A stretch of DNA of 64,000 nt, from positions 2,848,001-2,912,000 of the forward strand of contig OY970355.1 of NCBI GenBank assembly GCA_963718525.1. Reading direction: 5' to 3'. The notes under the pieces were generated by a model. That model was not told where the DNA came from and did no database searches. It saw only the letters and a program-made list of their open reading frames with translations. Shown here one piece after another: positions 1-64,000 of the stretch. Source of the stretch: Candidatus Dormiibacterota bacterium. Lineage in GTDB: Bacteria; Chloroflexota; Dormibacteria; Aeolococcales; Aeolococcaceae. The translations under genes and the position numbers were made by a program. Every line of letters starts with the position of its first letter. Positions within the stretch are counted from its first letter, which is position 1.

Positions 1-963
1 AGCACCGCGGAGAACCCGACAGTGGCATCGGCGCCGACCGCATTTGCGACGTCGAGAATCAGCTGGCTCGAGCGGTAGTTCGTTTCCAGGACGACGGTGG
101 TTGACGATGGAAAGACGCGATCGAACTCGAGGATATGTCGCGGTTCGGCAGCGCGGAACGAATAGAGCGCCTGCGCGTCGTCACCAACCACGGTGATCCG
201 TGGATCCGCGTGACGCAGTCCTTTCAGGATGTCGACCTGCAGCTCATTCACGTCCTGGTACTCGTCGACGAGCACGTGATCGAGCGACCCGGCAAGACGA
301 GGACCGAGACGGTCGTCCTGCGCTGCCGCACGCCAGAACAGCAGAAGATCATCGAGGTCGACGAGTTCCTGCGGACCGCTTGCGATGCACGTAGCCTCGG
401 CAGATCTCGGCAATTGCGTCGATGCAATCCGCAGCCCAGGGCGCGACCTCGGGGACGACAGATGACACGGGCCGTCCAGTGTTGACCGCCGACGAGTAGA
501 TATCAACGAGCAGCGCCTTGCGTGGGAATCGCCGGCGTGTCGATGCGGCGTGACCCTGCTCGTCGCGGACCATATCGATGACATCCGCGGCGTCAGCAGC
601 GTCCAGCACCGAGAACCCCTCCGGAAGCCCGAGCGTCGCGGCGTAACGGCGGAGCGTCCGGTGCGCGATGGCGTGAAAGGTGCCACCGGTGACCCGTGCA
701 GCGGGTGAACCCGAGCCCCGACTGAGGCCGGCCGTCGCCATCAGCGACGACGTTCGAGCCAGCATCTGGCGCGCGGCGCGACGAGTGAAGGTGAGCAGCA
801 GGAGCCGTTCTGGTGGCGCCCCGGTCGCAAGCAGCCAAGCGACTCGGGCGGATAGCGTTGTTGTCTTGCCGGTGCCGGCGCCCGCAAGGATCCTGAGGGG
901 GCCACCAGCGTGTGTGACAGCCGTCCGCTGGGCATCGGTCAGGTGGTCGAGCCACTCGAACAT
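1..963 (-). CDS. uvrD: UvrD/REP-family ATP-dependent DNA helicase, runs off the window edge; apparent frameshift near 370
   Basis: Q-motif LTDAQRTAV, Walker A AGAGTGKTT, LLTFTRRAA, GTFHA; after a frame change near 370 it continues LVDLDDLL...HVLVDEYQDVNELQ...VVGDDAQALYSFR...LETNYRS. Confidence 0.93.
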
Positions 964-971
964 TCGTTCGA
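956..971. promoter_or_regulatory. LexA SOS box overlapping the leaderless uvrD start
   Basis: Perfect TCGAAC-ATTC-GTTCGA dyad; minus-strand -10 TATGAT lies 7 nt before ATG 963. Confidence 0.85.
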
Positions 972-1033
972 TCATACTGCCGGACCCCGAGGCCGGGTGA
1001 AGTGCAGGTGCGACTGGGCGATACCCTTGCGAA

Positions 1034-1582
1034 ATGCGACCCCTTCGGTACTCCATCAACGTCACGCTGGACGGGTGCTGCGACCATCGCGCAATCCCCG
1101 CGGATGAAGAGTTGCATCGTCATGCGGCCGAGAACCTCAACCAGGCCGATGCCCTGATCTTTGGCCGGGTGACGTACGAAATGATGGAATCATCCTGGCG
1201 GCCGCAGGCGCCGACAGGAGAGCGACCTGATTGGATGGAACCCTTCGCCCAGACGATCAACTCGGCGAAGAAGTACGTCGTGTCGAGCACCCTGGACCAG
1301 GTCGATTGGAACGCGGAACTCGTGCGCGGGGATCTGGGCAAGGCCGTCCAGCAGCTCAAGCAGGAGTCGGGCAAAGGACTGCTCGTGGGAGGTGTGAAGC
1401 TCCCACTGGCGTTGACGGAGCTGGGATTGATCGATGAGTACGAGCTCTTGGTGCATCCCAGGCTGGCGGGCCATGGGCCGAGGTTGTTCGCGGGGCTATC
1501 GAAGCATGTCGACTTGAAGCTCGTGGGCCGGCTGGAGTACGGCTCGGGGGCTGTGGCGATGCGGTACAAGCCGAGCAGGTAG
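1034..1582 (+). CDS. Dihydrofolate reductase/RibD C-terminal domain protein
   Basis: YSINVTLDGC, IFGRVTYEMM, KYVVSSTL, LIDEYELLVHPRLAGHG. Confidence 0.9.
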   Translation: MRPLRYSINVTLDGCCDHRAIPADEELHRHAAENLNQADALIFGRVTYEMMESSWRPQAPTGERPDWMEPFAQTINSAKKYVVSSTLDQVDWNAELVRGDLGKAVQQLKQESGKGLLVGGVKLPLALTELGLIDEYELLVHPRLAGHGPRLFAGLSKHVDLKLVGRLEYGSGAVAMRYKPSR

Positions 1583-1631
1583 GCACCAGGATCGGCTGGG
1601 CAGCCGTCGCGAGCGAGAGGATCGTCTCGCG

Positions 1632-2255
1632 CTATTTGGTCAGCAGCGTGGCGATGACGTTGATCGTCGTCGACACGACCACGACCCCGAACAGGTAGGA
1701 GAGCAGCGCATGACGAATCGCCGTGATGCGAATCGATTTCGCGTTGAGGTCAGTGTCGGAGACCTGGAAGGTCATCCCGATGGTCAGCGCGACGTACAGA
1801 AAGTCCCGGAAATCAGGCGGTTGGTCAGCGTGGAAGTCGATGCCTGCATCCTGGCTGTAGTAGAGCCGCGCGTAGCGCAGCATGAAGACGACGTGAACGG
1901 CGGCCCACGAAAGCACCACGCTCGCAACGACGAGTGTGGTGATGGCGGACTTGACGAAGCCGTGGGATGAGCCGGCCGCGATCAGCGCCAAGGCAACACT
2001 GACCAGGCTCGCGATGTTCGCGCCGACGAGAATTGCTTCAGCCGCGGTCCGTGAATCGTCCACCGTCATCGCCGCCCGCTTGGTCGCCGCGCTGTCCTTG
2101 CCGCGAATTCCGACATAGACGATCGCGATGAATGCCGCGGAGGTCACGTCCCACCCCACGAGGATCGCCACCTGCCACTCGGTCAAGGGGAGCGCGATCC
2201 CAAAGCCGATGATCCCGAGCACAAGGCATATGGCCAGCCGGGCCCGTGCGTTCAT
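1632..2255 (-). CDS. DUF1345 family membrane protein
   Basis: Several TM segments; YARLYY...GIDF...PPDFRDFLYVALTIGMTFQVSDT signature. Confidence 0.9.
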   Translation of the reverse strand: MNARARLAICLVLGIIGFGIALPLTEWQVAILVGWDVTSAAFIAIVYVGIRGKDSAATKRAAMTVDDSRTAAEAILVGANIASLVSVALALIAAGSSHGFVKSAITTLVVASVVLSWAAVHVVFMLRYARLYYSQDAGIDFHADQPPDFRDFLYVALTIGMTFQVSDTDLNAKSIRITAIRHALLSYLFGVVVVSTTINVIATLLTK

Positions 2256-2317
2256 TCGGCCGAGTGTCGCATGGCGTCGTCAGCCCCGAACGCCCGCAGT
2301 GAGACACCGCGTCCGAT

Positions 2318-2644
2318 TCAGCGCTCGAGCGCTTGCTCAAGCTGTGCTTTGTTCATTCGCGAACGGCCCTTGAGATTGCGCTCACTCGCCTCGTTGCGAA
2401 GCTGATCGTATGTCCTCCCACCGGAGCCGGAGTGTGACCGCAGGCCGCCACGCCGGCCGGATGAGATGTCTTCGGTCGAGGTCCGGCTCGCAGTCATGGA
2501 CTCGCCGGCTCGTGCGCGCTCCTTGTTCACTGTGCGGGCGGCGATCTCCTCGGCAGTGTCCTCATCGCGGCCGCGAGCCTCGAGGCCCTCTTTGATGTGC
2601 TCGTACTGTCGCTCTCGTTTTGGCGTCCACGCCTTGACGGGCAT
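2318..2644 (-). CDS. Conserved small basic protein (often labelled 'plasmid stabilization protein') with a Rho-N-like C-terminus
   Basis: AWTPKRERQYEHIK...EEIAARTVNKERAR; TYDQLRNEA...GRSRMNKAQLEQAL; AAGGAG RBS upstream. Confidence 0.8.
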   Translation of the reverse strand: MPVKAWTPKRERQYEHIKEGLEARGRDEDTAEEIAARTVNKERARAGESMTASRTSTEDISSGRRGGLRSHSGSGGRTYDQLRNEASERNLKGRSRMNKAQLEQALER

Positions 2645-2822
2645 CTTCCGGTCTCCTTGATGGCAGGCTAGTCATGCTTTATGACAGATAGCCTATCACC
2701 TTAGTGCGCGCTCACAGGCTGTTCGCACGGCGGCGAGGCCGGCGCCCACGTGGTACACGGAAGGTAGGCTTGTGCGACGCCATCCGGGCTCAGAACCAGG
2801 AAGTTCGAGTGTTGTCGGAGTG

Positions 2823-3689
2823 ATGAAGCAAGAGGAACGCACCCAGCCCCCGTACACGCAGATCGTTGGGGCACTTGAGGAGCTCCCGGGCCTGGAAGGC
2901 CTGAGTGAGGTCCTCGTCAAAGCGCTCGAGCCGGTGACACGGCGTCGGAACCTCATGGACCTGCTGCACGGTCGGTGGCTGGGCCACGCGCTGCATCCAG
3001 CGATGAGTGATCTGCCGATCGGGTTGTGGGCGAGCGTGCCCGTGCTCGACCTCATCGGTGACAAGCGCGGCGCCGCGACGCTCACAGCCGCGGGCTGCCT
3101 CGCGTCCGCGGCAACCGCGGCGACGGGGACGGCCGACTGGTCGGTCACGTATGGTCGCGACCGCCGCCTCGCACTGGTGCACGGACTCGCCAACACTGCC
3201 GTGCTCGGACTCCAACTGGGATCTCTGGCCGCGCGCATTCGCGGCCGCACCGCGCGCGGACGCTTGCTCTCCGCAACCGGCCTCGCGGTCGGGGCGGCTG
3301 CGGCGTATCTCGGCGGCGATCTTGTGCTGGACCGGGCCTTGATGGTCAATCACACGGCCGGGCTTGGCGGCCCCGCGGAGTGGACCGATGTCGCAGACGA
3401 CGCTGCCGTCACCGAGGGAGCTCTGACCGCCGTCGAAGTCGAAGATCGCAAAGTCGTTCTGACCCGCGTGGGCGGCACCGTCTGCGCGCTCGAGAACACG
3501 TGCACCCACGCCGGGGGTCCCTTGAATGAAGGAACCGTCGAGGACGGAACTGTCATCTGCCCGTGGCACGGCTCGCGATTCCGGCTCAGCGACGGCGCCG
3601 TCCTGGGCGGGCCTGCGACGTTTCCACAGCCGCGGCTCGAGACTCGGAAGGTCGCGGGCCGGGTCCAGATCCGAGGGCGCGAAGCCTGA
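2823..3689 (+). CDS. DUF2231 membrane domain fused to a Rieske [2Fe-2S] ferredoxin domain
   Basis: LHGRWLGHALHPAMSDLPIG, TGTADW, HGLAN; Rieske ligands CTHAGG and CPWHGSRF. Confidence 0.92.
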   Translation: MKQEERTQPPYTQIVGALEELPGLEGLSEVLVKALEPVTRRRNLMDLLHGRWLGHALHPAMSDLPIGLWASVPVLDLIGDKRGAATLTAAGCLASAATAATGTADWSVTYGRDRRLALVHGLANTAVLGLQLGSLAARIRGRTARGRLLSATGLAVGAAAAYLGGDLVLDRALMVNHTAGLGGPAEWTDVADDAAVTEGALTAVEVEDRKVVLTRVGGTVCALENTCTHAGGPLNEGTVEDGTVICPWHGSRFRLSDGAVLGGPATFPQPRLETRKVAGRVQIRGREA

Positions 3690-3699
3690 GCTCCCGCAG

Positions 3700-5203
3700 C
3701 ATTTGCGTCGGGCGGTACACCATTGCTAGCCGCGTCCGCTCAGGAGCGATAGGAGTGGACGATTCGCAGGCCGTCTTCGGGCACTACGTCGGCCACGACG
3801 AGCCCTCGGTGCTCTTCTACTCGAACAAGAACGGCTCCGGGAACGAGATGCAGTACAGCGGCTCGCTTCCCAAGGCGCCGACTCCAACCAACGTCCCCGG
3901 CAAGCATATCTACACGTTTGAATACACGCCGGCGTTCTGGTTCGGCATGGCGATGTGCGACACCCAGTCCTACCCGGAGCTCGTCAACTCGTGTGTTCCA
4001 GACAGTAATGTCAACATCGTCGATCCCACGAAGAGTCCGTATCACCCCGGCGCCGCGTACATGGAGCTGCAGTTCTATCCACCAGGCTATGTCCAGCAAT
4101 GGAACGGCTTCAGCTGCTCCCCCACCCAATGGTGCGTGGCCCTGAACATTGACAGCTTGTCGCTGAACCCGCTGACCGGGCAGCAAACAATTCCGCCTGC
4201 GAGAGCCTCGTCGGTGAGGAGTACGTCAACTTCGCGTACCTGACGCACAACGGCATACCACAGGGGCCGCCAACCCGGTTCAGTTCCAGGCGCTCGCGTC
4301 CGGGACACCAGACCCGCATAAGGTCGAATTCCTGAACCAGGGCGACACCTTCACGGTCACCCTGCACGACACACCGAGCGGACTACAGGCAGTGGTGAAG
4401 GACACGACCACGACACCTCCGGCTCCATGACCGCGAGCGCCGCCAATGGGTTCGGCCAGGTGAAGTACGCCCCCAACCCCTCCACCACCTGCAAGAACAT
4501 CCCCTACAACTTCCATCCGATGTATGCGACCTCAACGTCGCAGACGACCGTGCCGTGGGCAGCGGCGACGTACAACGTGGCCTTCGATACGGAGATCGGA
4601 CACTTCGACTACTGCAGTAGCGTCGACGCCACGACCGGTACCTGCGCGGGCAACGAGGGGATCAAGAGCAATACCGAGGTGTGGGACTACGACGACGTGG
4701 GCTGCTGGCCGGGTTCGTCATCCGGTCTCATCAAGATCGGCGCCTGCGAGGGTTCGAACGTCGGCTATGACGGCACGGCATACCTCCCCGACTGGCCGAA
4801 CGCCACATCGTCCCGCCCGACGCCGTTCATCTTCACAAGCCCGCTGACGGGGAGCGCGTACAACGCCAACTACTCGTCGGTTGGCTTCAACACGGACCTG
4901 CCTGCCATCGAGGGCAGCCTCGGTACGTGCAACAACACCACGGGTGCCGGCTGCACGATCATCCCGCCGACTGACGACGGGGCACCGGCGCAGTTCTACC
5001 CGTACTACACGACCGGCACGGCACTTGGTGGGTGCGCGTGGACTGTCGGTCAGAACTACCCCGGGTTCAGTACCAGGGATTTCGGTGCGCACCGGCAGTA
5101 TGGGCAGCTGCTGAAGGTCGCCTACTCGGGGCCTGGTGGCGTTGCCTCGTATTCGTACAACGACTACCAGAACAACCTGGAGGGCAATCCCTGCCCTCGC
5201 TGA
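3700..5203 (+). pseudogene. Cys-rich secreted-type hypothetical protein, 5'-truncated, with three frameshifts
   Basis: Coding-like frame GHDEPSVLFYS...MELQFYPPG...WCVALNIDS is continuous with the 4427-5203 ORF if one base is restored at about 4187, 4271 and 4413; no start codon or signal peptide. Confidence 0.7.
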
Positions 5204-5214
5204 CGTAATCGGTC

Positions 5215-5245
5215 CGGGAGGAGCCGCCGTCGCGCGGCTCCTCCC
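5215..5245 (+). terminator. GC-rich hairpin after the secreted-protein gene
   Basis: GGGAGGAGCCGC...GCGGCTCCTCCC inverted repeat; no U-tract. Confidence 0.55.
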
Positions 5246-5360
5246 ACCAACCGGGATCTCGCTCAACTCGCCCTCGAGCAGGTGGTTCTCGGGCGGCCAC
5301 CATGTGCCCATCTGCTCGGTGAGCACCTTGAACGTACACTTGGGGGCCTCACCAGCCCGA
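5240..5360 (-). pseudogene. Remnant of an SRPBCC/Aha1-family gene (N-terminal part)
   Basis: Reads FKVLTEQMGTWWPPENHLLEGELSEIPVGGR, resembling the SRPBCC N-terminus (F.VFT..FG.WWP..H..L.......EP.VGGR). Confidence 0.55.
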
Positions 5361-5380
5361 ACGTCGCGGAGCGCGCAGCC

Positions 5381-6352
5381 TTGCCTGGTTCGTCATTCGA
5401 CGCCGCCACGGGTCCCCTGACGCAGCCGGTGCTGAGTCCGCTCACCGGCGCGGCGATCTTTCTGGTGGTCGCCATCAACGCCGGCGGCGAATCTGCGACT
5501 CGCGACCTGCTCGGCGACTGTGCCGGGCTGCAGCGAGCCGTCGGATTCCGGATCCCCGACGGCGGGCTCACCTGCGTGGTCGGCGTGGGATCGGAGGCCT
5601 GGGACCGCTTGTTCGCCGGCGCACGACCGGCGCAGTTGCATCCCTTCCGCCAGATCGCCGGCGCCAAGCACCGAGCCGTGGCCACTCCGGGTGATCTGCT
5701 GTTTCACATTCGCGCTTCGGAGATGGATCTCTGTTTCGAGCTCGCCGGCCAGATCATGGACCGGCTCCGCGACGTGGCCACGGTCGTCGATGAGATCCAC
5801 GGATTCAAGTACTTCGACGAGCGTGACCTGCTCGGCTTCGTGGACGGGACCGAGAATCCGACCGGACGTGTCGCCTTTGACGCGGTGATGATCGGTGACG
5901 AGGACCCTGCGTTCGCAGGCGGGAGCTACGTCATCGTGCAGAAGTACGTCCACGACCTTCACAGCTGGAATGCGCTCTCGGTGGAGGCTCAGGAACATGT
6001 GGTGGGACGCACCAAGCTGGCCGACATCGAACTCGCCGACGATATGAAACCGAGCAACTCGCACGTCGCGCTCAACGTCATCACCGATGCCGATGGCAAG
6101 GAACTGAAGATCCTGCGGGACAACATGGCGTTCGGGAACGTCGGTCGCGATGAGTTCGGGACCTTCTACATCGCCTACGCGCGCACGCCGGCGGTGACGG
6201 AGTTGCTGCTCAACAACATGTTCATCGGCGACCCGCCCGGCAATTACGATCGAATCCTCGACTACTCGACAGCGCTCACCGGCGCCCTGTTCTTCGTGCC
6301 GTCGCAGGACTTTCTCGACGCCCCGCCGGAGCTTCCCGCACCGTCGCCCTAA
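5381..6352 (+). CDS. dyp: Dyp-type heme peroxidase (start uncertain)
   Basis: QPVLSPLTGAAIFLV, GFVDGTENP (GxxDG), GGSYVIVQKYVHD, SNSHVAL, ILRDNMAFG. Confidence 0.95.
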   Translation: MPGSSFDAATGPLTQPVLSPLTGAAIFLVVAINAGGESATRDLLGDCAGLQRAVGFRIPDGGLTCVVGVGSEAWDRLFAGARPAQLHPFRQIAGAKHRAVATPGDLLFHIRASEMDLCFELAGQIMDRLRDVATVVDEIHGFKYFDERDLLGFVDGTENPTGRVAFDAVMIGDEDPAFAGGSYVIVQKYVHDLHSWNALSVEAQEHVVGRTKLADIELADDMKPSNSHVALNVITDADGKELKILRDNMAFGNVGRDEFGTFYIAYARTPAVTELLLNNMFIGDPPGNYDRILDYSTALTGALFFVPSQDFLDAPPELPAPSP

Positions 6353-6370
6353 CGGTCGCAGCAGCGGCGC

Positions 6371-7588
6371 CTAGCGAATCCTCACGTGTCGAGGATCGAG
6401 CTCGGAGACGGCCCGAACTCCGAGGAGCTGCATGGTCCGCCGCATCTCACGCTCCAGGATTGCGGTAGCGCGCTCGACCCCGCGCTCACCCCCCGCCATC
6501 AGTCCGTACAGGTACGCCCGGCCGACCAGGACGTTGCGCGCGCCCAGCGCGGCGGCGGCCACGATGTCGGCGCCGCTCATCACTCCCGTGTCAACCCAGA
6601 CCTCGGTTCGATCGCCCACCGCATCGACCACCGCTGGGACGAGGCTCAACGGCACCGGTGCACGATCGAGCTGGCGGCCCCCGTGATTGGAAAGCACGAT
6701 GGCCTCAACTCCAGCCGCCGCCATGCGTCGTGCATCATCCACCGACTGGATGCCCTTCACGATGAGCGGGCCTGCCCAGAACGATCGGACCCATTCGAGA
6801 TCCGACATCGTCATGGTGGGATCGAACAACTCATCGATCAGCTCGGCAATCGTGCGGTTCCATCCGGCCATGGAAGCGAAGGTCAGCGGTGCCGTGGTCA
6901 GGAGGTTCGCCCACCACGCCGGATGCGTGGCGATGTCGGCAAGCGTGTTGAGACTGAGCTTCGGGGGTATGGAGAAACCATTGCGCGCGTCGCGCAGGCG
7001 GTTCCCCGCCACGGGCACGTCGACAGTCAGGATCAGCGCTTCGTAGCCGGCGGCGCCGGCCCGCGTCATCAGCTCTTCGCCTGCGCTGCGGTCCTTCCAG
7101 ACATACAGTTGAAACCACTTGCGCGCGGCCGGCGCCGCGACGGCGATGTCCTCGATTGAGGTGGTCCCCATGGTGGAAAGGGCATATGGAATGCCGTGCC
7201 GCTCCGCGACGTGAGCTACCGCACGCTCTCCCTCGTGGTGCATCAGTCGGGTGAAGCCGGTCGGTGCGAATGCAAAGGGCGCTGATGATATGCGCCCCAG
7301 CACATCGCACGATGTATCGACGGCAGACACGTCGTGAAGCACCGCCGGCAGGAATTCGAGTCGCTGGAACATCCTGCGGGCTCGCTGCAGGCTGACCTCC
7401 CCTTCGGCTGCCCCGTCGGTGTAATCGAACACCGCTCGCGGAACTCGTCTGCGCGCCGTCATGCGCAGGTCAGCAATGGTGAGGGCTGCAGCCAGCCGGC
7501 GCTTGGTTGGGTTGCGTTCGACAGGTCGCACGCGCAGCAGTGGCTTGATCTCGGACCATCTCGGCAGCTGACGCTGCGGTTCGTGCAC
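6371..7588 (-). CDS. lldD: FMN-dependent alpha-hydroxy-acid dehydrogenase (L-lactate dehydrogenase)
   Basis: FDYTDGAA, WFQLY, LTVDVP, SNHGGRQLD; GTG start with GAGGAG RBS. Confidence 0.92.
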   Translation of the reverse strand: MHEPQRQLPRWSEIKPLLRVRPVERNPTKRRLAAALTIADLRMTARRRVPRAVFDYTDGAAEGEVSLQRARRMFQRLEFLPAVLHDVSAVDTSCDVLGRISSAPFAFAPTGFTRLMHHEGERAVAHVAERHGIPYALSTMGTTSIEDIAVAAPAARKWFQLYVWKDRSAGEELMTRAGAAGYEALILTVDVPVAGNRLRDARNGFSIPPKLSLNTLADIATHPAWWANLLTTAPLTFASMAGWNRTIAELIDELFDPTMTMSDLEWVRSFWAGPLIVKGIQSVDDARRMAAAGVEAIVLSNHGGRQLDRAPVPLSLVPAVVDAVGDRTEVWVDTGVMSGADIVAAAALGARNVLVGRAYLYGLMAGGERGVERATAILEREMRRTMQLLGVRAVSELDPRHVRIR

Positions 7589-7605
7589 TGATGTCTCCTC
7601 GGGAA

Positions 7606-8562
7606 TCACGTCGCGACGCAACTCAACGCCTCGATGACGGCGGACACGAACGCCTCGCCCCCTCCGTGACCGGTGTCGTCGATGATCTGGAGGCGGCTGG
7701 TGGTCCAGTTCCGGGACAGCAGCCACGCCGTCTCGAGCGGGCTGCTGACGTCGTACCGGCCATGGATCAGGACTCCGGGGATCCCGGCAAGCACCGCTGC
7801 ATCGCGGAGGAGTCGATTGTCCTCAAGGAAGGCGGCATGTCGCCAGTAATGGGTGACCAGGCGAGCGAACCTCAGACGGAACTCCGGGTCGTCAAATCGA
7901 GGGTTGTGCTGATGTCCGGGGACAAGCGAGACGTGGGTGTCCTCCCACGCGCACCACGCTCGGGCGGCACGCTCCCGAACGTCGGGATCCGCGTCGAACA
8001 GCAGGGTTGCATACGTGTCAACCAACGACGTCGCCCGCAACCGCTCGGGCACGGAGGAGGCAAACTGTTCCCACTCCGCGGGAAAGATGCGCCCCACGTC
8101 ACGCGCGATCCAGTCGACCTCGCGGCGCGACGTTGTCGTGACCAGCGCCAGGACGAGGCCTCTGACTCGCTCCGGATGTGACTCGGCATAGGCCAGGCCC
8201 AGGGTTGTTCCCCAGGACATGCCCAGCACCACCCACCGATCGATCCCGAGACGCTCGCGAAGACGTTCCATATCGGCGATCAGATGCGCCGTGGTGTTGC
8301 TGCTCAGGTCTGCATCCGGCTCGCTGGCCAGAGGCCGGCTGCGGCCGGATCCGCGCTGGTCGAACAGCACGGCGTGGTACGCATCCGGATCGAAGAAACG
8401 ACGCTGATTCGGCGTGCACCCCGACCCCGGTCCACCGTGCAGAAACACCGCAGGTATGCCCTTGGGGTTGCCACACGTCTCCCAGTACATGGTGTGTCCG
8501 TCGCCGACACGCAACATGCCGCCGTCGTTGGGTTCGATCGATGGGAACAGGCCCGGCGCCAC
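7606..8562 (-). CDS. pip: Prolyl aminopeptidase (proline iminopeptidase)
   Basis: FLHGGPGSG, FDQRGSGRSRP, nucleophile GMSWG, HGRYD, TGH. Confidence 0.95.
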   Translation of the reverse strand: MAPGLFPSIEPNDGGMLRVGDGHTMYWETCGNPKGIPAVFLHGGPGSGCTPNQRRFFDPDAYHAVLFDQRGSGRSRPLASEPDADLSSNTTAHLIADMERLRERLGIDRWVVLGMSWGTTLGLAYAESHPERVRGLVLALVTTTSRREVDWIARDVGRIFPAEWEQFASSVPERLRATSLVDTYATLLFDADPDVRERAARAWCAWEDTHVSLVPGHQHNPRFDDPEFRLRFARLVTHYWRHAAFLEDNRLLRDAAVLAGIPGVLIHGRYDVSSPLETAWLLSRNWTTSRLQIIDDTGHGGGEAFVSAVIEALSCVAT

Positions 8563-8644
8563 ACACGTCCTCCACGTTGGATCAGCTTCGGACCGATCCT
8601 AGCCGCCGGTGTCGTGGCCGAGGATTCCGCGCCGTCTGATGACG

Positions 8645-8938
8645 TCAGGCCGAAGCCTCGCCGGGCCACGGCGAGCTCGCGACCTCGAGGATTCGTTCGA
8701 ATGGGATCGCGGCCTCTTCAGCAACACGCCGCACCGATGTCTCGGAGCCCTCGAATCGGCAGAGCACGACCTCGTCGCGGGGCATGAGGAGAGAGCCGAG
8801 ATACCGAACATTCTCGCCGTTGCGAGTCAGCTCGGCGGCGCGTGCGGCCACACGCTGGTCAAGCGCGCTCAGATCTGCCTCGCGAACTCCGGGCCAGAAA
8901 CACTCGGCCACGAACTGCGTCGCAAACGACGGCTGCAT
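8645..8938 (-). CDS. DUF4242/SCO4226-like small putative nickel-binding protein
   Basis: FVAECFWPG...VRYLGSLLMPRDEVVLCRFEG...VRRVAEEAAIPFERI; lies directly downstream of the LAL regulator. Confidence 0.75.
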   Translation of the reverse strand: MQPSFATQFVAECFWPGVREADLSALDQRVAARAAELTRNGENVRYLGSLLMPRDEVVLCRFEGSETSVRRVAEEAAIPFERILEVASSPWPGEASA

Positions 8939-9011
8939 GGGGACAGCATGGCCATGAGCGGAGGCAGATGAAAGTGGGAAAACCCTACGTTCCGGCGGCT
9001 CCGACCCTACG
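8939..9011 (-). promoter_or_regulatory. Activator-type promoter with tandem CGTAGGGT repeats (copy 1)
   Basis: Minus strand CGTAGGGT-N14-CGTAGGGTTTTCCC-AC-TTTCAT-N17-CATGCT-N6-ATG; same layout recurs at 38154-38226. Confidence 0.65.
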
Positions 9012-11772
9012 CCTGTTCCTGCGCGTCGGCGGCCTCAAGCGCGCGCGCCAAGCCACCTCGAGCGCGGATGCCGAGCTTGCGGTACACGCGAGTCAGGTTG
9101 GCTTCCACGGCCTTGGTCGTGAGGAACGCCCGCTCGGCGATCTCGCGGTTGGCGAGTCCCGACGCAGCCAGCTCAGCGACGCGCGCCTCCGTTGGCGTCA
9201 GGGCGTCGATCAAGGACGCTCGGTGGCCGAGACGCTCGATGTCCTCGCGCGTCCGAGCCGCCCAGACCGGCATGCCCAGCCGATCGAACACGGCGAGCGC
9301 TTCGTGGAGCGTTGCCTTGGCGCGTGCACGCTGTCCGCTTCGGCGTTGCACGCGACCCAGCGCGAGGAGCGTGCGGCCCCGTTCGGAGGGGATGCCCAGT
9401 CGCCCGTGCTCCTCCAGTGCGCCGCGGAGTGTTGCCAGAGCGCCGTCACGGTCGCCGCGCGCTGCCTGCAACAGCCCGCGACAGCGTCCCGCCGTGGCGA
9501 GAGCCCACGAGCGGTCCAGATCGATGCCCCTCCGCTGCAGCCACGCGGTCAACGTCTCGGCGCGGTCGAGCAGCCCGAGCTCGATGAGCGCCTCGATCTG
9601 ATCGGGCACGAAGACGCTCAGCACCGGGTCGAGTGCGTTCATGCTCGGGATCAGATCGGCCATCGGCCCCAGCGCAGCATCAACAGCCGCAGGATTCCCG
9701 GTGGACAGCTCCACGATTCCCAGGGCCCACAGCGGCCAGATCGTTCCCGACGGCCAGTCGATGGCCTGGAAGCGGCCCACTGCCTCCATCGCCTCCTGAC
9801 GGGCGAGGTCGGTGGATCCGTCATGAGCGTGCACAAGCGCGGCGGCCGACAGCGCCGCCCCGTACGATGCCGGGTCGTCGAGCAGAGCGGCGGCCTGGGT
9901 TCCCTCGGCCGCGTATCGGGCAGCGGCGGCGAGATCGCCCTGCCACACGCAGGTCCACGTCAAGTACAGGCACAGGAACGCTATCGGGCTCTCCTCGCCG
10001 CGCTCCAGGGTCTCGGTGTGGAGCTGGTTGAGAGCGGCTCGTGCCTCATCGAGCCTGCCTGTCCACAACGACAGGAGCCCATGGAGGAACGTCGGGCGGC
10101 ACTGCCACGTCCTCACGCGGTAGGGGTCCTCGAGCTCTCGAGCCCTCCGGAGGCGGGGCTCGTTGAGACCTTCGCCGCACAGAAACTCCGTCATGCTGAG
10201 CACGCCGAGCGCATCGGCAAGCGCTCCAGGGACCGACTCCCCCTCGGTGCCGGCAACCGCCCTCTTCGCGTATCGCACGGCGCCGGCGAAGTCGCCCAGG
10301 CTCACCAGGTAGTAGGTGAGATCCAGTTCGATCCCCGCCTCCAGCTCCTGATCACCTGCTGACAGCTCCAGCGCCTGCAGCGCAACCTCGAGAGCCAGGG
10401 TGAACGAGCTGCGCCGCGCGTGCAGCTGGCCCAGCAGTTGCAGCGCCTCGGCACGGAGGATCCCATCCAGAGGTTCCTGCAGGGTCTCCTGGAGGATCCC
10501 GTCGGAGCGGACGAGATCGCCTGCGTCGAACCAGCGCCTGGAGGCCGCGACGCGCCGCGCGTATCGGTGGCCGGCCTGCGTCGCCGGCGTGAGGCGCACT
10601 GCGAGCTCGAGCAGCTCCGCCGCCGTGTCAGGAGCGCCGCGTGATCCGGCGAGCTTCGCCGCCGCCTCAAGCTCTGCGGCGATCAGCTCATCCGGTTCGC
10701 CGGCGCCGAGGGCCGCATGGCGCGCGCGCTCCTCAGGCTGCGCGACGACTCCGGCCAGCTCGCGGTGCAGCCGGCGTCGCTGCGGCGCATCTGCCTGCTC
10801 ATACACCACTGATGCGAAGAGCGGGTGGGTGAAGCGAACCCGGCTCTGCTCGACCGACACCAGACCCGCGCGTTCAGCCGGGGCAAGTGCAGCAGCGTCG
10901 ACGAGGTCGGTGGAGGGCTGTGTCAGCGCCGCCGCGATGAGCAGCGCATGCCGGCTCGCAGGGGGCAGCCGCCCCAGCCTGGCCGCGACAAGATCGGTGA
11001 GGGTTGAAGGCACCGGCAGGGTACGGTCATCGATGGGGCGGCCGATCAGCTCCGCTGCAATTTCCAGCGCGTAGAGCGCATTGCCGCCGGTGGCGCGCTC
11101 GATCTGCACGAGCGCATGCCGCGGCAGCGACTGGTGGGTCCGCTGCTTGATGACCTGGTGCAACGCGGCGAGCGTGAGCGGGCCGACCTTGATCGTGCGG
11201 CGGCGATCCGGGTCGGCGGCGCGATCGACGCGGAGCGGCCGCGTCGTGCCGGTCCGGACAGTCAACACAAATGCAACGGACTCGCCGTGCAGTCGCCGCG
11301 CCGCGAATATCAAGGCGCGCGCCGACGGCGGGTCGAGCCAGTGGGCATCGTCCACAGCGACGACCAGCGGACGTTCCGCAGCCAGCAACCGGAGCACCGA
11401 CAGCACCGCGGCGCACAGGGCGAGCTCGTCGATGCCCCGAGGCGGAGCCGGGGCGCGAAGCAGGGCCGCGGCGATGGCCTCCCGTTGTGGAATCGGCAGC
11501 CGGTCGATCATCGAGTTGTCGACCCCGTCGAACAGATCAGCGAGGGCCGCGAACGACAGCGTCGCCTCTGATTCGCTCGGCCGGGTCACGATCACGCGTG
11601 CTCCCCGGGCGCCGGCCTGACGCAGTGCCTCCCACCACAACGTGGTCTTGCCGATGCCCGCCTCGCCCTCCAGGGTGAGCTGGGTGAACTCCCCTCCCAA
11701 GGCGCTGAGGAAGTTCGCAATCGCCAGCCGTTCCTGGTCCCGGCCGATCACCCCGCCCACCGCATCTCCCAT
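9007..11772 (-). CDS. LAL-family regulator (AAA ATPase, TPR-like region, LuxR HTH)
   Basis: IGRDQE, GEAGIGKTT, VDDAHWLD, TGGNALYALE; C-terminal LTPTEARVAELAASGLANREIA...VYRKLG. Confidence 0.95.
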   Translation of the reverse strand: MGDAVGGVIGRDQERLAIANFLSALGGEFTQLTLEGEAGIGKTTLWWEALRQAGARGARVIVTRPSESEATLSFAALADLFDGVDNSMIDRLPIPQREAIAAALLRAPAPPRGIDELALCAAVLSVLRLLAAERPLVVAVDDAHWLDPPSARALIFAARRLHGESVAFVLTVRTGTTRPLRVDRAADPDRRRTIKVGPLTLAALHQVIKQRTHQSLPRHALVQIERATGGNALYALEIAAELIGRPIDDRTLPVPSTLTDLVAARLGRLPPASRHALLIAAALTQPSTDLVDAAALAPAERAGLVSVEQSRVRFTHPLFASVVYEQADAPQRRRLHRELAGVVAQPEERARHAALGAGEPDELIAAELEAAAKLAGSRGAPDTAAELLELAVRLTPATQAGHRYARRVAASRRWFDAGDLVRSDGILQETLQEPLDGILRAEALQLLGQLHARRSSFTLALEVALQALELSAGDQELEAGIELDLTYYLVSLGDFAGAVRYAKRAVAGTEGESVPGALADALGVLSMTEFLCGEGLNEPRLRRARELEDPYRVRTWQCRPTFLHGLLSLWTGRLDEARAALNQLHTETLERGEESPIAFLCLYLTWTCVWQGDLAAAARYAAEGTQAAALLDDPASYGAALSAAALVHAHDGSTDLARQEAMEAVGRFQAIDWPSGTIWPLWALGIVELSTGNPAAVDAALGPMADLIPSMNALDPVLSVFVPDQIEALIELGLLDRAETLTAWLQRRGIDLDRSWALATAGRCRGLLQAARGDRDGALATLRGALEEHGRLGIPSERGRTLLALGRVQRRSGQRARAKATLHEALAVFDRLGMPVWAARTREDIERLGHRASLIDALTPTEARVAELAASGLANREIAERAFLTTKAVEANLTRVYRKLGIRARGGLARALEAADAQEQA

Positions 11773-11837
11773 GCGCCCGATGATGGATCTCAACCGGCAT
11801 CCCCTGCAGGTTCACCGAGGTGGCGGCGAGCTGATCC

Positions 11838-11855
11838 CTCCTCCTCAAGGATGAC
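11838..11855. promoter_or_regulatory. Putative NarL-type response-regulator site
   Basis: Imperfect 8-2-8 dyad CTCCTCCT-CA-AGGATGAC upstream of the kinase. Confidence 0.5.
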
Positions 11856-11894
11856 GCGGCCGCCGTGGCGCTCGGCTACGCTCGGGCCACCTCC

Positions 11895-13043
11895 ATGATT
11901 GCCGAGTCGTTCAAGCGTTTCAACGGGCTGCATCCAGCCGTCCCAGACGGGGTCATCGCGATTCTGCTGATGGCGATCGCGGACGTCGCCGCCTACCAGG
12001 ACAGCGGGAGGCTAAGCGTCGCGCAGGTGGTGATGATCGCGCTCATCACGCTGCCGGTGGCGGTTCGGCGATCGTTCCCGACTGCCGTCGTGGTGCTGGT
12101 CGGCGGCGCCCTGATATTGAACTTGCTGCTCGGTCACACCAATTCATTCATCGAGAACTTCGCGATCCTGCTGGCGCTGTACACGTACTACGCGTCGGTA
12201 CCCGCAGGATGGCGGATCGGGGTCATGACCGTCGTGTTGATACTCGGGGTGATCGCCGGCATCGCGCTGGGCTGGCGCATTCAGCACCGGGTCTACGTGT
12301 CCGATATCGGCTACAACGCCATCATCTTTGCTCTCCCCGTCATCCTCGGATTCGGCGTCCGCACGCGGCGTGCATACATTGCCCAACTCCATGAACGGGC
12401 GACGCTCCTCGCGCGCGAAGCTGCGGTGGCCGAACGCACCGCCATCGCTCGAGAGCTGCATGACGTGGTCGCCCACAGTCTGAGCGTGATGGTGCTGCAG
12501 GCCACGGCGGCCCGGCGGCTGGCCCGACGCGATCCCGGCAGCGCCGCGGCCACGTTCGACGTCATCGAGCAGACTGGGCGTGATGCTCTCGGAGATCTCC
12601 GGCGCGCCATCAGTGTGCTCAAAACCGACTCCCTTGAAGCCGCGTCGCTTGCACCACAGCCGAGCCTGCTCCAGCTGGACGCTCTGATCGACCAGGTTCG
12701 CCAAGCAGGTGTCTCCGTCCACTTCAGCGTCGAAGGGACGAAGCGGCCGCTCGCCCCGGGTGTGGAGCTCTCCGCGTATCGCATCGTGCAGGAGTCCCTG
12801 ACCAATGTGCTGAGACATTCGGGCGCGAGCGACGCAGTGGTCGCGATCACGTATGGGTTCGACGATCTGATTGTCGAAGTGACCGATGACGGGCGCAACG
12901 GCGCGGCTCCATCGGGCGGCGGCAGCGGCCTCGTCGGCATGCGGGAGCGAGTGGCGCTGTTGCATGGCGACTTTCGTGCGGGTCCGACCGCCAAAGGGTT
13001 CAGCGTTTCGGCCCGCTTACCGCTCGATCCGCTCCCGGCATGA
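11895..13043 (+). CDS. HisKA_3 membrane sensor histidine kinase
   Basis: TM N-terminus, ERTAIARELHDVVAH, AYRIVQESLTNVLRH, GSGLVGMRERV. Confidence 0.95.
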   Translation: MIAESFKRFNGLHPAVPDGVIAILLMAIADVAAYQDSGRLSVAQVVMIALITLPVAVRRSFPTAVVVLVGGALILNLLLGHTNSFIENFAILLALYTYYASVPAGWRIGVMTVVLILGVIAGIALGWRIQHRVYVSDIGYNAIIFALPVILGFGVRTRRAYIAQLHERATLLAREAAVAERTAIARELHDVVAHSLSVMVLQATAARRLARRDPGSAAATFDVIEQTGRDALGDLRRAISVLKTDSLEAASLAPQPSLLQLDALIDQVRQAGVSVHFSVEGTKRPLAPGVELSAYRIVQESLTNVLRHSGASDAVVAITYGFDDLIVEVTDDGRNGAAPSGGGSGLVGMRERVALLHGDFRAGPTAKGFSVSARLPLDPLPA

Positions 13044-13693
13044 TCCGTGTGCTGCTGGTCGACGACCAGCCCCTGGTGCGTGCGGGGCTGCGGACGCTTC
13101 TTGAGGATGAATCAGATATCGAGGTGGTGGGTGAAGCTGCCGATGGCGACGAGGCGGTCGCACTCGTCGGTGCACTGACCCCGGACGTCGTGCTGATGGA
13201 TATTCGCATGCCCGTCGTTGATGGGATCGAGGCAACCAAGCGCATCACGGCGCAAGGGTCCGTCGCGCGAATCGTGATTCTGACGACCTTTGATCTCGAT
13301 GAGTACGTCTTCAGCGCGCTGCGCGCCGGGGCGTCCGGGTTCATGCTCAAGGACGCCACTGCAGAGGAGATCGTCCGCTCGATACGCGTCGCACGATCGG
13401 GCGACGCGTTGCTCGCACCGTCGGTGACACGTCGATTGATCGAGCGCTTCAGCGGGCATCTGCCGAAGGTGGAGGGCCGGCAGCTGCGGTCGCTCACCGA
13501 GCGAGAACGTGAAGTGCTGCTGCTCGTGGCTCGTGGCATGAGCAACACCGAGATCGCACGACGTCTCTTTCTTGGTGAGACGACCGTGAAGACGCACGTG
13601 GCGCACATGCTGGACAAGCTTGATCTGCGCGACCGTGTCCAAGCTGTCGTTCTTGCGTACGAATCGGGGTTGATCGAGCCAGGGCTGAGCTAA
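13040..13693 (+). CDS. NarL/LuxR-family response regulator
   Basis: VLLVDDQ, VVLMDIRMP, LTTFD, GFMLKD, LTEREREVL HTH; ATGA overlap with the kinase. Confidence 0.96.
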   Translation: MIRVLLVDDQPLVRAGLRTLLEDESDIEVVGEAADGDEAVALVGALTPDVVLMDIRMPVVDGIEATKRITAQGSVARIVILTTFDLDEYVFSALRAGASGFMLKDATAEEIVRSIRVARSGDALLAPSVTRRLIERFSGHLPKVEGRQLRSLTEREREVLLLVARGMSNTEIARRLFLGETTVKTHVAHMLDKLDLRDRVQAVVLAYESGLIEPGLS

Positions 13694-13702
13694 ACACTCG
13701 AT

Positions 13703-13743
13703 CTCATCCGAGCGATCGAGTTGCAATCAGCATCGCGAATGAC
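13703..13743. promoter_or_regulatory. Two putative NarL-type sites upstream of the glycosyltransferase
   Basis: CTCATCCG-AG-CGATCGAG and ATCAGCAT-CG-CGAATGAC resemble the 11838 dyad. Confidence 0.45.
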
Positions 13744-13748
13744 GCTCG

Positions 13749-15383
13749 ATGAGCGGCCGCCGCCGGACGATGTGCGCACCGGAGTCGCCGGCAATCGGCA
13801 TCAAGGAGCGTCGTGATGAGGGCGAGCAGCGGATTGCGACCGGCATCGTGATTGCCCCCGCTTCACTCAGCGCGCCGGCGTCCGGGTCGGCCGGCGCAAT
13901 CACAGATCCAACCGGGACTACTCGGTCACGATGCACGTCCGAGCGGTCGAGCGTCGTTCTGCTGGCCCTGTCCGTCCTCGCCCTCCACCTGGCCACCAAT
14001 GGGCTGTATGGCTACCATCGCGACGAGCTCTACTACCTGGACAGCGCGCGCCACCTGACGTGGGGATTCGTCGACTATCCGCCGATCACGCCGGCCATTG
14101 CTCGGTTGAGCGAGGTGCTTTTCGGTAACAGCGTCTGGGGCCTTCGTCTGTGGCCGAGCCTCGCCGGCTCGGCGATGATCATCTTGAGTGCGCAGATTGC
14201 CCGCGAACTCGGCGGCGGCCGGACCGCGCGCCTCCTCGCCGCGTTCAGCGCTGCCGCCAGCCCAGTGTTGCTCGGCTCCAACTGGCTCTTCGAGACGGTG
14301 ACCTTCGATCAGCTCGCGTGGCTGGTGTGCTTCTGGCTCACGGCGAGGATTGTGAGGACCGGGGATCGGCGCCTCTGGGTGGCTCTCGGAGCGTGCGTTG
14401 GGGCTGGACTCGAGACGAAGTACACGATCCTCGCTCTCGTCGGTGGCCTGATCGCCGCCATTGCACTCACCCCGCTGCGCCGGCATCTGCGCAGTCCGCA
14501 GCCCTGGGTCGGTCTGGCCGTGGCCTTGTTGATTGTCTGTCCGAATGTGATCTGGCAGGCGGCGCATGGCTGGCCGTCGGTTGACTACACGGTGAGCCAC
14601 CACGCTGCCCAGGCCGGTGACTTCGGGCCGCTGACATTTCTCACCAGTCAGCTCGCGCTGATCGGCCCTCTCGCGATCCCGGTTTGGCTGGGTGGCTGGT
14701 ACTGGCTGCTGTCTGGCAGGGGCCGTGCACTCGGCATCGCAGCGCTGGTGGTCTTCGCTGTCTTTCTGTTCGCCGGCAAGGGGTATTACATCGGCCCGCT
14801 GCATCCCCTCCTGATGGCCGCTGGGATGTGCGGCATCGAGGCTTGGACACGACGGCGCGTTTCCTGGCTTCGATCGACGGCGATCATCGCCCTTCTGCTT
14901 CAGGCGGCCGTGCTCCTGCCGATTGCGATGCCGGTGATCCCCGAACCGCTGATGGCACGCTCCGTTCTGCCGTCGATCCGCACGGATTTTGCGGACACCG
15001 TGGGCTGGCCGGACCTGGTTGCGGAGATCGACGCCGTCTACCGTCGGATGCCTGCGCTCGCTCGATCCCCGATGATCCTGACGGGCAACTACGGCGAAGC
15101 CGGTGCAGTCAACACCTATGGACCGTCGCTCGGGCTTCCGATCGCCGTATCAGGCGAGCTCAGCTACTACTACTGGAGGCCCGCACGCGTCAGCGGCTCC
15201 GTCATCGCCGTGGGCCTCGGCGCAGCATTCCTCTCAACTCTGTTCGACGGTTGTTCGACGGTCGGCATGGTGTCCAACCAATTTGGGTTGCACAACCAGG
15301 AGTCCGGAGCGCCAATCGTGGTCTGCGCTCGGCCACGTGTCACAGTCGACAAGCTCTGGACTGCCCTGAAGTCCTTTCAGTGA
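13749..15383 (+). CDS. GT-C fold glycosyltransferase (GT39/ArnT-like); true start probably downstream
   Basis: YGYHRDELYY, WGFVDYPP, GLETKYT, many TMs, NYGEAGA periplasmic tail. Confidence 0.9.
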   Translation: MSGRRRTMCAPESPAIGIKERRDEGEQRIATGIVIAPASLSAPASGSAGAITDPTGTTRSRCTSERSSVVLLALSVLALHLATNGLYGYHRDELYYLDSARHLTWGFVDYPPITPAIARLSEVLFGNSVWGLRLWPSLAGSAMIILSAQIARELGGGRTARLLAAFSAAASPVLLGSNWLFETVTFDQLAWLVCFWLTARIVRTGDRRLWVALGACVGAGLETKYTILALVGGLIAAIALTPLRRHLRSPQPWVGLAVALLIVCPNVIWQAAHGWPSVDYTVSHHAAQAGDFGPLTFLTSQLALIGPLAIPVWLGGWYWLLSGRGRALGIAALVVFAVFLFAGKGYYIGPLHPLLMAAGMCGIEAWTRRRVSWLRSTAIIALLLQAAVLLPIAMPVIPEPLMARSVLPSIRTDFADTVGWPDLVAEIDAVYRRMPALARSPMILTGNYGEAGAVNTYGPSLGLPIAVSGELSYYYWRPARVSGSVIAVGLGAAFLSTLFDGCSTVGMVSNQFGLHNQESGAPIVVCARPRVTVDKLWTALKSFQ

Positions 15384-15404
15384 CGAAGCTGCGGCGACGT
15401 CTCG

Positions 15405-16442
15405 TCAGGCACTTGCCGGCGCCCGCCACAGGTCGATGCCGCTTTCGACCGCGTGTTGATCGATTTCGGCGAGCTCGTGAGGAGAGAAGTCGAGGTGGCC
15501 GAGCGCCGCGACGTTCTGCTCCAGCTGGCTGACGCTGCTCGCGCCGATGAGCACCGAGGTGACGCGCGAATCCCGGAGTGCCCAGGCAAGCGCCATCTGG
15601 GCAAGGCTCTGGCCGCGCCGTTCGGCGACGGCGTTCAGAGCGCGCACATGGCTGAGGTTGGCTTCGCTGAGCATGCCCTCGGTGAGTGTGCCGTTCTGCT
15701 GAGCGCGCGAGCCCTCGGGTATGCCGTTGAGATACCGGTCGGTGAGCATCCCCTGGGCCAGGGGTGAGAAGGCAATGCAGCCCACCCCCTCAGCGCCGAG
15801 CACGTCGAGCAGCCCCTTTTCGATCCACCGGTTCAGCATCGAGTACGACGGCTGATGGATGAGCAACGGGGTGCCGAGCCGGCGCCCGATGGCAATCGCC
15901 TCAGACGTCCGCTGGGCCGAGTACGAGGAGATGCCGGCGTACAGCGCCTTCCCCTGCTGGACGGCGGTGTGCAGCGCGCCGAGGGTCTCCTCGAGCGGGG
16001 TGTTGGGATCGAATCGGTGGTGATAGAAGATGTCGACGTAGTCGACGCCCATGCGTCGCAGGCTCTGATCCAGGCTCGCGAGCAGATACTTGCGCGAACC
16101 CAGGTCGCCGTACGGTCCCGGCCACATATCCCATCCGGCCTTGGTCGAGATCACGAGCTCATCGCGGTAGCCACGAAAGTCGGTGCTCAAGATGCGGCCG
16201 AAGTTGGATTCAGCACTGCCATATGGCGGGCCGTAATTGTTCGCAAGGTCGAAATGCGTGATGCCGAGGTCGAACGCCCTGCGGAGGATTGCGCGCTGCG
16301 TGTCGAGTGGCCGGACCTCGCCGAAGTTCTGCCACAGGCCGAGCGATATCGCTGGGAGCAGGAGGCCGCTGCGCCCGCAGCGGCGGTAGGTCATCGCAGC
16401 GTATCGGTCAGGCGCCGGACGGTAGCCGCTGTCGTCGCTCAC
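15405..16442 (-). CDS. mgrA: Aldo-keto reductase, L-glyceraldehyde 3-phosphate reductase type
   Basis: YRRCGRSGLLLPAISLGLWQNFG, THFDLANNYGPP, STKAG, IHQPSYSM. Confidence 0.93.
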   Translation of the reverse strand: MSDDSGYRPAPDRYAAMTYRRCGRSGLLLPAISLGLWQNFGEVRPLDTQRAILRRAFDLGITHFDLANNYGPPYGSAESNFGRILSTDFRGYRDELVISTKAGWDMWPGPYGDLGSRKYLLASLDQSLRRMGVDYVDIFYHHRFDPNTPLEETLGALHTAVQQGKALYAGISSYSAQRTSEAIAIGRRLGTPLLIHQPSYSMLNRWIEKGLLDVLGAEGVGCIAFSPLAQGMLTDRYLNGIPEGSRAQQNGTLTEGMLSEANLSHVRALNAVAERRGQSLAQMALAWALRDSRVTSVLIGASSVSQLEQNVAALGHLDFSPHELAEIDQHAVESGIDLWRAPASA

Positions 16443-16653
16443 GGCCGAGATTCTGGCCGATTCGCGATCGTCTCGGCAGAAAACGCCGCCCGTGAGCGTG
16501 GCCAGGGGTGGTCGGGACGAGCCGTGACACTCCATCTAAGTCCGCGTGATAGGCCGCCTATTTCACCGGCGGAGATCCTCCTCCACACTGTTCCTTAATG
16601 GCTTTCTCATGTTCAGGAAGGCTCGCCACGGCGGGCGGCGGCCTCACGTACCC

Positions 16654-17430
16654 ATGGCCATCACCGACAGCGCGGACGGTTGGGACCCGCGAATCATCCG
16701 CTCTGCTGGTGGCGATCTGAGCACAACCGGCAATGTCCTCGGATCCACAGGTGAGAACCGAATTCTCACCTTGCTTCCCCTCGCCGAACGTGGGCCTCTG
16801 CTGGAGGCGGCGACCAGCGTCACATTCCAGGTGAAGGCGGTCCTGTTCGAGCCGGGAGATCCGATCGGTGCCATCTACTTCCCGACAGACGGTGTCATTT
16901 CCCTGGTCACGCCGCTGCATGGCGGCGCGATCGTCGAGGTGGCAACCATCGGCAACGAGGGAATCGTGGGGGTGCCCCTGGCGCCGGTCGGCGGCCTCGC
17001 GGTGCGCGCCATCACCCAGGTCGCAGGGCACGGTCTTCGATTGGAGACGCCCGTCTTCCTCGAATGGTTCGAGCGCAGCAACGCGTTTCGGACGCTGGTC
17101 GATCGGTATACGCAAGCATTGTTCGGCCAGATCGCGCAGGCTGCCGCCTGCAACCGCCTGCACTCGAGCGAGGAGCGCCTCAGCCGCTGGCTCTTGATGA
17201 GCCAGGATCGCGTCGGGTCGAGCCAGTTCATGATCACCCAGGAATTCCTCGGACAGATGCTCGGCGCCCGGCGCTCGACGGTTTCCGTTTCTGCAGGCAT
17301 CCTGCAGCGCGCCGGCCTCATCAGATACTCCCGGGGACATGTGACGATCCTCGACCGCAAGGCGCTCGAGGCGGTGTCCTGCGAGTGCTACGCCGTGATC
17401 AAGGCGGAACTGGACCGAGTGGCGGGCTGA
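16654..17430 (+). CDS. Crp/Fnr-family transcriptional regulator
   Basis: cNMP domain YFPTDGVISL...IGNEG; ACNRLH..EERLSRWLL; HTH TQEFLGQMLGARRSTVS. Confidence 0.92.
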   Translation: MAITDSADGWDPRIIRSAGGDLSTTGNVLGSTGENRILTLLPLAERGPLLEAATSVTFQVKAVLFEPGDPIGAIYFPTDGVISLVTPLHGGAIVEVATIGNEGIVGVPLAPVGGLAVRAITQVAGHGLRLETPVFLEWFERSNAFRTLVDRYTQALFGQIAQAAACNRLHSSEERLSRWLLMSQDRVGSSQFMITQEFLGQMLGARRSTVSVSAGILQRAGLIRYSRGHVTILDRKALEAVSCECYAVIKAELDRVAG

Positions 17431-17655
17431 ACGTCAAGCCCTGACAACTCGTCGCGCACCGTTCAGGCACGCACGAAATACGTTGCGCGGTTACACGCGG
17501 CGCGCAAGGAAACGCCATCCAACGGCGATCGCGCTTCGTTGCACCGACTGCGCCTGATGAGCACGTCGTTCGTGTAACGAGCGCGCGTATCGATAGTACG
17601 AACGCGGCGCAGCAGCCGGGCACATGGTGCGGTGGTAACCGCGGAGAACTGATTC

Positions 17656-18219
17656 ATGAAACAACGACTCCTCATCGTGAGTGGCACCGCAAGCCTCCTG
17701 ATGCTCGCCGCGTGCGGCTCCGCAACTGCGGGCACGACAACGCCAACCGCGCCATCAACTCAGACACCGACAGCGGTACCGACAGCGGCGGCAACTCCAA
17801 CGCCTGTCGCGACGCCGACACCGACCCCGGTGCGAGCAACACCTGCACCCGCAACCGGGACCGCCGCGATGCTGCGCACCGTCGGTGATCTTGGCCCCAT
17901 CCTTGCCGGACCTGGCGGCAAGACGCTGTACATCTTTCTTGCTGATACCGGAATGACATCCACGTGCACTGGTTCGTGCGCGCAGAACTGGCCACCACTG
18001 ACAACATCGGGACCGCCGCGCGCACTCGCCGGCATCTCACAGACCTTGCTCGGTACCACCCGGCGAGGTGATGGAACACTGCAGGTCACCTACCACGGAC
18101 ATCCGCTGTACTACTTCGTCGCGGACGCCGGCCCCGGAATCGCCAATGGCCAAGGGATCGACGCTTTCGGCGCGCATTGGGAGGTTGTCAACGCCGCTGG
18201 ACTTGCCGTGGTCAAGTGA
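17656..18219 (+). CDS. COG4315 lipoprotein with secreted Y-X4-D repeats
   Basis: Lipobox LAAC, Thr/Pro linker, GKTLYIFLAD..C..SCAQNWPP, QVTYHGHPLYYF. Confidence 0.9.
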   Translation: MKQRLLIVSGTASLLMLAACGSATAGTTTPTAPSTQTPTAVPTAAATPTPVATPTPTPVRATPAPATGTAAMLRTVGDLGPILAGPGGKTLYIFLADTGMTSTCTGSCAQNWPPLTTSGPPRALAGISQTLLGTTRRGDGTLQVTYHGHPLYYFVADAGPGIANGQGIDAFGAHWEVVNAAGLAVVK

Positions 18220-18284
18220 GCGAGGCCGTCGGTACGGGAGTGCGACCATCGGCGGTTCGCATGGCCCTTGAGCCGGGAGGCTGT

Positions 18285-18860
18285 TCAGCCCCCGCGCCGT
18301 CCCCACGTTGCGAACGCGGTCGTCAGTCCGGAGACGAGGCGCTCAAAGCTGCGGTCGGTGTCGACGGGTAAGCCGAAAGCCCCTCCCGCCTCCAGCGTCA
18401 CGAACCCGTGGAGTGCCGCCCGCAGCGCGCGGATGGCGTCGACAGCGTCGTCATCATGCAACCCGTACCCCGCCATGACATCAAAGGCGACGCCGACAGC
18501 ATTGGCGCTCGCCAGCTCGTCATCGACATCTCCTTGCGCCGCGGCCCGTTGCACAGTCGCATAGCGACCCGGGTGCTCGATTGCCCAACCACGGTACGCC
18601 CGCGCCATCGCCGCCACAGCATCGTCGCGCGAACGGCCGACAGTCGCGCGCCCGAGCACGCCGGCAAGTTCGTTCTTGGCGCGGATCGAGATGCTGCGTT
18701 GCAGTCCCTCGGTCCCGGCGATGTGCTTGTACAGCGACGGCAGGCGAACTCCGAGACGCTCCGCCAGCGCAGCAAGAGTCAGGCTCGACAACCCAGCTTC
18801 GTCGGCAAAGCGCTCGCCCTCCTCGACCACCCGGGCCTCGGAAAGCCCCGCTCTAGGCAC
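18285..18860 (-). CDS. TetR-family regulator with WHG-like C-terminal domain
   Basis: LAERLGVRLPSLYKH HTH; RAALHGFVTLE. Confidence 0.92.
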   Translation of the reverse strand: MPRAGLSEARVVEEGERFADEAGLSSLTLAALAERLGVRLPSLYKHIAGTEGLQRSISIRAKNELAGVLGRATVGRSRDDAVAAMARAYRGWAIEHPGRYATVQRAAAQGDVDDELASANAVGVAFDVMAGYGLHDDDAVDAIRALRAALHGFVTLEAGGAFGLPVDTDRSFERLVSGLTTAFATWGRRGG

Positions 18861-19686
18861 GCTCGCCGACCGTATCCAGGAACTGCAGGACAGCGGCCCC
18901 GGTGACTTCCGGCTGCTGCGACTGAGGATAGTGGCCGGCGTCGGGCACCATCACGACGTCGCCACGCAGCACGCCGGCGATCCATGCGGCCTCGGCCTTC
19001 GGATCGGGGAAGTCCGGATCCTTCTCCCCCATCACGACAAGCGTCGGCGTGTTGACCTCAGCGAGACGCGCCTCGGCTGGGTCATGGCTCGTGTGCGTTG
19101 TGCGCGAGAAGGACCGCGCGTATCCCGGCCGCCGCAGGCTCGCCACCACCTGGTTGCGATAGGCGTCGAAGTCGTCGGGCCTCCTTCCGGCGTAGAGCTT
19201 CGGCAGGTACGCCTTCCAGACCAACGGTGCCCAGAGGGGCGCCATCGCAACGCGCTGGACCAGTCGCATCATCGTGCTCACCTTTCCGTTGCGGACGAAG
19301 GGATCGATCAGCACCAGGCCCCTGACGAGGTCGGGTCGCTCGGCGGCGGCGATGACGCCCACCGCGGCGCCCATGGAATTCCCGACGATGACAGCGGGGC
19401 CGCCGAGTTCCTCGATGAGGGCGACGATGTCGCCGGAGGTTTCCACATCGCCATAGGTCGCGAACGTGGCGTCGCTGTCGCCCTGGCCGCGAAGATCGGC
19501 AACGGCAACTCGGTGGCCTGCGGTACGCAGCACCGGAGCGATGAACCGGAAGGTTGCGCGCAGATCGCCCATTCCCGGAACGAGAACGACCAGAGGTCCG
19601 TCGCCGTCCACGTCGTAGGCGACCCGTCCTTCGGGGCGGGTGATGTAGCGGGTGTCGGTGCTGCGGGCGGCGGTGTCTGTCTGCAT
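18853..19686 (-). CDS. Alpha/beta-fold hydrolase
   Basis: VPGMGD, DLRGQG, GNSMGA, GEKDPD, AGHYP. Confidence 0.92.
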   Translation of the reverse strand: MQTDTAARSTDTRYITRPEGRVAYDVDGDGPLVVLVPGMGDLRATFRFIAPVLRTAGHRVAVADLRGQGDSDATFATYGDVETSGDIVALIEELGGPAVIVGNSMGAAVGVIAAAERPDLVRGLVLIDPFVRNGKVSTMMRLVQRVAMAPLWAPLVWKAYLPKLYAGRRPDDFDAYRNQVVASLRRPGYARSFSRTTHTSHDPAEARLAEVNTPTLVVMGEKDPDFPDPKAEAAWIAGVLRGDVVMVPDAGHYPQSQQPEVTGAAVLQFLDTVGERA

Positions 19687-19726
19687 CAAAGCTACTCTAA
19701 TTAGCCTATGAGCTAACGTCAATAGC
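19687..19726 (-). promoter_or_regulatory. Leaderless sigma70 promoter with two GCTA-N7-TAGC operators
   Basis: TTGACG-N17-TAGAGT-N7-ATG; dyads at 19691-19705 and 19712-19726. Confidence 0.75.
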
Positions 19727-19756
19727 CATCCTCAACCCGCCCTGGGAAGAGCTTCC

Positions 19757-20359
19757 TCACCGCCTCGGCTGCGTCACTCCCTGGGCCTGCCCTGAGGTCG
19801 GATGCTGGGGAGCACTGGCTCTCCCGAAGATCTCGACGTGCGGGTCCACGGGGGGCGGGGCCGGTCGGAGCTCTTCGATCATCTGACGTTCGAGCTGGTC
19901 GACCTTCATTGCAAGGTCGCGCAGCGGGGGCCGCACCGTCCTGCGTCCAGCGCTGAGATCGGGATGGCCGGATGGGGTCGCGATGGGCAGCGTTCGAAGC
20001 ACGTTGATGACCGCGACGGCCGCCTCCAGAGCCTCGTCGTGCAGCCGCTGGGTGGGGAGCGACCCGAATTGCTCGAGCTGAGCCCGCGAGCGGAGGACAG
20101 CGGCGAGGTCCCGTGGTCGATCGGTCGGGAGCCCCTCCGCCGGAAAGGCGAGCGTCCGTACGGAGTCGAGATAGGCGTGCCATCCGGCCGACACCTCGAG
20201 GTACACGGCAGCGCGGCGTTCGAGGTACGAGGACGGCGGCGGTGGGTCGGGCATGTCATCGGCATTCCGTCCGGCGGCCCGCATCGCGATCGCGGCACCG
20301 ATCAGCCCGCTACCGAGCACGGCCGCGGCGATGATCACAACCTCCCACCATGGCGTCAC
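19757..20359 (-). CDS. Hypothetical protein with an N-terminal TM anchor
   Basis: Hydrophobic N-terminus followed by a helical region; TACCGT-N7-GTG leaderless start. Confidence 0.65.
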   Translation of the reverse strand: MTPWWEVVIIAAAVLGSGLIGAAIAMRAAGRNADDMPDPPPPSSYLERRAAVYLEVSAGWHAYLDSVRTLAFPAEGLPTDRPRDLAAVLRSRAQLEQFGSLPTQRLHDEALEAAVAVINVLRTLPIATPSGHPDLSAGRRTVRPPLRDLAMKVDQLERQMIEELRPAPPPVDPHVEIFGRASAPQHPTSGQAQGVTQPRR

Positions 20360-20499
20360 CCCTTACACGGTAGCGAGAAGGACACTCGAGCGGGGTGGAT
20401 CGTCGCAAGCGCTGCGTTCCGATGGCGTCCGCGTTTGCCAGGATCTATGACCACGTGCTCGATGCCGAGCCTTCGCGCTTCGCTGGGCGCGGACCGCGC

Positions 20500-20769
20500 T
20501 CAGAGCTGATCTAGGGCCGTCGCAAGACGGAAATCGCGTTCGCTCACGCCGCCGATGTCGTGGCTCCAGAGCTGCACGACCACCTTGCCCCATGTGACGA
20601 ACAGGTCGGGGTGGTGGTTCTGTGCTTCCGCGACCACGGTGAGACGGTCTACGAAGTCCACGGCCAACACGAAGTTGGGAAACGTGTACGACTTGAAGAG
20701 CTTGCCGTCCTCGAACGCCCAGCCGGCAAGCGCCGTCAATCGCTCTCTTATGGCACCTGGATCGAGCAT
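20500..20769 (-). CDS. phhB: Pterin-4-alpha-carbinolamine dehydratase
   Basis: AEAQNHHPDL, LWSHDIGGVSERD. Confidence 0.93.
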   Translation of the reverse strand: MLDPGAIRERLTALAGWAFEDGKLFKSYTFPNFVLAVDFVDRLTVVAEAQNHHPDLFVTWGKVVVQLWSHDIGGVSERDFRLATALDQL

Positions 20770-20782
20770 CCGACCCACGAGG

Positions 20783-21046
20783 TTACGCGGTTCCGGCCTC
20801 CAGGATCTCTTGGAGCTTGTCCATGATCCAGGAATTCGGGTCCGGGTGTCCCGCCTCGCGCCACTCGGCAAGCAGCCGAGTCGGCGGCAGGTCGGAAACC
20901 CCGGGGGCCACGTGGTAATGGCGGTCGATGACCGCGATGTTCTCGTCGGCAGAGGGCGGGCTCGTCGAGTCCCATTCCGCAAGGGCTGCATACCAAGCGC
21001 GCATGACAGGAGCGGCCATCACTCGCGACTGTTGTGCTGTGGTCAT
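20783..21046 (-). CDS. Hypothetical protein
   Basis: 87-aa ORF co-oriented with and 13 bp upstream of the dehydratase. Confidence 0.5.
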   Translation of the reverse strand: MTTAQQSRVMAAPVMRAWYAALAEWDSTSPPSADENIAVIDRHYHVAPGVSDLPPTRLLAEWREAGHPDPNSWIMDKLQEILEAGTA

Positions 21047-21143
21047 CCGGGCATGGTAGCCGCCGTACTTTCCTGCCGAGTTGATCCTTGCAGCAGGCGC
21101 ACAATCCCGTCATGACGATGTGACGAGGAGCGTGCAATGCCGA

Positions 21144-21422
21144 TCAGAGCAACGTCTCCTCCTGTTCGACTCGCCTGCTCCGGCGCGATTCACGCCCGAC
21201 CGCGATATCGGCAGCGGGGTGCTCGACAATGGCGATCACCCGCGTCGCCATGAAGCGTCCGACGCGTACGGGATTCCCTGTGCGGGTGAGTTCCGCCACT
21301 TCGACAACGCCACGCGCTGTGGTCACTTCCACCCGACGGCCGGCGCGTGTCGCCGAGATTTCGAACGTCCGGGCGTTTCCGGTCCCGGCGTCAACGATGA
21401 CCTCGATCATGTCTCCGACCAC
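21144..21422 (-). CDS. Small hypothetical protein, beta-rich
   Basis: Plausible composition (IEVIVDAG...TFEI...RRVEV...VVEVAE); TACAGT-N6-GTG start, alternative ATG at 21410 with GGAG. Confidence 0.7.
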   Translation of the reverse strand: MVGDMIEVIVDAGTGNARTFEISATRAGRRVEVTTARGVVEVAELTRTGNPVRVGRFMATRVIAIVEHPAADIAVGRESRRSRRVEQEETLL

Positions 21423-21447
21423 GGGTCAACTGTAGCGATCACAGGCG

Positions 21448-21861
21448 GTGCTCAGTGACCCATCCAGCAGCGTTGCCAACCGGCTGCGCCGATGGGATGA
21501 TGCGCCGGTGCGGAGGCAATCCTGGTTGGTGGTGCTCGGCCTGTTCCTCGTGGCAGCATTTGCGCTCGCGGCAGGCGCGTTCGTACTCGGTTCCCACAAC
21601 CCCGTCGTGACGGTTGTCACCGCTGACGCGCGGGTGGGCGACAACGTCGCGACTGCATTCGACGGTGGATGGGCCTACGGAATCCCGATGGATGTGGCAT
21701 GGCTCGGGACCGACAACAGCTGGCGTCAAGATGGTCAACCGGCATGTCTCGCATGGAACGGTTCGCCTCGCGACGTCTCGATCCAGTTTGGCTGGGTCCC
21801 AGTCACCTCGCCGGCAGGCTCGAGCTGGCGGCAGGTGGTGTGGGTTTCCTGCAAAAGTTGA
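21448..21861 (+). CDS. Hypothetical exported/membrane-anchored protein
   Basis: One TM then a Trp-rich domain (WAYG..VAW....W...GQPACL...VVWVSC). Confidence 0.65.
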   Translation: MLSDPSSSVANRLRRWDDAPVRRQSWLVVLGLFLVAAFALAAGAFVLGSHNPVVTVVTADARVGDNVATAFDGGWAYGIPMDVAWLGTDNSWRQDGQPACLAWNGSPRDVSIQFGWVPVTSPAGSSWRQVVWVSCKS

Positions 21862-21924
21862 TGACCACCTCGCGGTCCAACTCAGCGCGCTGACGCCGAG
21901 CCAGCGACACGGCGAGACACCATC

Positions 21925-22662
21925 GTGAATTCGTTCATCGCTGACGTGCGGCAGATGATCGTTCCGGGGAGCGATCCACGCCACGGTCCATTGCCACCGC
22001 TGCTGCTTGCGATGACGCTGGTCACCGGCCTCGTCGATGCGTTCAGCTATCTGCTCCTCGGACACGTCTTTGTCGCCAACATGACGGGGAACATCGTGCT
22101 GCTCGGATTCGCGCTGGTCGGCGCGCCGGGCTTCTCCATCGCCGCATCCTTGCTTGCCGTGGCGGCCTTCTCGCTCGGGGCGGTAGTGGGCGGTAAGGTG
22201 GGAACGCTCCTCGGTCAGGATCGCGGCCGTCTTTTCCGGACAACGGCGGCGATTCAGGCGATGTTTCTCGCGTGTACGGTGGCGCTCGCCGCCGCAGGCG
22301 GCAATCCGGTCCCTGATGCGTACAGATACTCGCTGATCATCGTCCTCGCCGTCGCCATGGGCATCCAGAACGCCACTGCCCGCAGGCTCGCAGTGCCCGA
22401 CCTGACGACCACCGTCCTCACCCTGACCATGACCGGCCTCGCCGCGGACAGCGCCATCGCGGGCGGTCAGGGATCCAGGGCCGGCCGCCGTCTCATGGCC
22501 GTTGCCGCGATGCTGATCGGGGCCGTCGTCGGTGCCGCACTCGTTGTGAATGGGCGCATCGTCTACCCATTGATCCTCGCGCTGGTCGTGACAGCAATCG
22601 CCGCAATTGCGAGTCGTGCGCTTGGAGGATCCGATACACGCTGGCTGCATGTCGAGCGCTGA
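21925..22662 (+). CDS. YoaK/DUF1275 family membrane protein
   Basis: TGLVDAFSY, VFVANMTGN, AMGIQNA, DLTTTVLT. Confidence 0.92.
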   Translation: MNSFIADVRQMIVPGSDPRHGPLPPLLLAMTLVTGLVDAFSYLLLGHVFVANMTGNIVLLGFALVGAPGFSIAASLLAVAAFSLGAVVGGKVGTLLGQDRGRLFRTTAAIQAMFLACTVALAAAGGNPVPDAYRYSLIIVLAVAMGIQNATARRLAVPDLTTTVLTLTMTGLAADSAIAGGQGSRAGRRLMAVAAMLIGAVVGAALVVNGRIVYPLILALVVTAIAAIASRALGGSDTRWLHVER

Positions 22663-22682
22663 GTCCACGGCGCTGGTGGGAC

Positions 22683-22847
22683 GACCTCGTCGATGAATAC
22701 CGCCTCATGGTGTTCCCAATCGTCCTCGGTACCGGAAAGCGTCTCTTCGAGGAAGGCACCTCGCGCATCGAGTTGCGCCTGCTCAACTCACGGCCGGTCG
22801 GCCCGGCGGATGACGTCGTCATCGTGACCTACGTGCCGGCGCGATAG
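22683..22847 (+). pseudogene. C-terminal remnant of a DHFR/RibD-C gene
   Basis: Reads DLVDEYRLMVFPIVLGTGKRLFEEG...VVIVTYVPAR*; the 5' part is absent. Confidence 0.8.
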
Positions 22848-22855
22848 CTCAGACG

Positions 22856-25750
22856 CTACTGCCCGGTGTCGACTGCTGCACGGATCAACTCCACCGGGTG
22901 CTGCGCCCGGCGGCCGGTGCCATGCTCGATCTGCTGGCGGCATGACACACCGGTAGCGGCAATCACGGTGTCGGCGTTCTCCGAGTTGACCGCCGGGAAG
23001 AGACGCATCCCGCCGATCTGCATCGACAGATCGTAGTGCTCGGTCTCAAAGCCGAACGACCCAGCCATGCCGCAGCAGCCGGCATCGAGCTCGACCACAG
23101 TCGCGCCAGGGATCCTGGACAGCAGTCGCACCGTGCGCGACGTCCCGGTAAGCGCCTTCTGATGGCAATGGCCGTGGAAGAGGAATCGCCGGCCCGCCAA
23201 TGGCGACGCCGGATCCATGCGGAGGTGGCCCGCGTCGATCGCGTCGAGAAGCAGCTCGTCCACGAGCCGTACCTGACGAGCGACCAGCTCTGCGTCGGGA
23301 TTCCCCGGCTGCAGCGCGATGTGCTCCTCAGCGAGCGTGAGGATGCACGATGGTTCGACGCCGACGATCAGCGCGCCGTCCCGCGCCATCGCGGCCAGGC
23401 ACCGCGTCATCGCCTGCGCGGCGCGGGACGCGTCATCGAGGCGGCCCTTGGAGATCGCGGCTCGCCCGCAGCACTGATTCCCGATCAGCTCGACCTGCCA
23501 TCCGGCAAGCTCGAGCAGTTCCACGGCTGCAATCCCGATACCCGGTTCCGTGAAAGTCGTGAATGAGTCGGCGAGCATCGCAACGCGTCCGAGCGATCCT
23601 GAACGTCGAGGTTCGCGGCCCGCATGCCAGCGAAGCAGCGTGCGCCGTTGGAATCGCGGCAGTGGCCGCCGCCGGCTGATCCCGAGCACGCGTTCCATAA
23701 GCGCACGCGATCCGGGCAGCGACGTGGCCCGGTTCGAGAGGGGCGCGAGCGCAGACCCCAACCGGTTGACCCGGCGCGCTGCTGCAAAGAACCGCGCACG
23801 CCGCGGGACGCCGTGAATTCCCTGGTACTGAAAGAGAAACTCGCTCTTCATCGAAGCCATGTCCACACCAAGCGGGCATTCGCTCTTGCACGCTTTGCAC
23901 TCCAGGCAGAGGTCGAGAATGTCGTGCAAACGGTCGTCGCCGAGTGCGCCCCGCGGATCCGGTTGCGACAGCGCGAACACCAGCGCATTGGCGCGGCCGC
24001 GGGTGCTGTGCTCCTCCTCGCGAGTCGCCATGTACGACGGGCACATCACACCGGTGGATCCCTTGCGACAGAGGCCGATGTTCATGCATCGATCTGCCGC
24101 GCCGCGCATTCCACCCGTGCCGGCGAATGAGAGACGTGTCGAGAGGGCGAACGTGGGAGGCAGGGCAACATCGCGGATGTTCTCGGTCATCGGCGGCGCG
24201 TTGACGATTTTCCCCGGATTCATCAGCGCGTTGGGGTCGAAGAGCTGCTTCACCTCGCACATCGCGCCGTAGAGCTCCTCACCGAAGACGATGCGGTTGA
24301 ACTCGCTCCGCGCGAGCCCATCGCCGTGCTCGCTGGAATTGGCACCGCCGAATTCGGTGACCAGGTCACGGATCTCCTCGGCGACGACACGCATGGTGGC
24401 GAGCTCGGCGGGCCGAGTGAGATCCATGAAGGGGCGGATGTGGAGGCATCCGACCGAGCAGTGACCGTAGAACCCTGCCGACAGGCCGTGTCGCTCGAGC
24501 ACGGCGGCGAAGCGCCGGACGTATTCCGGGAGACGCGCGGGGTCCACTGCCGTGTCCTCGATGAATGCGATCGGCCGGCGCGTGCCCTCACTGGCAGCCA
24601 TGAGCAGCCCCAACCCCGCAGACCGGACCTTGAGCAACGCGGATTGCTGCTGCGGCGTCGTCGCTCTGAGCGTGTGATAGCCATGACCGTGGCGCTCCCA
24701 GAGTTCGGCGAGCCGATCCACGCCTGCAGCGGCTTCGGCTGCGCTGTCGCCGTCGAAGGTGACGAACAGGAGCGCGCCGGGATCGCCCTCGAGGATGGAA
24801 CCCAAGGCCGCGTATTCGATCTTCCGACGCGAGAGTTCGAGGATGGTGCGGTCGATCAGTTCCACCGCACTCGGGCTTAGGCTCAGCGCATCGTCGGTGG
24901 CGGCAACAGCGTCGGTGACCGACGCGAAATGGCCCACCGCGATCGCCTTGGCGTTCGGCAGGGGAACCAGTCGCACCGTGGCCTCCGTCACGATGACCAG
25001 GGTCCCTTCGGAGCCGACCACGAATCGTGCCAGGTTGAAGGGGGGCTCTCCGGCAAGACGGTCGAGCCGGTAGCCGCCGGCACGGCGCCAGTACTGCGGA
25101 TAGCCGTTGGCGATCGCGCCGCGATGCTCCTCGACCATCGCGGGCAGCTTCTCGTGAATCCGTCGCTCGAGGCTGTCCACTGTGCCGTGTGACCGCGCGA
25201 CGTCGAGCTGTCCCAGTGTCGCGACGCTTGCATCGCTGAGCACGACGTCGAGCTCCTCGACGTGATCGATGGTCATGCCGTGGACCACCGATCCGCTGCC
25301 TGCGGAGTTGTTGCCGATCATGCCGCCGATCGTCGCCCGGTCGCTCGTGGACGTATCAGGGCCGAAGAGCAGGCCGCGCTGGCGTGCCGCGCTGTTGAGA
25401 TCGTTCTGCACGACGCCGGGTCCAACCCGTGCGGTGCGGTTCTCCGCGTCGAGCGCAATGATTTTGTCCATGTGGCGTGACGTGTCGATGATCACCGCAC
25501 GACCGACGGTCTGACCCGCCAGGCTCGTACCCGCGCCTCGGGGCAGCATTGGTACTCGGAGGCGGGCGCAGACGTCAACCGCAGCCGCGACATCGGCCGC
25601 ATCGCGCGGGAAGACGACCGCGAGTGGCTCGATGCTGTACATGCTGGCGTCGCTGGAGAACAGGTGTCGCGTGTACGCATCCGCTCGCACCTCGCCGGCC
25701 ATAGCGGAGCGAAGCTCCATCTCGAGCTCGCCGAGGGGCGCAGCGTCCAC
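22856..25750 (-). CDS. FAD-linked, 4Fe-4S-containing 2-hydroxy-acid dehydrogenase (GlcD+GlcF/YdiJ-like fusion)
   Basis: PRGAGTSLAGQ, GGMIGNNSAG, GSEGTL, SEHGDG, CMNIGLC..MCPS, CLECKACKSECP, CCG motifs, HGHCHQ. Confidence 0.93.
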   Translation of the reverse strand: MDAAPLGELEMELRSAMAGEVRADAYTRHLFSSDASMYSIEPLAVVFPRDAADVAAAVDVCARLRVPMLPRGAGTSLAGQTVGRAVIIDTSRHMDKIIALDAENRTARVGPGVVQNDLNSAARQRGLLFGPDTSTSDRATIGGMIGNNSAGSGSVVHGMTIDHVEELDVVLSDASVATLGQLDVARSHGTVDSLERRIHEKLPAMVEEHRGAIANGYPQYWRRAGGYRLDRLAGEPPFNLARFVVGSEGTLVIVTEATVRLVPLPNAKAIAVGHFASVTDAVAATDDALSLSPSAVELIDRTILELSRRKIEYAALGSILEGDPGALLFVTFDGDSAAEAAAGVDRLAELWERHGHGYHTLRATTPQQQSALLKVRSAGLGLLMAASEGTRRPIAFIEDTAVDPARLPEYVRRFAAVLERHGLSAGFYGHCSVGCLHIRPFMDLTRPAELATMRVVAEEIRDLVTEFGGANSSEHGDGLARSEFNRIVFGEELYGAMCEVKQLFDPNALMNPGKIVNAPPMTENIRDVALPPTFALSTRLSFAGTGGMRGAADRCMNIGLCRKGSTGVMCPSYMATREEEHSTRGRANALVFALSQPDPRGALGDDRLHDILDLCLECKACKSECPLGVDMASMKSEFLFQYQGIHGVPRRARFFAAARRVNRLGSALAPLSNRATSLPGSRALMERVLGISRRRPLPRFQRRTLLRWHAGREPRRSGSLGRVAMLADSFTTFTEPGIGIAAVELLELAGWQVELIGNQCCGRAAISKGRLDDASRAAQAMTRCLAAMARDGALIVGVEPSCILTLAEEHIALQPGNPDAELVARQVRLVDELLLDAIDAGHLRMDPASPLAGRRFLFHGHCHQKALTGTSRTVRLLSRIPGATVVELDAGCCGMAGSFGFETEHYDLSMQIGGMRLFPAVNSENADTVIAATGVSCRQQIEHGTGRRAQHPVELIRAAVDTGQ

Positions 25751-25826
25751 GGCGTCGTTCAGCCCTGCTGGGGAGCGATCGACGGCGTGGATTCCGATCG
25801 AGATGGCAGCCTCAACTCACGACGTC

Positions 25827-27047
25827 TCACCGGACGACACCTGCATCTCGCAGTGCCGCGATGTCCTCTGCCGTGTACCCGAACTCCCCAAGAACTTCAT
25901 CGGTGTGCTGGCCGAGCGCGGGCGGTGGACGGCGCACGGTTGCGGTGTACTGAGAGAGCTTGATCGGAGACCCCGTCATGCGCAAAGTCCCCGCAGTGGG
26001 GTGCCGGGCGGTGAGCACCATGTCACGCGCCTGCACCTGGGGATGCGCGAGCGCGGCATCGACAGCGTTGATGGCGCCGGCGGGAATGCCGACGCCGGCC
26101 AGCTCCTCGGCCCATGCGGCTGAACCCCTGGCGGCGAGCGCATCCTCGATCAGCGGTATCAGCGCGGTGCGATTCGCAACCCGCTGCGGATTGGTGACGA
26201 AGCGAGGATCATCGACCAGTTCAGGGAGGCCGATGAGCGGCGCGAACCGCTGCCAGAGCGTGTCATTGCCCACCGCGACCATGAGGTGACCGTCGGCGGT
26301 GCGAAGTGCTTGGTACGGGACGATGCTCGGATGCGCCGACCCGTAGCGCCGCGGGATTTCACCGGATGCGAAGTAGCCCCCTGCGAGGTAGGTCAGCGAT
26401 GCGATCTGTCCATCGAGCAGTGAGATGTCGATCCATTCGCCGCGGCCTGTGGTGTGGCGCGCATGCAGGGCCGCGAGCATGCCGATGGCAGCCCACATCG
26501 ATGCACCGAGGTCGGCCGCGGAGTTGCCGACACGCACCGGTTCGCCGTCGGCTTCGCCCGTGACGCTCATCAGGCCGCCCAGTGCCTGCGCGATGGCGTC
26601 GTAGCCCGGCTCCGAAGCATACGGACCGGTCTGCCCAAACCCTGAGATGGACGCATAGATCAATCCCGGGTTGCGCGCGCTCAGGTCGTCGTAGCCGAGC
26701 CCAAGCCGCCCGGCTGTTCCGGGACGGAAATTCTCGACGACGATGTCGGCACGGTCGGCGATGCGCAGCGCGATCTCGCGTCCCTGCGCGCTTTTGAGGT
26801 CGACGGCGATGCCGCGCTTGTTGCGATTCACTGAGAGGAAATACGCGGACTGATCGCCCTGGTACGGCGGCGCCCACTCTCGCGTGTCGTCACCGGTGCG
26901 TGGATTCTCGAGCTTGATGACATCGGCGCCGAGGTCTGCAAACACCATCGTCGCAAACGGCCCGGAGAGAATCCGTGACAGGTCGAGAATGCGGACACCT
27001 GCAAGCGGACCGGATGACGGCGACGGCTGCGGGATGTGAGAGTCCAT
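25827..27047 (-). CDS. Class III (CaiB/BaiF) CoA-transferase
   Basis: PLAGVRILDLSR.LSGP, ADLGADVIKLE, NRNKR, ENFRPG, catalytic Asp in SAADLG. Confidence 0.95.
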   Translation of the reverse strand: MDSHIPQPSPSSGPLAGVRILDLSRILSGPFATMVFADLGADVIKLENPRTGDDTREWAPPYQGDQSAYFLSVNRNKRGIAVDLKSAQGREIALRIADRADIVVENFRPGTAGRLGLGYDDLSARNPGLIYASISGFGQTGPYASEPGYDAIAQALGGLMSVTGEADGEPVRVGNSAADLGASMWAAIGMLAALHARHTTGRGEWIDISLLDGQIASLTYLAGGYFASGEIPRRYGSAHPSIVPYQALRTADGHLMVAVGNDTLWQRFAPLIGLPELVDDPRFVTNPQRVANRTALIPLIEDALAARGSAAWAEELAGVGIPAGAINAVDAALAHPQVQARDMVLTARHPTAGTLRMTGSPIKLSQYTATVRRPPPALGQHTDEVLGEFGYTAEDIAALRDAGVVR

Positions 27048-27059
27048 CGAGCAATGCCC

Positions 27060-27815
27060 CTAGGACAGCACGCCGACGTAGAGCTTGACGACCTCGTCAT
27101 TGTGGAGGAGGTCCTGGCCTCTGCCCTCGAGGCGGTTCCTGCCGAGCACGAGCACGTATGCCCACTGCGCGTGGCGCAGGGTCTCGCGGGTGTTCTGCTC
27201 CACCACGACGACGGCGACGTTGGTGGCACGCACCTGCTCGATGCGCTCCCACACGGCACTCTGGAACTTCGGGGAGAGACCGGCGGAAGGCTCGTCGAGC
27301 AGCAGCACGGCCGGGTCCACCATGAGCCCGCGGGCCATCGCGAGCATGGTGCGCTGGCCGCCGCTCAGGGTCTCCGCGTGGCGGCGGTGCGCGATCTTCA
27401 AATCGGGGAAGAGCTGGTAGAGCTCCTCAGCACGTTCTCGTAACCCATGCTTGCGGCTGTACCCGCCCATCTCCAGGTTCTCCTGGACGCTCAGTTGCGG
27501 AAAGACGTTGGCCACCTGCGGCACATAGGCAATGCCTCGGCGCACGAGCTTCTCTGAAGGCAATCCCGTGGCGTCGCGGCCCTCGACGGCGACGGTGCCC
27601 GCCTTTGCGGTGATCACACCAGCGATGGCTTTGAGCAGCGTCGACTTCCCGGCCCCGTTGGGGCCGACGATGGCGGTGATGGCACCACGATGCGCGCCGA
27701 TGCTGACGTTCTCGACAATCGGCGGTCCCCCGTACCCGGCCGTGAGGCCTTCCACGTCGAGCGCCGCGACGGTGGCCGTCGCCATCGGTGCGGGATCAGG
27801 CGTCAGCGTCGTCAT
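27060..27815 (-). CDS. livF: HAAT ABC transporter ATP-binding subunit
   Basis: GPNGAGKST, LSGGQR, LLLDEPSAGL, VEQN. Confidence 0.93.
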   Translation of the reverse strand: MTTLTPDPAPMATATVAALDVEGLTAGYGGPPIVENVSIGAHRGAITAIVGPNGAGKSTLLKAIAGVITAKAGTVAVEGRDATGLPSEKLVRRGIAYVPQVANVFPQLSVQENLEMGGYSRKHGLRERAEELYQLFPDLKIAHRRHAETLSGGQRTMLAMARGLMVDPAVLLLDEPSAGLSPKFQSAVWERIEQVRATNVAVVVVEQNTRETLRHAQWAYVLVLGRNRLEGRGQDLLHNDEVVKLYVGVLS

Positions 27816-28584
27816 AAGTTGGCATCTCTCCGAGATAGGCGTCGACGACAGCGGGGTTACCGCGCAATTGGTCGAATGGTCCTTCAGCGATCACGTGACC
27901 CTCGGCCATCACGACGACCTGGTCAGTGACTCGCTCGATGAACGGGAGGTTGTGCTCGACGATAACGACGGACGTTCCCGCCGTGACAAAGGCGAGCACA
28001 GCCGTGGCCATGCGCTCGCCAAGAACCGGGTTGACGCCGCCCATCGGTTCGTCGAGGATCACCAAACGTGGCGCTGCCATTCGGATTCTCCCGAACTCGA
28101 GAAGCCGCTTCTGGCCGCCGCTCAGGTTGCCCGCGCGCTCGTTGCGGAGGTGCAACAGTCCGAACTCGTCAAGGATGGCGCGGGCCTGGAGCAACTGATC
28201 GTTGGCACGCTCCTTCTCTGCTCGCGACGGCCCGCGCAGTGACCGCCAGAAGCGCTCGCGCCGCGGCTCGAAACAGGCGAGGATCAAATTCTCCAGAACA
28301 GTCAACCCCGGCCACTCCCGTGGACTTTGGAAGGTCCTGATCAAGCCCATCCGCGAGATGACGTGGGGCGCCTTCCCCTGGACCTCCTTGCCTTCAAACC
28401 GGACGCTGCCGGTGTCCGGTACTTTGAAGCCCGAGATGAGGTCGATCGCGGTGCTCTTGCCGGCGCCGTTGGGGCCGATCAACCCGGTGATCTGTCCTTC
28501 TTCCGCCGTGAATGAGCAGGCGTTCACCGCCTGCACACCGCCGAAGTGCTTGTGCAGCCCCTGTACCTCGAGGAGCGCTGTCAT
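27796..28584 (-). CDS. livG: HAAT ABC transporter ATP-binding subunit
   Basis: GPNGAGKST, RTFQ, LSGGQKR, LDEPMGG, VEHN, VVDAYLG. Confidence 0.93.
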   Translation of the reverse strand: MTALLEVQGLHKHFGGVQAVNACSFTAEEGQITGLIGPNGAGKSTAIDLISGFKVPDTGSVRFEGKEVQGKAPHVISRMGLIRTFQSPREWPGLTVLENLILACFEPRRERFWRSLRGPSRAEKERANDQLLQARAILDEFGLLHLRNERAGNLSGGQKRLLEFGRIRMAAPRLVILDEPMGGVNPVLGERMATAVLAFVTAGTSVVIVEHNLPFIERVTDQVVVMAEGHVIAEGPFDQLRGNPAVVDAYLGEMPTYDDADA

Positions 28585-29594
28585 GCCGCGCCGGTGTCGA
28601 GCGATGGTCCCGTGATGGCGGTCTCGACGGCGACGGCCGCCCCCCCTTTCCCGGCGGCATCCTTGTCGCGCATGCGTCGTTCGGGAAGCAGGCCCTGGGG
28701 CCGGAACCTGATGAACAGCACCAGCACGATGCCGGTGAGGATCAACCGAAACGCCGGAGCGTAGCTTGGTTGGCTCGAGATCTCCGGCAGGTATCGCGTC
28801 GCCTCCTGCAGGCCCATAACCATGACGGCGACGCCGAGGATGACGCCGCGGTTGCTGCCGCGACCGCCAACGAGAATCGCGGCATACAGGACGATCGTTT
28901 CCACCGGCGACCATGCCGACGGATTGAACGCGCTGAGGTAGCCCGCGAAGAGCGCCCCGCCTAACCCGCCGATACCGGCGCCGATGACGTACGCCTTGAG
29001 CTTCATCGCGTAGATGTTGCGTCCGAACGCAGCCGCGGCTCGCTCATCCTCCCGCAGGCTGCGCAGCGCAAGGCCGAACCGGCTGCTGCTCAGCCGCGTG
29101 ACCATGACGAGCACCACCACGAGCACCACGACACACAGGCCGAGGTAGAAGAACGGATACGCCGTGAAATCGAGGCCGAGGACATCACCCATCGGGTCGA
29201 ACAGACCGGAGAGTCCGTTGTAGCCGTTGAAGAGGGGCACGAACTGCCCTGCAAAGACGTACAGCACATACACGGCGCCGAGCGTGACGATCGAAAAGTA
29301 GATGCCACGCAGATGGCGCAGCGCGATCGCCCCGACGACGAGCGCGAGCAGCATTGCGCTGACGACAGCGATGGCAACGGCAATTGGAAACGGGAGTGTG
29401 AGACCGAGGATGTACTGCGTCGGAGAGCTCGCGGGTCCGATCGTCAGCACCAGGGTCATGTAGGCGCCGAGCGCGACATAGCCGTAAAACGCCAAGTCGA
29501 AATCGCCCGACCACCCCCAGATGATGTTGAGCCCCAGCGCCATGATCGCGAAGATCGTGCCCTCGGTGAGGACTGAGACCAGGTAGTCGATCAT
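28581..29594 (-). CDS. livM: HAAT ABC transporter permease
   Basis: ALGLNIIWG, LRGIYFSIVTL, LRSLREDERAA, LVGGRGS. Confidence 0.92.
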   Translation of the reverse strand: MIDYLVSVLTEGTIFAIMALGLNIIWGWSGDFDLAFYGYVALGAYMTLVLTIGPASSPTQYILGLTLPFPIAVAIAVVSAMLLALVVGAIALRHLRGIYFSIVTLGAVYVLYVFAGQFVPLFNGYNGLSGLFDPMGDVLGLDFTAYPFFYLGLCVVVLVVVLVMVTRLSSSRFGLALRSLREDERAAAAFGRNIYAMKLKAYVIGAGIGGLGGALFAGYLSAFNPSAWSPVETIVLYAAILVGGRGSNRGVILGVAVMVMGLQEATRYLPEISSQPSYAPAFRLILTGIVLVLFIRFRPQGLLPERRMRDKDAAGKGGAAVAVETAITGPSLDTGAA

Positions 29595-30472
29595 TCGAAG
29601 ACGCTCCGCCTCCCGCCGACGAAGAGGCCCCGAGGACGCACGAGTATCACGAGCGACAGAATTGCGAATGCGAATGCCAGGTTGTAGCTGGCGCTCACGT
29701 AGCCCCCGAAGAACTCGAGCGCGATGCCCACGATGATCCCACCGACCAGTGTGCCCACCGCCTTGCCGAGGCCGCCTGCCACCGCTGCCGTCAGCGTGAT
29801 CAGGAAGAAGCTGAAGCCGGAATACGGGCTGAAGGTGCCCACGCTCTCAGCGAGGATGAAGCCGGCATAGCCTCCGATCAGCCCGGCAAGCAGCCAGGTG
29901 AGTGCGGCGACCCGGTTGGCATTGATCCCGGAAACCCGCGCCAGTGAGCGGTTCTGCGACACCGCGCGCAACGACTTGCCGAAGCGCGTGTGCTGGATGA
30001 TCACGTAGAGGAGCGCGGTGATCACCACCGTCGAGACCATGATCTGGATCTCGGTGTCGGTCCACAGGAAGGGGCCGACTGTCCGGGGCGCTCCCTGCGG
30101 CACCGAGTAACCGAGGTTGGACGCGCCGAAGATGATGACCAGCACGTTCTGAATCACCAGCGAGACTCCGAGCGTGGCGATGAAGGTCGGCAGCCCGCCG
30201 ATGCCCTTGCGCACGAACCTGTCGACGACGCCGTTGTGAACCGCGAGCGCGAGTGCCCCGCCGCCCGCCGCCGCGGCGAGTCCCGAAAGGATCACGCCGC
30301 CGCCGTGCTGCTGGACCAGGTACGCGCAGTAGGCCCCGACGGTGAGGATCTCACCGTGGGAGAGGTTGGCGACATTCGTCACTGAGTACTCGAGCGTGAA
30401 GGCCAGTGCCGACAGCGAGAGAATCGCCGCGGCGACCAGCCCAAAGCCGAGCGTGAGCAGAGCCTCGTGCAC
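29591..30472 (-). CDS. livH: HAAT ABC transporter permease
   Basis: ANLSHGE, TRFGKSLRAVSQN, GGLG, RPRGL. Confidence 0.92.
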   Translation of the reverse strand: MHEALLTLGFGLVAAAILSLSALAFTLEYSVTNVANLSHGEILTVGAYCAYLVQQHGGGVILSGLAAAAGGGALALAVHNGVVDRFVRKGIGGLPTFIATLGVSLVIQNVLVIIFGASNLGYSVPQGAPRTVGPFLWTDTEIQIMVSTVVITALLYVIIQHTRFGKSLRAVSQNRSLARVSGINANRVAALTWLLAGLIGGYAGFILAESVGTFSPYSGFSFFLITLTAAVAGGLGKAVGTLVGGIIVGIALEFFGGYVSASYNLAFAFAILSLVILVRPRGLFVGGRRSVFE

Positions 30473-30568
30473 TAGAGCGATTCTCCAACGATTTGACGGC
30501 GCGGCGCGAGACGGTCGGGGACGGGACGGGGGCAGCGCACAGCGGGTGGGCGCGCCGCCCCCGAAGCG

Positions 30569-31876
30569 TCAGGGAGTCGCTGCGGCAAGGGCCGTCGCTG
30601 TCAGGAGAGCGATCTGCACCTCAGCCCCGGTGCTGGCATCGGCCTGGAATGCCCCGTACGGGCCGAAGACGTTGTTGAAGGCGTTGTAGATGAGGTCGCC
30701 GCTGGCCCCGTCCATCTTGATCTTGGTTCCGGCCTTGATGCCCGCGAGACACGCCTGGTATGTGTCGCACGGGGTGCCGGGCGGATTCGTCACCGCCTTC
30801 ATGTCGGCGATGACGGCCGGGCCGTCGGTGGTACCCGCCTTGTCCATGGCCAGCGCGAGGCTCAGGACGGCGTCGTATGCGTAGTTCGCGCCGGCGATCG
30901 GCTGGGCATTGGCACCGTTCTGGGCGGCGAAGGCTGCGGCGAAGTTGTCCGCCGCGGCGCCGGTTGCGTTGGTCCCGTAGATCGACACGAGGTGGGAATG
31001 TGCGACGGGGTACGTGATCGCCTTGAGGTAGTCATTGCCGCTCGTCACGTCGGTCCCAACGATCGGAATCGCGAGGTTGTCCAGCTCCTTGAAGTTCTGG
31101 AACATGACCGCTGCGGTCTGCGGATCGAGCTGGGTGAAGATCACGTCGGGATGCGCGGCGATGATCTGCTGCACCTGCGTGAGATAGGAGGTCTGGCCGG
31201 GCGCGACCGTGATGTTGGACACGATCGTGTTGCCGAACTTCTGCCATGTCGCCGTGATCGGCTTGGGGATGGTCTGCTGCGCGATGTCCGACGAGAACAG
31301 CAGCGCCGCGGTCTTGTAGCCCTTCTGCTGAGCGTACAGCGCCATCGCGACACCGAGCTGCGAGTCGGACGGGCTATCCCGCCAGAGGTAGGGGTTGCTG
31401 TTCTTGTCGAAGGCCGTGCTCCCGCCCTGGAACTCCGTCGGGATCTTGGCTGCGCTCACGATCGGCGCCACCGCGGCGATCTCCTGCGTCTCCGGCCCGA
31501 TGATGCCGCTCACGCTGTCTGCCGAGAGGAGCTGTCGCACCGCCGGGACCGCATCGGCTTCATCGCACTGGGTATCGGCGTGGCTGAGGTCAAGCTGCTT
31601 CCCGAGCACGCCACCGTTGTCGTTGATGACCTTCTGCGCCACCTGTGACCCCTGCAGCATCGCCTGCCCGAGGACCGCAAGCGGACCTGTGAAGCACGAG
31701 AGAACGCCGAACGAGACATGGCCCGCGCTGTCGGTCTTGATGGTGCCGCCGCTGGAGCTTCCAGATGGGCTGGTGCTGCTGCCGCAGGCAGCGACAACGA
31801 TTGCCACCGCGATACCGGTAAGCAGGCGTTTGGGTGCACGTGTCTGTCTGACCCGAGCCAAGGCTGTCGGCGACAC
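30569..31876 (-). CDS. livK: HAAT ABC substrate-binding lipoprotein
   Basis: Lipobox VAAC, INDNGGVLGKQL..ADTQCD, AYDAV, GASG; GGAGG RBS. Confidence 0.9.
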   Translation of the reverse strand: MSPTALARVRQTRAPKRLLTGIAVAIVVAACGSSTSPSGSSSGGTIKTDSAGHVSFGVLSCFTGPLAVLGQAMLQGSQVAQKVINDNGGVLGKQLDLSHADTQCDEADAVPAVRQLLSADSVSGIIGPETQEIAAVAPIVSAAKIPTEFQGGSTAFDKNSNPYLWRDSPSDSQLGVAMALYAQQKGYKTAALLFSSDIAQQTIPKPITATWQKFGNTIVSNITVAPGQTSYLTQVQQIIAAHPDVIFTQLDPQTAAVMFQNFKELDNLAIPIVGTDVTSGNDYLKAITYPVAHSHLVSIYGTNATGAAADNFAAAFAAQNGANAQPIAGANYAYDAVLSLALAMDKAGTTDGPAVIADMKAVTNPPGTPCDTYQACLAGIKAGTKIKMDGASGDLIYNAFNNVFGPYGAFQADASTGAEVQIALLTATALAAATP

Positions 31877-31924
31877 TGTCCAACCTCCGATCAGCGGCCC
31901 AGGTAAGGGCCGTCCCCGATACTG

Positions 31925-32002
31925 GGGCGCAGTCTGCTCCGCGGTGGATAACTATGTCAATGGGTCGGTGGGTAGTCCAATTTTTGCGCGATAATCCACG
32001 CC
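31925..32002. promoter_or_regulatory. Divergent promoter region of the liv operon and gntR
   Basis: Minus TTGACA-N18-CAGACT; plus GATAAT-N7-GTG (leaderless gntR); FadR-like TGGGTCGGTGGGTAGTCCAA between them. Confidence 0.55.
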
Positions 32003-32731
32003 GTGACCCTCGATACATCGCCCCTGCGTCCACTGGGCCGGACGCGACTGTACGAGGACCTCGTCGAACAACTCGGGGAATTCGTCGTCCGAACCAACCT
32101 CCGGGTCGGGGAACGTTTCCCGCCGGAGCGCGAGCTGGCATCCCGGCTCGAGGTCAGCCGGGCGTCGTTGCGGCAGGCGCTGGCGGTGCTCGAAGCCCAG
32201 GGATTCATCGAGGTCCGGCACGGCGGGGGCGTCTTTCTCCGGCGCAGCCGTGGATTCGGCGGTGTGCTCCACAAGCTCGTGGAGCGGCGAAGCCGGTTGC
32301 CCGAGGTGCTGGAGGCGCGCGAACTCCTCGAGGTGCGACTGGCGGAGCTGGCCGCGACCAGACGTGAGGAGGTTGACCTGGTCGCGATGCGATCTGCGCT
32401 GGTTGCCATGGAGGCAGAGATCGCGTCTGCCGGCCTCGGCATCGACGGTGATGCGGCATTCCACCATGCCATCCACCGCGCCGGAAACAACAAGGTCTTG
32501 GAGCATGTCATCGACGGGCTCGCCCTCGCGATTCACGAAACTCGCGTGGAGTCGCTCGCCGAGCCGGACCGGCCGAGGAATTCGCTGCTGGCCCATCGGC
32601 GAATCCTGGAAGCGATCGAGGCCCAGGACGTGGCGCGCGCAGCGGACGCGATGCGCGCGCATCTGCGCCAGGTGGCCGACGTTGCGCTGCTTCGATGGGA
32701 GCCACCGGTCGAAGACTCTCCCCTGCCATGA
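32003..32731 (+). CDS. FadR/GntR-family regulator
   Basis: PPERELA..LEVSRASLRQAL; FCD domain D..FH..I...NN, H..I. Confidence 0.95.
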   Translation: MTLDTSPLRPLGRTRLYEDLVEQLGEFVVRTNLRVGERFPPERELASRLEVSRASLRQALAVLEAQGFIEVRHGGGVFLRRSRGFGGVLHKLVERRSRLPEVLEARELLEVRLAELAATRREEVDLVAMRSALVAMEAEIASAGLGIDGDAAFHHAIHRAGNNKVLEHVIDGLALAIHETRVESLAEPDRPRNSLLAHRRILEAIEAQDVARAADAMRAHLRQVADVALLRWEPPVEDSPLP

Positions 32732-34146
32732 CACCGCCTTCGTGGCTGGAGCACGTGACCGCGGTTGCGGAGCGTGGCCGCGCCATGCTCGGGCGTGGCG
32801 CCGGCGCGACCAACAGCACGGGCAGTCTGGCCGTACTCTGCGACCGCCTGATCGCACGGCGGGGTGAGGCCTCCGGTCTCGCGCTCGCCACCGAGCTCGT
32901 GCGTGCGCTCGAGCGCATGAGCGGGTCCGAGACCGCTGAATTCCTGGAGGTGCTCGCCGGCGAGTTCTCTCCCCCGCCCGAAGCCGTTGCCTCCGCAGTC
33001 GCCCGATGGCGGTCGGATCCCAGCGACGACGCTGTGATGGCGCTCGCGACCGCAACCGAGGCCCCTCGCCAGGAGCTGTTCCGGCGGCTCAACATGGTCG
33101 GTGGCGGCGCCGCTGCGCTGGTGAAATTGCGTGGGCAGTTGCTTACGCTCCTTCCGACGCGCCCGCACCTGCGCGCTGTCGACGCCGACCTCCGGCATCT
33201 GCTGTCGTCGTGGTTCAACGGGGGCTTCCTGCGTCTGGAACAGATCAGCTGGGGAACGCCTGCGGCAACGCTGGAACGGCTGATCGCGTACGAGGCGGTG
33301 CATGAGATCCATGGATGGGACGACCTGCGCCTGCGCCTGGCCGCTGACCGGCGGTGTTTCGCGTTCTTCCATCCGTTGCTGCCTGGAGAGCCGTTGATCT
33401 TCGTGGAGATCGCGCTCACCCGCGATCTCCCGGCGGCGATTGCTCCACTGCTCGCTGCGGAGCGACCAATCACCGAAGCGCGTTCGGCGCATACCGCCGT
33501 CTTCTACTCGATCAGCGACTGTCAGCCTGGACTGCGCGGGATATCGTTCGGCAACTTCCTCATCAAGCAGGTCGTCCGAGAGCTCTCCGTCGAATTACCG
33601 GGACTGCGAACCTTTGGGACGTTGTCGCCGGTCCCCGGCCTCGCGCGGGCGGTGACCGATCGCACCGATCGCGAGGGCTTCACCGACGAACGGCTGCTGG
33701 CGCTCACCGCGGGTCACCACGACGAATTGCGCCGGCTCGCGTCGACGGGAGACGAGCTCGAAGCGCTGTCGCAGCTGCTCGAAGCCCCCGCGCCATACCC
33801 GCCGATGGTTGCGCAACTCGCCGGGCGCCTTGCGTTCGCCTATCTCCTGCACGTCAAGGTCGGGGCCCGCATCGCCGACAGCGTTGGCCATTTCCACCTC
33901 TCCAACGGCGCCCGCCTCGAGCGCATCAACCCCGACGCCGACCTGTCACACCGCGGGCGCCAGTCGCATGCGGTGATGGTCAATTACGTCTACGAGCCGC
34001 ATCGGTTGGAGGTGAACCACGAGCGCTACGTCCGCTCCGGCCACGTCGCCACCGCGCCGTCGCTGAGTGGCGAGATCAAGTCTGTCGATGCGGCCTGGTC
34101 GAACGTACGTCGCCGCGAGCGGCGTGCAGCGCGCGCTGCACGCTGA
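32728..34146 (+). CDS. matA: Malonyl-CoA decarboxylase family protein
   Basis: RQELFRRLN, SWFN.GFL, YEAVHEI, FYSISDCQPGLRGISFGNFLIK, TLSPVPG, HFHLSNGARL; ATGA-coupled to gntR. Confidence 0.95.
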   Translation: MTPPSWLEHVTAVAERGRAMLGRGAGATNSTGSLAVLCDRLIARRGEASGLALATELVRALERMSGSETAEFLEVLAGEFSPPPEAVASAVARWRSDPSDDAVMALATATEAPRQELFRRLNMVGGGAAALVKLRGQLLTLLPTRPHLRAVDADLRHLLSSWFNGGFLRLEQISWGTPAATLERLIAYEAVHEIHGWDDLRLRLAADRRCFAFFHPLLPGEPLIFVEIALTRDLPAAIAPLLAAERPITEARSAHTAVFYSISDCQPGLRGISFGNFLIKQVVRELSVELPGLRTFGTLSPVPGLARAVTDRTDREGFTDERLLALTAGHHDELRRLASTGDELEALSQLLEAPAPYPPMVAQLAGRLAFAYLLHVKVGARIADSVGHFHLSNGARLERINPDADLSHRGRQSHAVMVNYVYEPHRLEVNHERYVRSGHVATAPSLSGEIKSVDAAWSNVRRRERRAARAAR

Positions 34147-34188
34147 CGACAATCGCCGAGCGACCGTTGATGTCGACCGCGGGCCGTC

Positions 34189-35379
34189 TCAGGCGACCGC
34201 CAGCTTACGCACGACCATGCTCTCGTAGGTGTTCATGAGACCGTCGACCGTTGTTCCGATCGAGTACAACTCGCTCACGCGCTGCCGAGCCGACGCCGCC
34301 AGCTGACGTCGCAAGCCGGCGTCGTCTCGCAACGTGTCGAGTGCGCTCCCGAGCGATGGCTCCAACGGATGCGCGGGAAGCACAATTCCGGCTCCCGACA
34401 CGAGCCGGCCATCATCGCCGACATCCGTGGCCACCACGGTACACCCGGCCGCCATGGCCTCGAGCAGAGACAATGACAAGCCTTCCGCGGTGGACGGCAG
34501 GACAAACACATCGATGCCGCGCAGGACGTCGATGCATTGCTGACGGTCGTGAATGGCACCGAGCATGACAATGCGGGGATCCTTGTACGCGAGGCGACTG
34601 ATCCGCAACTGTTGCGCGCCGCTGCCGGCGATCACCAGGCGGCTCTCGCTCGACCACTGTCGTCGCTGGAATGCATGGACGAGGTCGAGGATTCGCTTCT
34701 CTGGATCGAGGCGGCCAAGATAGCCCACCACAAACTCTGCTCCCAGGCCGGAGCGCATCTGGGACGGCCCCGGAGTGATCTCGGTCGTATCGACACCATT
34801 GGGCAGGACATCGATGCGATCGCGTGCGCAGCCCACGGAGACCAGCAGTTCCCGCTGGTCGTGGCTCAGCGCGATGCATCGGTCAGCCAGCGACAGTGTG
34901 TGCGCATGAAACCGGTACAGGGCATGGAAGATGCGTCCACGGCCATCGCGTAGCTGCGCGTACGGCAGGTGCACTGTCGCAACGGTGGGGATACCCCTTC
35001 GGCGGCAGTGAGCCAGGATCCACGTGTCGAGCAACGAGAAGCTCAGCGACACGTGAACGACGTCAGGACGGAAGGCCATGAGCTCGCGAGCGATGCGGCC
35101 TGCCGTTCCCGGCGAGGGCATGATCACGGTCTTGAAGCGGGCTGATGACAGGGACACGGACTGCGCGCCCGGCACTGCTTCACCATCGCGACGATGGAAG
35201 AAGAAGGCGACCTCGATGCCGTGTCGCCGGAGGGCACTGACCGTCGTCGAGCTATATGAGCTCAGCCCGTCCGCTCGCCGACCTCCGCCGTGGCCGAACC
35301 AGGCGACCCGAAGAGGTCCACCCGGTGACGTGCCGCCAGTCCCCGAGTGCCCGTCCCCATCCCCCGCCGACGGAAACAT
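34189..35379 (-). CDS. Glycosyltransferase family 4
   Basis: PNGVD, YLGRLDPEKR, FVLPSTAEGLSLSLLEAMAAG, ATDVG. Confidence 0.93.
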   Translation of the reverse strand: MFPSAGDGDGHSGTGGTSPGGPLRVAWFGHGGGRRADGLSSYSSTTVSALRRHGIEVAFFFHRRDGEAVPGAQSVSLSSARFKTVIMPSPGTAGRIARELMAFRPDVVHVSLSFSLLDTWILAHCRRRGIPTVATVHLPYAQLRDGRGRIFHALYRFHAHTLSLADRCIALSHDQRELLVSVGCARDRIDVLPNGVDTTEITPGPSQMRSGLGAEFVVGYLGRLDPEKRILDLVHAFQRRQWSSESRLVIAGSGAQQLRISRLAYKDPRIVMLGAIHDRQQCIDVLRGIDVFVLPSTAEGLSLSLLEAMAAGCTVVATDVGDDGRLVSGAGIVLPAHPLEPSLGSALDTLRDDAGLRRQLAASARQRVSELYSIGTTVDGLMNTYESMVVRKLAVA

Positions 35380-35380
35380 A

Positions 35381-35401
35381 CCTGTCATTTTACTTGACAG
35401 G
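35381..35401. promoter_or_regulatory. Perfect palindromic operator over the -10 of the GT4 gene
   Basis: CCTGTCA-TTTTACT-TGACAGG; minus-strand TAAAAT-N7-ATG. Confidence 0.7.
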
Positions 35402-35428
35402 CTTACTATCCGCGGATTGGAGCCGGCG

Positions 35429-36433
35429 CTAGGCGGGGTGGGTTGCCTCTCGAGATGTCGATCCGACCAAGCGCTGGCGCCACCAGCTCTGAGGATCCGT
35501 CGACACCAGCACAACGGAAAGGACGGCGGCCAGCGCCGACCCGGACTGGAGGAGGTAATAGCCGAGCTCCGGGCTGGTGGGGATCGCGTATGTCCAGCCC
35601 AGCACCCGGGTCGCTGCGTTGAGACTGTCGAAGCTCACCAGTGCAGTGGCTGCCAGCGAGAGCAACAGCGCGATGCCTGTTGCCAGCGGCTCGCGGCGCC
35701 CAGCGAGGCGTGCCACGATCGCGATTGCCGAGGCAACGAGCAGCGCGACCACGATCCATCCATCGGCACCCGCGACGATCGCGCCGGTGAATGGGCGTGT
35801 GGGCGGCGCCCCGACGGGTGGGCATCCGAAGCCGCAGTTGAGGTTGGCATAGGGGAGAAACGCTCCGACGACGGCAAGGATGAGCGCCGCAAGGCACGCC
35901 CAGCCCGCAAACGGTGCCACCCATGGGCGCGACCACGCGCCCGTTGCGCTCCGCTCAACTTCACGGCCACCCGCCATGAGCATGGCCATTGCCGCACCCA
36001 CCGCGAGAATGCTTCCGATGAGCAGTAGGTAAAACCCTGGGCCCAGGACGTATGTGACGGGCACACCTGGGACGAGTTCCGCTGCGCCGAGCACGCGAGG
36101 GAATGCCGACACACCCTCGAAGACGGCCAGCGAGAGCGCGGCAGCTGAAGCCGCACCATTCAACGTGGCAGCGAAGCGCGTCGCGACACCGGCGAGGAAC
36201 AGGGTGGCCGTCGCGAACAGGGTCGCGACGATCCACACGACCGCCCATGCGTCAGGGCTGACCCTCAGCGTGCTCGCAGGAAGACCGGCGGCGGCGAATG
36301 CGGAGCACCCCGAACACCCCTGGCTCACAAAGGTCGGGAGGAGGGCTGCCGTCATCATGACAACCGCGAGAAGACTGACCTGGCCGGCTCGCGTCGCGGC
36401 CTGTCGGTTTCGCAGCAGCGCGTCCACCCGCAT
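35429..36433 (-). CDS. Hypothetical multi-TM protein made of two homologous halves
   Basis: AGGAGG RBS; halves share LP..C-C, D(A/G)W.VV, RVLG, G(F/Y)YLL..GS.LA. Confidence 0.75.
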   Translation of the reverse strand: MRVDALLRNRQAATRAGQVSLLAVVMMTAALLPTFVSQGCSGCSAFAAAGLPASTLRVSPDAWAVVWIVATLFATATLFLAGVATRFAATLNGAASAAALSLAVFEGVSAFPRVLGAAELVPGVPVTYVLGPGFYLLLIGSILAVGAAMAMLMAGGREVERSATGAWSRPWVAPFAGWACLAALILAVVGAFLPYANLNCGFGCPPVGAPPTRPFTGAIVAGADGWIVVALLVASAIAIVARLAGRREPLATGIALLLSLAATALVSFDSLNAATRVLGWTYAIPTSPELGYYLLQSGSALAAVLSVVLVSTDPQSWWRQRLVGSTSREATHPA

Positions 36434-36544
36434 GCCTCCTGGTCTCCAACCGCGAAAGAATCGCGCCTCTTCCAGCGAGCATTGTGGACCCGATGCGGAC
36501 ATTCGGCCTGTAGCAGGCTCTGCGGGTCAGGCCGCCTCAGCGGG

Positions 36545-36769
36545 TCAGATCGGGTCGACGAGGAGCTTGCGCGTATGTCCGGTGGATGCGAGCGCACCGA
36601 TGAAGTGGCGGAGCGGGCCACCGGAGCGATGCTGGCGTGCGGTGCAATTGAGCCAGATCTGGCGATCCTCTGCGATCGCCGCGGTGGGTTCACCACAGTC
36701 GCAGAAGGGTGTTTCGCGCTCGGCGCGCTCGATGAGCGCCACAATGCGGGTGTTGTCAGTCTTGGTCAT
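36545..36769 (-). CDS. Small Cys/His putative zinc-binding protein
   Basis: 74 aa; FCDCGE...WLNC...GH; GGAG RBS; divergent from tetR. Confidence 0.65.
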   Translation of the reverse strand: MTKTDNTRIVALIERAERETPFCDCGEPTAAIAEDRQIWLNCTARQHRSGGPLRHFIGALASTGHTRKLLVDPI

Positions 36770-36786
36770 TCTTGATCTCCAACATC

Positions 36787-36806
36787 GATACGATGCGTTT
36801 CGTATC
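36787..36806. promoter_or_regulatory. TetR operator
   Basis: GATACGA-N6-TCGTATC dyad in the 47-bp divergent gap, overlapping -10 TATCAT. Confidence 0.75.
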
Positions 36807-36816
36807 ATAGCACCCC

Positions 36817-37434
36817 ATGGAAAACCAGCGCCCTGCTCACAGGCCGGATGAACCCCCTTCCCCGGGGCGCGGAGGCCGGCCAAGGAGTGACCGAGCCCAC
36901 CAGGCCATCCTCACCGCGGCGCGCGAGCTGCTCATCGAGGAGGGCTTTGCGGCGCTCCGTCTCGAGCACGTCGCCGCCCGAGCCGGGGTGGGCAAGGCCA
37001 CGATATATCGGCGGTGGCCATCGAAGGAGGCGCTGGCTCAGGACCTGCTCGCCCAACTCGCCGAGCCGCACATCGGCATCGCCGACACGGGCAACACGCG
37101 CGACGAATTGCTCGCCGCGGTGACCAACCCGATGCGCGCGGTGACCGAGACCGACTTCGGGCCTGTCATCCGGTCCCTGTTATCGGAGATCGCCAGCAAC
37201 CCCACGATCGGCGACCCGTTTCAGTCCACGGTCGTGGGGGCTCGTCGAGCGGAGATCGCTCGGGTGATCGAGCGCGGGATCGCGCGCGGCGATCTGCGCG
37301 CGGATGCGGCCGCCGAGGTCGCCACGGAGCTGCTCGTCGGACCCGTGTACTTTCGGCTCATGTTCGGGGGCATCCTTGACCTCGCGTTCGCGGAGCGCGT
37401 CGTCGACAGCGTCATGCGCGGGTTCGCGACATGA
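36817..37434 (+). CDS. TetR/AcrR-family regulator
   Basis: GRPRS..A..AIL, VAARAGVGKATIYRRWPSK, RGIARGDL. Confidence 0.95.
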   Translation: MENQRPAHRPDEPPSPGRGGRPRSDRAHQAILTAARELLIEEGFAALRLEHVAARAGVGKATIYRRWPSKEALAQDLLAQLAEPHIGIADTGNTRDELLAAVTNPMRAVTETDFGPVIRSLLSEIASNPTIGDPFQSTVVGARRAEIARVIERGIARGDLRADAAAEVATELLVGPVYFRLMFGGILDLAFAERVVDSVMRGFAT

Positions 37435-37521
37435 CGCCGCCGGCTTGCGCTCCCCGGGCCTCTCAGTTGTGGACGCTTGTGTCTCTATCGTCGGCGCGGT
37501 ATCCAGGCCCACTGGAGAGTC

Positions 37522-37995
37522 TCACCCCACCTTCATAGCACTCCAGCTGCCGTTGCCACTCCCGTCGGCCTCCGCGTACGTCCCCGACATGGTGTTGCCG
37601 GAGATCGTTCCCGTATAGGCGACCGAACCGACAGCCCCGAAGTTGATGGAGCTGCCCGTCGCGTTCCCGGTTATGTGCAGCGTCGTGTTAGGAGACGTGA
37701 GTGCGATCGTGCCGACCAGGCCGGCCCCTGACTGCACCCATGTGAGGACGAATGTGCCGCTGTACTTACCGCTGTACGTCCCATTCCACGTTCCACCAAG
37801 GGGGACGACGGTGGCCACGCTCGCTGTCGGGGTCGGGGTGGATGCGGCTATCGGCGTCGCAGTCGCCGTCGGCGTTCCTGCTGCCGTTGCCGGCGCTACC
37901 GTCGGCGTCGGCGTACCGGTTGTCGTCGATGCGCTGCAGCCGGCCAGCAGCGACACCACGGGGATTGCGGTGAGCAACACGATCGTTCGCTTCAT
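37522..37995 (-). CDS. Hypothetical lipoprotein
   Basis: Lipobox LAGC, Thr/Pro linker, beta-rich LGGTWNGTY...MSGTY...GSWSA; AGGAGG RBS. Confidence 0.85.
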   Translation of the reverse strand: MKRTIVLLTAIPVVSLLAGCSASTTTGTPTPTVAPATAAGTPTATATPIAASTPTPTASVATVVPLGGTWNGTYSGKYSGTFVLTWVQSGAGLVGTIALTSPNTTLHITGNATGSSINFGAVGSVAYTGTISGNTMSGTYAEADGSGNGSWSAMKVG

Positions 37996-38153
37996 GGAGT
38001 AGTGCTCCCTCCTGTTTCAGTTGCGATTGGCGACAAACGTTGCAGCCCGGACGCACTCCGGGGTTGTGTCCATGGCCACGAGGCTAGCCACCGCGCTTCG
38101 GGTTGCCTTAAAGCCAACTTAAGGTCGGGCGAGGTCACGGCGGACTCGTGCAC

Positions 38154-38226
38154 ACCGCCAAGTTAGGCGTCAGCGGATCAGGCTGAAACCGGGAAAACCC
38201 TACGCGTCCACCCGCCGGACCCTACG
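38154..38226 (-). promoter_or_regulatory. Activator-type promoter with tandem CGTAGGGT repeats (copy 2)
   Basis: CGTAGGGT-N14-CGTAGGGTTTTCCC-GG-TTTCAG-N17-TAACTT-N6-GTG; spacing identical to 8939-9011. Confidence 0.65.
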
Positions 38227-38255
38227 ATTGGAGGCTCGAGCAGGGCGACCAAGCG

Positions 38256-39101
38256 TCAGGGTGCGCCGACCTCAAGCAGATCCCACTCGACCGCGGCAGT
38301 CACCGGCACAGCGGCGCCCGACCACCGTTCGACGATGGTGTCGAGCTGATCGTCCGACCGCCATGGATCGTGGTGGAACAGGACGAGGCGGCCGACGCTT
38401 GCATGCACGGCAAGACCGACGGCGTAGTCCATGCTGGAGTGGCCGAAGTGCGCCCGCGCTGGGAATTCCTCGCTCGTGTACTGCGAATCGTGCAAGAGGA
38501 CGTCCACTCCATGAGTCAGCTCGACTGCCGCCTCATGGTATGGACCGAACTCTTCTGGGCCAGGACCCAGCACGTTCGGTGCGTGATCCGGCATGTAGGC
38601 GATTGACGTCCGTCCATCCGAGATCCGGTATCCGTAGGTGCGTCCGCCCTTATGGGGAATTTCCAGCGCGTGGACGTCGAACCCCTCGACGCGATGGCGA
38701 CCTGGCGCGAGATGCCGAAAGTCCCAGGCTCCTCGCATCTCGCGAGGCCGGATCGGGAAATGTGGCGGCGACATCGCGCGAGCGAGGATCTCCTCGGCGT
38801 CCCCACCGGGTTGCTCCGGGATGTAGAGGGCGGTGCGTGCGTCAGGGTTGTCCACCGAACGACAGAACGGAAGGCCGTGGGTGTGATCCCAGTGGAGGTG
38901 GGTCAGCAGGATGGCGCCGTCGAACGGTTGGTCCTCCAGCACTGCGGGCAGGCGGCGTAATCCCGTGCCCGCATCCAGGATGAGCCGGTACTCGCCGTCG
39001 TCCGACATCACCGCCACGCACGATGTTTGCCCTCCATAGCGGGCGTATTCGACGCCGGGCGCCGGGGTCGACCCTCTCGTGCCGCAGAGGCGCAACCGCA
39101 T
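38256..39101 (-). CDS. MBL-fold metallo-hydrolase (RNase Z/cyclic-nucleotide phosphodiesterase-like)
   Basis: GTRGS, YGGQTSC, DAGTG, THLHWDH, GHSS, FHHDP. Confidence 0.92.
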   Translation of the reverse strand: MRLRLCGTRGSTPAPGVEYARYGGQTSCVAVMSDDGEYRLILDAGTGLRRLPAVLEDQPFDGAILLTHLHWDHTHGLPFCRSVDNPDARTALYIPEQPGGDAEEILARAMSPPHFPIRPREMRGAWDFRHLAPGRHRVEGFDVHALEIPHKGGRTYGYRISDGRTSIAYMPDHAPNVLGPGPEEFGPYHEAAVELTHGVDVLLHDSQYTSEEFPARAHFGHSSMDYAVGLAVHASVGRLVLFHHDPWRSDDQLDTIVERWSGAAVPVTAAVEWDLLEVGAP

Positions 39102-39160
39102 GTGCGGACAGTATCGGACGCCGCCCTCAGGCTGTCGGAGGTGGGAACGCCTGTCAAGCG

Positions 39161-40012
39161 TCAGCGCATTTCGGGATCGCGCCCGGGCTCAGTCACATGG
39201 GGGCGCTGGCTCGCTCGCCCCGTCACCCGCAAATGCGTATCTGGGGCGATCGCATCCTGGAGGGCATCCACAAGGTCATGGAGACCTTCGACGAGCTGCC
39301 CGAGATCTCGCTCGGGATGAGATAGCTGGTCACCTTGTGGCCGCTCCGCTGACGACAGCCGCGGATCCCACGCTCCAGCCCACGACGGTGCGTCCTCGCC
39401 CCGCCCCCAGATTTCGGGTGGGTCGGCGGTACGCAGGTTGAAGCGGTATCGATTCCCCGACAGGTCGCCGCAGTAAGCGATGAGGTTGGCGCCAGGATCG
39501 TCAGCAACGACGGCGGCGCCGGGATCCAGGTACCCATGTGCCATGCCCACAGGGAGCATGTTGTTCGAAGGACTCGGCTCGAACGTGTCACCCGGTGCCA
39601 GATGGATCGGTCCCGAGAAGCCCTTGGCCTCCGATCCGGCGGAGCGGTACAGGTGGCCGCCCGCAAGCATCCAGACGATGAAGTTGAGCGCAGAACCATT
39701 GCCGACATTGCGCACTCGCACAGCCGCCCACGGCTGCTCGCGAATGCCGAGCGGCGGCTCGTCGAGAAGGACGAGGAGCGGCCTCGCAGCGATGGCGCCC
39801 TCGCGGCGCATCTCGCCGGCGAGGTCGCGTGCACCTTCCGCATGCTGTTCTGCGGTCTCGAGCAGCGTCGAGTTCTGATCGACAAGACGCCTCAGTTCGA
39901 CACTCAGGAGCCGAATATGGTGCCCCAGGCGGGCCACCACCACGGCGGTGGCGATGACCGCGAGCCCCACGACTCCGACCGTGATCGCCTGGATGATCGC
40001 AGTCTCGGTCAT
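39161..40012 (-). CDS. Hypothetical protein (TM, coiled coil, beta domain)
   Basis: N-terminal TM, ARPLL..., VRNVGNGSALN; TACACT-N6-ATG. Confidence 0.7.
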   Translation of the reverse strand: MTETAIIQAITVGVVGLAVIATAVVVARLGHHIRLLSVELRRLVDQNSTLLETAEQHAEGARDLAGEMRREGAIAARPLLVLLDEPPLGIREQPWAAVRVRNVGNGSALNFIVWMLAGGHLYRSAGSEAKGFSGPIHLAPGDTFEPSPSNNMLPVGMAHGYLDPGAAVVADDPGANLIAYCGDLSGNRYRFNLRTADPPEIWGRGEDAPSWAGAWDPRLSSAERPQGDQLSHPERDLGQLVEGLHDLVDALQDAIAPDTHLRVTGRASQRPHVTEPGRDPEMR

Positions 40013-40290
40013 GGAAAGAGTGTAGCCAAAGGGACGAGTGATTTTGGGAGCACTCCCCCAGCAGCGCGATGCTACCTTGGGTTCGAATCAGCTGTCCTGA
40101 GCATGCTCGGCGATTCCGGTGCAACCGTCATGGACCCCATTGGTCGCCGCCGTTGGCGAAGCAGGTACTCAGTACCTGGCTGCAGTCGCACCTCCGCCGA
40201 CCGCATGACAGCAACGTACGAGCGCACGGACGTGGATTCGGCGGTACTCCTTTCCGTCACAGTGCGGAAAACGCAGCTAAAGTCACGCGT

Positions 40291-41052
40291 ATGGGAAGAG
40301 TCGTGATGTCGCGGTGCCGAGTGACCACTCTGGCAGTGCTCGCTGTCGCATTTGTCACGGCCTGTTCGCCGGCGAGCGCGCGCCCGAACCCAGCTGCAAC
40401 CACCCCGCCGCACGCCAGCATTTCGGCCGTCGCGTCGCCCATCAGCGTGCTCGCGCGAGTACCTCCAACCGGCTTGACAAAGACCGTCTACCTCACGTTC
40501 GACGACGGTCCAAATCCCACGTGGACCGCGGAGATTTTGGCCCTTTTGGAAGCAAACCAGGCGCACGCAAGCTTCTTTGTGGTCGGCATTAATGCTGCCG
40601 CATGGCCCTGGCTGGTTCAGCGTGAGGCACGTGATGGCGACACCGTTGGAGACCACAGCTGGTCGCATCCGAATCTCGCCGCCTTGTCGATGGGTGCGGT
40701 CAGCGCCCAACTCAGCCGGGACAAGACCCTGATCACGCTGCTCACGGGCACGGCACCCACGCTGTGGCGGCCTCCCTATGAGGCGTTCAATCCATCCGTA
40801 CTGTCAATTGCCAAGGGGTTGGCGATGAAGATGCAGTTGTGGAGCACCACGACAGGAGACTGGCAGCTTCCTGGAACCGAGGTGATCGTGTTGCGGGTGA
40901 TGTCGGCCGTGCACAACGGCACGGTCGTGCTGTTTCACGACGCAGGGGGCAACAGGAGCGAGACCGTGGCGGCGATCGCGATTCTCATACCTGAGCTGGA
41001 AGCGGCAGGATACCGGCTCGCAGCGCTGCCGGTGCAGGGAATGGGCTGGTAG
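40291..41052 (+). CDS. Polysaccharide deacetylase (CE4/NodB) lipoprotein
   Basis: Lipobox VTAC, LTFDDGP, HSWSH, RPPY, LFHD. Confidence 0.93.
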   Translation: MGRVVMSRCRVTTLAVLAVAFVTACSPASARPNPAATTPPHASISAVASPISVLARVPPTGLTKTVYLTFDDGPNPTWTAEILALLEANQAHASFFVVGINAAAWPWLVQREARDGDTVGDHSWSHPNLAALSMGAVSAQLSRDKTLITLLTGTAPTLWRPPYEAFNPSVLSIAKGLAMKMQLWSTTTGDWQLPGTEVIVLRVMSAVHNGTVVLFHDAGGNRSETVAAIAILIPELEAAGYRLAALPVQGMGW

Positions 41053-41113
41053 CGCGGCACCCTGAGTGGGGCTTGCCGCCCACACCCAGAGCGCCGTGCC
41101 GTCCTAGCTGAGG

Positions 41114-42184
41114 CTAGGGGTAGGAGATCACGCAGGCGCCCTTGCCTGCGTTGGACAGGTTGCTCCAGAGCGACTGCACTGCGAATGTACCGGTGGAGAG
41201 CGTGATGTCGGCCGCGCCACCGGGCGTGCCGGGCTGGATCCACGCACACTTGTCACCGTTTTCGCCGCCAACGGGCTCGAACCACCCGCCGGATGTCAGG
41301 TTGGTCGCGCCGATCGGGGATTGCGGCCACTGATCGGTGAGCGTCTCAGCGTACTCGTGGCCCTCCACGATGCTGAAGCCGTCAAGCACGCCCGGCGTGT
41401 TGACGAAACCCGTGCCGCAGTTGGTCAGTTGGTCGCTCACATACGGCATGTTGGTGAAGGCGAGGTTGCCGCGCGGTGTGGTCACGGCGATGTCCTTGCC
41501 TCGCGTGAAGTCGTGCCACGCGCAGAAGCCGGACGTCGGAAGACCGAAGCCGCCCGGATGCGTCCCGGTTGGGCTGACGATGACGTACTGCACCGACGTG
41601 TTCGACGCCGGGGTCTTGTTGCCGAAGTGAACCGCCGCCCTGTCAGCCTCCTGGCCCAGTTGCTTGTTGGTCGCCTCGACCGGCGTCAGCGCCGAGACGT
41701 CCGCCCACACCCCGGCCAACGCCGTGGTCGCGGGGTGGTGCACGAATGTGGCCGTCGGGGGGCACGTCGTGGAGTTCTTGGCAACGCCCTGGCAATACTG
41801 CGTGGTGGACGTGCTCCATGTGTCCTGCGAGCCAAACAGCCCGCGGAGGAAGTTCTGCAGATACGGCGCCGCACCGACGGGATCGTTGCTCAACGTCACA
41901 TTGGGCCCCGATTGCCCGACGGTTCCCCACTGCGAGCCCCAGAACACGAGGTAGACCTTGGGGTTGACCTCGACGCCAACACCTTTGGTGCCGCCGTAGT
42001 ACTTGAGCAGTGCCTGGCTCGCGGCGAGGTGCGCGTGGGCTTGACCCAACGCGGACGCTGGCGCTCCGGAGGCGACGGGTGCGGCGCCGACAGGCGACGC
42101 CGGCATGACACCGAGAAACACGGATGCCGTTGCGGCCACAGCGGCAGCGGCCGCGCCTCCCGTTCGGCGGTACGGATTCGTCAT
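41114..42184 (-). CDS. Secreted protein resembling the Phi-1/EXORDIUM-like family
   Basis: Signal peptide, YYGG, VYLVFWG, FCAWHD, HEYAETLTD, GW..ENGDKC, AVQSLWSN..C. Confidence 0.75.
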   Translation of the reverse strand: MTNPYRRTGGAAAAAVAATASVFLGVMPASPVGAAPVASGAPASALGQAHAHLAASQALLKYYGGTKGVGVEVNPKVYLVFWGSQWGTVGQSGPNVTLSNDPVGAAPYLQNFLRGLFGSQDTWSTSTTQYCQGVAKNSTTCPPTATFVHHPATTALAGVWADVSALTPVEATNKQLGQEADRAAVHFGNKTPASNTSVQYVIVSPTGTHPGGFGLPTSGFCAWHDFTRGKDIAVTTPRGNLAFTNMPYVSDQLTNCGTGFVNTPGVLDGFSIVEGHEYAETLTDQWPQSPIGATNLTSGGWFEPVGGENGDKCAWIQPGTPGGAADITLSTGTFAVQSLWSNLSNAGKGACVISYP

Positions 42185-42511
42185 TGACCTCTCTCCTCTA
42201 TCTGGACGGGGCAGCGCTCTGAGAACGCGTCAGTCGCTCCTCTACGAGGACTGTACACGGCAGGACCACAGAGAGCCAGCCTGGGACGCGCTGACCGCTG
42301 GCTGAAGTTAGCGGGCTGCGCTGATGAGCGGTGTACTCGTCCCGACCCCCAGGCGGCGAATTCGCTCCGAGCAGCCGCTCGGCAACTACTCTAGCGCCTC
42401 ACTTGGGCTGTACCTGCCGGCGCTGACGCCACGGGCGACCTCTGCACTCGCGCCGCCAGCCTGTGGTGTTACCGCGCCGGTCCGTCCGCACGTGTCGTGC
42501 ATGATGTCGCG

Positions 42512-43249
42512 GTGACAAGTACCTTGTCGGCCGCGCCCTCGTGGTCCGACATCGCTGAAAGGCTGACCGATGCGCTCCACCCGCTTGCGGCCCCGGTCGC
42601 TATCACGTTCCACGACGCGCCGCGCGAGGATATCCCCGCGTTCGGGGACGCGATGCCGGAGCCGATGACGGACGGGCGCACCGGCCGCGTCTCGGCCGGA
42701 TGCGTGTTCTGGATGCACGCTGCGGAGCGAACCTTCACCACTTCACCGCTCGATCATGGCAACTGCAGCGTGGGCAGTTATACCCATGGGCTGCTCAGCC
42801 TCGACGAAGCAGCCACCAACACCGATATCGGCGCTCTCGTCGAGTCGGGCTGGGTGAGTCCGGAGGTATTTGCGAGCATCCCGGCTGTCACCACACGACC
42901 CGCGTTCATCGCCTACGGTCCGCTCGCCGAAACCCTCACCAATCCGAGCGTCATCCTGCTGCGCCTCAACGCGCAGGGAATGATGATCGTCACCGATGCT
43001 CTCCCGGAGCTTCGGATCGAAGGCAAGCCGCAGTGTCACATCATCGCGGTGGCGCATGAGCACGGCCGGGTCGCTGCAAGCGTCGGTTGCGCTCTGAGTC
43101 GCGCGCGAACCGGAATGGGTGCTCACGCGCTGACATGTGCCATCCCGGGCGCGATGGCCGCAGACGTCACCGCGCGCGTGGAGCGAGCTGCGGGCGTCGA
43201 TGCGACAGTGACCCGCTACGCGGCCACCGACGCTCGGCGTTTCCGTTAG
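42512..43249 (+). CDS. DUF169 family Cys-rich protein
   Basis: PVAI, AGCVFW, HGNCSVG, YGPL, PQCH, SVGC.LSR.RT. Confidence 0.85.
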   Translation: MTSTLSAAPSWSDIAERLTDALHPLAAPVAITFHDAPREDIPAFGDAMPEPMTDGRTGRVSAGCVFWMHAAERTFTTSPLDHGNCSVGSYTHGLLSLDEAATNTDIGALVESGWVSPEVFASIPAVTTRPAFIAYGPLAETLTNPSVILLRLNAQGMMIVTDALPELRIEGKPQCHIIAVAHEHGRVAASVGCALSRARTGMGAHALTCAIPGAMAADVTARVERAAGVDATVTRYAATDARRFR

Positions 43250-43284
43250 GGCGCAGACAGACAGAATTATCTGCGCTGGTTTCC

Positions 43285-43859
43285 GTCGGCCCGCGGAGGT
43301 GGGGCGAGTGGATCCAACGCTCGGTCCGGACCAGCCGCGGGGGGATCGGCCGGCACCGTCGCCAGCGTGGGCACCGGGAGCTTCACCCTCACGACGTCCG
43401 CGGGGCGGAAGGTGACCGTCGACGAGGCGTCCTCGACGGCTTACGAGAACGGCTCGCGCTCGACCTCGTCGAGCGCAATCACCACCGGCGAGAGCGTCCT
43501 CGTCGTTGGGACGACGAACGGAACGACGATCGCGGCCGCGCAGGTCGTGGTGCAATCCACCGGTGCCACGCCTGCAACCTCCGCTGGGGCAGGGGTGATC
43601 CCCTTCCAGCAGGGTGCCGCAACAACGTCGAAGCAGGTCGGTCAGATCCCGGCCAACTACAGTCAGGGATCAGGAACAATCGTCAGCGGAAGCACCACGT
43701 TATGACGCGACCGAAGCTGCGCTGGCCGCTTACCCCGGTGGCATCGTCGATCGTGTTGTGCAGCTGAGCAATGGGGAGTTCGAAGTCCACCTCATCGGCG
43801 TCAACTGGCCGCACCATATCTTCGTGACCCAGCAGTTCAAGGTGGTCGGCGCGAACTGA
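43285..43859 (+). pseudogene. 5'-truncated, frameshifted secreted-type protein (DUF5666-like plus PepSY-like)
   Basis: SNARSGPAAGG..GTV...SFTLTTS..KVTV; frame change near 43700 into ATEAALAAYPGGIVDRVV...WPHHIFV. Confidence 0.65.
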
Positions 43860-43963
43860 CAAGGTCGCTCGGATCACAAGACGACGTGCGACCAGGTTGG
43901 TGACGGCAACTCCTGGGGCGGGACTGGCGACGACGCCAAGGTCGGGCCACTAGGATGTGCGAG

Positions 43964-44506
43964 ATGAGGCGCACCGTCACGATTGCCCTCGGCGTTGCCT
44001 CAGTGCCGATCGGGGTCGGGGTCGGTCTCTGGACAGCTCTCCTGACGTCTTTGCCGTATTGTCCCGCCAGAGGCTTGGGAACGCTCGACCTTTGTGCGGC
44101 GCGGCCCATCTTCGACCAGCGATTCAGCGTTGCATGCGGTGCAGCCGCCGCCGTTGTGGTGCTGCTGGCGGCAATCCTTGTGCGCCACGGCTCACCGAAG
44201 GTTGCTGTCGCTGATCTTGCCGCTGCTGCGGCCGGCACATTGATCGGCCTCTGGACGTCGACGATCGTGTACCAGCCCTGCGGGCAGCATCAGCTTTGTC
44301 TCGGCTCCCTCGAGCAGCGCTTCACCGTATGGCAGAGTGCCTGCCTCGGCGCAGCCGTAACGGCGGTCATCGTGCTGATCGGCGCAGCCGTAAACGAGGG
44401 ATTCCAGCGCGGCAACCTCGACGCGGTGCGGAGGATCAAGCGCTGGCTCTTCGCGGACCTATCGAACGTCACCCCGATCGATCGGCCCCGTTCCCATCCT
44501 GACTAG
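43964..44506 (+). CDS. Hypothetical membrane protein with internal duplication
   Basis: Two units GLWT...C..LC...QRF..AC/G AA; TAGGAT-N7-ATG. Confidence 0.7.
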   Translation: MRRTVTIALGVASVPIGVGVGLWTALLTSLPYCPARGLGTLDLCAARPIFDQRFSVACGAAAAVVVLLAAILVRHGSPKVAVADLAAAAAGTLIGLWTSTIVYQPCGQHQLCLGSLEQRFTVWQSACLGAAVTAVIVLIGAAVNEGFQRGNLDAVRRIKRWLFADLSNVTPIDRPRSHPD

Positions 44507-44579
44507 TCAACGACCTGTCCCACCCGCCGATCACCGGTGACTGCGACGGCCGCGCGATCGGTCTGGCAGAATCGCGACT

Positions 44580-46136
44580 GTGAGCGCTCGGGACGGGAGG
44601 CGACTGCTCAAGGCTCGATGGGCGCTCGTGGGGCTGCTGATCGCTTTCTTCGTGGCGAACGATCTCACGGTCGCTGTGACACAGCTCATGACACCACACG
44701 CAGGGCGTGTTGACTTCCACGTGTATTTCTCCGCAGCCCAGGCACTCGCGCACGGGCGATCCCCCTATATCTCTCCACCAGCGTGCTGCTTCAACCCGCG
44801 CGCCATGATCGGGTACACGTATCCACCGCTTTTCGCCTTCGTCCTCATCCCATTGACGCGGCTCTCCTTTGATGATGCCGGCCGCATCTGGCTCGCCGTG
44901 AATTACGTGTCGCTCGTTGGAATGTTCCTGATTGGCGTGAGAATCGCACGTCCGCGGCTCTCACGGGAGATCATCGCGTGGCTCGCTTTGGCGATGCTGG
45001 CCAGTCCCCAGATTGGCGCTGCCATGTACGGCATCCAAGTGGATCCGTTCGTGCTCCTTCTCGAAGCGGTGTTTGCCTGGAGTGTCGTGGCCAACCGCGC
45101 ACCGGCGGTCGGCGGCGTCGCGCTGGCACTGGCGGTGTGCATCAAGATCTCGCCGCTCCTCATTGCACCCGCCATCTTCCTGCTCCCGCGCGAGCGCGCA
45201 CTCCAGGCGCTCGGGGAACTCGTGAGCGGGCTGGTTGCGGGCGGACTCGCGATGCTGGCGATCTCCGGCGAGACTGTCTACTACTTCACGCACGTGCTTC
45301 CGAGCTTCTCCGGTGGACTCGTCACTCAGTGGGACCGCTCGCTTCCCGGGGTAGTGCTTCGGACGCTCGGCAGCCAAGGGCTGCATCCGGCAGGCGGTCT
45401 TGGTACCACGTTCCTTGCACTCGAGCTTGTCGCCCTCCTCGGCGTGTGGGTCGCGTGCTCTCGGGTACCCGGGGCTCCGGGTCGTGTTCTGACCGTGGCC
45501 GGTCTGCTCAGCGTGGTGCCGATCTTCCAGGGGGTCACCTGGGATCACCACCTGATCGTCGAGATCCTGGTCCTCATCCTCCTGGCGCCGCTGCTCCGAG
45601 CCGGATCGCTGGCCTGGATGCTTGCCGTGGGCGGGGTGTTGCTGAGCGGCGTCAATCAGCAGATCGTTGACCGATGGCTCGCTGCACGCGGTCTCGAGCC
45701 TCCCCACGGCTCGGCGCAACTGATCCTGTTCATCGCCGCGGCATCAATCGATTTGCTCGGCATGGTCGCCACGTTGAGCGCAGTGCTCGTGCTCGCGCGG
45801 CGGCTTTCCCAGCGTGACCCCGCCGGGCGGCGCACTCCCCGCCTGCGGCCCGATCCTGGGCGGCACATCCAGTCACGCGTGTTACAGGTCCTGGGGCGCC
45901 GCGCGCGGAGCCGGCTCAGGTTGGACTGGGCTTCAGAACAACACTCATGGTGGCGCTCACGGCGCACGCGATGGCCAGGGATGCCGAGCGCGAGCTCGCC
46001 GCCGGTTCGATGCCTACGTCACCAAGCCGATCGACATCGCTGCACTGCCAACACGCTCACGCGCTCTCCTCACTGCGGCGACGTAGCCGCTACGCGATCG
46101 CCACAGCCACGGCGGGCAGCATTCTCCCTCGAGTGA
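44580..46136 (+). CDS. GT87/DUF2029 glycosyltransferase; the tail after about 45815 is probably read-through
   Basis: VDFHVY, YTYPP, IKISP, TWDHH; multi-TM; Arg-rich non-conserved tail. Confidence 0.88.
   Translation: MSARDGRRLLKARWALVGLLIAFFVANDLTVAVTQLMTPHAGRVDFHVYFSAAQALAHGRSPYISPPACCFNPRAMIGYTYPPLFAFVLIPLTRLSFDDAGRIWLAVNYVSLVGMFLIGVRIARPRLSREIIAWLALAMLASPQIGAAMYGIQVDPFVLLLEAVFAWSVVANRAPAVGGVALALAVCIKISPLLIAPAIFLLPRERALQALGELVSGLVAGGLAMLAISGETVYYFTHVLPSFSGGLVTQWDRSLPGVVLRTLGSQGLHPAGGLGTTFLALELVALLGVWVACSRVPGAPGRVLTVAGLLSVVPIFQGVTWDHHLIVEILVLILLAPLLRAGSLAWMLAVGGVLLSGVNQQIVDRWLAARGLEPPHGSAQLILFIAAASIDLLGMVATLSAVLVLARRLSQRDPAGRRTPRLRPDPGRHIQSRVLQVLGRRARSRLRLDWASEQHSWWRSRRTRWPGMPSASSPPVRCLRHQADRHRCTANTLTRSPHCGDVAATRSPQPRRAAFSLE
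45830..46075 (+). pseudogene. Degraded single-domain CheY/DivK-like response regulator
   Basis: Fragments in shifting frames: LRPD, VALTAHAMARDAERELAAG, FDAYVTKPIDIAALP. Confidence 0.7.
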
Positions 46137-48585
46137 GTAAGCCTTCGAACGCAACCGGTTCGACGGCGGGACTGAAAAGGTAGCCCTGAGCAAAGTCACA
46201 GCCGTGACGACGCAGGAAATCCGCCTGCAACGATGTCTCCACGCCTTCGGCGACAACCTTGAGGTGGAGTACGCGTGCCATGTCGAGGATGCTCTCGGCC
46301 AAGGTTGATCCTGGGTCAGCTGACGCCAGCTCGTCGACGAAGATCTTGTCGACCTTGAGCGTGTCAAACGGCAGCACCCTCAGCCGTGCGAGCGCCGAGT
46401 ACCCAGTGCCGAAGTCATCGATGGCCAGGTGAAGTCCGAGCGCCTTGAGGCCCTCAAGCGTCGCCAGCACCGCCTCGGACTCGGCGATCACGACACCCTC
46501 GGTGAGCTCAAGCTCGAGGTTCGCGGCCGAGTAGCCTGTCTCCTCGAGGATTCCCGCCACACTTGCGACCAGGTCTGGCCTGGTCAGATTGCTTCCCGAC
46601 AGGTTCACGGCAATGCGCATGAGCGGCAAGCCGGCCTCCTGCCACTTGCGACCCTGCGTACACGCCTCGCGCAACACCAGGGCGTCGATGCGCTCGACGA
46701 GACCGAGTTCCTCAGCAAGCGCGATAAAGACAAATGGACCCACCGATCCGCGCGTGGGGTGACGCCAGCGAGCGAGAGCTTCAGCACCAATGATCAGCCC
46801 GGTTTTGAGCTCAACCACCGGCTGGTACTGGACGCTGATGCCGCCCGAGTCAACCGCGGCGCGGAGATCCTCGCCCAGCAGCAACCGGTCGAGAAGATCG
46901 CTGCGCATCGCCGGGGCGAATACCTGGTACCGCGCCTTCCCGCTGCGCTTGGCGAAGTACATTGCCAGGTCGGCATCGGCGACCAACGTCTGCAAGCCGG
47001 CCCGGCCGGCCGCCGAAGCGACACCGATGCTGACGCGCGGAGCGATGTCTCGCCCGCTGATCACAAGCGGTCGTTGCACTGATCCGAGAATGCGTTCCGT
47101 CGCGGCCACGGCCTCCGCGGCGTCCGTCCCATCAAGCAGGATGGCGTACTCGTCGCCGCCCAGTCGTGCCACGGTATCCGTCGGACGCACCGCGGCGACC
47201 AGACGTTCGGCGATTGCGACCAGGAAGGCATCGCCGGCTTGATGCCCATGTGTGTCGTTGATTCTCTTGAAGTCGTCGATGTCCACGTAGAGGACGCTGT
47301 TGACGCGCTCATGGCCGGCCATGGCCGCCGATCCGTGCAGTTTCTGGGTGAACAGGTCGCGATTCGGCAGTCCTGTGAGGGAATCATGCAGCGCCTGGAA
47401 CGTGAGCCGCTCCTCGTAGTCGTGGCGCTCGCTCACATCGCTGACGTTGATCACCATTCCGGCCACAGCCGCATCGTCGAAACGATTGGTGACCCTTGCC
47501 CAGACATGATGCCAGCTGCCGTCTCTGTGCTTGAGCCGAGCCTCGATGTCGAGCACAAACCCATCGCCCCCGGACACGCTCTGGTCCCACGCCTCGCCAA
47601 CTGTTGCCAAGTCGTCTGGGTGCACGATATTCGTCAGGCGCGTCGAGGCAACACCGTCGACGTCGAGATAGTCGCGGAACGAAGGTGTCGCGAATACAAT
47701 CTCTCGCTTGGCGTCAACGACGAGGATGCCATCACCGACGTTCTCGACGAGCGCTGCGAGGCGGCGCTCCCTCGACTGCACCGCGTCACGTTCCTCACCG
47801 AGTTGATCTGCCAGGTTGTCAAACGACTGTCCCAACTCGGCGATCTCGTCGCCACTTCCCGCAGCGACGCGGTGTCGCAGGTCGCCCGAGGCGAGCCGCA
47901 CGGTGGCTTGCTTCAGTGCGTTGAGCGGGCGCAGCACCGAGTGCGCGAGCCGGCTCGACAGCCAGAGCGCGATCGCCAACCCGAGCACGAGAGCGAGCAC
48001 CACCGCAATTGCCGATGTGGCCACTGCCGCGTCGCGCTGCTGCCGCAACCCAACCACGTGAGCGTCCCCGATTGCCTCGAGGGCAAGAGCGCGCGTCGTG
48101 ACCGCTTTCACGTCAGCGTCGAGCGTGTCCTCCAGCGTGCTCGCGGTCGTGGGGTCGACGACGGCGGATGCACCCAGCACCCGAATCGCCGCTCGGTGAG
48201 CGCCGGTTGCTGCCCACAGCGATGTCAGCGACGGAAGCGCCTGGAGCTGAGCGGCCGTCATACCCGGCCGTGTTTCCAGCGCTTCAAAGTCGGAGTCGAC
48301 CTGTTGCTCCGATGCGCTCATGGCCTTCAGATCGTCGACGCCGCGGCCGACCAACACATCCAGCGCCACGAGGCCGAAGTGCTGGATATCCTCGTCGACG
48401 CCGGACACCGCAGCACTGACCTGTTGCGCGGTATCGAGGGCTGTCGACGCGCGTGAACTCACCAACAGGCCACCTCCTGAAACCGCCGCAAGGCCCACGA
48501 GGGGGAGCAGCGTCAGAAGACCGGCCCAGCGAAAGCGAGCTCTGAGCCGTTGTCCCGTGAATGGATCGCGCCACCAGTGCATCAA
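46090..48585 (-). CDS. Membrane HAMP-PAS-GGDEF-EAL c-di-GMP enzyme
   Basis: 2 TMs, HAMP DEIAELGQSFD, PAS VHPDD, RPTD...RLGGDEY, AEALARW, DDFGTGYS, EGVE, QGY. Confidence 0.95.
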   Translation of the reverse strand: MMHWWRDPFTGQRLRARFRWAGLLTLLPLVGLAAVSGGGLLVSSRASTALDTAQQVSAAVSGVDEDIQHFGLVALDVLVGRGVDDLKAMSASEQQVDSDFEALETRPGMTAAQLQALPSLTSLWAATGAHRAAIRVLGASAVVDPTTASTLEDTLDADVKAVTTRALALEAIGDAHVVGLRQQRDAAVATSAIAVVLALVLGLAIALWLSSRLAHSVLRPLNALKQATVRLASGDLRHRVAAGSGDEIAELGQSFDNLADQLGEERDAVQSRERRLAALVENVGDGILVVDAKREIVFATPSFRDYLDVDGVASTRLTNIVHPDDLATVGEAWDQSVSGGDGFVLDIEARLKHRDGSWHHVWARVTNRFDDAAVAGMVINVSDVSERHDYEERLTFQALHDSLTGLPNRDLFTQKLHGSAAMAGHERVNSVLYVDIDDFKRINDTHGHQAGDAFLVAIAERLVAAVRPTDTVARLGGDEYAILLDGTDAAEAVAATERILGSVQRPLVISGRDIAPRVSIGVASAAGRAGLQTLVADADLAMYFAKRSGKARYQVFAPAMRSDLLDRLLLGEDLRAAVDSGGISVQYQPVVELKTGLIIGAEALARWRHPTRGSVGPFVFIALAEELGLVERIDALVLREACTQGRKWQEAGLPLMRIAVNLSGSNLTRPDLVASVAGILEETGYSAANLELELTEGVVIAESEAVLATLEGLKALGLHLAIDDFGTGYSALARLRVLPFDTLKVDKIFVDELASADPGSTLAESILDMARVLHLKVVAEGVETSLQADFLRRHGCDFAQGYLFSPAVEPVAFEGLLTRGRMLPAVAVAIA

Positions 48586-48778
48586 ATCTCAGGCCTCCAG
48601 TCACAGGCTCAGGCGGCCGCTGTGCGGCGCGAACCGGTGTACGTGCGTGCCGACGTCGCTCGTAGAAGAGTGTCCCCTCGCGGCGACCCGTCTGGACCGG
48701 TAGCGCCGTCTTGTCGAATGCTGATACACGCGCGTGCTGATCGCGGCCTTCGAATACGATCCCGGTGAACGAGAGTGG

Positions 48779-49066
48779 CTACGGGATCCCTGGGTTCTCG
48801 GTCTCGGAGCCGGGAAGAAGTTGGTGGAGGCCCAGGACGACCGCGTTCAGCAGCATGGTGTTGCCGCACTTACGGCAGATCAGCGCGATCGACGGCAGGC
48901 TCTGCCCTCCTCCGACGGCCTCGGGCCGTCGCTTCGTGGAGAGGAACACGAACCCATCTGCCAGCGTATACCCGGCTCGCTTTCCACAGAAGGGACACGC
49001 CCGCAGATCCGGGACCGCGGCCTGGATAGCACGCTCGATGGCAGCCTGGTCTTCTGGCGTCCACAT
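48779..49066 (-). CDS. Small zinc-ribbon protein
   Basis: 95 aa; CPFCG...ICRKCGNT; TATCCT-N7-ATG. Confidence 0.75.
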   Translation of the reverse strand: MWTPEDQAAIERAIQAAVPDLRACPFCGKRAGYTLADGFVFLSTKRRPEAVGGGQSLPSIALICRKCGNTMLLNAVVLGLHQLLPGSETENPGIP

Positions 49067-49121
49067 GTGGCGCAGGATAGGCACACTCACCGCCACGACG
49101 CTGAGGCGGCCATGCGAGCGC

Positions 49122-50174
49122 TCATCGCGGTTGGCGGCCATCCTGCTCGCGCTTTCGGCGGTACATCGCCTGGTCGGCGGAGCGCAGCAGTGTGTGTATG
49201 TCATCGCCGTCGCGCGGAAATGTCGCGACGCCGATCGTGGCGCCGACCGACACGGTTTTGCCGTCATAGGCGAGGACCTGGCGGAGCCTGACCTCAAGCT
49301 TTCGAGCCACCTCGACGGCCGTCTCGGCAGCAGCCATTCGGGAAAGGAGCACCGTGAATTCATCGCCGCCTTGACGCGCGACGGTATCGGACTCGCGGAC
49401 GGATTTGACCAGACGATCGGCGACCAGCTGCAGCACGACGTCGCCACCGTCGTGGCCGAGCGTGTCGTTGACCGCCTTGAACCCGTCGAGGTCGATCGCC
49501 AAGATCGCGAACGGTTGTGTGGTTCGTTTCGCTGCCAGCAAAGCTTGCGAGATGCGGTCGTACAGCAATACTCGGTTGGGCAGCCCGGTCAGGGGGTCGT
49601 GAAGCGCCTGATGTGAAAGCGTTTCGCGCTCGGCTGCGAGCTCGCTGTTGAGTTCCGTCATTCGGCGATCAAATGCTCGCGCGACTTGGATCAGGCTCGC
49701 GTCGCAGCTGATCCGCACCACCCGCAGCGCGTCGTTGAGTGGCTCACGTGGTGTATGCAGGCGCGTCGCCTCATCGCGGAGGATTTCACCGACCGTGTCC
49801 CGCCAGATCAAGTAGGCGCGTGTGATGTTCACCGTTGACTGCTCCAGGGACGCGGCGAGATCACCTCGCTCAGCGATGTACTGCATCTCCTCAGCCGAAA
49901 CAGGAACCCCGTATGCCATCCAGCGTGCGACCATCACGGTGGCGAGCCAGTTGACACCTCGCGATCGCTCGGTGTAGTCCGGATCCGCGGGACGGCCTGC
50001 CCAGCCATAAGCGGTGGCGCGCGAATAGCAGAGATCGCAGCACTCCTCTGCCCGGAGGCCGAGAGCGATACCAAGCGCTCGGCCCGCGTCGGAAACCTGA
50101 TTCGGGGTTTCGGCGTGGCTCGGCCGATGCGGGGGTCGATCCGTCTGTGGCACCGGCTGCATCTCGGCACCCAT
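49122..50174 (-). CDS. Diguanylate cyclase with an N-terminal helical sensor (start 50174 or 50162)
   Basis: HDPLTGLPNR, DLDGFK.VND..GH..GD, RESD I-site, RQGGDEF, ADQAMY. Confidence 0.93.
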   Translation of the reverse strand: MGAEMQPVPQTDRPPHRPSHAETPNQVSDAGRALGIALGLRAEECCDLCYSRATAYGWAGRPADPDYTERSRGVNWLATVMVARWMAYGVPVSAEEMQYIAERGDLAASLEQSTVNITRAYLIWRDTVGEILRDEATRLHTPREPLNDALRVVRISCDASLIQVARAFDRRMTELNSELAAERETLSHQALHDPLTGLPNRVLLYDRISQALLAAKRTTQPFAILAIDLDGFKAVNDTLGHDGGDVVLQLVADRLVKSVRESDTVARQGGDEFTVLLSRMAAAETAVEVARKLEVRLRQVLAYDGKTVSVGATIGVATFPRDGDDIHTLLRSADQAMYRRKREQDGRQPR

Positions 50175-50216
50175 CCTAGGTCTCCGCGCAGCGCGCCTCC
50201 TGACCGTGCCGGACTG

Positions 50217-50232
50217 TGTGTCCGATGTCACA
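50217..50232. promoter_or_regulatory. CRP-like box upstream of the diguanylate cyclase
   Basis: TGTGT-N6-TCACA, 9/10 match to TGTGA-N6-TCACA. Confidence 0.45.
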
Positions 50233-50245
50233 CCTCCGCGAGGTG

Positions 50246-51634
50246 TCAGCTGGCTGGGCGCTGGAAACGTAGCGGGGTGAAGCGCACGTAGGCCGCCGGC
50301 ACGGTGTTGTACGTGGGTCCGAGCGCTGTGGCGACAGCGTTGAGCGCGGCGGGGCTCGTGCCTCCCCAATGTCCGGTGTTGACGCGGTGGATCAGCGCCT
50401 TGAAGGCCGCGATGGTCTCCGCAGGCGTGAACGTGCAATGTCCCGCGCGGCTGACGAAGTCCTGTCGCAGGAGATACCCCTTGCCGGCCTTGTCCACGGT
50501 GTTCTCGTATTGTGCCTCCGCCTCGTTGACGACGAGCCCATCAGCAGTGGTGTGCAGCGTAAGCACAGGCTGGCTGAGATCGCCGTTGAAGACGATGTTG
50601 TGCTTGAGATATGCGACCGCGCTCGGTACGGAGCTGATCCGCGGAGCGGCGGTCAGCGTCGCGATGTCGGCGCTGAGGCTGAGCCCAGCGGCATGGTAGA
50701 GCGCCTTGACCTCGTTGTAGTCAGGCGACTCCTGCAGCTGCCGCCAGAAGTTGACCCCACCGGTCCAGGACGGGTTGCCTCCGGCACGCGCCTCGAGTTC
50801 GGCACGGAACGCAAACGCGAAAGGTCCGTCGACCTGGGTTTCCCAGAGGAACTGGTTCGCTTCCTGAGCCGTGTAGTCGGTCGGCGCCGGTTCGGGGCTT
50901 GCCGGATCGAACCAGCCGGGGATGTCGCCGAGCGCGCTCGCCAGAGCGATGCGTGCCTGCCCCTGCGGAGTTGCCTGTGCGCCTGCGAAAAGTGCCTCGC
51001 TCAACGCCAGGTTGGCGGTCGGGTTCGTGATGTTCACGATCTGGAGGCCCGAGGTCGGGCCGAGGAGTTGCTGCACCGCAAGCGCTGAGTTGAGCGCGAG
51101 GTTCCACGTCTGCACGCCGCCCGCGACGACGCCACACATCGGGAGAGCCGCTGTGAAGCGCTCTGGCGCAACCTGGATGAGGCCGGCGGTGATCATGCCG
51201 CCGAGGGAGTGTCCCCAGGCGATGGTGCGGTCCGGCCTGCGGACGAGATGATCGAACGTGTTCAAGGTCGCCAGCTGGTCCGGGATCGCCTGCTGGATCG
51301 CCCAGCCTGTGGTCGCGTACGAGGAACCGGCGAGCGCGTAGCCATTGGTGAGGAGCCACTGGCCGGTGAGCGGATCGCCGACGTCGGTCGCGGGGTTCGG
51401 GCTCCCCGGGACGACGTAGCCGTGGCTGTACAGGACGAGCGTGCCGTTCCAGTCGGCGGGCACCTGAATGAGGTAGGTCGCTCCGTCGGCAAGGGTTCCG
51501 GTCAGCGTCTCCGGACCGCTGGCCAGCGCCCGGGACGGGCCGAAGCCGACCACCGCGAACCCGAGGCCGAGCGCAACGGCGCTGAGTTTCGCAATCGCGG
51601 CCCGAGTTCGTTGTGCCACTCGTACCCGAAGCAT
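50246..51634 (-). CDS. Secreted alpha/beta-hydrolase (S9/tannase-like)
   Basis: Signal peptide, VPADWNGTLVLYSHGY, GHSLGG, HTTADGLV, AGHCTF; AAGGAGG RBS. Confidence 0.88.
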   Translation of the reverse strand: MLRVRVAQRTRAAIAKLSAVALGLGFAVVGFGPSRALASGPETLTGTLADGATYLIQVPADWNGTLVLYSHGYVVPGSPNPATDVGDPLTGQWLLTNGYALAGSSYATTGWAIQQAIPDQLATLNTFDHLVRRPDRTIAWGHSLGGMITAGLIQVAPERFTAALPMCGVVAGGVQTWNLALNSALAVQQLLGPTSGLQIVNITNPTANLALSEALFAGAQATPQGQARIALASALGDIPGWFDPASPEPAPTDYTAQEANQFLWETQVDGPFAFAFRAELEARAGGNPSWTGGVNFWRQLQESPDYNEVKALYHAAGLSLSADIATLTAAPRISSVPSAVAYLKHNIVFNGDLSQPVLTLHTTADGLVVNEAEAQYENTVDKAGKGYLLRQDFVSRAGHCTFTPAETIAAFKALIHRVNTGHWGGTSPAALNAVATALGPTYNTVPAAYVRFTPLRFQRPAS

Positions 51635-51677
51635 GTCCACCTCCTTGCGTGAGGCGACGGTTGACGTCGCGCCGACG

Positions 51678-52256
51678 CTACCTCTGGCGGTCCTCCACCG
51701 TCAAGGCGGGCTGGGCGCTTCCCCATCCGCGCGCCGGAGTGGAGACACGCGGTACTGCAGGGGTCACACTGACGGGCTCGTGGCGCGACATGGGCACCAC
51801 CGCCGAGGGCGATTCTGTCGCGACCTTCACCTTCCGTGGGATGGTGACACTGATGAGCCCGCCCAGGAAGGCAATTACCGCGCCGCCGGCGAGCAAAAGG
51901 TAGCCAACCTGGAGATCCCGCGCCAGCGACGCGGCCGGGGCCAGCTGATCGATGTCGTGTTTGAAGCCGCTCAACAGGAACGCGATCAACAGAGCCCAGA
52001 TGATCGCCAGCATTGAGATGAGCAAACCCAGGGCGCGAGAGATCATCCCGCCTCTGAGAACAACGACCAGCCCGGTGAGCATGAGCAGACCTCCCAGGGC
52101 GAAGCTCACCCAGGCATCGACGGGAGTGCCTCCCATCGTGAAGCCGTTCAGATTCTGCCCGGAAGCCGGGAGCGTGACCCAGCTCAGGGAAACGCCGACG
52201 GAGATGAGGGCCCCACCTGCGACAAGCAGCAGCCCAGCAAGGAAACGTCTCGCCAT
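51678..52256 (-). CDS. Hypothetical 4-TM membrane protein
   Basis: AAGGAGG RBS; LSW...DAW...GYLLL.GG. Confidence 0.75.
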   Translation of the reverse strand: MARRFLAGLLLVAGGALISVGVSLSWVTLPASGQNLNGFTMGGTPVDAWVSFALGGLLMLTGLVVVLRGGMISRALGLLISMLAIIWALLIAFLLSGFKHDIDQLAPAASLARDLQVGYLLLAGGAVIAFLGGLISVTIPRKVKVATESPSAVVPMSRHEPVSVTPAVPRVSTPARGWGSAQPALTVEDRQR

Positions 52257-52353
52257 TGCGGTTACCTCCTTTGCCGTTCCACCGTAGCACCGCCGTACCA
52301 CTCGGCTGCCCCGGCGTAACCTCCGCGCGACCAGCCCTTTCGGTAGGCACACC

Positions 52354-54906
52354 ATGCTGGGCGGGTGTGCTCAGTCGGAAGGCGTGCGTGCAGTGGATCT
52401 GACAACTGAGCGAGGGTTCCAGGCTGTCGAAGGGATCAGTCGGGCGCGGGATGCCCAGGAACTCGTCGACGCTGTGCTTCAGGGGCTGACATCCCATGGT
52501 CTTCGGGGATCGTGGGGCACGCTCCGAGGTGATGAGGTCGTGATGGCGGGCGTCGCGGTGCCTGACGATGACACCGCGCGCATCGAGGAGATCCTCCGGG
52601 TCCCGCTCGGATCGATGCGCTTCCAGCTGGCGGCCTACGCATCGTTCGCCACGGCCGTTCGCCGGCGCACCTCAACCATCGAGCCGGCGTTCCCGTCCCG
52701 GATGATCTCGATGTTTCCGAATCTCACCGACGCCGAACGGGCCGCGGTCCGGAAGCATCTGGGTCCTGGCCCGTTGGTGGTCGTGCCCATCACCGACGAC
52801 GACACGATCCTCGGCCTATTGCTTGCATGGGGTCCCGGCGTGGCCTCGAAGCGCCGTGTGGTCGAGAGTCTTGCCACGGTGGCGGGGCTGGCATGGCACA
52901 GAGTGCGAGAACCTACCGGAGCGATTCACGTTCCTGCCAAGACGAGCGTCAACCCGACCGGCGAGCTGGCGGACGCCATTGCCGAGCTCCTCGCCCCCGG
53001 CACCATTCGCGCAGCGCTCCAGCCCGTTGTCCGTCTCCGGGATCGCATCGTGCTCGGCTACGAGGCGCTCTGTCGCTTCACGCCGCGTGGCGGCTTACGA
53101 AACCCCGACGATCTGTTCGCGGCCGTCGTCATCACCGGCCAGAAGCTCGACGTCGACGCTGCGTGCCTGACTGCGGCGTTCGCCGCCGGTACCCAAGCGC
53201 CTCCGGCGACACTCTTCGTCAACGTCGCGGTGGAGACGTTGGTCGAGGGAAGCCCGGCTGGAGACCGTCTCTCGCGGATGGCCGAGACTGCGGGAGTTGC
53301 TCCGGAAAACGTCGTCCTCGAAGTGAGCGAGCGCACTCCGATTGGCGATCTCACGCGCCTGCGACGAGTTGTCGCCGAGTTGCGCGCACGCGGCTTTCGC
53401 ATCGCCATCGATGATGCCGGCGCGGGCCACGCCAGCATGCTCGTCATCGCCGAGGTGCAACCGGAGTTCATCAAGATTGACCGGCAGCTGATTCACGGTA
53501 TTGACGTCAGCGCCGCACGCCGTGCGCTGGCCGTCTCGCTGCTCTCTTTCGGGGCGCACATCAACGCTCGTGTCATCGCAGAAGGTATCGAGACCGACGA
53601 TGAGCTCCAGACGCTGCTGAGCCTTGGTGTTCAATTCGGTCAAGGGTGGCTCCTCGGCCGCCCCGTCATGGTCGCGCCTCCGGTGGATGCCACCAGCGTG
53701 GTGGCCGTCACATCTGATTGGTTCAAGGAGCAGCGCGCCGCCTCGTTCCGAACCAGCGTCCTCGAGATGTCGCCGAACAATCTCGACGGCAGCAAGGCTG
53801 AAGCGCCGGAACCCACGAGAAGACGCGCTGCTCTGCCACGCGCTCTCATCAACGCCGCGGCTGCGCTCCAGTCGGAGCACGACCCAGCCGGAATTCTTCG
53901 GGTCATCGCTGATCAACTGCCATCGGTTGTTCCGGTTGACGCTGTCTATATCTATGCTGCTGACGAGAGTCACAACCGGTTCCTCCCGGTCTACGCCACG
54001 GGGAGCGAGGCCAAGGCGCGGATGGCATACGGCTACTCCATGGATTCCGGCGTGAATGGATGGGCGTTCAAGATCGGCGTACCGCAATACGTCAAGGATG
54101 TCAGCGCGCACCCAGCGACCATAACGATTCCTGGAACGCCCGTCGGCGAGCCCGAGTCGTATCTCATCATCCCGCTCATCGCCGGGGATCGGCGGCTGGG
54201 TGTGCTCGACTGCAGCCGGGTGGGCATCAATCGGTTCACGAGCCGCGACCTCGAGGCCGCGGCGCTGTTCGGTCATACCGCGGCTGCGGCATGGCGCAAT
54301 GCCGAGCTCTACGCGGAGCTCACCGAGCGCGCGATCCTGGATCCTTTGACCGGTCTCCTCAACAGTCGCTGGCTTCGCGAGGTCGGCGACCGCGAGGTGT
54401 CGCAGAGTCTGCGCAGCGGTCGGTCACTTGCGATCCTGCTGCTCGACCTCGACAAGTTCAAGCAGATCAACGACACCGGGGGGCACAGTGCGGGCGACCT
54501 CGTGTTGCGCCGTGTGGGCGCTGTGCTCACAAGCATGATTCGCTCCGGAGATGCAGCGGTACAACTCGGCGGCGAAGAGTTCCTCGTTGTTCTCCGTGAT
54601 ACCGACACGGCGGGCGCGGAACGCGTGGCGCTGGAGTTTCGCGATCGGCTCGCGGCAGTTCCTCTCCCCCGGAGCTGTCTGCCTCGCCGCAATCTCACGG
54701 TTTCCGCTGGGATTGCCCTGCTTCCTCACAACGGGAGCCTCCTCCCAGAGTTGGTGAAGGCCGCGGATGTGGCCATGTATGAAGCGAAGCGCGCCGGTGG
54801 TGATCGGCACCATCTCAGTACCCACCGCCCAAACAAGCGGCCGTCAGTGCGACCCAAGGGCACGATCGCTGCTGCTACGGTCGTGCCCATGAAACTGGGT
54901 CGCTGA
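52354..54906 (+). CDS. GAF-like, EAL, GAF, GGDEF c-di-GMP enzyme (start uncertain)
   Basis: QPVV, YEALCR, DDAGAGHAS, AEGIE, QGW; GAF; DPLTGLLN, RSGD, QLGGEEF. Confidence 0.93.
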   Translation: MLGGCAQSEGVRAVDLTTERGFQAVEGISRARDAQELVDAVLQGLTSHGLRGSWGTLRGDEVVMAGVAVPDDDTARIEEILRVPLGSMRFQLAAYASFATAVRRRTSTIEPAFPSRMISMFPNLTDAERAAVRKHLGPGPLVVVPITDDDTILGLLLAWGPGVASKRRVVESLATVAGLAWHRVREPTGAIHVPAKTSVNPTGELADAIAELLAPGTIRAALQPVVRLRDRIVLGYEALCRFTPRGGLRNPDDLFAAVVITGQKLDVDAACLTAAFAAGTQAPPATLFVNVAVETLVEGSPAGDRLSRMAETAGVAPENVVLEVSERTPIGDLTRLRRVVAELRARGFRIAIDDAGAGHASMLVIAEVQPEFIKIDRQLIHGIDVSAARRALAVSLLSFGAHINARVIAEGIETDDELQTLLSLGVQFGQGWLLGRPVMVAPPVDATSVVAVTSDWFKEQRAASFRTSVLEMSPNNLDGSKAEAPEPTRRRAALPRALINAAAALQSEHDPAGILRVIADQLPSVVPVDAVYIYAADESHNRFLPVYATGSEAKARMAYGYSMDSGVNGWAFKIGVPQYVKDVSAHPATITIPGTPVGEPESYLIIPLIAGDRRLGVLDCSRVGINRFTSRDLEAAALFGHTAAAAWRNAELYAELTERAILDPLTGLLNSRWLREVGDREVSQSLRSGRSLAILLLDLDKFKQINDTGGHSAGDLVLRRVGAVLTSMIRSGDAAVQLGGEEFLVVLRDTDTAGAERVALEFRDRLAAVPLPRSCLPRRNLTVSAGIALLPHNGSLLPELVKAADVAMYEAKRAGGDRHHLSTHRPNKRPSVRPKGTIAAATVVPMKLGR

Positions 54907-54970
54907 ACGAGCGCGTGACCAGCCGACACTGCTGGCGTAACTCGATACGCGGCAGCCGAGTTGAGTGGAC

Positions 54971-55630
54971 ATGGGAGGACAACACAGTCCGCAGCGGTGG
55001 CGGTTGCGACCGCGAACCGTGATCGGCGGCGGCGTCGCCGTGCTAGTCGTTGCCGGTGTCATCTTTGGAGCGGTCGAGGACGTGGGGACTCATCGAGCGC
55101 TAGGGAGCGCTGAGTCCAACGTCGCCTCGACCCGCCGGGATCTCGTTGCTGTATCCGCGGCGGCAAGCAGTCTGAAGGGGCAATTGGGGGTTCTTGTCTC
55201 GGCACAAGCCTCAATGCGGGCGCAGGAGGCTTTGCTGACGTCGGAGAACGCCTCATTGGCGGCGCAATTGTCCGCTGAAGCGGCTGCTCAGGCGGCGCGA
55301 GTTGGAGCTCCGATCTTCGAAAAGTCCGGTTCGGGGGGGATTCCCGAGCCAGCCGCCGTCACCGTCGTGGTCGCGGCGTCAGGTCCGTACGTCGTTCGAT
55401 ATGCCCTTTCTGGGTGCTCGAATGATTCGCCGCTCGCCTTTACCCTATTGGCCAGCGCGACGAACGAGTTCGTGCACCTGGCACCGAACGCCGGCGGGAA
55501 CCTCACCGGCACGAACGTTGTTTACCTGGCGGCAGGCAACTGGTGGTTCTGGGGCGGTGGTCAGCTGGCGAGCACAGGTGCCCTTGACTCACACTGCAAG
55601 TGGACACTCGCCATCGCCCACAACGGCTAA
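54971..55630 (+). CDS. Hypothetical membrane-anchored coiled-coil protein
   Basis: One TM, heptad region, C-terminal beta domain with a Cys pair. Confidence 0.65.
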   Translation: MGGQHSPQRWRLRPRTVIGGGVAVLVVAGVIFGAVEDVGTHRALGSAESNVASTRRDLVAVSAAASSLKGQLGVLVSAQASMRAQEALLTSENASLAAQLSAEAAAQAARVGAPIFEKSGSGGIPEPAAVTVVVAASGPYVVRYALSGCSNDSPLAFTLLASATNEFVHLAPNAGGNLTGTNVVYLAAGNWWFWGGGQLASTGALDSHCKWTLAIAHNG

Positions 55631-55650
55631 CCGCGCTCCGGACCTCGGCC

Positions 55651-55687
55651 TTGACTTTCCAGTAAGGGGAGACCGCATGCTTCGGGC
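55651..55687 (+). promoter_or_regulatory. MerR-type promoter with a 19-bp spacer
   Basis: TTGACT-N19-CATGCT-N6-ATG with an imperfect dyad in the spacer. Confidence 0.75.
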
Positions 55688-56614
55688 ATGGACTTCTCAA
55701 TCGGCGAAGTGGCTCGGCTGACCGGCCTTCCGATCAAGACCATCCGCCATTACTCGGACATCGGCCTCGTCGCGGCGGTCAGCCGTACCGATGCCGGGTA
55801 TCGCCGCTACGACGAGGCCGGGCTGGCTCGCCTCGAACTTATTCATGCGCTGCGCGATCTCGGGATGGATCTTGCGAATATCCGGCGCGTCACCGATCGC
55901 GAGACCGGGATCGAGGAAGTGTCCCGCGCTCACGCCGACGCCATCGATCTGCACATCCAGCAGCTCACGTTACGCCGGGCAGTGCTGCGCGCCATCGCTC
56001 GCGGCGTCACCCGGCCCGAGGAGGTACGGCGCATGACCGCTCTTGCCCAAGCGTCAGCAGAGGAATCCCGCCGAATCATGGAGGAGTTTCTCGATTCCAT
56101 CTTCTCCGGCCATCAGGACAATCCGTTTGCTCAACGCATGCGCTCTGCGCTGCCCGTGCTGCCCGAGGAGCCCACCGCCGAGCAGATTGATGCATGGGTC
56201 GAGCTCGCCGGCCTGGTTCAAGACTCCGCGTTTCGTACCCGCATCCGCGAGATGATCGTCGAGGGCGAACGTCAGCGTGCCGCCTCAGGCATCACCGAAA
56301 CCGACGAGGCGACACAGCGTGCCGGGCAGCTTCTGGTGGATCGCGCAAGCTCGGCGGTCTCGGACGGCGTTGCCACTGATTCTGCCGAAGCCCTGGCGAT
56401 CGTCAACGAGGTGGTGCCGCTGTTCGCTGCAGCGGCGGACCGCAAGGACAGCCCGGAGTACCGCAGTGAGCTTGCCCACCAACTCGCGACGTTCAGCGAC
56501 CGCCGAGTCGAGCGCTACTGGCAACTCATCGGACTCCTCAACGGATGGCCGGCGCAACCCTCCCTGATGCGACCGTACGAATGGTTCATGGCCGCGCTCG
56601 ACAACTCGTTGTAA
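55688..56614 (+). CDS. MerR-family regulator with a TipAS-like C-terminus
   Basis: FSIGEVARLTG..KTIRHYSDIGL, GYRRY; RVERYWQL..LNGW. Confidence 0.93.
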   Translation: MDFSIGEVARLTGLPIKTIRHYSDIGLVAAVSRTDAGYRRYDEAGLARLELIHALRDLGMDLANIRRVTDRETGIEEVSRAHADAIDLHIQQLTLRRAVLRAIARGVTRPEEVRRMTALAQASAEESRRIMEEFLDSIFSGHQDNPFAQRMRSALPVLPEEPTAEQIDAWVELAGLVQDSAFRTRIREMIVEGERQRAASGITETDEATQRAGQLLVDRASSAVSDGVATDSAEALAIVNEVVPLFAAAADRKDSPEYRSELAHQLATFSDRRVERYWQLIGLLNGWPAQPSLMRPYEWFMAALDNSL

Positions 56615-56681
56615 TTCCTTGTCGGCGACGAAACGCGTGCGGGCCGTCTCTGCCTCGATTGGCGAGGCCGATCCCCGCTGA

Positions 56682-57218
56682 TCAGGGCGCGTCGATGATC
56701 GGAAGGAACTCCCGCCACGGGCCGATCGCCTGTGTGTACTGCTTTGCCATCGTCTTGCCGATCTGACCCAGGTGATTCAGGTCGTGGACAACCCAGGCGG
56801 CGAGCAGCTGGCTGATCGTCACCTCGCCGAAGGTGGGATGCACACCTCGCCGACTGAGATCCTCGATCGCGATCAATTCGTTCAGTGTCTTGAGATTCGT
56901 GGTCCTCAGCGCCGCGAATCGATCCAACAGATCATTCAGGCTCCAGTCCGCGAATCGGGCGAAGCCGGCCTCGCGGTCCACTGGCTCGAAGACACGTTCG
57001 GTTCCATGTTTGAGAATCAATCGCGTCCGGTCAATCCAGTCGCTCTCCTCCACGAACGTGAGGTGCCCAACGACCTGGTACGGAGACCACGTGTCGGGTC
57101 CTTCACCGCCGGTGATCCAGTCGTCCGAGAGGTCCGCGAGCATGGCCCGAAGCACGTCCGGAGTTCGACGAAGCACTTCGGTGCCGAGCTCGATCGAGAA
57201 GTCCATGACCTCTGCCAT
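56682..57218 (-). CDS. DinB-family protein (thiol S-transferase-like)
   Basis: TWS..QVVGHL, HPTFGEVT, WVVHDLNHL metal triad. Confidence 0.92.
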   Translation of the reverse strand: MAEVMDFSIELGTEVLRRTPDVLRAMLADLSDDWITGGEGPDTWSPYQVVGHLTFVEESDWIDRTRLILKHGTERVFEPVDREAGFARFADWSLNDLLDRFAALRTTNLKTLNELIAIEDLSRRGVHPTFGEVTISQLLAAWVVHDLNHLGQIGKTMAKQYTQAIGPWREFLPIIDAP

Positions 57219-57258
57219 CGTAGGACGCCAACGGACACACGGCCGGGCCTCGCGGATG

Positions 57259-57287
57259 TTGCGAACGGTTGGGCAAGTCTGTAAAGT
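57259..57287 (+). promoter_or_regulatory. sigma70 promoter of the putative small RNA
   Basis: TTGCGA-N17-TAAAGT with no credible downstream CDS on +. Confidence 0.7.
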
Positions 57288-57291
57288 CACC

Positions 57292-57438
57292 GGTTGCGGG
57301 CCCACCCGTCAGAAATGGCGAGTGGACGGCCCGGAAAGATGGTGGCCCATCAATCCGGACGAGGGTCGAGCCTGAGGGCCACCGAAAGGCACCGCCTCCC
57401 GTACTGAAGGCCCCGCGTCGCAAGATGTGGGGCTTTTC
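57292..57438 (+). ncRNA. Putative structured small RNA, about 145 nt, possibly Ms1/6S-like
   Basis: Promoter; GAAA-capped hairpin 57298-57332; stem GGTGGCCC/GGGCCACC 57341-57383; GCAA-capped terminator with U-tract. Confidence 0.7.
57407..57438 (+). terminator. Intrinsic terminator
   Basis: AAGGCCCCGCGTC-GCAA-GATGTGGGGCTTT followed by TCTCT. Confidence 0.8.
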
Positions 57439-57498
57439 TCTATGTCGGGGGACTGGCGCTTGGAAAGCCCCACGCCACCTCGCGTGTCTGAATGCAAG

Positions 57499-57675
57499 TC
57501 AGTCCTTGGAGACGTCCTCTTGAGCCGCGACCTCGACCGCCGTCAGCCGAGAGCCGCAATCCACGCACTTGGCGACCGGACGGTCGGGCGCCTCGACAAA
57601 CAGAGCCTCGACGAGCACCGATGGAAAGGTCAGTGGGATGACGCGGTCACTCCCGCACTGCACACAGAGCAGCAT
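57499..57675 (-). CDS. Small zinc-ribbon protein
   Basis: 58 aa; LCVQCGS...KCVDCGSR. Confidence 0.65.
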   Translation of the reverse strand: MLLCVQCGSDRVIPLTFPSVLVEALFVEAPDRPVAKCVDCGSRLTAVEVAAQEDVSKD

Positions 57676-57889
57676 GGCGCGCAATGCTCTCAGCGCGTGA
57701 GGATCTCCGTCTGTCCGCGAGAGAACCGTCGCGGTGATCATGACCTGGCAGCTGCCACCTGCTCGTTCATGAACGCGATCTCAGCGGCGTTGTTGGCGTG
57801 CGAGCGCTGCGCGGTACGCCGCCTCGGCTCGGACGGTTTCGCCGAGGCGATCGACAGCCGTTCATCCGCGAGGGCGATGAGCGTGATGC

Positions 57890-58129
57890 TCACCGCCCTT
57901 CGAGGACCCGAAGGCGACGCTGGTATTCGTCGGTGTCGATCTCGCCCCGCGCGAACCGCTCGCGTAGCACCGTGGCGGCGTCCGGCGTGCTGCCATGGCT
58001 GTGGCCAGCGCTCCACCACAGGCGTCCCCGCCAGAGGAAGAGGCCGATCACAGTGATCCACAGGGCGCCGAAGACCAACGGAAAGATCCACCAAAAGCCA
58101 AAGCCGCCGCCTGCCCAATATCCGTTCAT
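57890..58129 (-). CDS. SHOCT-domain membrane protein
   Basis: GGAGG RBS, Trp/Gly-rich TM, VLRERFARGEIDTDEYQRR. Confidence 0.9.
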   Translation of the reverse strand: MNGYWAGGGFGFWWIFPLVFGALWITVIGLFLWRGRLWWSAGHSHGSTPDAATVLRERFARGEIDTDEYQRRLRVLEGR

Positions 58130-58221
58130 GTCGTGTTCCTCCGATGTGTGCGCTGGATGCCAACGGCAACATCGTCGGAGACGCGCAGTGGTCCTGTCGT
58201 CCGTCGGGAAGCGACACTTTC

Positions 58222-58243
58222 GGCTACGTCCGGCGGCGTAGCC
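58222..58243. promoter_or_regulatory. NarL-type dyad upstream of the SHOCT gene
   Basis: GGCTACG-N8-CGTAGCC; core TACG-N8-CGTA shared with 60236-60253. Confidence 0.65.
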
Positions 58244-58257
58244 AAGCGAGGACGTGT

Positions 58258-58932
58258 CTACGCGAGCGCCTGGCCCGGCGACACGAGCCCGCTTTCGTAC
58301 GCAAAGACCACGAGCTGTGCACGATCCCGAGCGCCGAGCTTCTGCATGGATCGAGACACGTGGGTGCGCGCTGTCGCCGGGCTGATCACGAGCCGTTCGG
58401 CGATCTCGTCATTCGAAAGCCCGCAGCCCGCGAGTGCTACGACTTCACGCTCACGCTCGGTGAGGTTGGCCAGCAGCTTCGTCCGCGGTGCGACCCGTGC
58501 CGGGCGTGCGCTGAAGGCCTCGATGACGCGCCGCGTCACGGCCGGCGAGAGCAGCGACTCACCCGCGGCCACAACTCGAATCGCCCGGAGCAGCTCGGTT
58601 GGTTCCGCATCTTTGAGAAGAAACCCCCCGGCGCCGGCGCGAAGGGCTTCGAAGACGTACTCGTCAATCTCGAAGGTGGTGAGCACGAGCACGCGGACAC
58701 CGCTCAGCTCCGGGTCGGCGGCGATCAGACGCGTCGCCTCCAATCCATCCAGGACGGGCATACGGATGTCCATCACCACCACATCGGGTCGCAGCTCTCG
58801 TACGACCCGGAGCGCTTCCTGGCCGTCAGCGGCCTCTCCGACCACCTCGATGTCGGGCTCCGAGTCGACGAGCGCGCGCAAACCGACCCGGATCAAGGCC
58901 TGATCGTCGGCGAGCACAACGCGGACGCTCAC
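58258..58932 (-). CDS. NarL/LuxR-family response regulator
   Basis: VLADDQ, VMDIRMP, LTTFE, LTEREREV. Confidence 0.96.
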   Translation of the reverse strand: MSVRVVLADDQALIRVGLRALVDSEPDIEVVGEAADGQEALRVVRELRPDVVVMDIRMPVLDGLEATRLIAADPELSGVRVLVLTTFEIDEYVFEALRAGAGGFLLKDAEPTELLRAIRVVAAGESLLSPAVTRRVIEAFSARPARVAPRTKLLANLTEREREVVALAGCGLSNDEIAERLVISPATARTHVSRSMQKLGARDRAQLVVFAYESGLVSPGQALA

Positions 58933-60158
58933 CGTCCCCCCAGCGGGAGCGATGCCCACACCCGGAATCCCCCCTCCGGGCGTCTGCCCGCCGAGAAAGC
59001 GCCGGCCAACGCCGCGGCGCGCTCGCGCATCCCCAGCAGGCCGCCGCCTTCGCGAGGCGGCTCGCTCACTGCCATGCCGTCGTCGATGATCTCCAGTTCC
59101 AGTTGGTCACGCTCGAGCACTGCGCGCACGCTCACCCTGGTGCCGGTGCCGGCGTGCCGGGCCACGTTGGTCAGCGATTCCTGCACGATCCGGTAGGCAG
59201 CTGTCGAGACGATCTCTGGGACGTCGTCGCCTCGCTGCGGAAGGTCGAGGTCGATCCGAAGTCCAGCATCCCGCATCTGCGCGGCCAGGGCCGGTAGAGC
59301 CGAAAGTCCCGGTGTCGGCCTGCGATCCGCACCTGCGAGACCCTCGCCCCGAAGCGCAGCGAGCTCACTGCGAAGCTCGGTCAGCGCCTGCTTGCTCACG
59401 CCGCGGATGGCGGTGACCGCTTTGCGCGCCTCCTCGGGCCGGCTCGCCAGGAGATGCTCTGCCACGCCCGCCTGCAGGCTGATGACCGCCAGGCTGTGTC
59501 CGATGACATCGTGCATCTCGCGGGCGATCTGCAGTCTCTCTTCGACCAGGCGCCGGCGCGCTTCCTCATCGCGGCTGCGTTGCGTCCATTCAGCCCGCGC
59601 CCGTGATTCCCTGAGAAAGCGCCGCCGAGCCTCGACAGCGATCCCCGCGACCGCGGCGATGAGCACCCAGACACCCGCGAAGAGCGCCACCGGCCACGAC
59701 CAACCGTACACGGCGCCGTGGACTGCCCCGAGCAAGCCGGCGCCGCCGAGCGCCCACGCCATCCACACCGGGAGCGATCTTGTCGCCCCCAGGACGACGA
59801 CCAGACCAAGAAATGGGGCCAGCAGAATTGGCCCTGGTGGATTGCCCACAAGAAGGTATGCACTGGTGCAGGCGAGCGAGCCGGCATACGCGAGCCGCGG
59901 CCAGCGTCGCCGCAGCGCCAACGCCATCGCGGCGCCCGCGAGCAGCAGGTAGCCGCGGACCCCAATGTGGTGCGCGCCGCCGGTGGCGTGCTGCTCCGCG
60001 GTGCTCGCCGCCGCCAGGAAGCCGGTCAGGACAAGCGCAGGGACCAGGTCGGCCGCCACCGGCGCACGTCGCGCCATTTCCGCCCAAAGTGCGCGTGGCG
60101 ACGCGCCCGACCTGAGCTCCCCGGTGTAGGGGATTCGGGATCGCGGGAGGTCGGTCAT
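58929..60158 (-). CDS. HisKA_3 membrane sensor histidine kinase
   Basis: ERLQIAREMHDVIGH, AYRIVQESLTNVARH, GLLGMRERA. Confidence 0.95.
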   Translation of the reverse strand: MTDLPRSRIPYTGELRSGASPRALWAEMARRAPVAADLVPALVLTGFLAAASTAEQHATGGAHHIGVRGYLLLAGAAMALALRRRWPRLAYAGSLACTSAYLLVGNPPGPILLAPFLGLVVVLGATRSLPVWMAWALGGAGLLGAVHGAVYGWSWPVALFAGVWVLIAAVAGIAVEARRRFLRESRARAEWTQRSRDEEARRRLVEERLQIAREMHDVIGHSLAVISLQAGVAEHLLASRPEEARKAVTAIRGVSKQALTELRSELAALRGEGLAGADRRPTPGLSALPALAAQMRDAGLRIDLDLPQRGDDVPEIVSTAAYRIVQESLTNVARHAGTGTRVSVRAVLERDQLELEIIDDGMAVSEPPREGGGLLGMRERAAALAGAFSAGRRPEGGFRVWASLPLGGR

Positions 60159-60235
60159 GCCTCAGCACTGCGGGTCATGGCCACACCCTAACCGCCGCTG
60201 ACAGCGCCGTCATCCGTTCGCGCGCGGCTGCCGGC

Positions 60236-60253
60236 ATACGCCGCGCGGCGTAT
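60236..60253. promoter_or_regulatory. NarL-type dyad upstream of the kinase
   Basis: Perfect ATACGCCG-CG-CGGCGTAT. Confidence 0.65.
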
Positions 60254-60335
60254 CCGCCGCACGCTCCGAGTTGAGCTGTCGACTCGCCTCTGATCAGCGG
60301 ACGACGAGAGCGGGTTTCCACGACGAGCGCCGCAC

Positions 60336-60788
60336 CTACGTCGCGCAGAACTCATTGCCTTCGGGGTCCTGCATGATCCACCAGTGTCCGGCAGGTCCCT
60401 TGTCGACCTCGCGGACCCGGGTTGCCCCGAGCTGCTCCAGCCGGACGACCAGGGTGTCCAGGCCGCCGGGCTCACTGTGGACGTCGACATGCAGGCGGTT
60501 CTTGCAGGACTTGCCCTCGGGCACGTCCTGGAAGAGCAGCCGCCGGGCGTGCCCAACGCCGCTGATCGGGTCGAACGAGTCCTCGGGGTGACGGATCGCG
60601 GCGTACCCGCGGAAGGTGGTGCGGCCGCGATGCTCAATGGTCGCCTCCGCCCCGATACGGCCGGCCGCCAGCAACTGATTGATGAGCACGCTCGGGTCTT
60701 CCACCTCATACCCGAGGGCATCCGCCCAGAAGTCCGCAAGGCGGGAAGCGTTCGCGCTATCGATGACCAGCTTCCACGTCAATGTCAT
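60336..60788 (-). CDS. VOC/glyoxalase-like protein
   Basis: LADFWADALGY, LLFQDVPE.K..KNRLHVD, MQDPEGNEFC. Confidence 0.93.
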   Translation of the reverse strand: MTLTWKLVIDSANASRLADFWADALGYEVEDPSVLINQLLAAGRIGAEATIEHRGRTTFRGYAAIRHPEDSFDPISGVGHARRLLFQDVPEGKSCKNRLHVDVHSEPGGLDTLVVRLEQLGATRVREVDKGPAGHWWIMQDPEGNEFCAT

Positions 60789-60895
60789 GCGGCCAACTGT
60801 ATTCGTAGCAGGCGCCAATGTTTGCGATTGCACGCCTCCTGGATTTGCTTCTCCCCAGGGTAGATTGGTCTGTGCCGGCATCACGGCCGAGCGCC

Positions 60896-61288
60896 TCAGA
60901 GCGGATTGCGTGCGCAGCTTGCGCAGTACGAAATCAGCCGAACCGCGCCTTGCTCCCGTTCACGCACATCACCGCCGGACCTTCCCACATATGCGAAATG
61001 CTCGAGCTCTGCGCCGCACCGCGCGCATCTGGCTCCGCCACCGACCCATTGATACACGAAGGGCTGCCCACCGATGTAGACACTCGACTGGGGCCACGGC
61101 CGAAACTGTGCGGCGGGCACCATGCGACGCGCGGGGTTGGCGGGAATCGCTCCGAGTGCAAGGCTACCGTCGCGACCCTCCGCAATCTCTAACTGACCTG
61201 CGTCAGCATCGCCGCGCAGCGCGATCACCTCAATCGTCGAGCCCTCGACGCGACCAGCGACAGTGGATTCGAGGTCCTTCAGTGTCAC
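60896..61288 (-). CDS. Hypothetical protein with a C-terminal CxxC-CxxC motif
   Basis: RCARCG...YCASCA; fills the gap between the flanking genes. Confidence 0.45.
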   Translation of the reverse strand: MTLKDLESTVAGRVEGSTIEVIALRGDADAGQLEIAEGRDGSLALGAIPANPARRMVPAAQFRPWPQSSVYIGGQPFVYQWVGGGARCARCGAELEHFAYVGRSGGDVREREQGAVRLISYCASCARNPL

Positions 61289-61396
61289 AGGATCGATACT
61301 GCCACGAACCGAACTCTTCCGTGGACTCTGGACCTGCCGGCGTCAGGCGGCGAGACCGAGCTTCAGATCAGGTCCGGTGTGATAAGTGTTGTCACT

Positions 61397-62173
61397 ATGA
61401 ACAAACAGGATGTCGATCTCGACGCGGTACGCGCGGCGGCCAAGGGCGTCGCATATACGGAGGATGGCTCGACGCCGAACTTCGTCACGTACTACAATCC
61501 AGCGGCGCCCGATGGCGCAGCGTTGGCGTCCGCCTTGCTGCTGACGTCGGAGGGTGATCTCAAGAATCTGGAAGCCATCTTTGGTATTACTCCAACTGGC
61601 ACGCCGTTTTCGCTGTACGTCGACACCGGCACGTTTGGTGCCTACCACAACTCCTGCGCTGATACTGCGCTGCATCTTGCCGCCTTCGATGGCAGCAACA
61701 GCGATCTGGTGCGAATGCTGATGGTCGCCGAGGCAGACGAAGTGTTCATGGCCGACCAGGCGGTGGGCTGGAACTGCGGCGACAGCGCCGGCGAGGGGCT
61801 CTCGCGTGTGCTGGCCACGCTCGCGTATCCCGCGCAGCTCGACGGCTTTGCGACTGCAGCCTCCTGGCTCAACTCTTCTCGTGTCGACTACGTGACCGCG
61901 AGCGAGCCAACCGATCAGAACTACGTCTCGATTGGCTGCGCGACGCTGTTCCTCAACTACTTGACGCACCAGCTCGGCTACAGCATCAGCGACGTCGTGC
62001 GAGCCGGCGGATCGGGACTTGCCGCGACCTACGCGAAGCTGACCGGTAAGCCTGCCAGCGATGCCTTCGCACCATTCAATGCGCTGCTGGCGCAGCACTT
62101 CCCCGTCGGGCAGACTGCGACGCTCAGCGACGACAACCCGTTCCCATTGGGGGCGCCTGCGTCGCGCGTCTAA
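61397..62173 (+). CDS. Hypothetical protein with a zincin-like AExxE motif
   Basis: Strong GC3 bias; GAYH..C, MVAEADEVFM, WNCGDSAGEGLSR, LFLNYL..QLG. Confidence 0.75.
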   Translation: MNKQDVDLDAVRAAAKGVAYTEDGSTPNFVTYYNPAAPDGAALASALLLTSEGDLKNLEAIFGITPTGTPFSLYVDTGTFGAYHNSCADTALHLAAFDGSNSDLVRMLMVAEADEVFMADQAVGWNCGDSAGEGLSRVLATLAYPAQLDGFATAASWLNSSRVDYVTASEPTDQNYVSIGCATLFLNYLTHQLGYSISDVVRAGGSGLAATYAKLTGKPASDAFAPFNALLAQHFPVGQTATLSDDNPFPLGAPASRV

Positions 62174-62760
62174 TCGTCGATGGGGCGGCCGTAGTCAACA
62201 GCATCCAGAACTGCTTCAGGTGCCTTCGACCGCAGCGCGGAGTCGGGCCGAGCACCAAGCGCGTCGTTGACCGTCGAGAACGCGATTCGCAGAGCCACGT
62301 ACGCCGTCATTCCGAAGATCTGCGCGTCGCTATACCCGGCATCACGCAGCGCCTGCACGTCCGCAGGTTCCGTGTGATTCGGGTCGCGCGCGACCTTGCG
62401 GGCCCACGTCGCCATCGCCTGCTCTTCGGGGCTGAGACGATCATCCACGCCCCGGAGAACGCCCGCGGCCGTTTCCGCGTCGGATTTGGCGGCAAGTTTC
62501 GTCCCCCAGGCAAGTGAGCAGTAGGCGTCACCCAACGTCGACGCGGAGGCTGTTACCAGAATGCCGCGCTGGCGGAAGCTGAGGCGTTCGGTCGCGTAGG
62601 TCTCGCCCCTGAGGTCGAACAGGTGGGTCAGGGTTGCGGGCTGATACGCCCAGAGCTTGGACACGTTCATGACATACCCAAGCTCGGCCAGGTCGTCGTC
62701 GAAGATGCGCTGCGCCTCGGCATCGGGCGCCTGTGCTGCGAGAAAACCAACCGTGCTCAT
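62170..62760 (-). CDS. AhpD/carboxymuconolactone decarboxylase-like protein
   Basis: DAYCSLAWG, WARKVARDP, DVQALRDAG, VNDALG. Confidence 0.85.
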   Translation of the reverse strand: MSTVGFLAAQAPDAEAQRIFDDDLAELGYVMNVSKLWAYQPATLTHLFDLRGETYATERLSFRQRGILVTASASTLGDAYCSLAWGTKLAAKSDAETAAGVLRGVDDRLSPEEQAMATWARKVARDPNHTEPADVQALRDAGYSDAQIFGMTAYVALRIAFSTVNDALGARPDSALRSKAPEAVLDAVDYGRPIDD

Positions 62761-63584
62761 GCCGTCTCCCTCGTGATCGCCCCGGGCTTGCGGGCAAGGT
62801 AACCCACGACGTTGATCTCCGCTCGCAATGGCAGGCCGTCACGGACCTGCGCGCGAGCCTCGTTGGTCGCGGCCGCGACCAACGCCGCCTCACCCACGTT
62901 CTGGATTGCCTCATACGCCGGACCGGTCGACGCGATGGCGCGAGCGTACATCTCCGGGTCTGAGAACTCCCACGCGAACGGGATATCCACGCGTTCGACA
63001 TCGATGAAGCCAAACCGTGTCAGCAGCTCCTCGCCGACGCCCGGCCGACCGAGCGCCACCATCGCCGCCTGATTCGCGACCTTCGCGGACGCCGCGAGCC
63101 GAAAGGGTGCGAGCGCCCAGGCACCTGGCGACACCTTGATGTGCCCCCACACCGTGAGCCCGAATCGGCCGCCGGGTGCAAGAACACGATGAATCTCACC
63201 GAGAGCACCGGGTGTCGTTCCCCAGATGCCCCCGAAGCTGGTCGCAACATCGAAACTCTCATCTGCCCACGGCATCGCATGCATGTCTCCCACACGGACG
63301 TCGGCGTGGGGATTCCTGTCGCGAGCAACGGCGACCAGGCGGGAGGACGCGTCGATGCCCGTGCAGCTGGCGCCCCGCGCACGCGCCAGCTCCATGGCCA
63401 GGCCCGAGCCACAGGCCACATCAAGCAGCCGATCACCGTCGCTCACGCCGAGGCGGTGGTGCATCGCCACGTATTCGCGGCAGTTACCCGGTTCGCTCAG
63501 CGTCGCGAATTCCACCGCCTTGCGGCCCCACCCTTCGTCAACGACCGTCCAGTCGCTGTGCTTTCTGGCCGTCGTCATCGTCAT
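62757..63584 (-). CDS. Class I SAM-dependent methyltransferase
   Basis: LLDVACGSG, GIDAS, VGDM..MPW..SFD, RVLAPGG; AGGAGG RBS. Confidence 0.93.
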   Translation of the reverse strand: MTMTTARKHSDWTVVDEGWGRKAVEFATLSEPGNCREYVAMHHRLGVSDGDRLLDVACGSGLAMELARARGASCTGIDASSRLVAVARDRNPHADVRVGDMHAMPWADESFDVATSFGGIWGTTPGALGEIHRVLAPGGRFGLTVWGHIKVSPGAWALAPFRLAASAKVANQAAMVALGRPGVGEELLTRFGFIDVERVDIPFAWEFSDPEMYARAIASTGPAYEAIQNVGEAALVAAATNEARAQVRDGLPLRAEINVVGYLARKPGAITRETA

Positions 63585-63724
63585 GGTCCTCCTATCCCCG
63601 GCCGCTGGTCACGCCGGTTGCGCATCAGCGTGAAGCAAAGCATCGCCAGGCCGACGCATTAAAACCAATATGGGCTGCGTCCATGTGGTGCCAGGGTCCA
63701 CTGGCTCAGTCGTATGCTCGCGAC

Positions 63725-64000
63725 ATGGCTGACCGTTACGACACGGCATACCTCCAGGGATCGCCGCCATGGGACATCGGCCGCGCTCAACCGGACCTGC
63801 TGCGCTTGCTGGAGATCAACCGGATCGCCGGGCGAGTGATCGACCTCGGCTGCGGCACCGGCGAGAACGCCATCGCCTTTTCGCTGGCGGGACTCGAGGT
63901 TGCCGGCGTCGATGGATCTTCGGAGGCGATACGTCAAGCGCGCGAAAAAGCGCAGAAGCGCGGCGTCTCGGTTCGATTCGACGTCGCGGACGTTCTCGAT
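63725..64000 (+). CDS. Class I SAM-dependent methyltransferase (TPMT-like), truncated by the window edge; absent from the ORF track
   Basis: MADRYDTAY..PPWDIGRAQP...VIDLGCGTGEN...AGVDGS; TATGCT-N6-ATG. Confidence 0.9.
   Translation, partial: MADRYDTAYLQGSPPWDIGRAQPDLLRLLEINRIAGRVIDLGCGTGENAIAFSLAGLEVAGVDGSSEAIRQAREKAQKRGVSVRFDVADVLD

Follow-up and report, generated by a model that had tools for sequence, protein, structure and literature searches.

The window, a stretch of 64,000 nt, contains a divergon of nine genes, and searches against Pfam and NCBIfam confirmed all nine at the coordinates given by the first-pass annotation. On the minus strand, a gene for a 964-aa FAD/Fe-S/CCG dehydrogenase (22856-25750; Pfam, NCBIfam and PDB) and a gene for a 406-aa class III CoA-transferase (25827-27047; PF02515, 446 bits, full length) are accompanied by the genes of a LivKHMGF importer of the amino acid/amide (HAAT) type. 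The latter encode a LivF-type ABC ATPase (27060-27815; Pfam and NCBIfam), a LivG-type ABC ATPase (27796 to about 28584; Pfam ABC_tran), the LivM-type (28581-29594) and LivH-type (29591-30472) permeases, both matching PF02653, and a LivK-type (Peripla_BP_6) periplasmic binding protein (30569-31876; PF13458, 160 bits). LivF is 86-98% identical across the syntenic relatives, with full-length matches except in the fragmentary locus L032. The start of LivG is a predicted one: the open frame extends to 28914, the ABC_tran domain is matched from residue 131 of this long frame onwards, and the 262-aa form has full-length matches in relatives. Compared with solved structures, the LivK-type protein yielded distant matches only, of at most 68 bits.

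The plus strand encodes a GntR/FCD-family regulator of 242 aa (32003-32731; PF00392 and PF07729) and a malonyl-CoA decarboxylase (MCD) family protein of 472 aa (32728-34146; Pfam MCD_N, 89 bits, and MCD, 290 bits). Because the TGA stop codon of gntR (32729-32731) overlaps the ATG start codon of the MCD gene (32728-32730), the translational coupling by an ATGA overlap that had been proposed for this gene pair is real. In an alignment of 15 intergenic regions, the divergent intergenic region contained a conserved block at 31951-31982, to which no strand was assigned, with the pattern ACTATGTCAATGG...GTGG..TAGTCCAATT. Its core was kept in MCD-type and crotonase-type clusters alike, and the block is a candidate GntR operator. 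The -10-like hexamer GATAAT (31990-31995, plus strand) ends 7 nt upstream of the GTG start codon of gntR, and ATAAT was kept in 13 of the 15 regions. This position suggests that the gntR-MCD transcript is leaderless.

Enzymes encoded at the locus

The substrate of this locus had been proposed to be a 2-hydroxymalonate, possibly tartronate. In the dehydrogenase, a GlcD-like N-terminal half and a GlpC/GlcF-like C-terminal half are joined in one polypeptide, and its Pfam domains are FAD_binding_4 (132 bits), FAD-oxidase_C (159 bits), Fer4_8/Fer4_17 and CCG. The scores against NCBIfam models were 548 bits for YdiJ (cut-off 1350; residues 15-588 only), 233 bits for GlpC (cut-off 278) and 226 bits for GlcD (cut-off 568). 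The nearest curated model is that of the D-2-hydroxyglutarate dehydrogenase YdiJ and not GlcD, which argues against tartronate as the substrate. Among the PDB entries, glycolate oxidase 9qgz was the top match (165 bits), and LDHD and LctD reached 129 and 123 bits. We propose that this D-2-hydroxyacid dehydrogenase acts as a glycolate dehydrogenase.

The CoA-transferase scored below all NCBIfam equivalog cut-offs (succinate-glutarate, 380 bits, cut-off 750; CoA:oxalate, 318 bits, cut-off 522). Human succinate-hydroxymethylglutarate CoA-transferase was its top PDB match (367 bits), and YfdE reached 287 bits. It belongs to the dicarboxylate-acting SUGCT/YfdE-like group of class III, and we propose that it activates the incoming (hydroxy)malonate with CoA taken from the product acyl-CoA.

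The MCD protein aligned with two solved bacterial malonyl-CoA decarboxylases, 4ksf and 4ksa, with 364-367 bits over residues 10-447 of 472. The motifs YSIS, FHLxNGA and MVNY are conserved, and these canonical-looking active-site motifs count against tartronate; the motif comparison revealed no sign of an altered pocket. The group-specific W308A exchange and GFT insertion are also present in relatives outside such a gene context.

Conservation of the cluster and exchange of the decarboxylase

The nine genes form one stretch in 14 of 17 same-genus relatives, including the fragmentary loci L032 and L034; of the remaining three, two are broken by contig ends and one carries MCD on a separate contig. 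In these 17 relatives, the gene arrangement is not due to chance. Among 36 genus relatives, the dehydrogenase was present in all 18 genomes with MCD, in two more whose cluster lacks MCD, and not in any of the 16 others, and thus it travels with the cluster in this genus. A reordered set, with the order aminotransferase-LivHMGFK-CoA-transferase-GntR-MCD and divergent from the dehydrogenase, was found in a Solirubrobacteraceae metagenome-assembled genome and supports the tartronate interpretation. Three observations count against it: one relative has a cluster without any decarboxylase (in a genome that is just 71% complete), a second has MCD away from the rest of the cluster, and dehydrogenase orthologs occurred without a CoA-transferase in three of the 17 loci having at least 6 kb on each side.

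Dehydrogenase orthologs of at least 57% identity were collected from 74 metagenome loci, most of which represent related soil lineages and are not independent, a further point against tartronate. A CoA-transferase was present in 32 of them, and 23 of these 32 contained exactly one kind of malonyl-thioester decarboxylase, namely a crotonase lacking the hydratase glutamates (14 loci), MCD (7 loci) or an AccD/AccA-type carboxyltransferase (2 loci); two kinds occurred together in none. Eight of the nine loci without a decarboxylase end at a contig edge where it would sit, and among the loci that no contig end truncates, the CoA-transferase adjoins one of the three types in 23 out of 24. Both hydratase glutamates are missing in all 14 crotonases, and the module crotonase belongs to NCBIfam subfamily NF004796 and not to the methylmalonyl-CoA decarboxylase (MMCD) equivalog. 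Two close relatives, G023 and G184, have a crotonase instead of MCD, together with a CoA-transferase of 77-80% identity and a dehydrogenase of 77% identity. The decarboxylase slot is conserved, but its occupants differ in fold; the crotonase and the carboxyltransferase are putative decarboxylases, which counts against tartronate. The expected co-conservation of the three enzymes therefore held at the level of function, with dehydrogenase, CoA-transferase and one malonyl-type decarboxylase in 23 loci, but not for MCD itself, which is replaceable and missing from some close relatives.

An unrelated pathway, which we regard as quite improbable, would start with the dehydrogenase acting on a D-2-hydroxy-dicarboxylate, such as D-malate or D-2-hydroxyglutarate; a C4-C6 dicarboxylate would be the substrate of the CoA-transferase, as it is for SUGCT, and MCD would serve in an accessory or repair function. 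The top score of YdiJ for the N-terminal half of the dehydrogenase, the proximity of the CoA-transferase to succinate-glutarate and hydroxymethylglutarate transferases, and the relatives without MCD are all consistent with it. However, every curated cut-off was missed widely, a malonyl-type decarboxylase adjoins the transferase almost throughout the uncut loci, and the clusters showed neither an acyl-CoA dehydrogenase nor a hydratase that has the catalytic glutamates.

Malonate as a possible alternative substrate

The absence of MatB claimed in the first-pass annotation was borne out: the cluster contains no MatB-type synthetase, and the best match to a rhizobial MatB-position protein in the whole 3.34-Mb genome is 36% identical. 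In proteobacterial loci with a MatB-like gene beside MCD, the identity to this protein is 54-71%. The conclusion that malonate is thereby excluded proved to be weak, because a class III CoA-transferase can substitute for the synthetase. In two Hyphomicrobiaceae loci (L063 and L065), which also encode GntR and a transporter of the TRAP or TctC type but no dehydrogenase, a single protein of 906-908 aa comprises both CoA-transferase and MCD, and such a fusion was found in 76 of 120 among the database clusters listed. CoA-transferase and MCD are thus functionally tied, in favor of the tartronate interpretation, and the absence of the dehydrogenase near the proteobacterial fusion clusters speaks against it.

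The main alternative, which we consider rather doubtful, is plain malonate catabolism. The CoA-transferase would replace MatB, taking CoA from acetyl-CoA or succinyl-CoA, MCD would yield acetyl-CoA, and the dehydrogenase (with the aminotransferase, where present) would be a separate glycolate or D-lactate unit, merely adjacent or co-regulated. This is favored by the canonical motifs and high scores of MCD, by the Hyphomicrobiaceae fusions, by dehydrogenase-aminotransferase pairs that lack a CoA-transferase, and by the existing record of a malonate CoA-transferase activity (EC 2.8.3.3). MatC is a malonate carrier family, and some related loci encode carriers of this family as well as MatB-like ligases (38-41% identical), which also favors malonate over tartronate. 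Malonate catabolism leaves unexplained why the dehydrogenase comes and goes with the cluster, why it is retained when two other folds replace MCD, and why the transporter is co-directional with the dehydrogenase and the aminotransferase with CoA-transferase and decarboxylase (most ECH/MatC-type loci; L042, L186, L189).

Glyoxylate-linked neighbors and the proposed pathway

The commonest neighbor of the dehydrogenase is an aminotransferase, which adjoins it in 38 of the 74 loci and is co-directional with CoA-transferase and crotonase. Among solved structures, it matched serine-glyoxylate aminotransferase with 360 bits (runner-up 164), and its top NCBIfam model was the aspartate-glyoxylate aminotransferase BhcA (438 bits, under the cut-off). 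A glycerate kinase lies beside the dehydrogenase-aminotransferase pair in 3 of 80 loci, and in L186 the dehydrogenase is followed by a HAD protein with phosphoglycolate phosphatase as top score, under the cut-off. In 7 of the 11 loci with a MatC carrier (PF07158, 183 bits), this gene points in the same direction as that of the dehydrogenase; in the remaining 4 it lies upstream and on the other strand. In this arrangement, the glycolate half and the CoA half of the cluster are interleaved. Against tartronate, an aminotransferase is missing from the cluster in the window, and the genome contains no malate synthase beyond a 34-bit partial match and no glyoxylate carboligase above the cut-off. It encodes AGXT-family aminotransferases, a possible outlet for glyoxylate.

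Taken together, the co-conservation, the aminotransferase neighbor, the direction of MatC and the glycerate kinase indicate that the dehydrogenase oxidizes glycolate to glyoxylate, and this step in turn points to a 2-hydroxymalonate as the input. The substrate proposed by the first-pass annotation has thus gained independent support from genomic context, and the premise taken from the absence of MatB is weak. The gene content, synteny, gene fusion and alternation of decarboxylase types observed here are best explained if uncultured soil bacteria share a catabolic module of which this divergon represents one version; the named records with the module belong to the Chloroflexota class Dormibacteria and to Solirubrobacteraceae. 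Its core would comprise the class III CoA-transferase, a malonyl-thioester decarboxylase (MCD or one of its two replacements), a membrane-linked FAD/Fe-S D-2-hydroxyacid dehydrogenase and the GntR/FCD regulator, with LivKHMGF here and a MatC-type carrier elsewhere as dicarboxylate importer, and with a serine-glyoxylate-type aminotransferase in most variants other than that of the window.

Our best reading, tentative and somewhat short of an even chance, is a CoA cycle that decarboxylates 2-hydroxymalonate to glycolate, followed by oxidation to glyoxylate; we infer the substrate, the direction, the CoA donor and the dehydrogenase substrate as follows. Tartronate would be imported, and the transferase would move CoA from glycolyl-CoA onto it, yielding tartronyl-CoA and free glycolate. 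The decarboxylase would convert tartronyl-CoA to glycolyl-CoA and CO2, closing an ATP-free cycle driven by decarboxylation. Glycolate would be oxidized to glyoxylate by the dehydrogenase, and glyoxylate would be converted to glycine, in this organism via an AGXT-family enzyme encoded elsewhere in the genome.

The same cycle might act on another 2-substituted malonate, which seems unlikely to us: methyltartronate would yield D-lactate and then pyruvate, aminomalonate would yield glycine, and with mesoxalate hydrate the dehydrogenase would first oxidize tartronate and glyoxylate would be formed directly. Chemically, it is enough that the alpha-carbon of the thioester bears a carboxylate, the dehydrogenase family includes the D-lactate dehydrogenases LDHD and LctD, the importer is of the HAAT type, and MMCD-like crotonases act on 2-substituted malonyl-CoA, the MMCD model giving 130 bits with the module crotonase (under the cut-off of 257). 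However, the aminotransferase is closest to glyoxylate-specific enzymes, pyruvate can do without an outlet of its own, the dehydrogenase would have no function if aminomalonate were the substrate, and none of the three compounds is known to be as common in nature as tartronate or malonate.

Comparison with known systems

As in rhizobial matR-matABC, a GntR-family regulator lies beside an MCD-family decarboxylase, and a malonate-type dicarboxylate would be imported and decarboxylated as CoA thioester, with a MatC-type carrier in some related modules. Unlike matR-matABC, the window has a class III CoA-transferase in place of MatB, the LivKHMGF importer and, as an integral part, the FAD/Fe-S 2-hydroxyacid dehydrogenase. 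Rhizobial matABC is not known to include a 2-hydroxyacid dehydrogenase, and none of 26 proteobacterial loci with a MatB-like gene contained a match to the dehydrogenase.

The Mdc malonate decarboxylase uses an ACP-based mechanism with thioester recycling. In Mdc, in the combination of EC 2.8.3.3 with MCD (EC 4.1.1.9), and in the tartronate cycle proposed here, the thioester of the decarboxylation product is recycled to activate the next substrate, and therefore no ATP is spent. The differences in the cycle proposed here are free CoA as carrier, the class III transferase and the 2-hydroxyl group of the proposed substrate. EC 2.8.3.3 is described in PMC8307300 as an old activity without a KEGG function number, and the fused CoA-transferase-MCD proteins may represent its gene.

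Glycolyl-CoA and tartronyl-CoA would be shared with the synthetic tartronyl-CoA (TaCo) pathway, which differs in carboxylating rather than decarboxylating and in its unrelated enzymes, an engineered biotin carboxylase and a reductase. Likewise, a GlcD/GlcF-like dehydrogenase beside an SGAT/BhcA-like aminotransferase, with glycerate kinase in three loci, resembles GlcDEF, the photorespiratory pair of SGAT and glycerate kinase, and BhcA, which catalyzes a step of the beta-hydroxyaspartate cycle. Unlike GlcDEF, the dehydrogenase is one fused polypeptide without GlcE, below every curated cut-off, and with tartronate as substrate it would be fed by a decarboxylating CoA cycle. The sbm-ygfDGH operon of E. 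coli, which converts succinate to propionate, encodes both a CoA-transferase and a methylmalonyl-CoA decarboxylase of the crotonase fold, and in this respect it is the precedent for modules of the crotonase type; its transferase is of another class, and it has neither dehydrogenase nor aminotransferase.

Among the matches listed for tartronyl-CoA, titles and abstract openings concerned synthetic biology, carbon-fixation engineering and enzyme chemistry, and named no natural microbial pathway; nor was a description of a natural pathway from tartronate via glycolate to glyoxylate found in the literature. The combination of CoA-transferase, malonyl-CoA-type decarboxylase and glycolate-type dehydrogenase recurs in many soil bacteria, and its simplest reading would be an ATP-free route from tartronate via glycolate to glyoxylate.

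Gene content and organization of the cluster

The window is part of a genome assembled as one contig of 3.34 Mb (G000), and Pfam and NCBIfam scans recovered every cluster gene that the first-pass annotation had listed. The minus strand carries a 964-aa dehydrogenase (22856-25750), in which a GlcD-like FAD domain is fused to a GlpC/GlcF-like Fe-S/CCG half, a full-length class III CoA-transferase (25827-27047), and livF, livG, livM, livH, and livK (27060-31876). After a gap of 126 bp, the plus strand carries the gene of a GntR/FCD regulator (32003-32731) and that of a 472-aa protein of the malonyl-CoA decarboxylase (MCD) family (32728-34146). The TGA of gntR overlaps the ATG of the MCD gene (ATGA), in agreement with the translational coupling that had been proposed. 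A regulator with GntR and FCD domains is thereby placed next to the decarboxylase gene, which is also a trait of matR-matABC.

The intergenic block 31951-31982 has a core that is conserved in 15 aligned divergent regions, from MCD-containing and crotonase-containing clusters (see below) alike, and is a candidate operator. A GATAAT motif 7 nt ahead of the GTG start of gntR is a putative leaderless promoter. LivK had only distant matches among solved structures (at most 68 bits), too remote to suggest a ligand.

The flanking genes look unrelated to the cluster. A pterin-4a-carbinolamine dehydratase gene (20500-20991, minus strand) was absent from all 17 loci of relatives, a GT4 glycosyltransferase gene (34189-35514, minus strand) was present only in the closest of them, and a TetR regulator gene lies at 36817-37434 (plus strand). 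An open frame of 409 aa downstream of the dehydrogenase gene (21439-22668, minus strand) matched no Pfam family, and none of the 17 loci showed a counterpart; it was not counted as a cluster member and may not be a real gene.

Family assignment of the three enzymes

The MCD protein exceeded the Pfam gathering scores of both the MCD_N domain (89.1 bits, cut-off 22.4) and the MCD domain (289.9 bits, cut-off 23.2), and over nearly its full length it resembled the solved bacterial enzymes 4ksf (367 bits, residues 10-447) and 4ksa (364 bits). The motifs YSIS, FHLxNGA, and MVNY, which we take to surround the catalytic Ser and His, are conserved. A comparison of 19 sequences linked to the cluster context with 78 others yielded no consistent differences except A124V, K184R, W308A, a GFT insertion, and a C-terminal tail. 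These were discarded as substrate determinants, because they are clade features that also occur in relatives outside this context (L129-131 and gammaproteobacterial MAGs), and are therefore uninformative on the substrate.

The CoA-transferase matched the CoA_transf_3 domain over its entire length (446 bits, profile positions 1-366 of 366), and it stayed below the cut-off of every substrate-specific NCBIfam equivalog: succinate-glutarate scored best (380, cut-off 750), followed by CoA:oxalate (318, 522), mesaconate (296, 700), and formyl-CoA (273, 442). A quick tree that took in the three clades of the module and the fused proteobacterial forms described below had weak deep nodes (71% SH-aLRT) and placed the G000 paralogs on long branches, so it did not establish orthology between those clades and the fused forms. 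Outside the window, the G000 contig has at about 2113000-2135000 three paralogs of the class III CoA-transferase (27-39% identity) and paralogs of the Liv-type transporter, together with the genome's only match to a malate synthase domain.

The dehydrogenase has a GlcD-type FAD and a GlcF-type Fe-S/CCG Pfam domain in one chain, and it scored below the level of the GlcDEF equivalogs (GlcD 226, cut-off 568; GlcF 52, cut-off 333); for GlcE, there was merely a 33-bit partial match inside the dehydrogenase itself. The model of the D-2-hydroxyglutarate dehydrogenase YdiJ (1018 positions) matched only the N-terminal half (residues 15-588) with 548 bits, below its cut-off of 1350. The best solved match was glycolate oxidase, followed by D-lactate dehydrogenases. 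Because that best match scored only 165 bits, homology alone does not settle the substrate. Homologs of 37-48% identity occur frequently across Chloroflexota (in 113 of 401 genomes) and were not accepted as members of the module, since the context was unrelated in two of three inspected loci. The third locus (L135 of genome G272, 4621-10495) contains a CoA-transferase gene (52% identity) and, in divergent orientation, the gene of an AMP-binding ligase with 43% identity to MatB, after which comes a dehydrogenase homolog of 46% identity; the locus may represent a synthetase-using cousin of the module.

Distribution in the genus and family

Within the genus, the MCD gene was found in 18 of 36 further genomes; none of 24 genomes of the sister family had it. 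Seventeen of the 18 loci were fetched; G018 was omitted because its matches lie at contig ends. All nine genes occur in one stretch in 14 of the 17, two of which (L032, L034) are fragmentary; two further loci are cut by contig ends, and in G005 the MCD gene lies on a separate contig. Orthologs of the dehydrogenase (at least 72% identity) were present in the same 18 genomes; G023 and G028 also had one, and the remaining 16 had none. G028, which is 71% complete, has the cluster with neither MCD nor crotonase. Because the genomes are close kin and the genes physically linked, this distribution reflects joint gain and loss rather than independent co-evolution.

In G005, G008, and G034 (loci L032, L034, and L125), the dehydrogenase gene and, in some, other cluster genes are split or contain in-frame TGA codons, which could be due to assembly errors or to decay of the cluster. 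One contig titled Candidatus Saccharimonadales (L040) contains the complete cluster, 82-98% identical to that of Dormibacteria, and is probably mis-binned or mislabelled.

In another Dormibacteria family, three loci contain MCD genes of 58-59% identity with no CoA-transferase, dehydrogenase, LivK, permease, or GntR gene nearby; these were rejected as members. An order-wide sample of 300 other Solirubrobacterales genomes contained no MCD gene and yielded no further independent cases, which leaves few independent lineages.

The decarboxylase gene is exchanged within a conserved context

In G023 and in G184 (another genus, same family), the GntR gene and LivKHMGF are combined with, in this order, a CoA-transferase gene (77-80% identity), a gene for a crotonase-family protein of 260 aa, and the dehydrogenase gene (77%). 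A dehydrogenase of 79% identity is also encoded in G238. The MCD query had no match in either genome and, conversely, G000 and the MCD-type loci contained no homolog of the crotonase at E <1e-20. The two positions that hold the catalytic glutamates of hydratases are occupied by Gln and Ile, so this crotonase is not an ordinary hydratase.

Metagenomes were scanned with an alignment of four dehydrogenases, and the resulting 80 loci were analyzed by tblastn with all cluster proteins and by Pfam searches of the unassigned neighbours. In 74 loci, the dehydrogenase was at least 57% identical to that of the window, and 32 of the 74 contained the CoA-transferase gene. Exactly one decarboxylase-type gene adjoined the transferase gene in 23 of these 32 loci, and two kinds were never found together: 14 had a crotonase, seven an MCD, and two (L186 and L192) a fused AccD/AccA-like carboxyltransferase (PF01039/PF03255), which in L192 matched the MdcD model weakly (39 bits). 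Of the nine transferase loci without a decarboxylase, all except L153 end at a contig edge where that gene would be expected. A further locus with transferase and crotonase, L203, has a dehydrogenase of 56.5% identity. Where both flanks of the dehydrogenase gene extended for 6 kb or more (17 loci), the CoA-transferase was present in 14 loci, and the other three contained neither transferase nor aminotransferase. The transporter was LivKHMGF in 13 metagenome loci and a MatC-type dicarboxylate carrier in 11 (PF07158, 183 bits in L155; 56-84% identity in tblastn).

Both hydratase glutamates, read off an alignment to PaaF (4fzw) at the GxGxE and PE motifs, which presumably hold the catalytic pair of enoyl-CoA hydratase, are missing in all 14 crotonases; the first site is Q, L, A, or V, and the second is I or V. 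The crotonase of L193 scored above the cut-off of the NCBIfam subfamily NF004796 and, with 130 bits, below the cut-off of 257 for methylmalonyl-CoA decarboxylase. That one decarboxylation step has been filled three times by folds that have no relation or only a distant one to each other (the GNAT-like MCD, crotonase, and carboxyltransferase), and this within a natural tartronyl-CoA cycle, is a combined reading to which we give slightly less than even credence.

Neighbours of the dehydrogenase gene suggest glycolate as its probable substrate

A class V aminotransferase gene lies directly upstream of the dehydrogenase gene in 38 of the 74 loci. Among solved structures, the aminotransferase is closest to a serine-glyoxylate aminotransferase (6pk1, 360 bits; the runner-up scored 164), and among NCBIfam models it scored best with aspartate-glyoxylate aminotransferase BhcA, although its 438 bits do not reach the cut-off of 650. 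In a Solirubrobacteraceae MAG, the aminotransferase gene opens a co-directional array of nine genes (aminotransferase, LivHMGFK, CoA-transferase, GntR, MCD) with the dehydrogenase gene divergent, and a divergent pair of aminotransferase and dehydrogenase genes is also present in another Chloroflexota family (L133). Glycerate kinase adjoins the pair in three of the 80 loci. A HAD protein following the dehydrogenase in L186 had phosphoglycolate phosphatase as its best, weak model (95 bits, cut-off 180); that of L153 had haloacid dehalogenase (75 bits, cut-off 125). Photorespiration proceeds from glycolate via glyoxylate and glycine/serine to glycerate. Because these neighbours together resemble that logic, gene context favours glycolate as the substrate of the dehydrogenase.

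The aminotransferase gene is co-directional with the transferase and crotonase genes, and the MatC carrier gene is co-directional with the dehydrogenase gene in seven of the 11 MatC loci. This interleaving argues for one pathway rather than two neighbouring ones. In six of the 80 loci (L150, L206, L200, L156, L202, and L145), an amidase-signature protein (PF01425; 71-79% alike) is encoded upstream of the dehydrogenase; none of the six has the CoA-transferase, and two (L150 and L206) have the aminotransferase.

Malonate or 2-hydroxymalonate as substrate

The first-pass annotation had inferred from the lack of the synthetase MatB, and from a 2-hydroxy-acid dehydrogenase for which plain malonate has no use, that the substrate is a 2-hydroxymalonate rather than malonate. 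A rhizobial protein in the MatB position, adjoining MCD in L109, was used as the query. MatB is indeed missing from the window cluster: the best ligase of G000 was 36% identical, versus 54-71% for the MatB-like genes that adjoin MCD in other species (26 of 80 loci). The MatC carrier, too, had no homolog in G000 or its MCD-type relatives. The step from the missing synthetase to the exclusion of malonate is weak, because in two Hyphomicrobiaceae loci the class III CoA-transferase and MCD form a single protein of 906-908 aa (L063:8651-11377; L065:4712-7432), preceded by a GntR/FCD gene, with a divergent TRAP or TctC transporter and no dehydrogenase nearby. Both domains were present in 76 of the best 120 database clusters retrieved with the fusion query (proteins P0121-P0199), under the names CoA:oxalate CoA-transferase or MCD family protein. 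As the two are fused in loci lacking the dehydrogenase, transferase and decarboxylase are a real unit able to work without it. The accessible part of a 2021 review (PMC8307300) lists malonate CoA-transferase (EC 2.8.3.3) without a KEGG function number, and the fusion may be a gene for this unassigned malonate CoA-transferase/decarboxylase activity. CoA-transferases 60-68% identical to the transferase half were also observed with other fusion partners (P0208-P0240), namely GNAT acetyltransferase (about 540 aa), PALP, aminotransferase class I/II, or inositol monophosphatase domains.

Of the earlier claim, the gene observation is thus confirmed, and the interpretation is supported in part, with a weak premise and a conclusion that the context favours. 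MCD and the crotonase-type and carboxyltransferase-type decarboxylases act on thioesters with a carboxylate on the alpha-carbon; the input should therefore be a dicarboxylate of the malonate type. The dehydrogenase is always present, and if it has to receive a 2-hydroxy acid as the product, a hydroxyl on the alpha-carbon is also required. Oxalate, despite the CoA:oxalate names in several sources, was rejected on mechanism: the three folds stabilize a thioester enolate, which oxalyl-CoA cannot form.

Tartronate would be the simplest 2-hydroxymalonate. Its CoA ester would be decarboxylated to glycolyl-CoA, from which CoA would pass to the next tartronate, freeing glycolate for oxidation to glyoxylate by the dehydrogenase; tartronate would in this way feed glyoxylate and glycine. 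We regard this scheme, as already outlined in the first-pass annotation, as a serious possibility that stops just short of probable. The same tentative standing, a shade below an even chance, applies to the idea that tartronyl-CoA and glycolyl-CoA occur in nature, as intermediates of a catabolic CoA cycle that spends no ATP, in uncultured Chloroflexota (Dormibacteria) and Actinomycetota of soil.

Several observations weaken the tartronate scheme. The MCD of the window looks like any malonyl-CoA decarboxylase, the fused proteobacterial forms need no dehydrogenase, and the window's own cluster lacks an aminotransferase. As possible outlets for glyoxylate, G000 showed only AGXT-family aminotransferases encoded elsewhere in the genome, which scored 294 and 198 bits with the model of BhcA; malate synthase was represented only by a partial match of 34 bits, and glyoxylate carboligase had no match above the cut-off. 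In addition, the 58-59% identical MCD relatives of the other Dormibacteria family sit in other contexts, independent lineages are few, and the transferase tree is weak at depth.

Relation to known pathways and implications

The cluster belongs to a known kind of system, CoA-recycling malonate-type decarboxylation. To our knowledge, tartronyl-CoA and glycolyl-CoA are otherwise known solely from the synthetic TaCo pathway. That pathway is known as a design only, and the cycle of the window would be its natural counterpart if tartronyl-CoA were confirmed. Judged from titles and the starts of abstracts, the listed literature matches for tartronyl-CoA concerned synthetic biology, carbon-fixation engineering, and enzyme chemistry, and no natural microbial pathway. 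Among the matches listed from openly accessible journals, no paper on microbial tartronate catabolism via CoA esters was found, nor was one among those listed for Dormibacteria with malonate or glycolate. In the accessible part of PMC12994016, tartronate serves merely as an enzyme inhibitor.

If true, tartronyl-CoA would for the first time be part of a natural pathway, and the transferases and decarboxylases for tartronyl-CoA and glycolyl-CoA could provide the TaCo photorespiration bypass with templates or be undesired side activities there. Genes, the fused transferase-decarboxylase among them, would also become available for the CoA-transferase step of malonate-type decarboxylation, which lacks an assignment, and the threefold non-orthologous replacement of one step would be a clean natural experiment for the prediction of function from gene context. 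Furthermore, a substrate and a pathway would be assigned to a module that recurs widely in soil metagenomes and in Dormibacteria, an uncultured lineage with poorly known carbon sources.

Follow-up and report, generated by a model that had tools for sequence, protein, structure and literature searches.

Small RNAs that carry a C-rich seed and act independently of Hfq are known from Gram-positive bacteria, the examples being 6C RNA in Actinobacteria and RsaE/RoxS in Firmicutes. They share a layout of 5′ hairpins, a partly open C-rich stretch, and a terminator. For the Dormibacterota, an uncultured phylum of soil bacteria, no paper on small or regulatory RNAs was found in the literature that we searched. 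The locus described here had been put forward in an initial annotation as an unannotated, independently transcribed, structured small RNA and, more specifically, as a candidate RNA polymerase binder of the Ms1/6S kind. As given in PMC9130861, the length criterion for 6S RNA is ~160–200 nt. Ms1 RNA is described there as ~300 nt long, as belonging to Actinobacteria, and as having a conserved synteny with a HAD hydrolase and an oxidoreductase; the search for it required intergenic regions of >300 nt (PMC9130861).

The window, i.e., the whole stretch of DNA that was analysed, is 64,000 nt long and is part of a genome of 3.34 Mb (one contig, 66% G+C). Within it, a gap of 280 nt (57219–57498) lies between two genes of the minus strand. 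On its left is a DinB_2-family gene (56682–57218, minus; Pfam E 3e-18), and on its right is an ORF of 80 aa that is rich in Cys, has two CxxC-like pairs, and gave no Pfam match (57499–57741, minus). The plus strand of the gap carries a −35 box, TTGCGA (57259–57264), followed after a 17-nt spacer by a −10 box, TAAAGT (57282–57287). The RNA is predicted to start at ~57292–57294. The boxes had been described as near-consensus; they are indeed there and are conserved, but only 8 of the 12 positions match the consensus. Moreover, a simple promoter/terminator scan of 56500–58300 called no promoter and no terminator. Sequence alone is therefore insufficient as proof of a gene, and the case for promoter and terminator is made by their conservation and not by their match to a consensus.

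Downstream of the promoter, the plus strand can be divided into four parts. Hairpin 1 (57294–57336) has a basal stem, an inner stem, and a GAAA-type loop. Hairpin 2 (GGUGGCCC...GGGCCACC, 57341–57383) ends in an apex of 18 invariant nucleotides, CCGGACGAGGGUCGAGCC (57355–57372). Between hairpin 2 and the terminator lies the near-invariant C-rich stretch GGCACCGCCUCCCGUAC (57388–57404), which is the proposed seed. The intrinsic terminator (57406–57437) consists of a G+C-rich stem (57410–57433) with a GCAA loop and a U-run (TTTT, 57434–57437). Both hairpins and the GNRA-capped terminator were thus present as the initial annotation had placed them. The GAAAG motifs said to flank hairpin 2 on both sides were also found in the window, but this symmetry is not conserved, the first copy being variable among relatives.

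Conservation was examined by a DNA search of 60 relatives, of which 36 were genomes of the same genus and 24 were of a sister family. The stretch was present in 19 of the 36 same-genus genomes at 83–95% identity and absent from all 24 sister-family genomes. The matches were limited to window positions ~57255–57439. When 20 copies were aligned together with their flanks by MAFFT, conservation ran from ~3 bases before the −35 box to the U-run, and both flanks were unalignable. The −35 box aligned as TTGC(G/A)A and the −10 box as TA...T in 20/20 genus copies, and the U-run was conserved as well. All four distant full-length copies that were inspected (L046, L049, L050, and L051) kept the same spacing, with TTGTAA or TTGCAT at −35 and TAGAAT, TATCAT, TACCAT, or TATAAT at −10. 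As is expected of a trans-encoded small RNA, the locus has its own promoter and intrinsic terminator, and these are kept as one unit regardless of the neighbours.

Within the unit, ~90 of the 145 transcribed bases never varied in the 20 genus copies, and ~90 nt, helices and loops included, were identical across three genera. All 27 genome copies, which come from three genera, had the same apex of hairpin 2, a count that excludes the metagenome copies as those had been picked by the apex motif. The C-rich stretch was invariant in the 20 genus copies. It was also unchanged in the 55 distinct sequences described below, bar single changes in L182, L190, L187, and L102 and two truncated variant types. 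Among the parts that were not required by the search pattern, it is the most conserved one.

The plus strand folded as RNA with −76 kcal/mol (z −4.67), and none of 200 shuffles was as good; the z for the minus strand was −2.08. Minimum-energy and consensus folds both gave three separate hairpins with the terminator. The 20 copies were used to build a covariance model of 153 positions and 47 pairs, with which 27 full-length genome copies were recovered. The model also matched all 68 loci obtained by an exact-motif scan of metagenome contigs. The 68 metagenome loci, the window, and six genome loci formed a set of 75 copies, 55 of them distinct, in which 97.1% of the paired cells held a pair. Changes on both sides that keep the pair were seen at 16 of the 47 pairs, as against 4.2 ± 1.4 in shuffles (0/500 as high) and 0–8 in slid controls. 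It may be noted that these alignments, being fitted to the model, lean towards it, and that the metagenome copies had been chosen by the apex motif of hairpin 2. Homologues with compensatory changes, which the initial annotation had named as a check on its proposal, were thus found.

Such changes occurred in 8 of 14 pairs of hairpin 1, in 7 of 14 pairs of the terminator, and in 1 of 15 pairs of hairpin 2. Comparison of the sequences hence supports hairpin 1 and the terminator. Hairpin 2, which is 97–100% paired, appears compatible with the data and is hardly tested by variation: its one compensatory pair goes from A-U to G-C in 6 sequences, and 6 more pairs vary on one side through G-U. In the 27 genome copies, the helices were paired in 98.0% of cells when read on the plus strand versus 87.9% when read on the minus strand. 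The plus strand fits better because 138 cells are G-U pairs. A further helix put forward in the initial annotation, between 5′ UGCGGG and 3′ CCCGUA, can pair in 162/162 cells, yet 5 of its 6 pairs never vary, and it competes with the base of hairpin 1.

A run search with a 1.2-kb query returned 11 runs, each covering small shares of the query, as is expected if only a conserved part of 150 nt is matched. Four soil metatranscriptome runs, from four studies, were then compared with 57100–57600, and the element was present in all four. In three of them, from three studies (X4, X8, and X6), the contigs covered only 57303 to 57399/57401, i.e., 97–99 nt, and one of these libraries is as small as 37 million letters. 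In all three runs the insert is directly followed at its 3′ end by sequencing-adapter letters, and in X8 such letters also stand immediately before its 5′ end. The inserts are therefore short, discrete cDNAs and not fragments of longer genomic DNA. The same adapter follows the plus strand in the three runs, and it can be read for 18–25 letters beyond the point where the two adapter types diverge, so that the libraries look stranded and mutually consistent. From what is generally known of Illumina adapters, the orientation observed corresponds to plus-strand RNA under the common dUTP chemistry. Assuming this protocol, we infer that the RNA in X4, X8, and X6 is a plus-strand transcript. The fourth run (X7) also has contigs that extend to 57255 and 57447 and then pass into unlike sequence, from the flanks or DNA of a relative.

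As a check, the initial annotation had named an abundant plus-strand transcript of ~145 nt. A discrete RNA was found in three of the four runs, its strand being plus under the dUTP assumption, but the insert is 97–99 nt long. It begins ~10 nt inside the predicted start and ends just before the terminator. These ends may be processing sites; if the RNA truly ended at 57399/57401, the cell would remove the terminator together with some of the seed. They may also be a library artefact, brought about by 5′ loss during second-strand synthesis and by priming in the sole open stretch before a very stable hairpin. Contigs are in any case a poor measure of RNA level and cannot show true RNA ends. Taken together, the conserved unit, the fold, and adapter-flanked inserts of a discrete small RNA in three of four runs, each from a different study, confirm that the locus is an unannotated, independently transcribed, structured small RNA.

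The surroundings of 28 loci, taken to a distance of at most 8 kb per side, were examined by flank comparison and crude gene calls; gene coordinates outside the ORF list of the window come from a crude codon-score caller and are approximate. The RNA gene lies in at least 10 unrelated neighbourhoods. In L080, for example, the copy is 98.6% identical to that of the window, yet the two have no neighbour in common. From 16 contexts, 30 neighbour proteins were scanned: 23 belonged to ordinary chromosomal families, 6 were without a Pfam match, and one was an IS110-family fragment. The families include DinB_2, glyoxalase, MFS, AHSA1, acyl-CoA dehydrogenase, EthD, DUF2017, GCS2, LuxR, and FAD oxidase, and also ABC ATPase, glycosyltransferase, hexapeptide transferase, peroxiredoxin, Usp, 2-hydroxyacid dehydrogenase, NfeD, SPFH, and PCMT. 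No recurrent neighbour gene was found among the contexts compared. In 17 of 26 loci the next gene downstream was convergent, and different loci had different neighbours; hence the RNA is neither a leader, just as the initial annotation had held, nor tied to a partner gene. A cis-regulatory leader or riboswitch was rejected on the same grounds, as no same-strand downstream gene recurs. In the RNA-less genomes G061, G003, and G014, the sequence beside the orthologous DinB_2 or two-component neighbours was searched for remnants of the RNA with the filters off, and none above E 0.3 was found.

The spot in the window itself is variable among near relatives. In the locus of the closest relative (L003), the DinB_2 gene is missing, and the RNA gene directly adjoins sequence that is found ~1 kb upstream in the window; gene content at this spot therefore differs between the two. 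The DNA of the 80-aa ORF gene (57499–57741) is found beside the RNA gene in L003 also. Look-alikes of this ORF in L002 and L004 were placed upstream of the RNA and on the other strand by a first, noisy ORF clustering.

With the covariance model, the RNA was found in 23 of 42 genomes of the genus, the host genome included, where it is single-copy. Among the genomes in which the model search did not find it are the single-contig G029 and the three-contig G003. Most genomes carry one copy; in two genomes there is a second full copy, or there are additional partial ones. An order-wide draw gave 26/151 genomes, with 25/106 in family f1 and 0/44 in family f2. Outside the genus, matches came from g14 (2/13), g7 (1/1), and g10, the last being one weak match (G119) that is not relied on. 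In a phylum-wide draw, 2/151 genomes were positive, both of family f1. An exact scan for two invariant motifs in 185,579 species, represented by one genome each, yielded 26 stretches. Twenty-four of these were titled Dormibacterota or Dormibacteria, one ‘bacterium’, and one ‘Candidatus Saccharimonadales’ (L127), the last title perhaps being a matter of binning or labelling. As far as searched, the RNA family is confined to one family of Candidatus Dormibacterota. It may be added that the nearest named relatives of a neighbouring protein, at 84–88% identity, are MAGs titled Candidatus Dormiibacterota or Dormibacteria. An RpoB segment left carriers and non-carriers interleaved by identity, being too conserved within the genus (96–99%) to separate them. 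By MgsA identity, one subgroup was mostly without the RNA (8 of 10 lacking it). The subgroup and the interleaving together indicate some clade structure, plus losses or gains.

At the gathering score, Rfam gave no match in the whole window. When 57150–57550 was searched at E ≤10, four matches at chance level appeared (best E 0.71; 12–14 bits against cut-offs of 36–50), and 6S RNA was not among them. The 6S model RF00013 had no match at E ≤1 in the whole host genome and none in 42 genomes of the genus; in the control, it found 6S in only 5 of 14 genomes known to have it, a low sensitivity by which a divergent 6S RNA may be hidden in the genus. SRP RNA was located elsewhere in the host genome. 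Since no family matched, no well-described family takes away the novelty of the locus, a possibility that the initial annotation had left to an Rfam search.

The resemblance to 6S RNA lies in its being a small structured non-coding RNA with its own promoter, apparently abundant here. However, 6S RNA is a rod closed by its 5′ and 3′ ends with a large central bubble, whereas the Dormibacterota RNA folds into three hairpins; moreover, it is present in only 23 of the 42 genus genomes. At ~145 nt, and with no RF00013 match, it was rejected as a 6S RNA. With Ms1 it shares the character of a G+C-rich structured small RNA in a G+C-rich genome. It differs in that the host belongs to the Dormibacterota and not to the Actinobacteria, in that ~145 nt are accommodated in an intergenic region of 280 nt, and in that the 30 neighbour proteins of 16 contexts include no HAD-hydrolase or oxidoreductase synteny. 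Phylum, length, and synteny thus set it apart from Ms1 as described. The proposed link to Ms1/6S is consequently not supported, the RNA being non-actinobacterial, too short, not rod-shaped, without the synteny, without an Rfam match, and patchy in the genus. The locus is a genuine small RNA gene, ~145 bases long and transcribed separately, and probably not a relative of 6S or Ms1. It represents a new RNA family of a known general kind, outside Rfam, and is a candidate for a new Rfam family.

The known kind is that of 6C RNA and RsaE/RoxS. Like these, the gene stands alone between a promoter and an intrinsic terminator of its own, is ~100–150 nt in size with a few hairpins, and has a partly unpaired C-rich motif complementary to the Shine-Dalgarno sequence in a host without Hfq. 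Unlike in these, the C-rich motif is placed in the linker before the terminator and not in hairpin loops; a second invariant element of 18 nt sits atop hairpin 2, the phylum is another, and there is no Rfam match.

What is directly observed here is the gene unit with its strand and conservation, part of the fold, and the occurrence of the RNA in RNA libraries. We give about equal weight for and against the reading that this stand-alone ~145-nt gene, with a sigma-70-type promoter and its own terminator, acts in trans as an Hfq-independent base-pairing regulator; the trans action is what we infer. In such a mechanism, the seed GGCACCGCCUCCCGUAC would base-pair with target mRNAs at ribosome-binding sites of the GGGAGG type, thereby blocking the initiation of translation. 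The part of the RNA to which target start regions would be complementary is CGCCUCCCGUAC. Hairpins 1 and 2 would confer stability, or the invariant 18-nt top of hairpin 2 would be a second contact surface. The seed contains CCUCC, like the 3′ end of the host's own 16S rRNA (...CACCTCCTTT), and GGAG is found upstream of 857 of 3152 crude gene starts. Occlusion of ribosome-binding sites is therefore the simplest mechanism to propose. Neither Hfq nor CsrA was found in the host genome. In the absence of CsrA, three GGA motifs of the RNA do not make it a CsrA sponge, and both a CsrA sponge and an Hfq-dependent RNA were rejected as candidates. The mean unpaired probability of the seed ranged from 0 to 0.9 across positions; part of it can form a 4-bp hairpin, and over much of it the values were 0 to 0.5.

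Searches for targets were carried out in the host genome. Against 3152 crude start regions, the seed had 254 sites at ≤−24 kcal/mol, which is within the 152–339 of six controls (5 shuffled, 1 reversed), and no target stood above chance. With the 17-mer and ≤3 mismatches, 24 non-self matches were obtained in the genome, none of them convincing. By blastn-short, the whole RNA had 82 matches, all with E ≥0.35 except the gene itself, and no long complementary site was found. By raw count, thirteen genes have at least 9 complementary nt just before the start codon. The methylglyoxal synthase gene mgsA (G000:C1, about 2155262–2155719, minus) has ACGGGAGGCG 14 nt before its GTG start, and this motif is complementary to the C-rich stretch. 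Among mgsA loci of the same upstream type, GGGAGGCG was kept in 9 of 12 carriers of the RNA and in 0 of 4 non-carriers; these genomes are kin, and the region upstream is an entirely different one in five other carriers. As a target, mgsA is a weak lead, its motif being little more than a strong ribosome-binding site.

Besides the target searches, the partial folding of the seed, and the cDNA ends that fall inside it, it tells against pairing through the seed that the invariance of the entire hairpin 2 across genera exceeds what a base-pairing seed needs. As the seed model leaves this unexplained, a protein or RNP partner stays a serious rival, and the invariance fits such a partner at least as well. 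Hairpin 2 and the C-rich stretch would in that case be bound by a protein or complex, which is sequestered or scaffolded, and a compact RNA polymerase binder of the 6S/Ms1 type would be included here. The ~90 nt that are identical across three genera, in helices and loops alike, speak for it. So does the assembly of the RNA from very small metatranscriptome libraries, as is seen for very abundant stable RNAs, contig depth being a poor measure of level. The role of 6S, undetected in all 42 genus genomes by a model with a control of 5/14, is also not visibly filled. On the other hand, an RNA that occurs in only 23 of 42 genomes and is absent from the single-contig G029 is hard to fit to a housekeeping partner like RNA polymerase. 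With ~145 nt, three hairpins, no rod with a bubble, no Rfam match, no CsrA, and no recurrent neighbour gene also standing against it, we regard this explanation as possible and on the unlikely side. The C-rich stretch might alternatively be directed at the ribosome, for GCCUCCCGUA (57394–57403, plus) is a perfect 10-nt complement of UACGGGAGGC in the universally conserved part of 16S rRNA (in the host's own 16S gene near G000:C1:2605771, minus). The universal bacterial probe EUB338 is directed at this 16S stretch. Apart from the gene itself, the 10-mer occurs at only 4 places in the genome, one of which is the single 16S gene; the complementary part is the most conserved part of the stretch, and the A-to-G change in L102 would keep a G-U pair. 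The cDNA form moreover ends in ...CCUCCCG, resembling a copy of the 16S 3′ tail. However, for a 10-nt match between an RNA of 146 nt and ~4.5 kb of rRNA, the chance expectation is estimated at roughly 0.2–0.6. The best duplex energies with 16S and 23S did not stand out from those of shuffles, being −28.5 versus −25.9 ± 2.5 (minimum −31.4) for the seed and −27.1 versus −27.1 ± 1.6 for the top of hairpin 2. We consider a ribosome-directed RNA very improbable.

Carriage as cargo or guide RNA of a mobile element would explain the patchiness and the many contexts, and the ≥10 different neighbourhoods among 28 loci are in keeping with it, as are the lack of remnants beside orthologous neighbours in RNA-less genomes, the two genomes with two full or extra partial copies, and an IS110-family fragment 0.5 kb away at one locus. 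Yet the two invariant motifs had no match in viral contigs, and there were no recombinases and only the one transposase fragment among the 30 neighbour proteins, the others being the 23 ordinary ones and the 6 without Pfam. The RNA is also single-copy in most genomes, and its conservation stops exactly at promoter and terminator, with no extra conserved ends. We consider this quite improbable, though a shade less so than the ribosomal reading. Least probable of all is a gene for a small protein, encoded by a 30-codon frame (57315–57407, plus) or an 84-aa frame (57269–57523). In 19 of 27 copies, the 30-codon frame can be read through to the same stop, two of those 19 having no ATG. Its variable columns, however, number 8, 11, and 11 of 31 at codon positions 1, 2, and 3, with no excess at the third position, and no GGAGG precedes the ATG. 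Of the 27 copies, 3 have lost the start, 2 carry a frameshift, and 1 is stopped prematurely; in further copies the stop itself is gone. The claim that the region holds no credible CDS was thus sound, there being no codon-position pattern and a frame that is broken in several copies.

Base pairing of the seed with ribosome-binding sites thus remains the preferred reading of the locus. The traits that make the RNA unusual are the fixation of its sequence across genera, its scattered contexts, its patchy presence, and its easy recovery from soil RNA libraries. A further reading is a lineage-specific, very abundant riboregulator in which the top of hairpin 2 and the 3′-proximal anti-Shine-Dalgarno copy act on the core expression machinery and not on a few mRNAs. 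It would do so either as an anti-Shine-Dalgarno mimic that titrates ribosome-binding sites globally, or as a compact 6S/Ms1 analogue in a genus where no 6S was found. This is a speculative extension that we think improbable. Were it true, the RNA might be a switch for the lifestyle of dormancy behind the name of the phylum. The RNA gene offers a concrete handle on post-transcriptional control in Dormibacterota, and the RNA is a marker transcript for the activity of the group in peat and soil metatranscriptomes.

Some loci carry derivatives of the RNA that are shortened or modular. Among the metagenome loci there were six (L169, L143, and L173; L148, L153, and L195). The first three differ in hairpin 1 and have a C-rich stretch that is shortened, and the last three, 101 nt long, are without the C-rich stretch and the terminator. 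In the genome G011, L047 (1501–1618) consists of hairpin 2 only and lies 6.6 kb from a full copy. In G015, L048 (1501–1615) has only the C-rich stretch and the terminator, and on its upstream side it is flanked by sequence homologous to the upstream flank of the full copies in G019 and G027.
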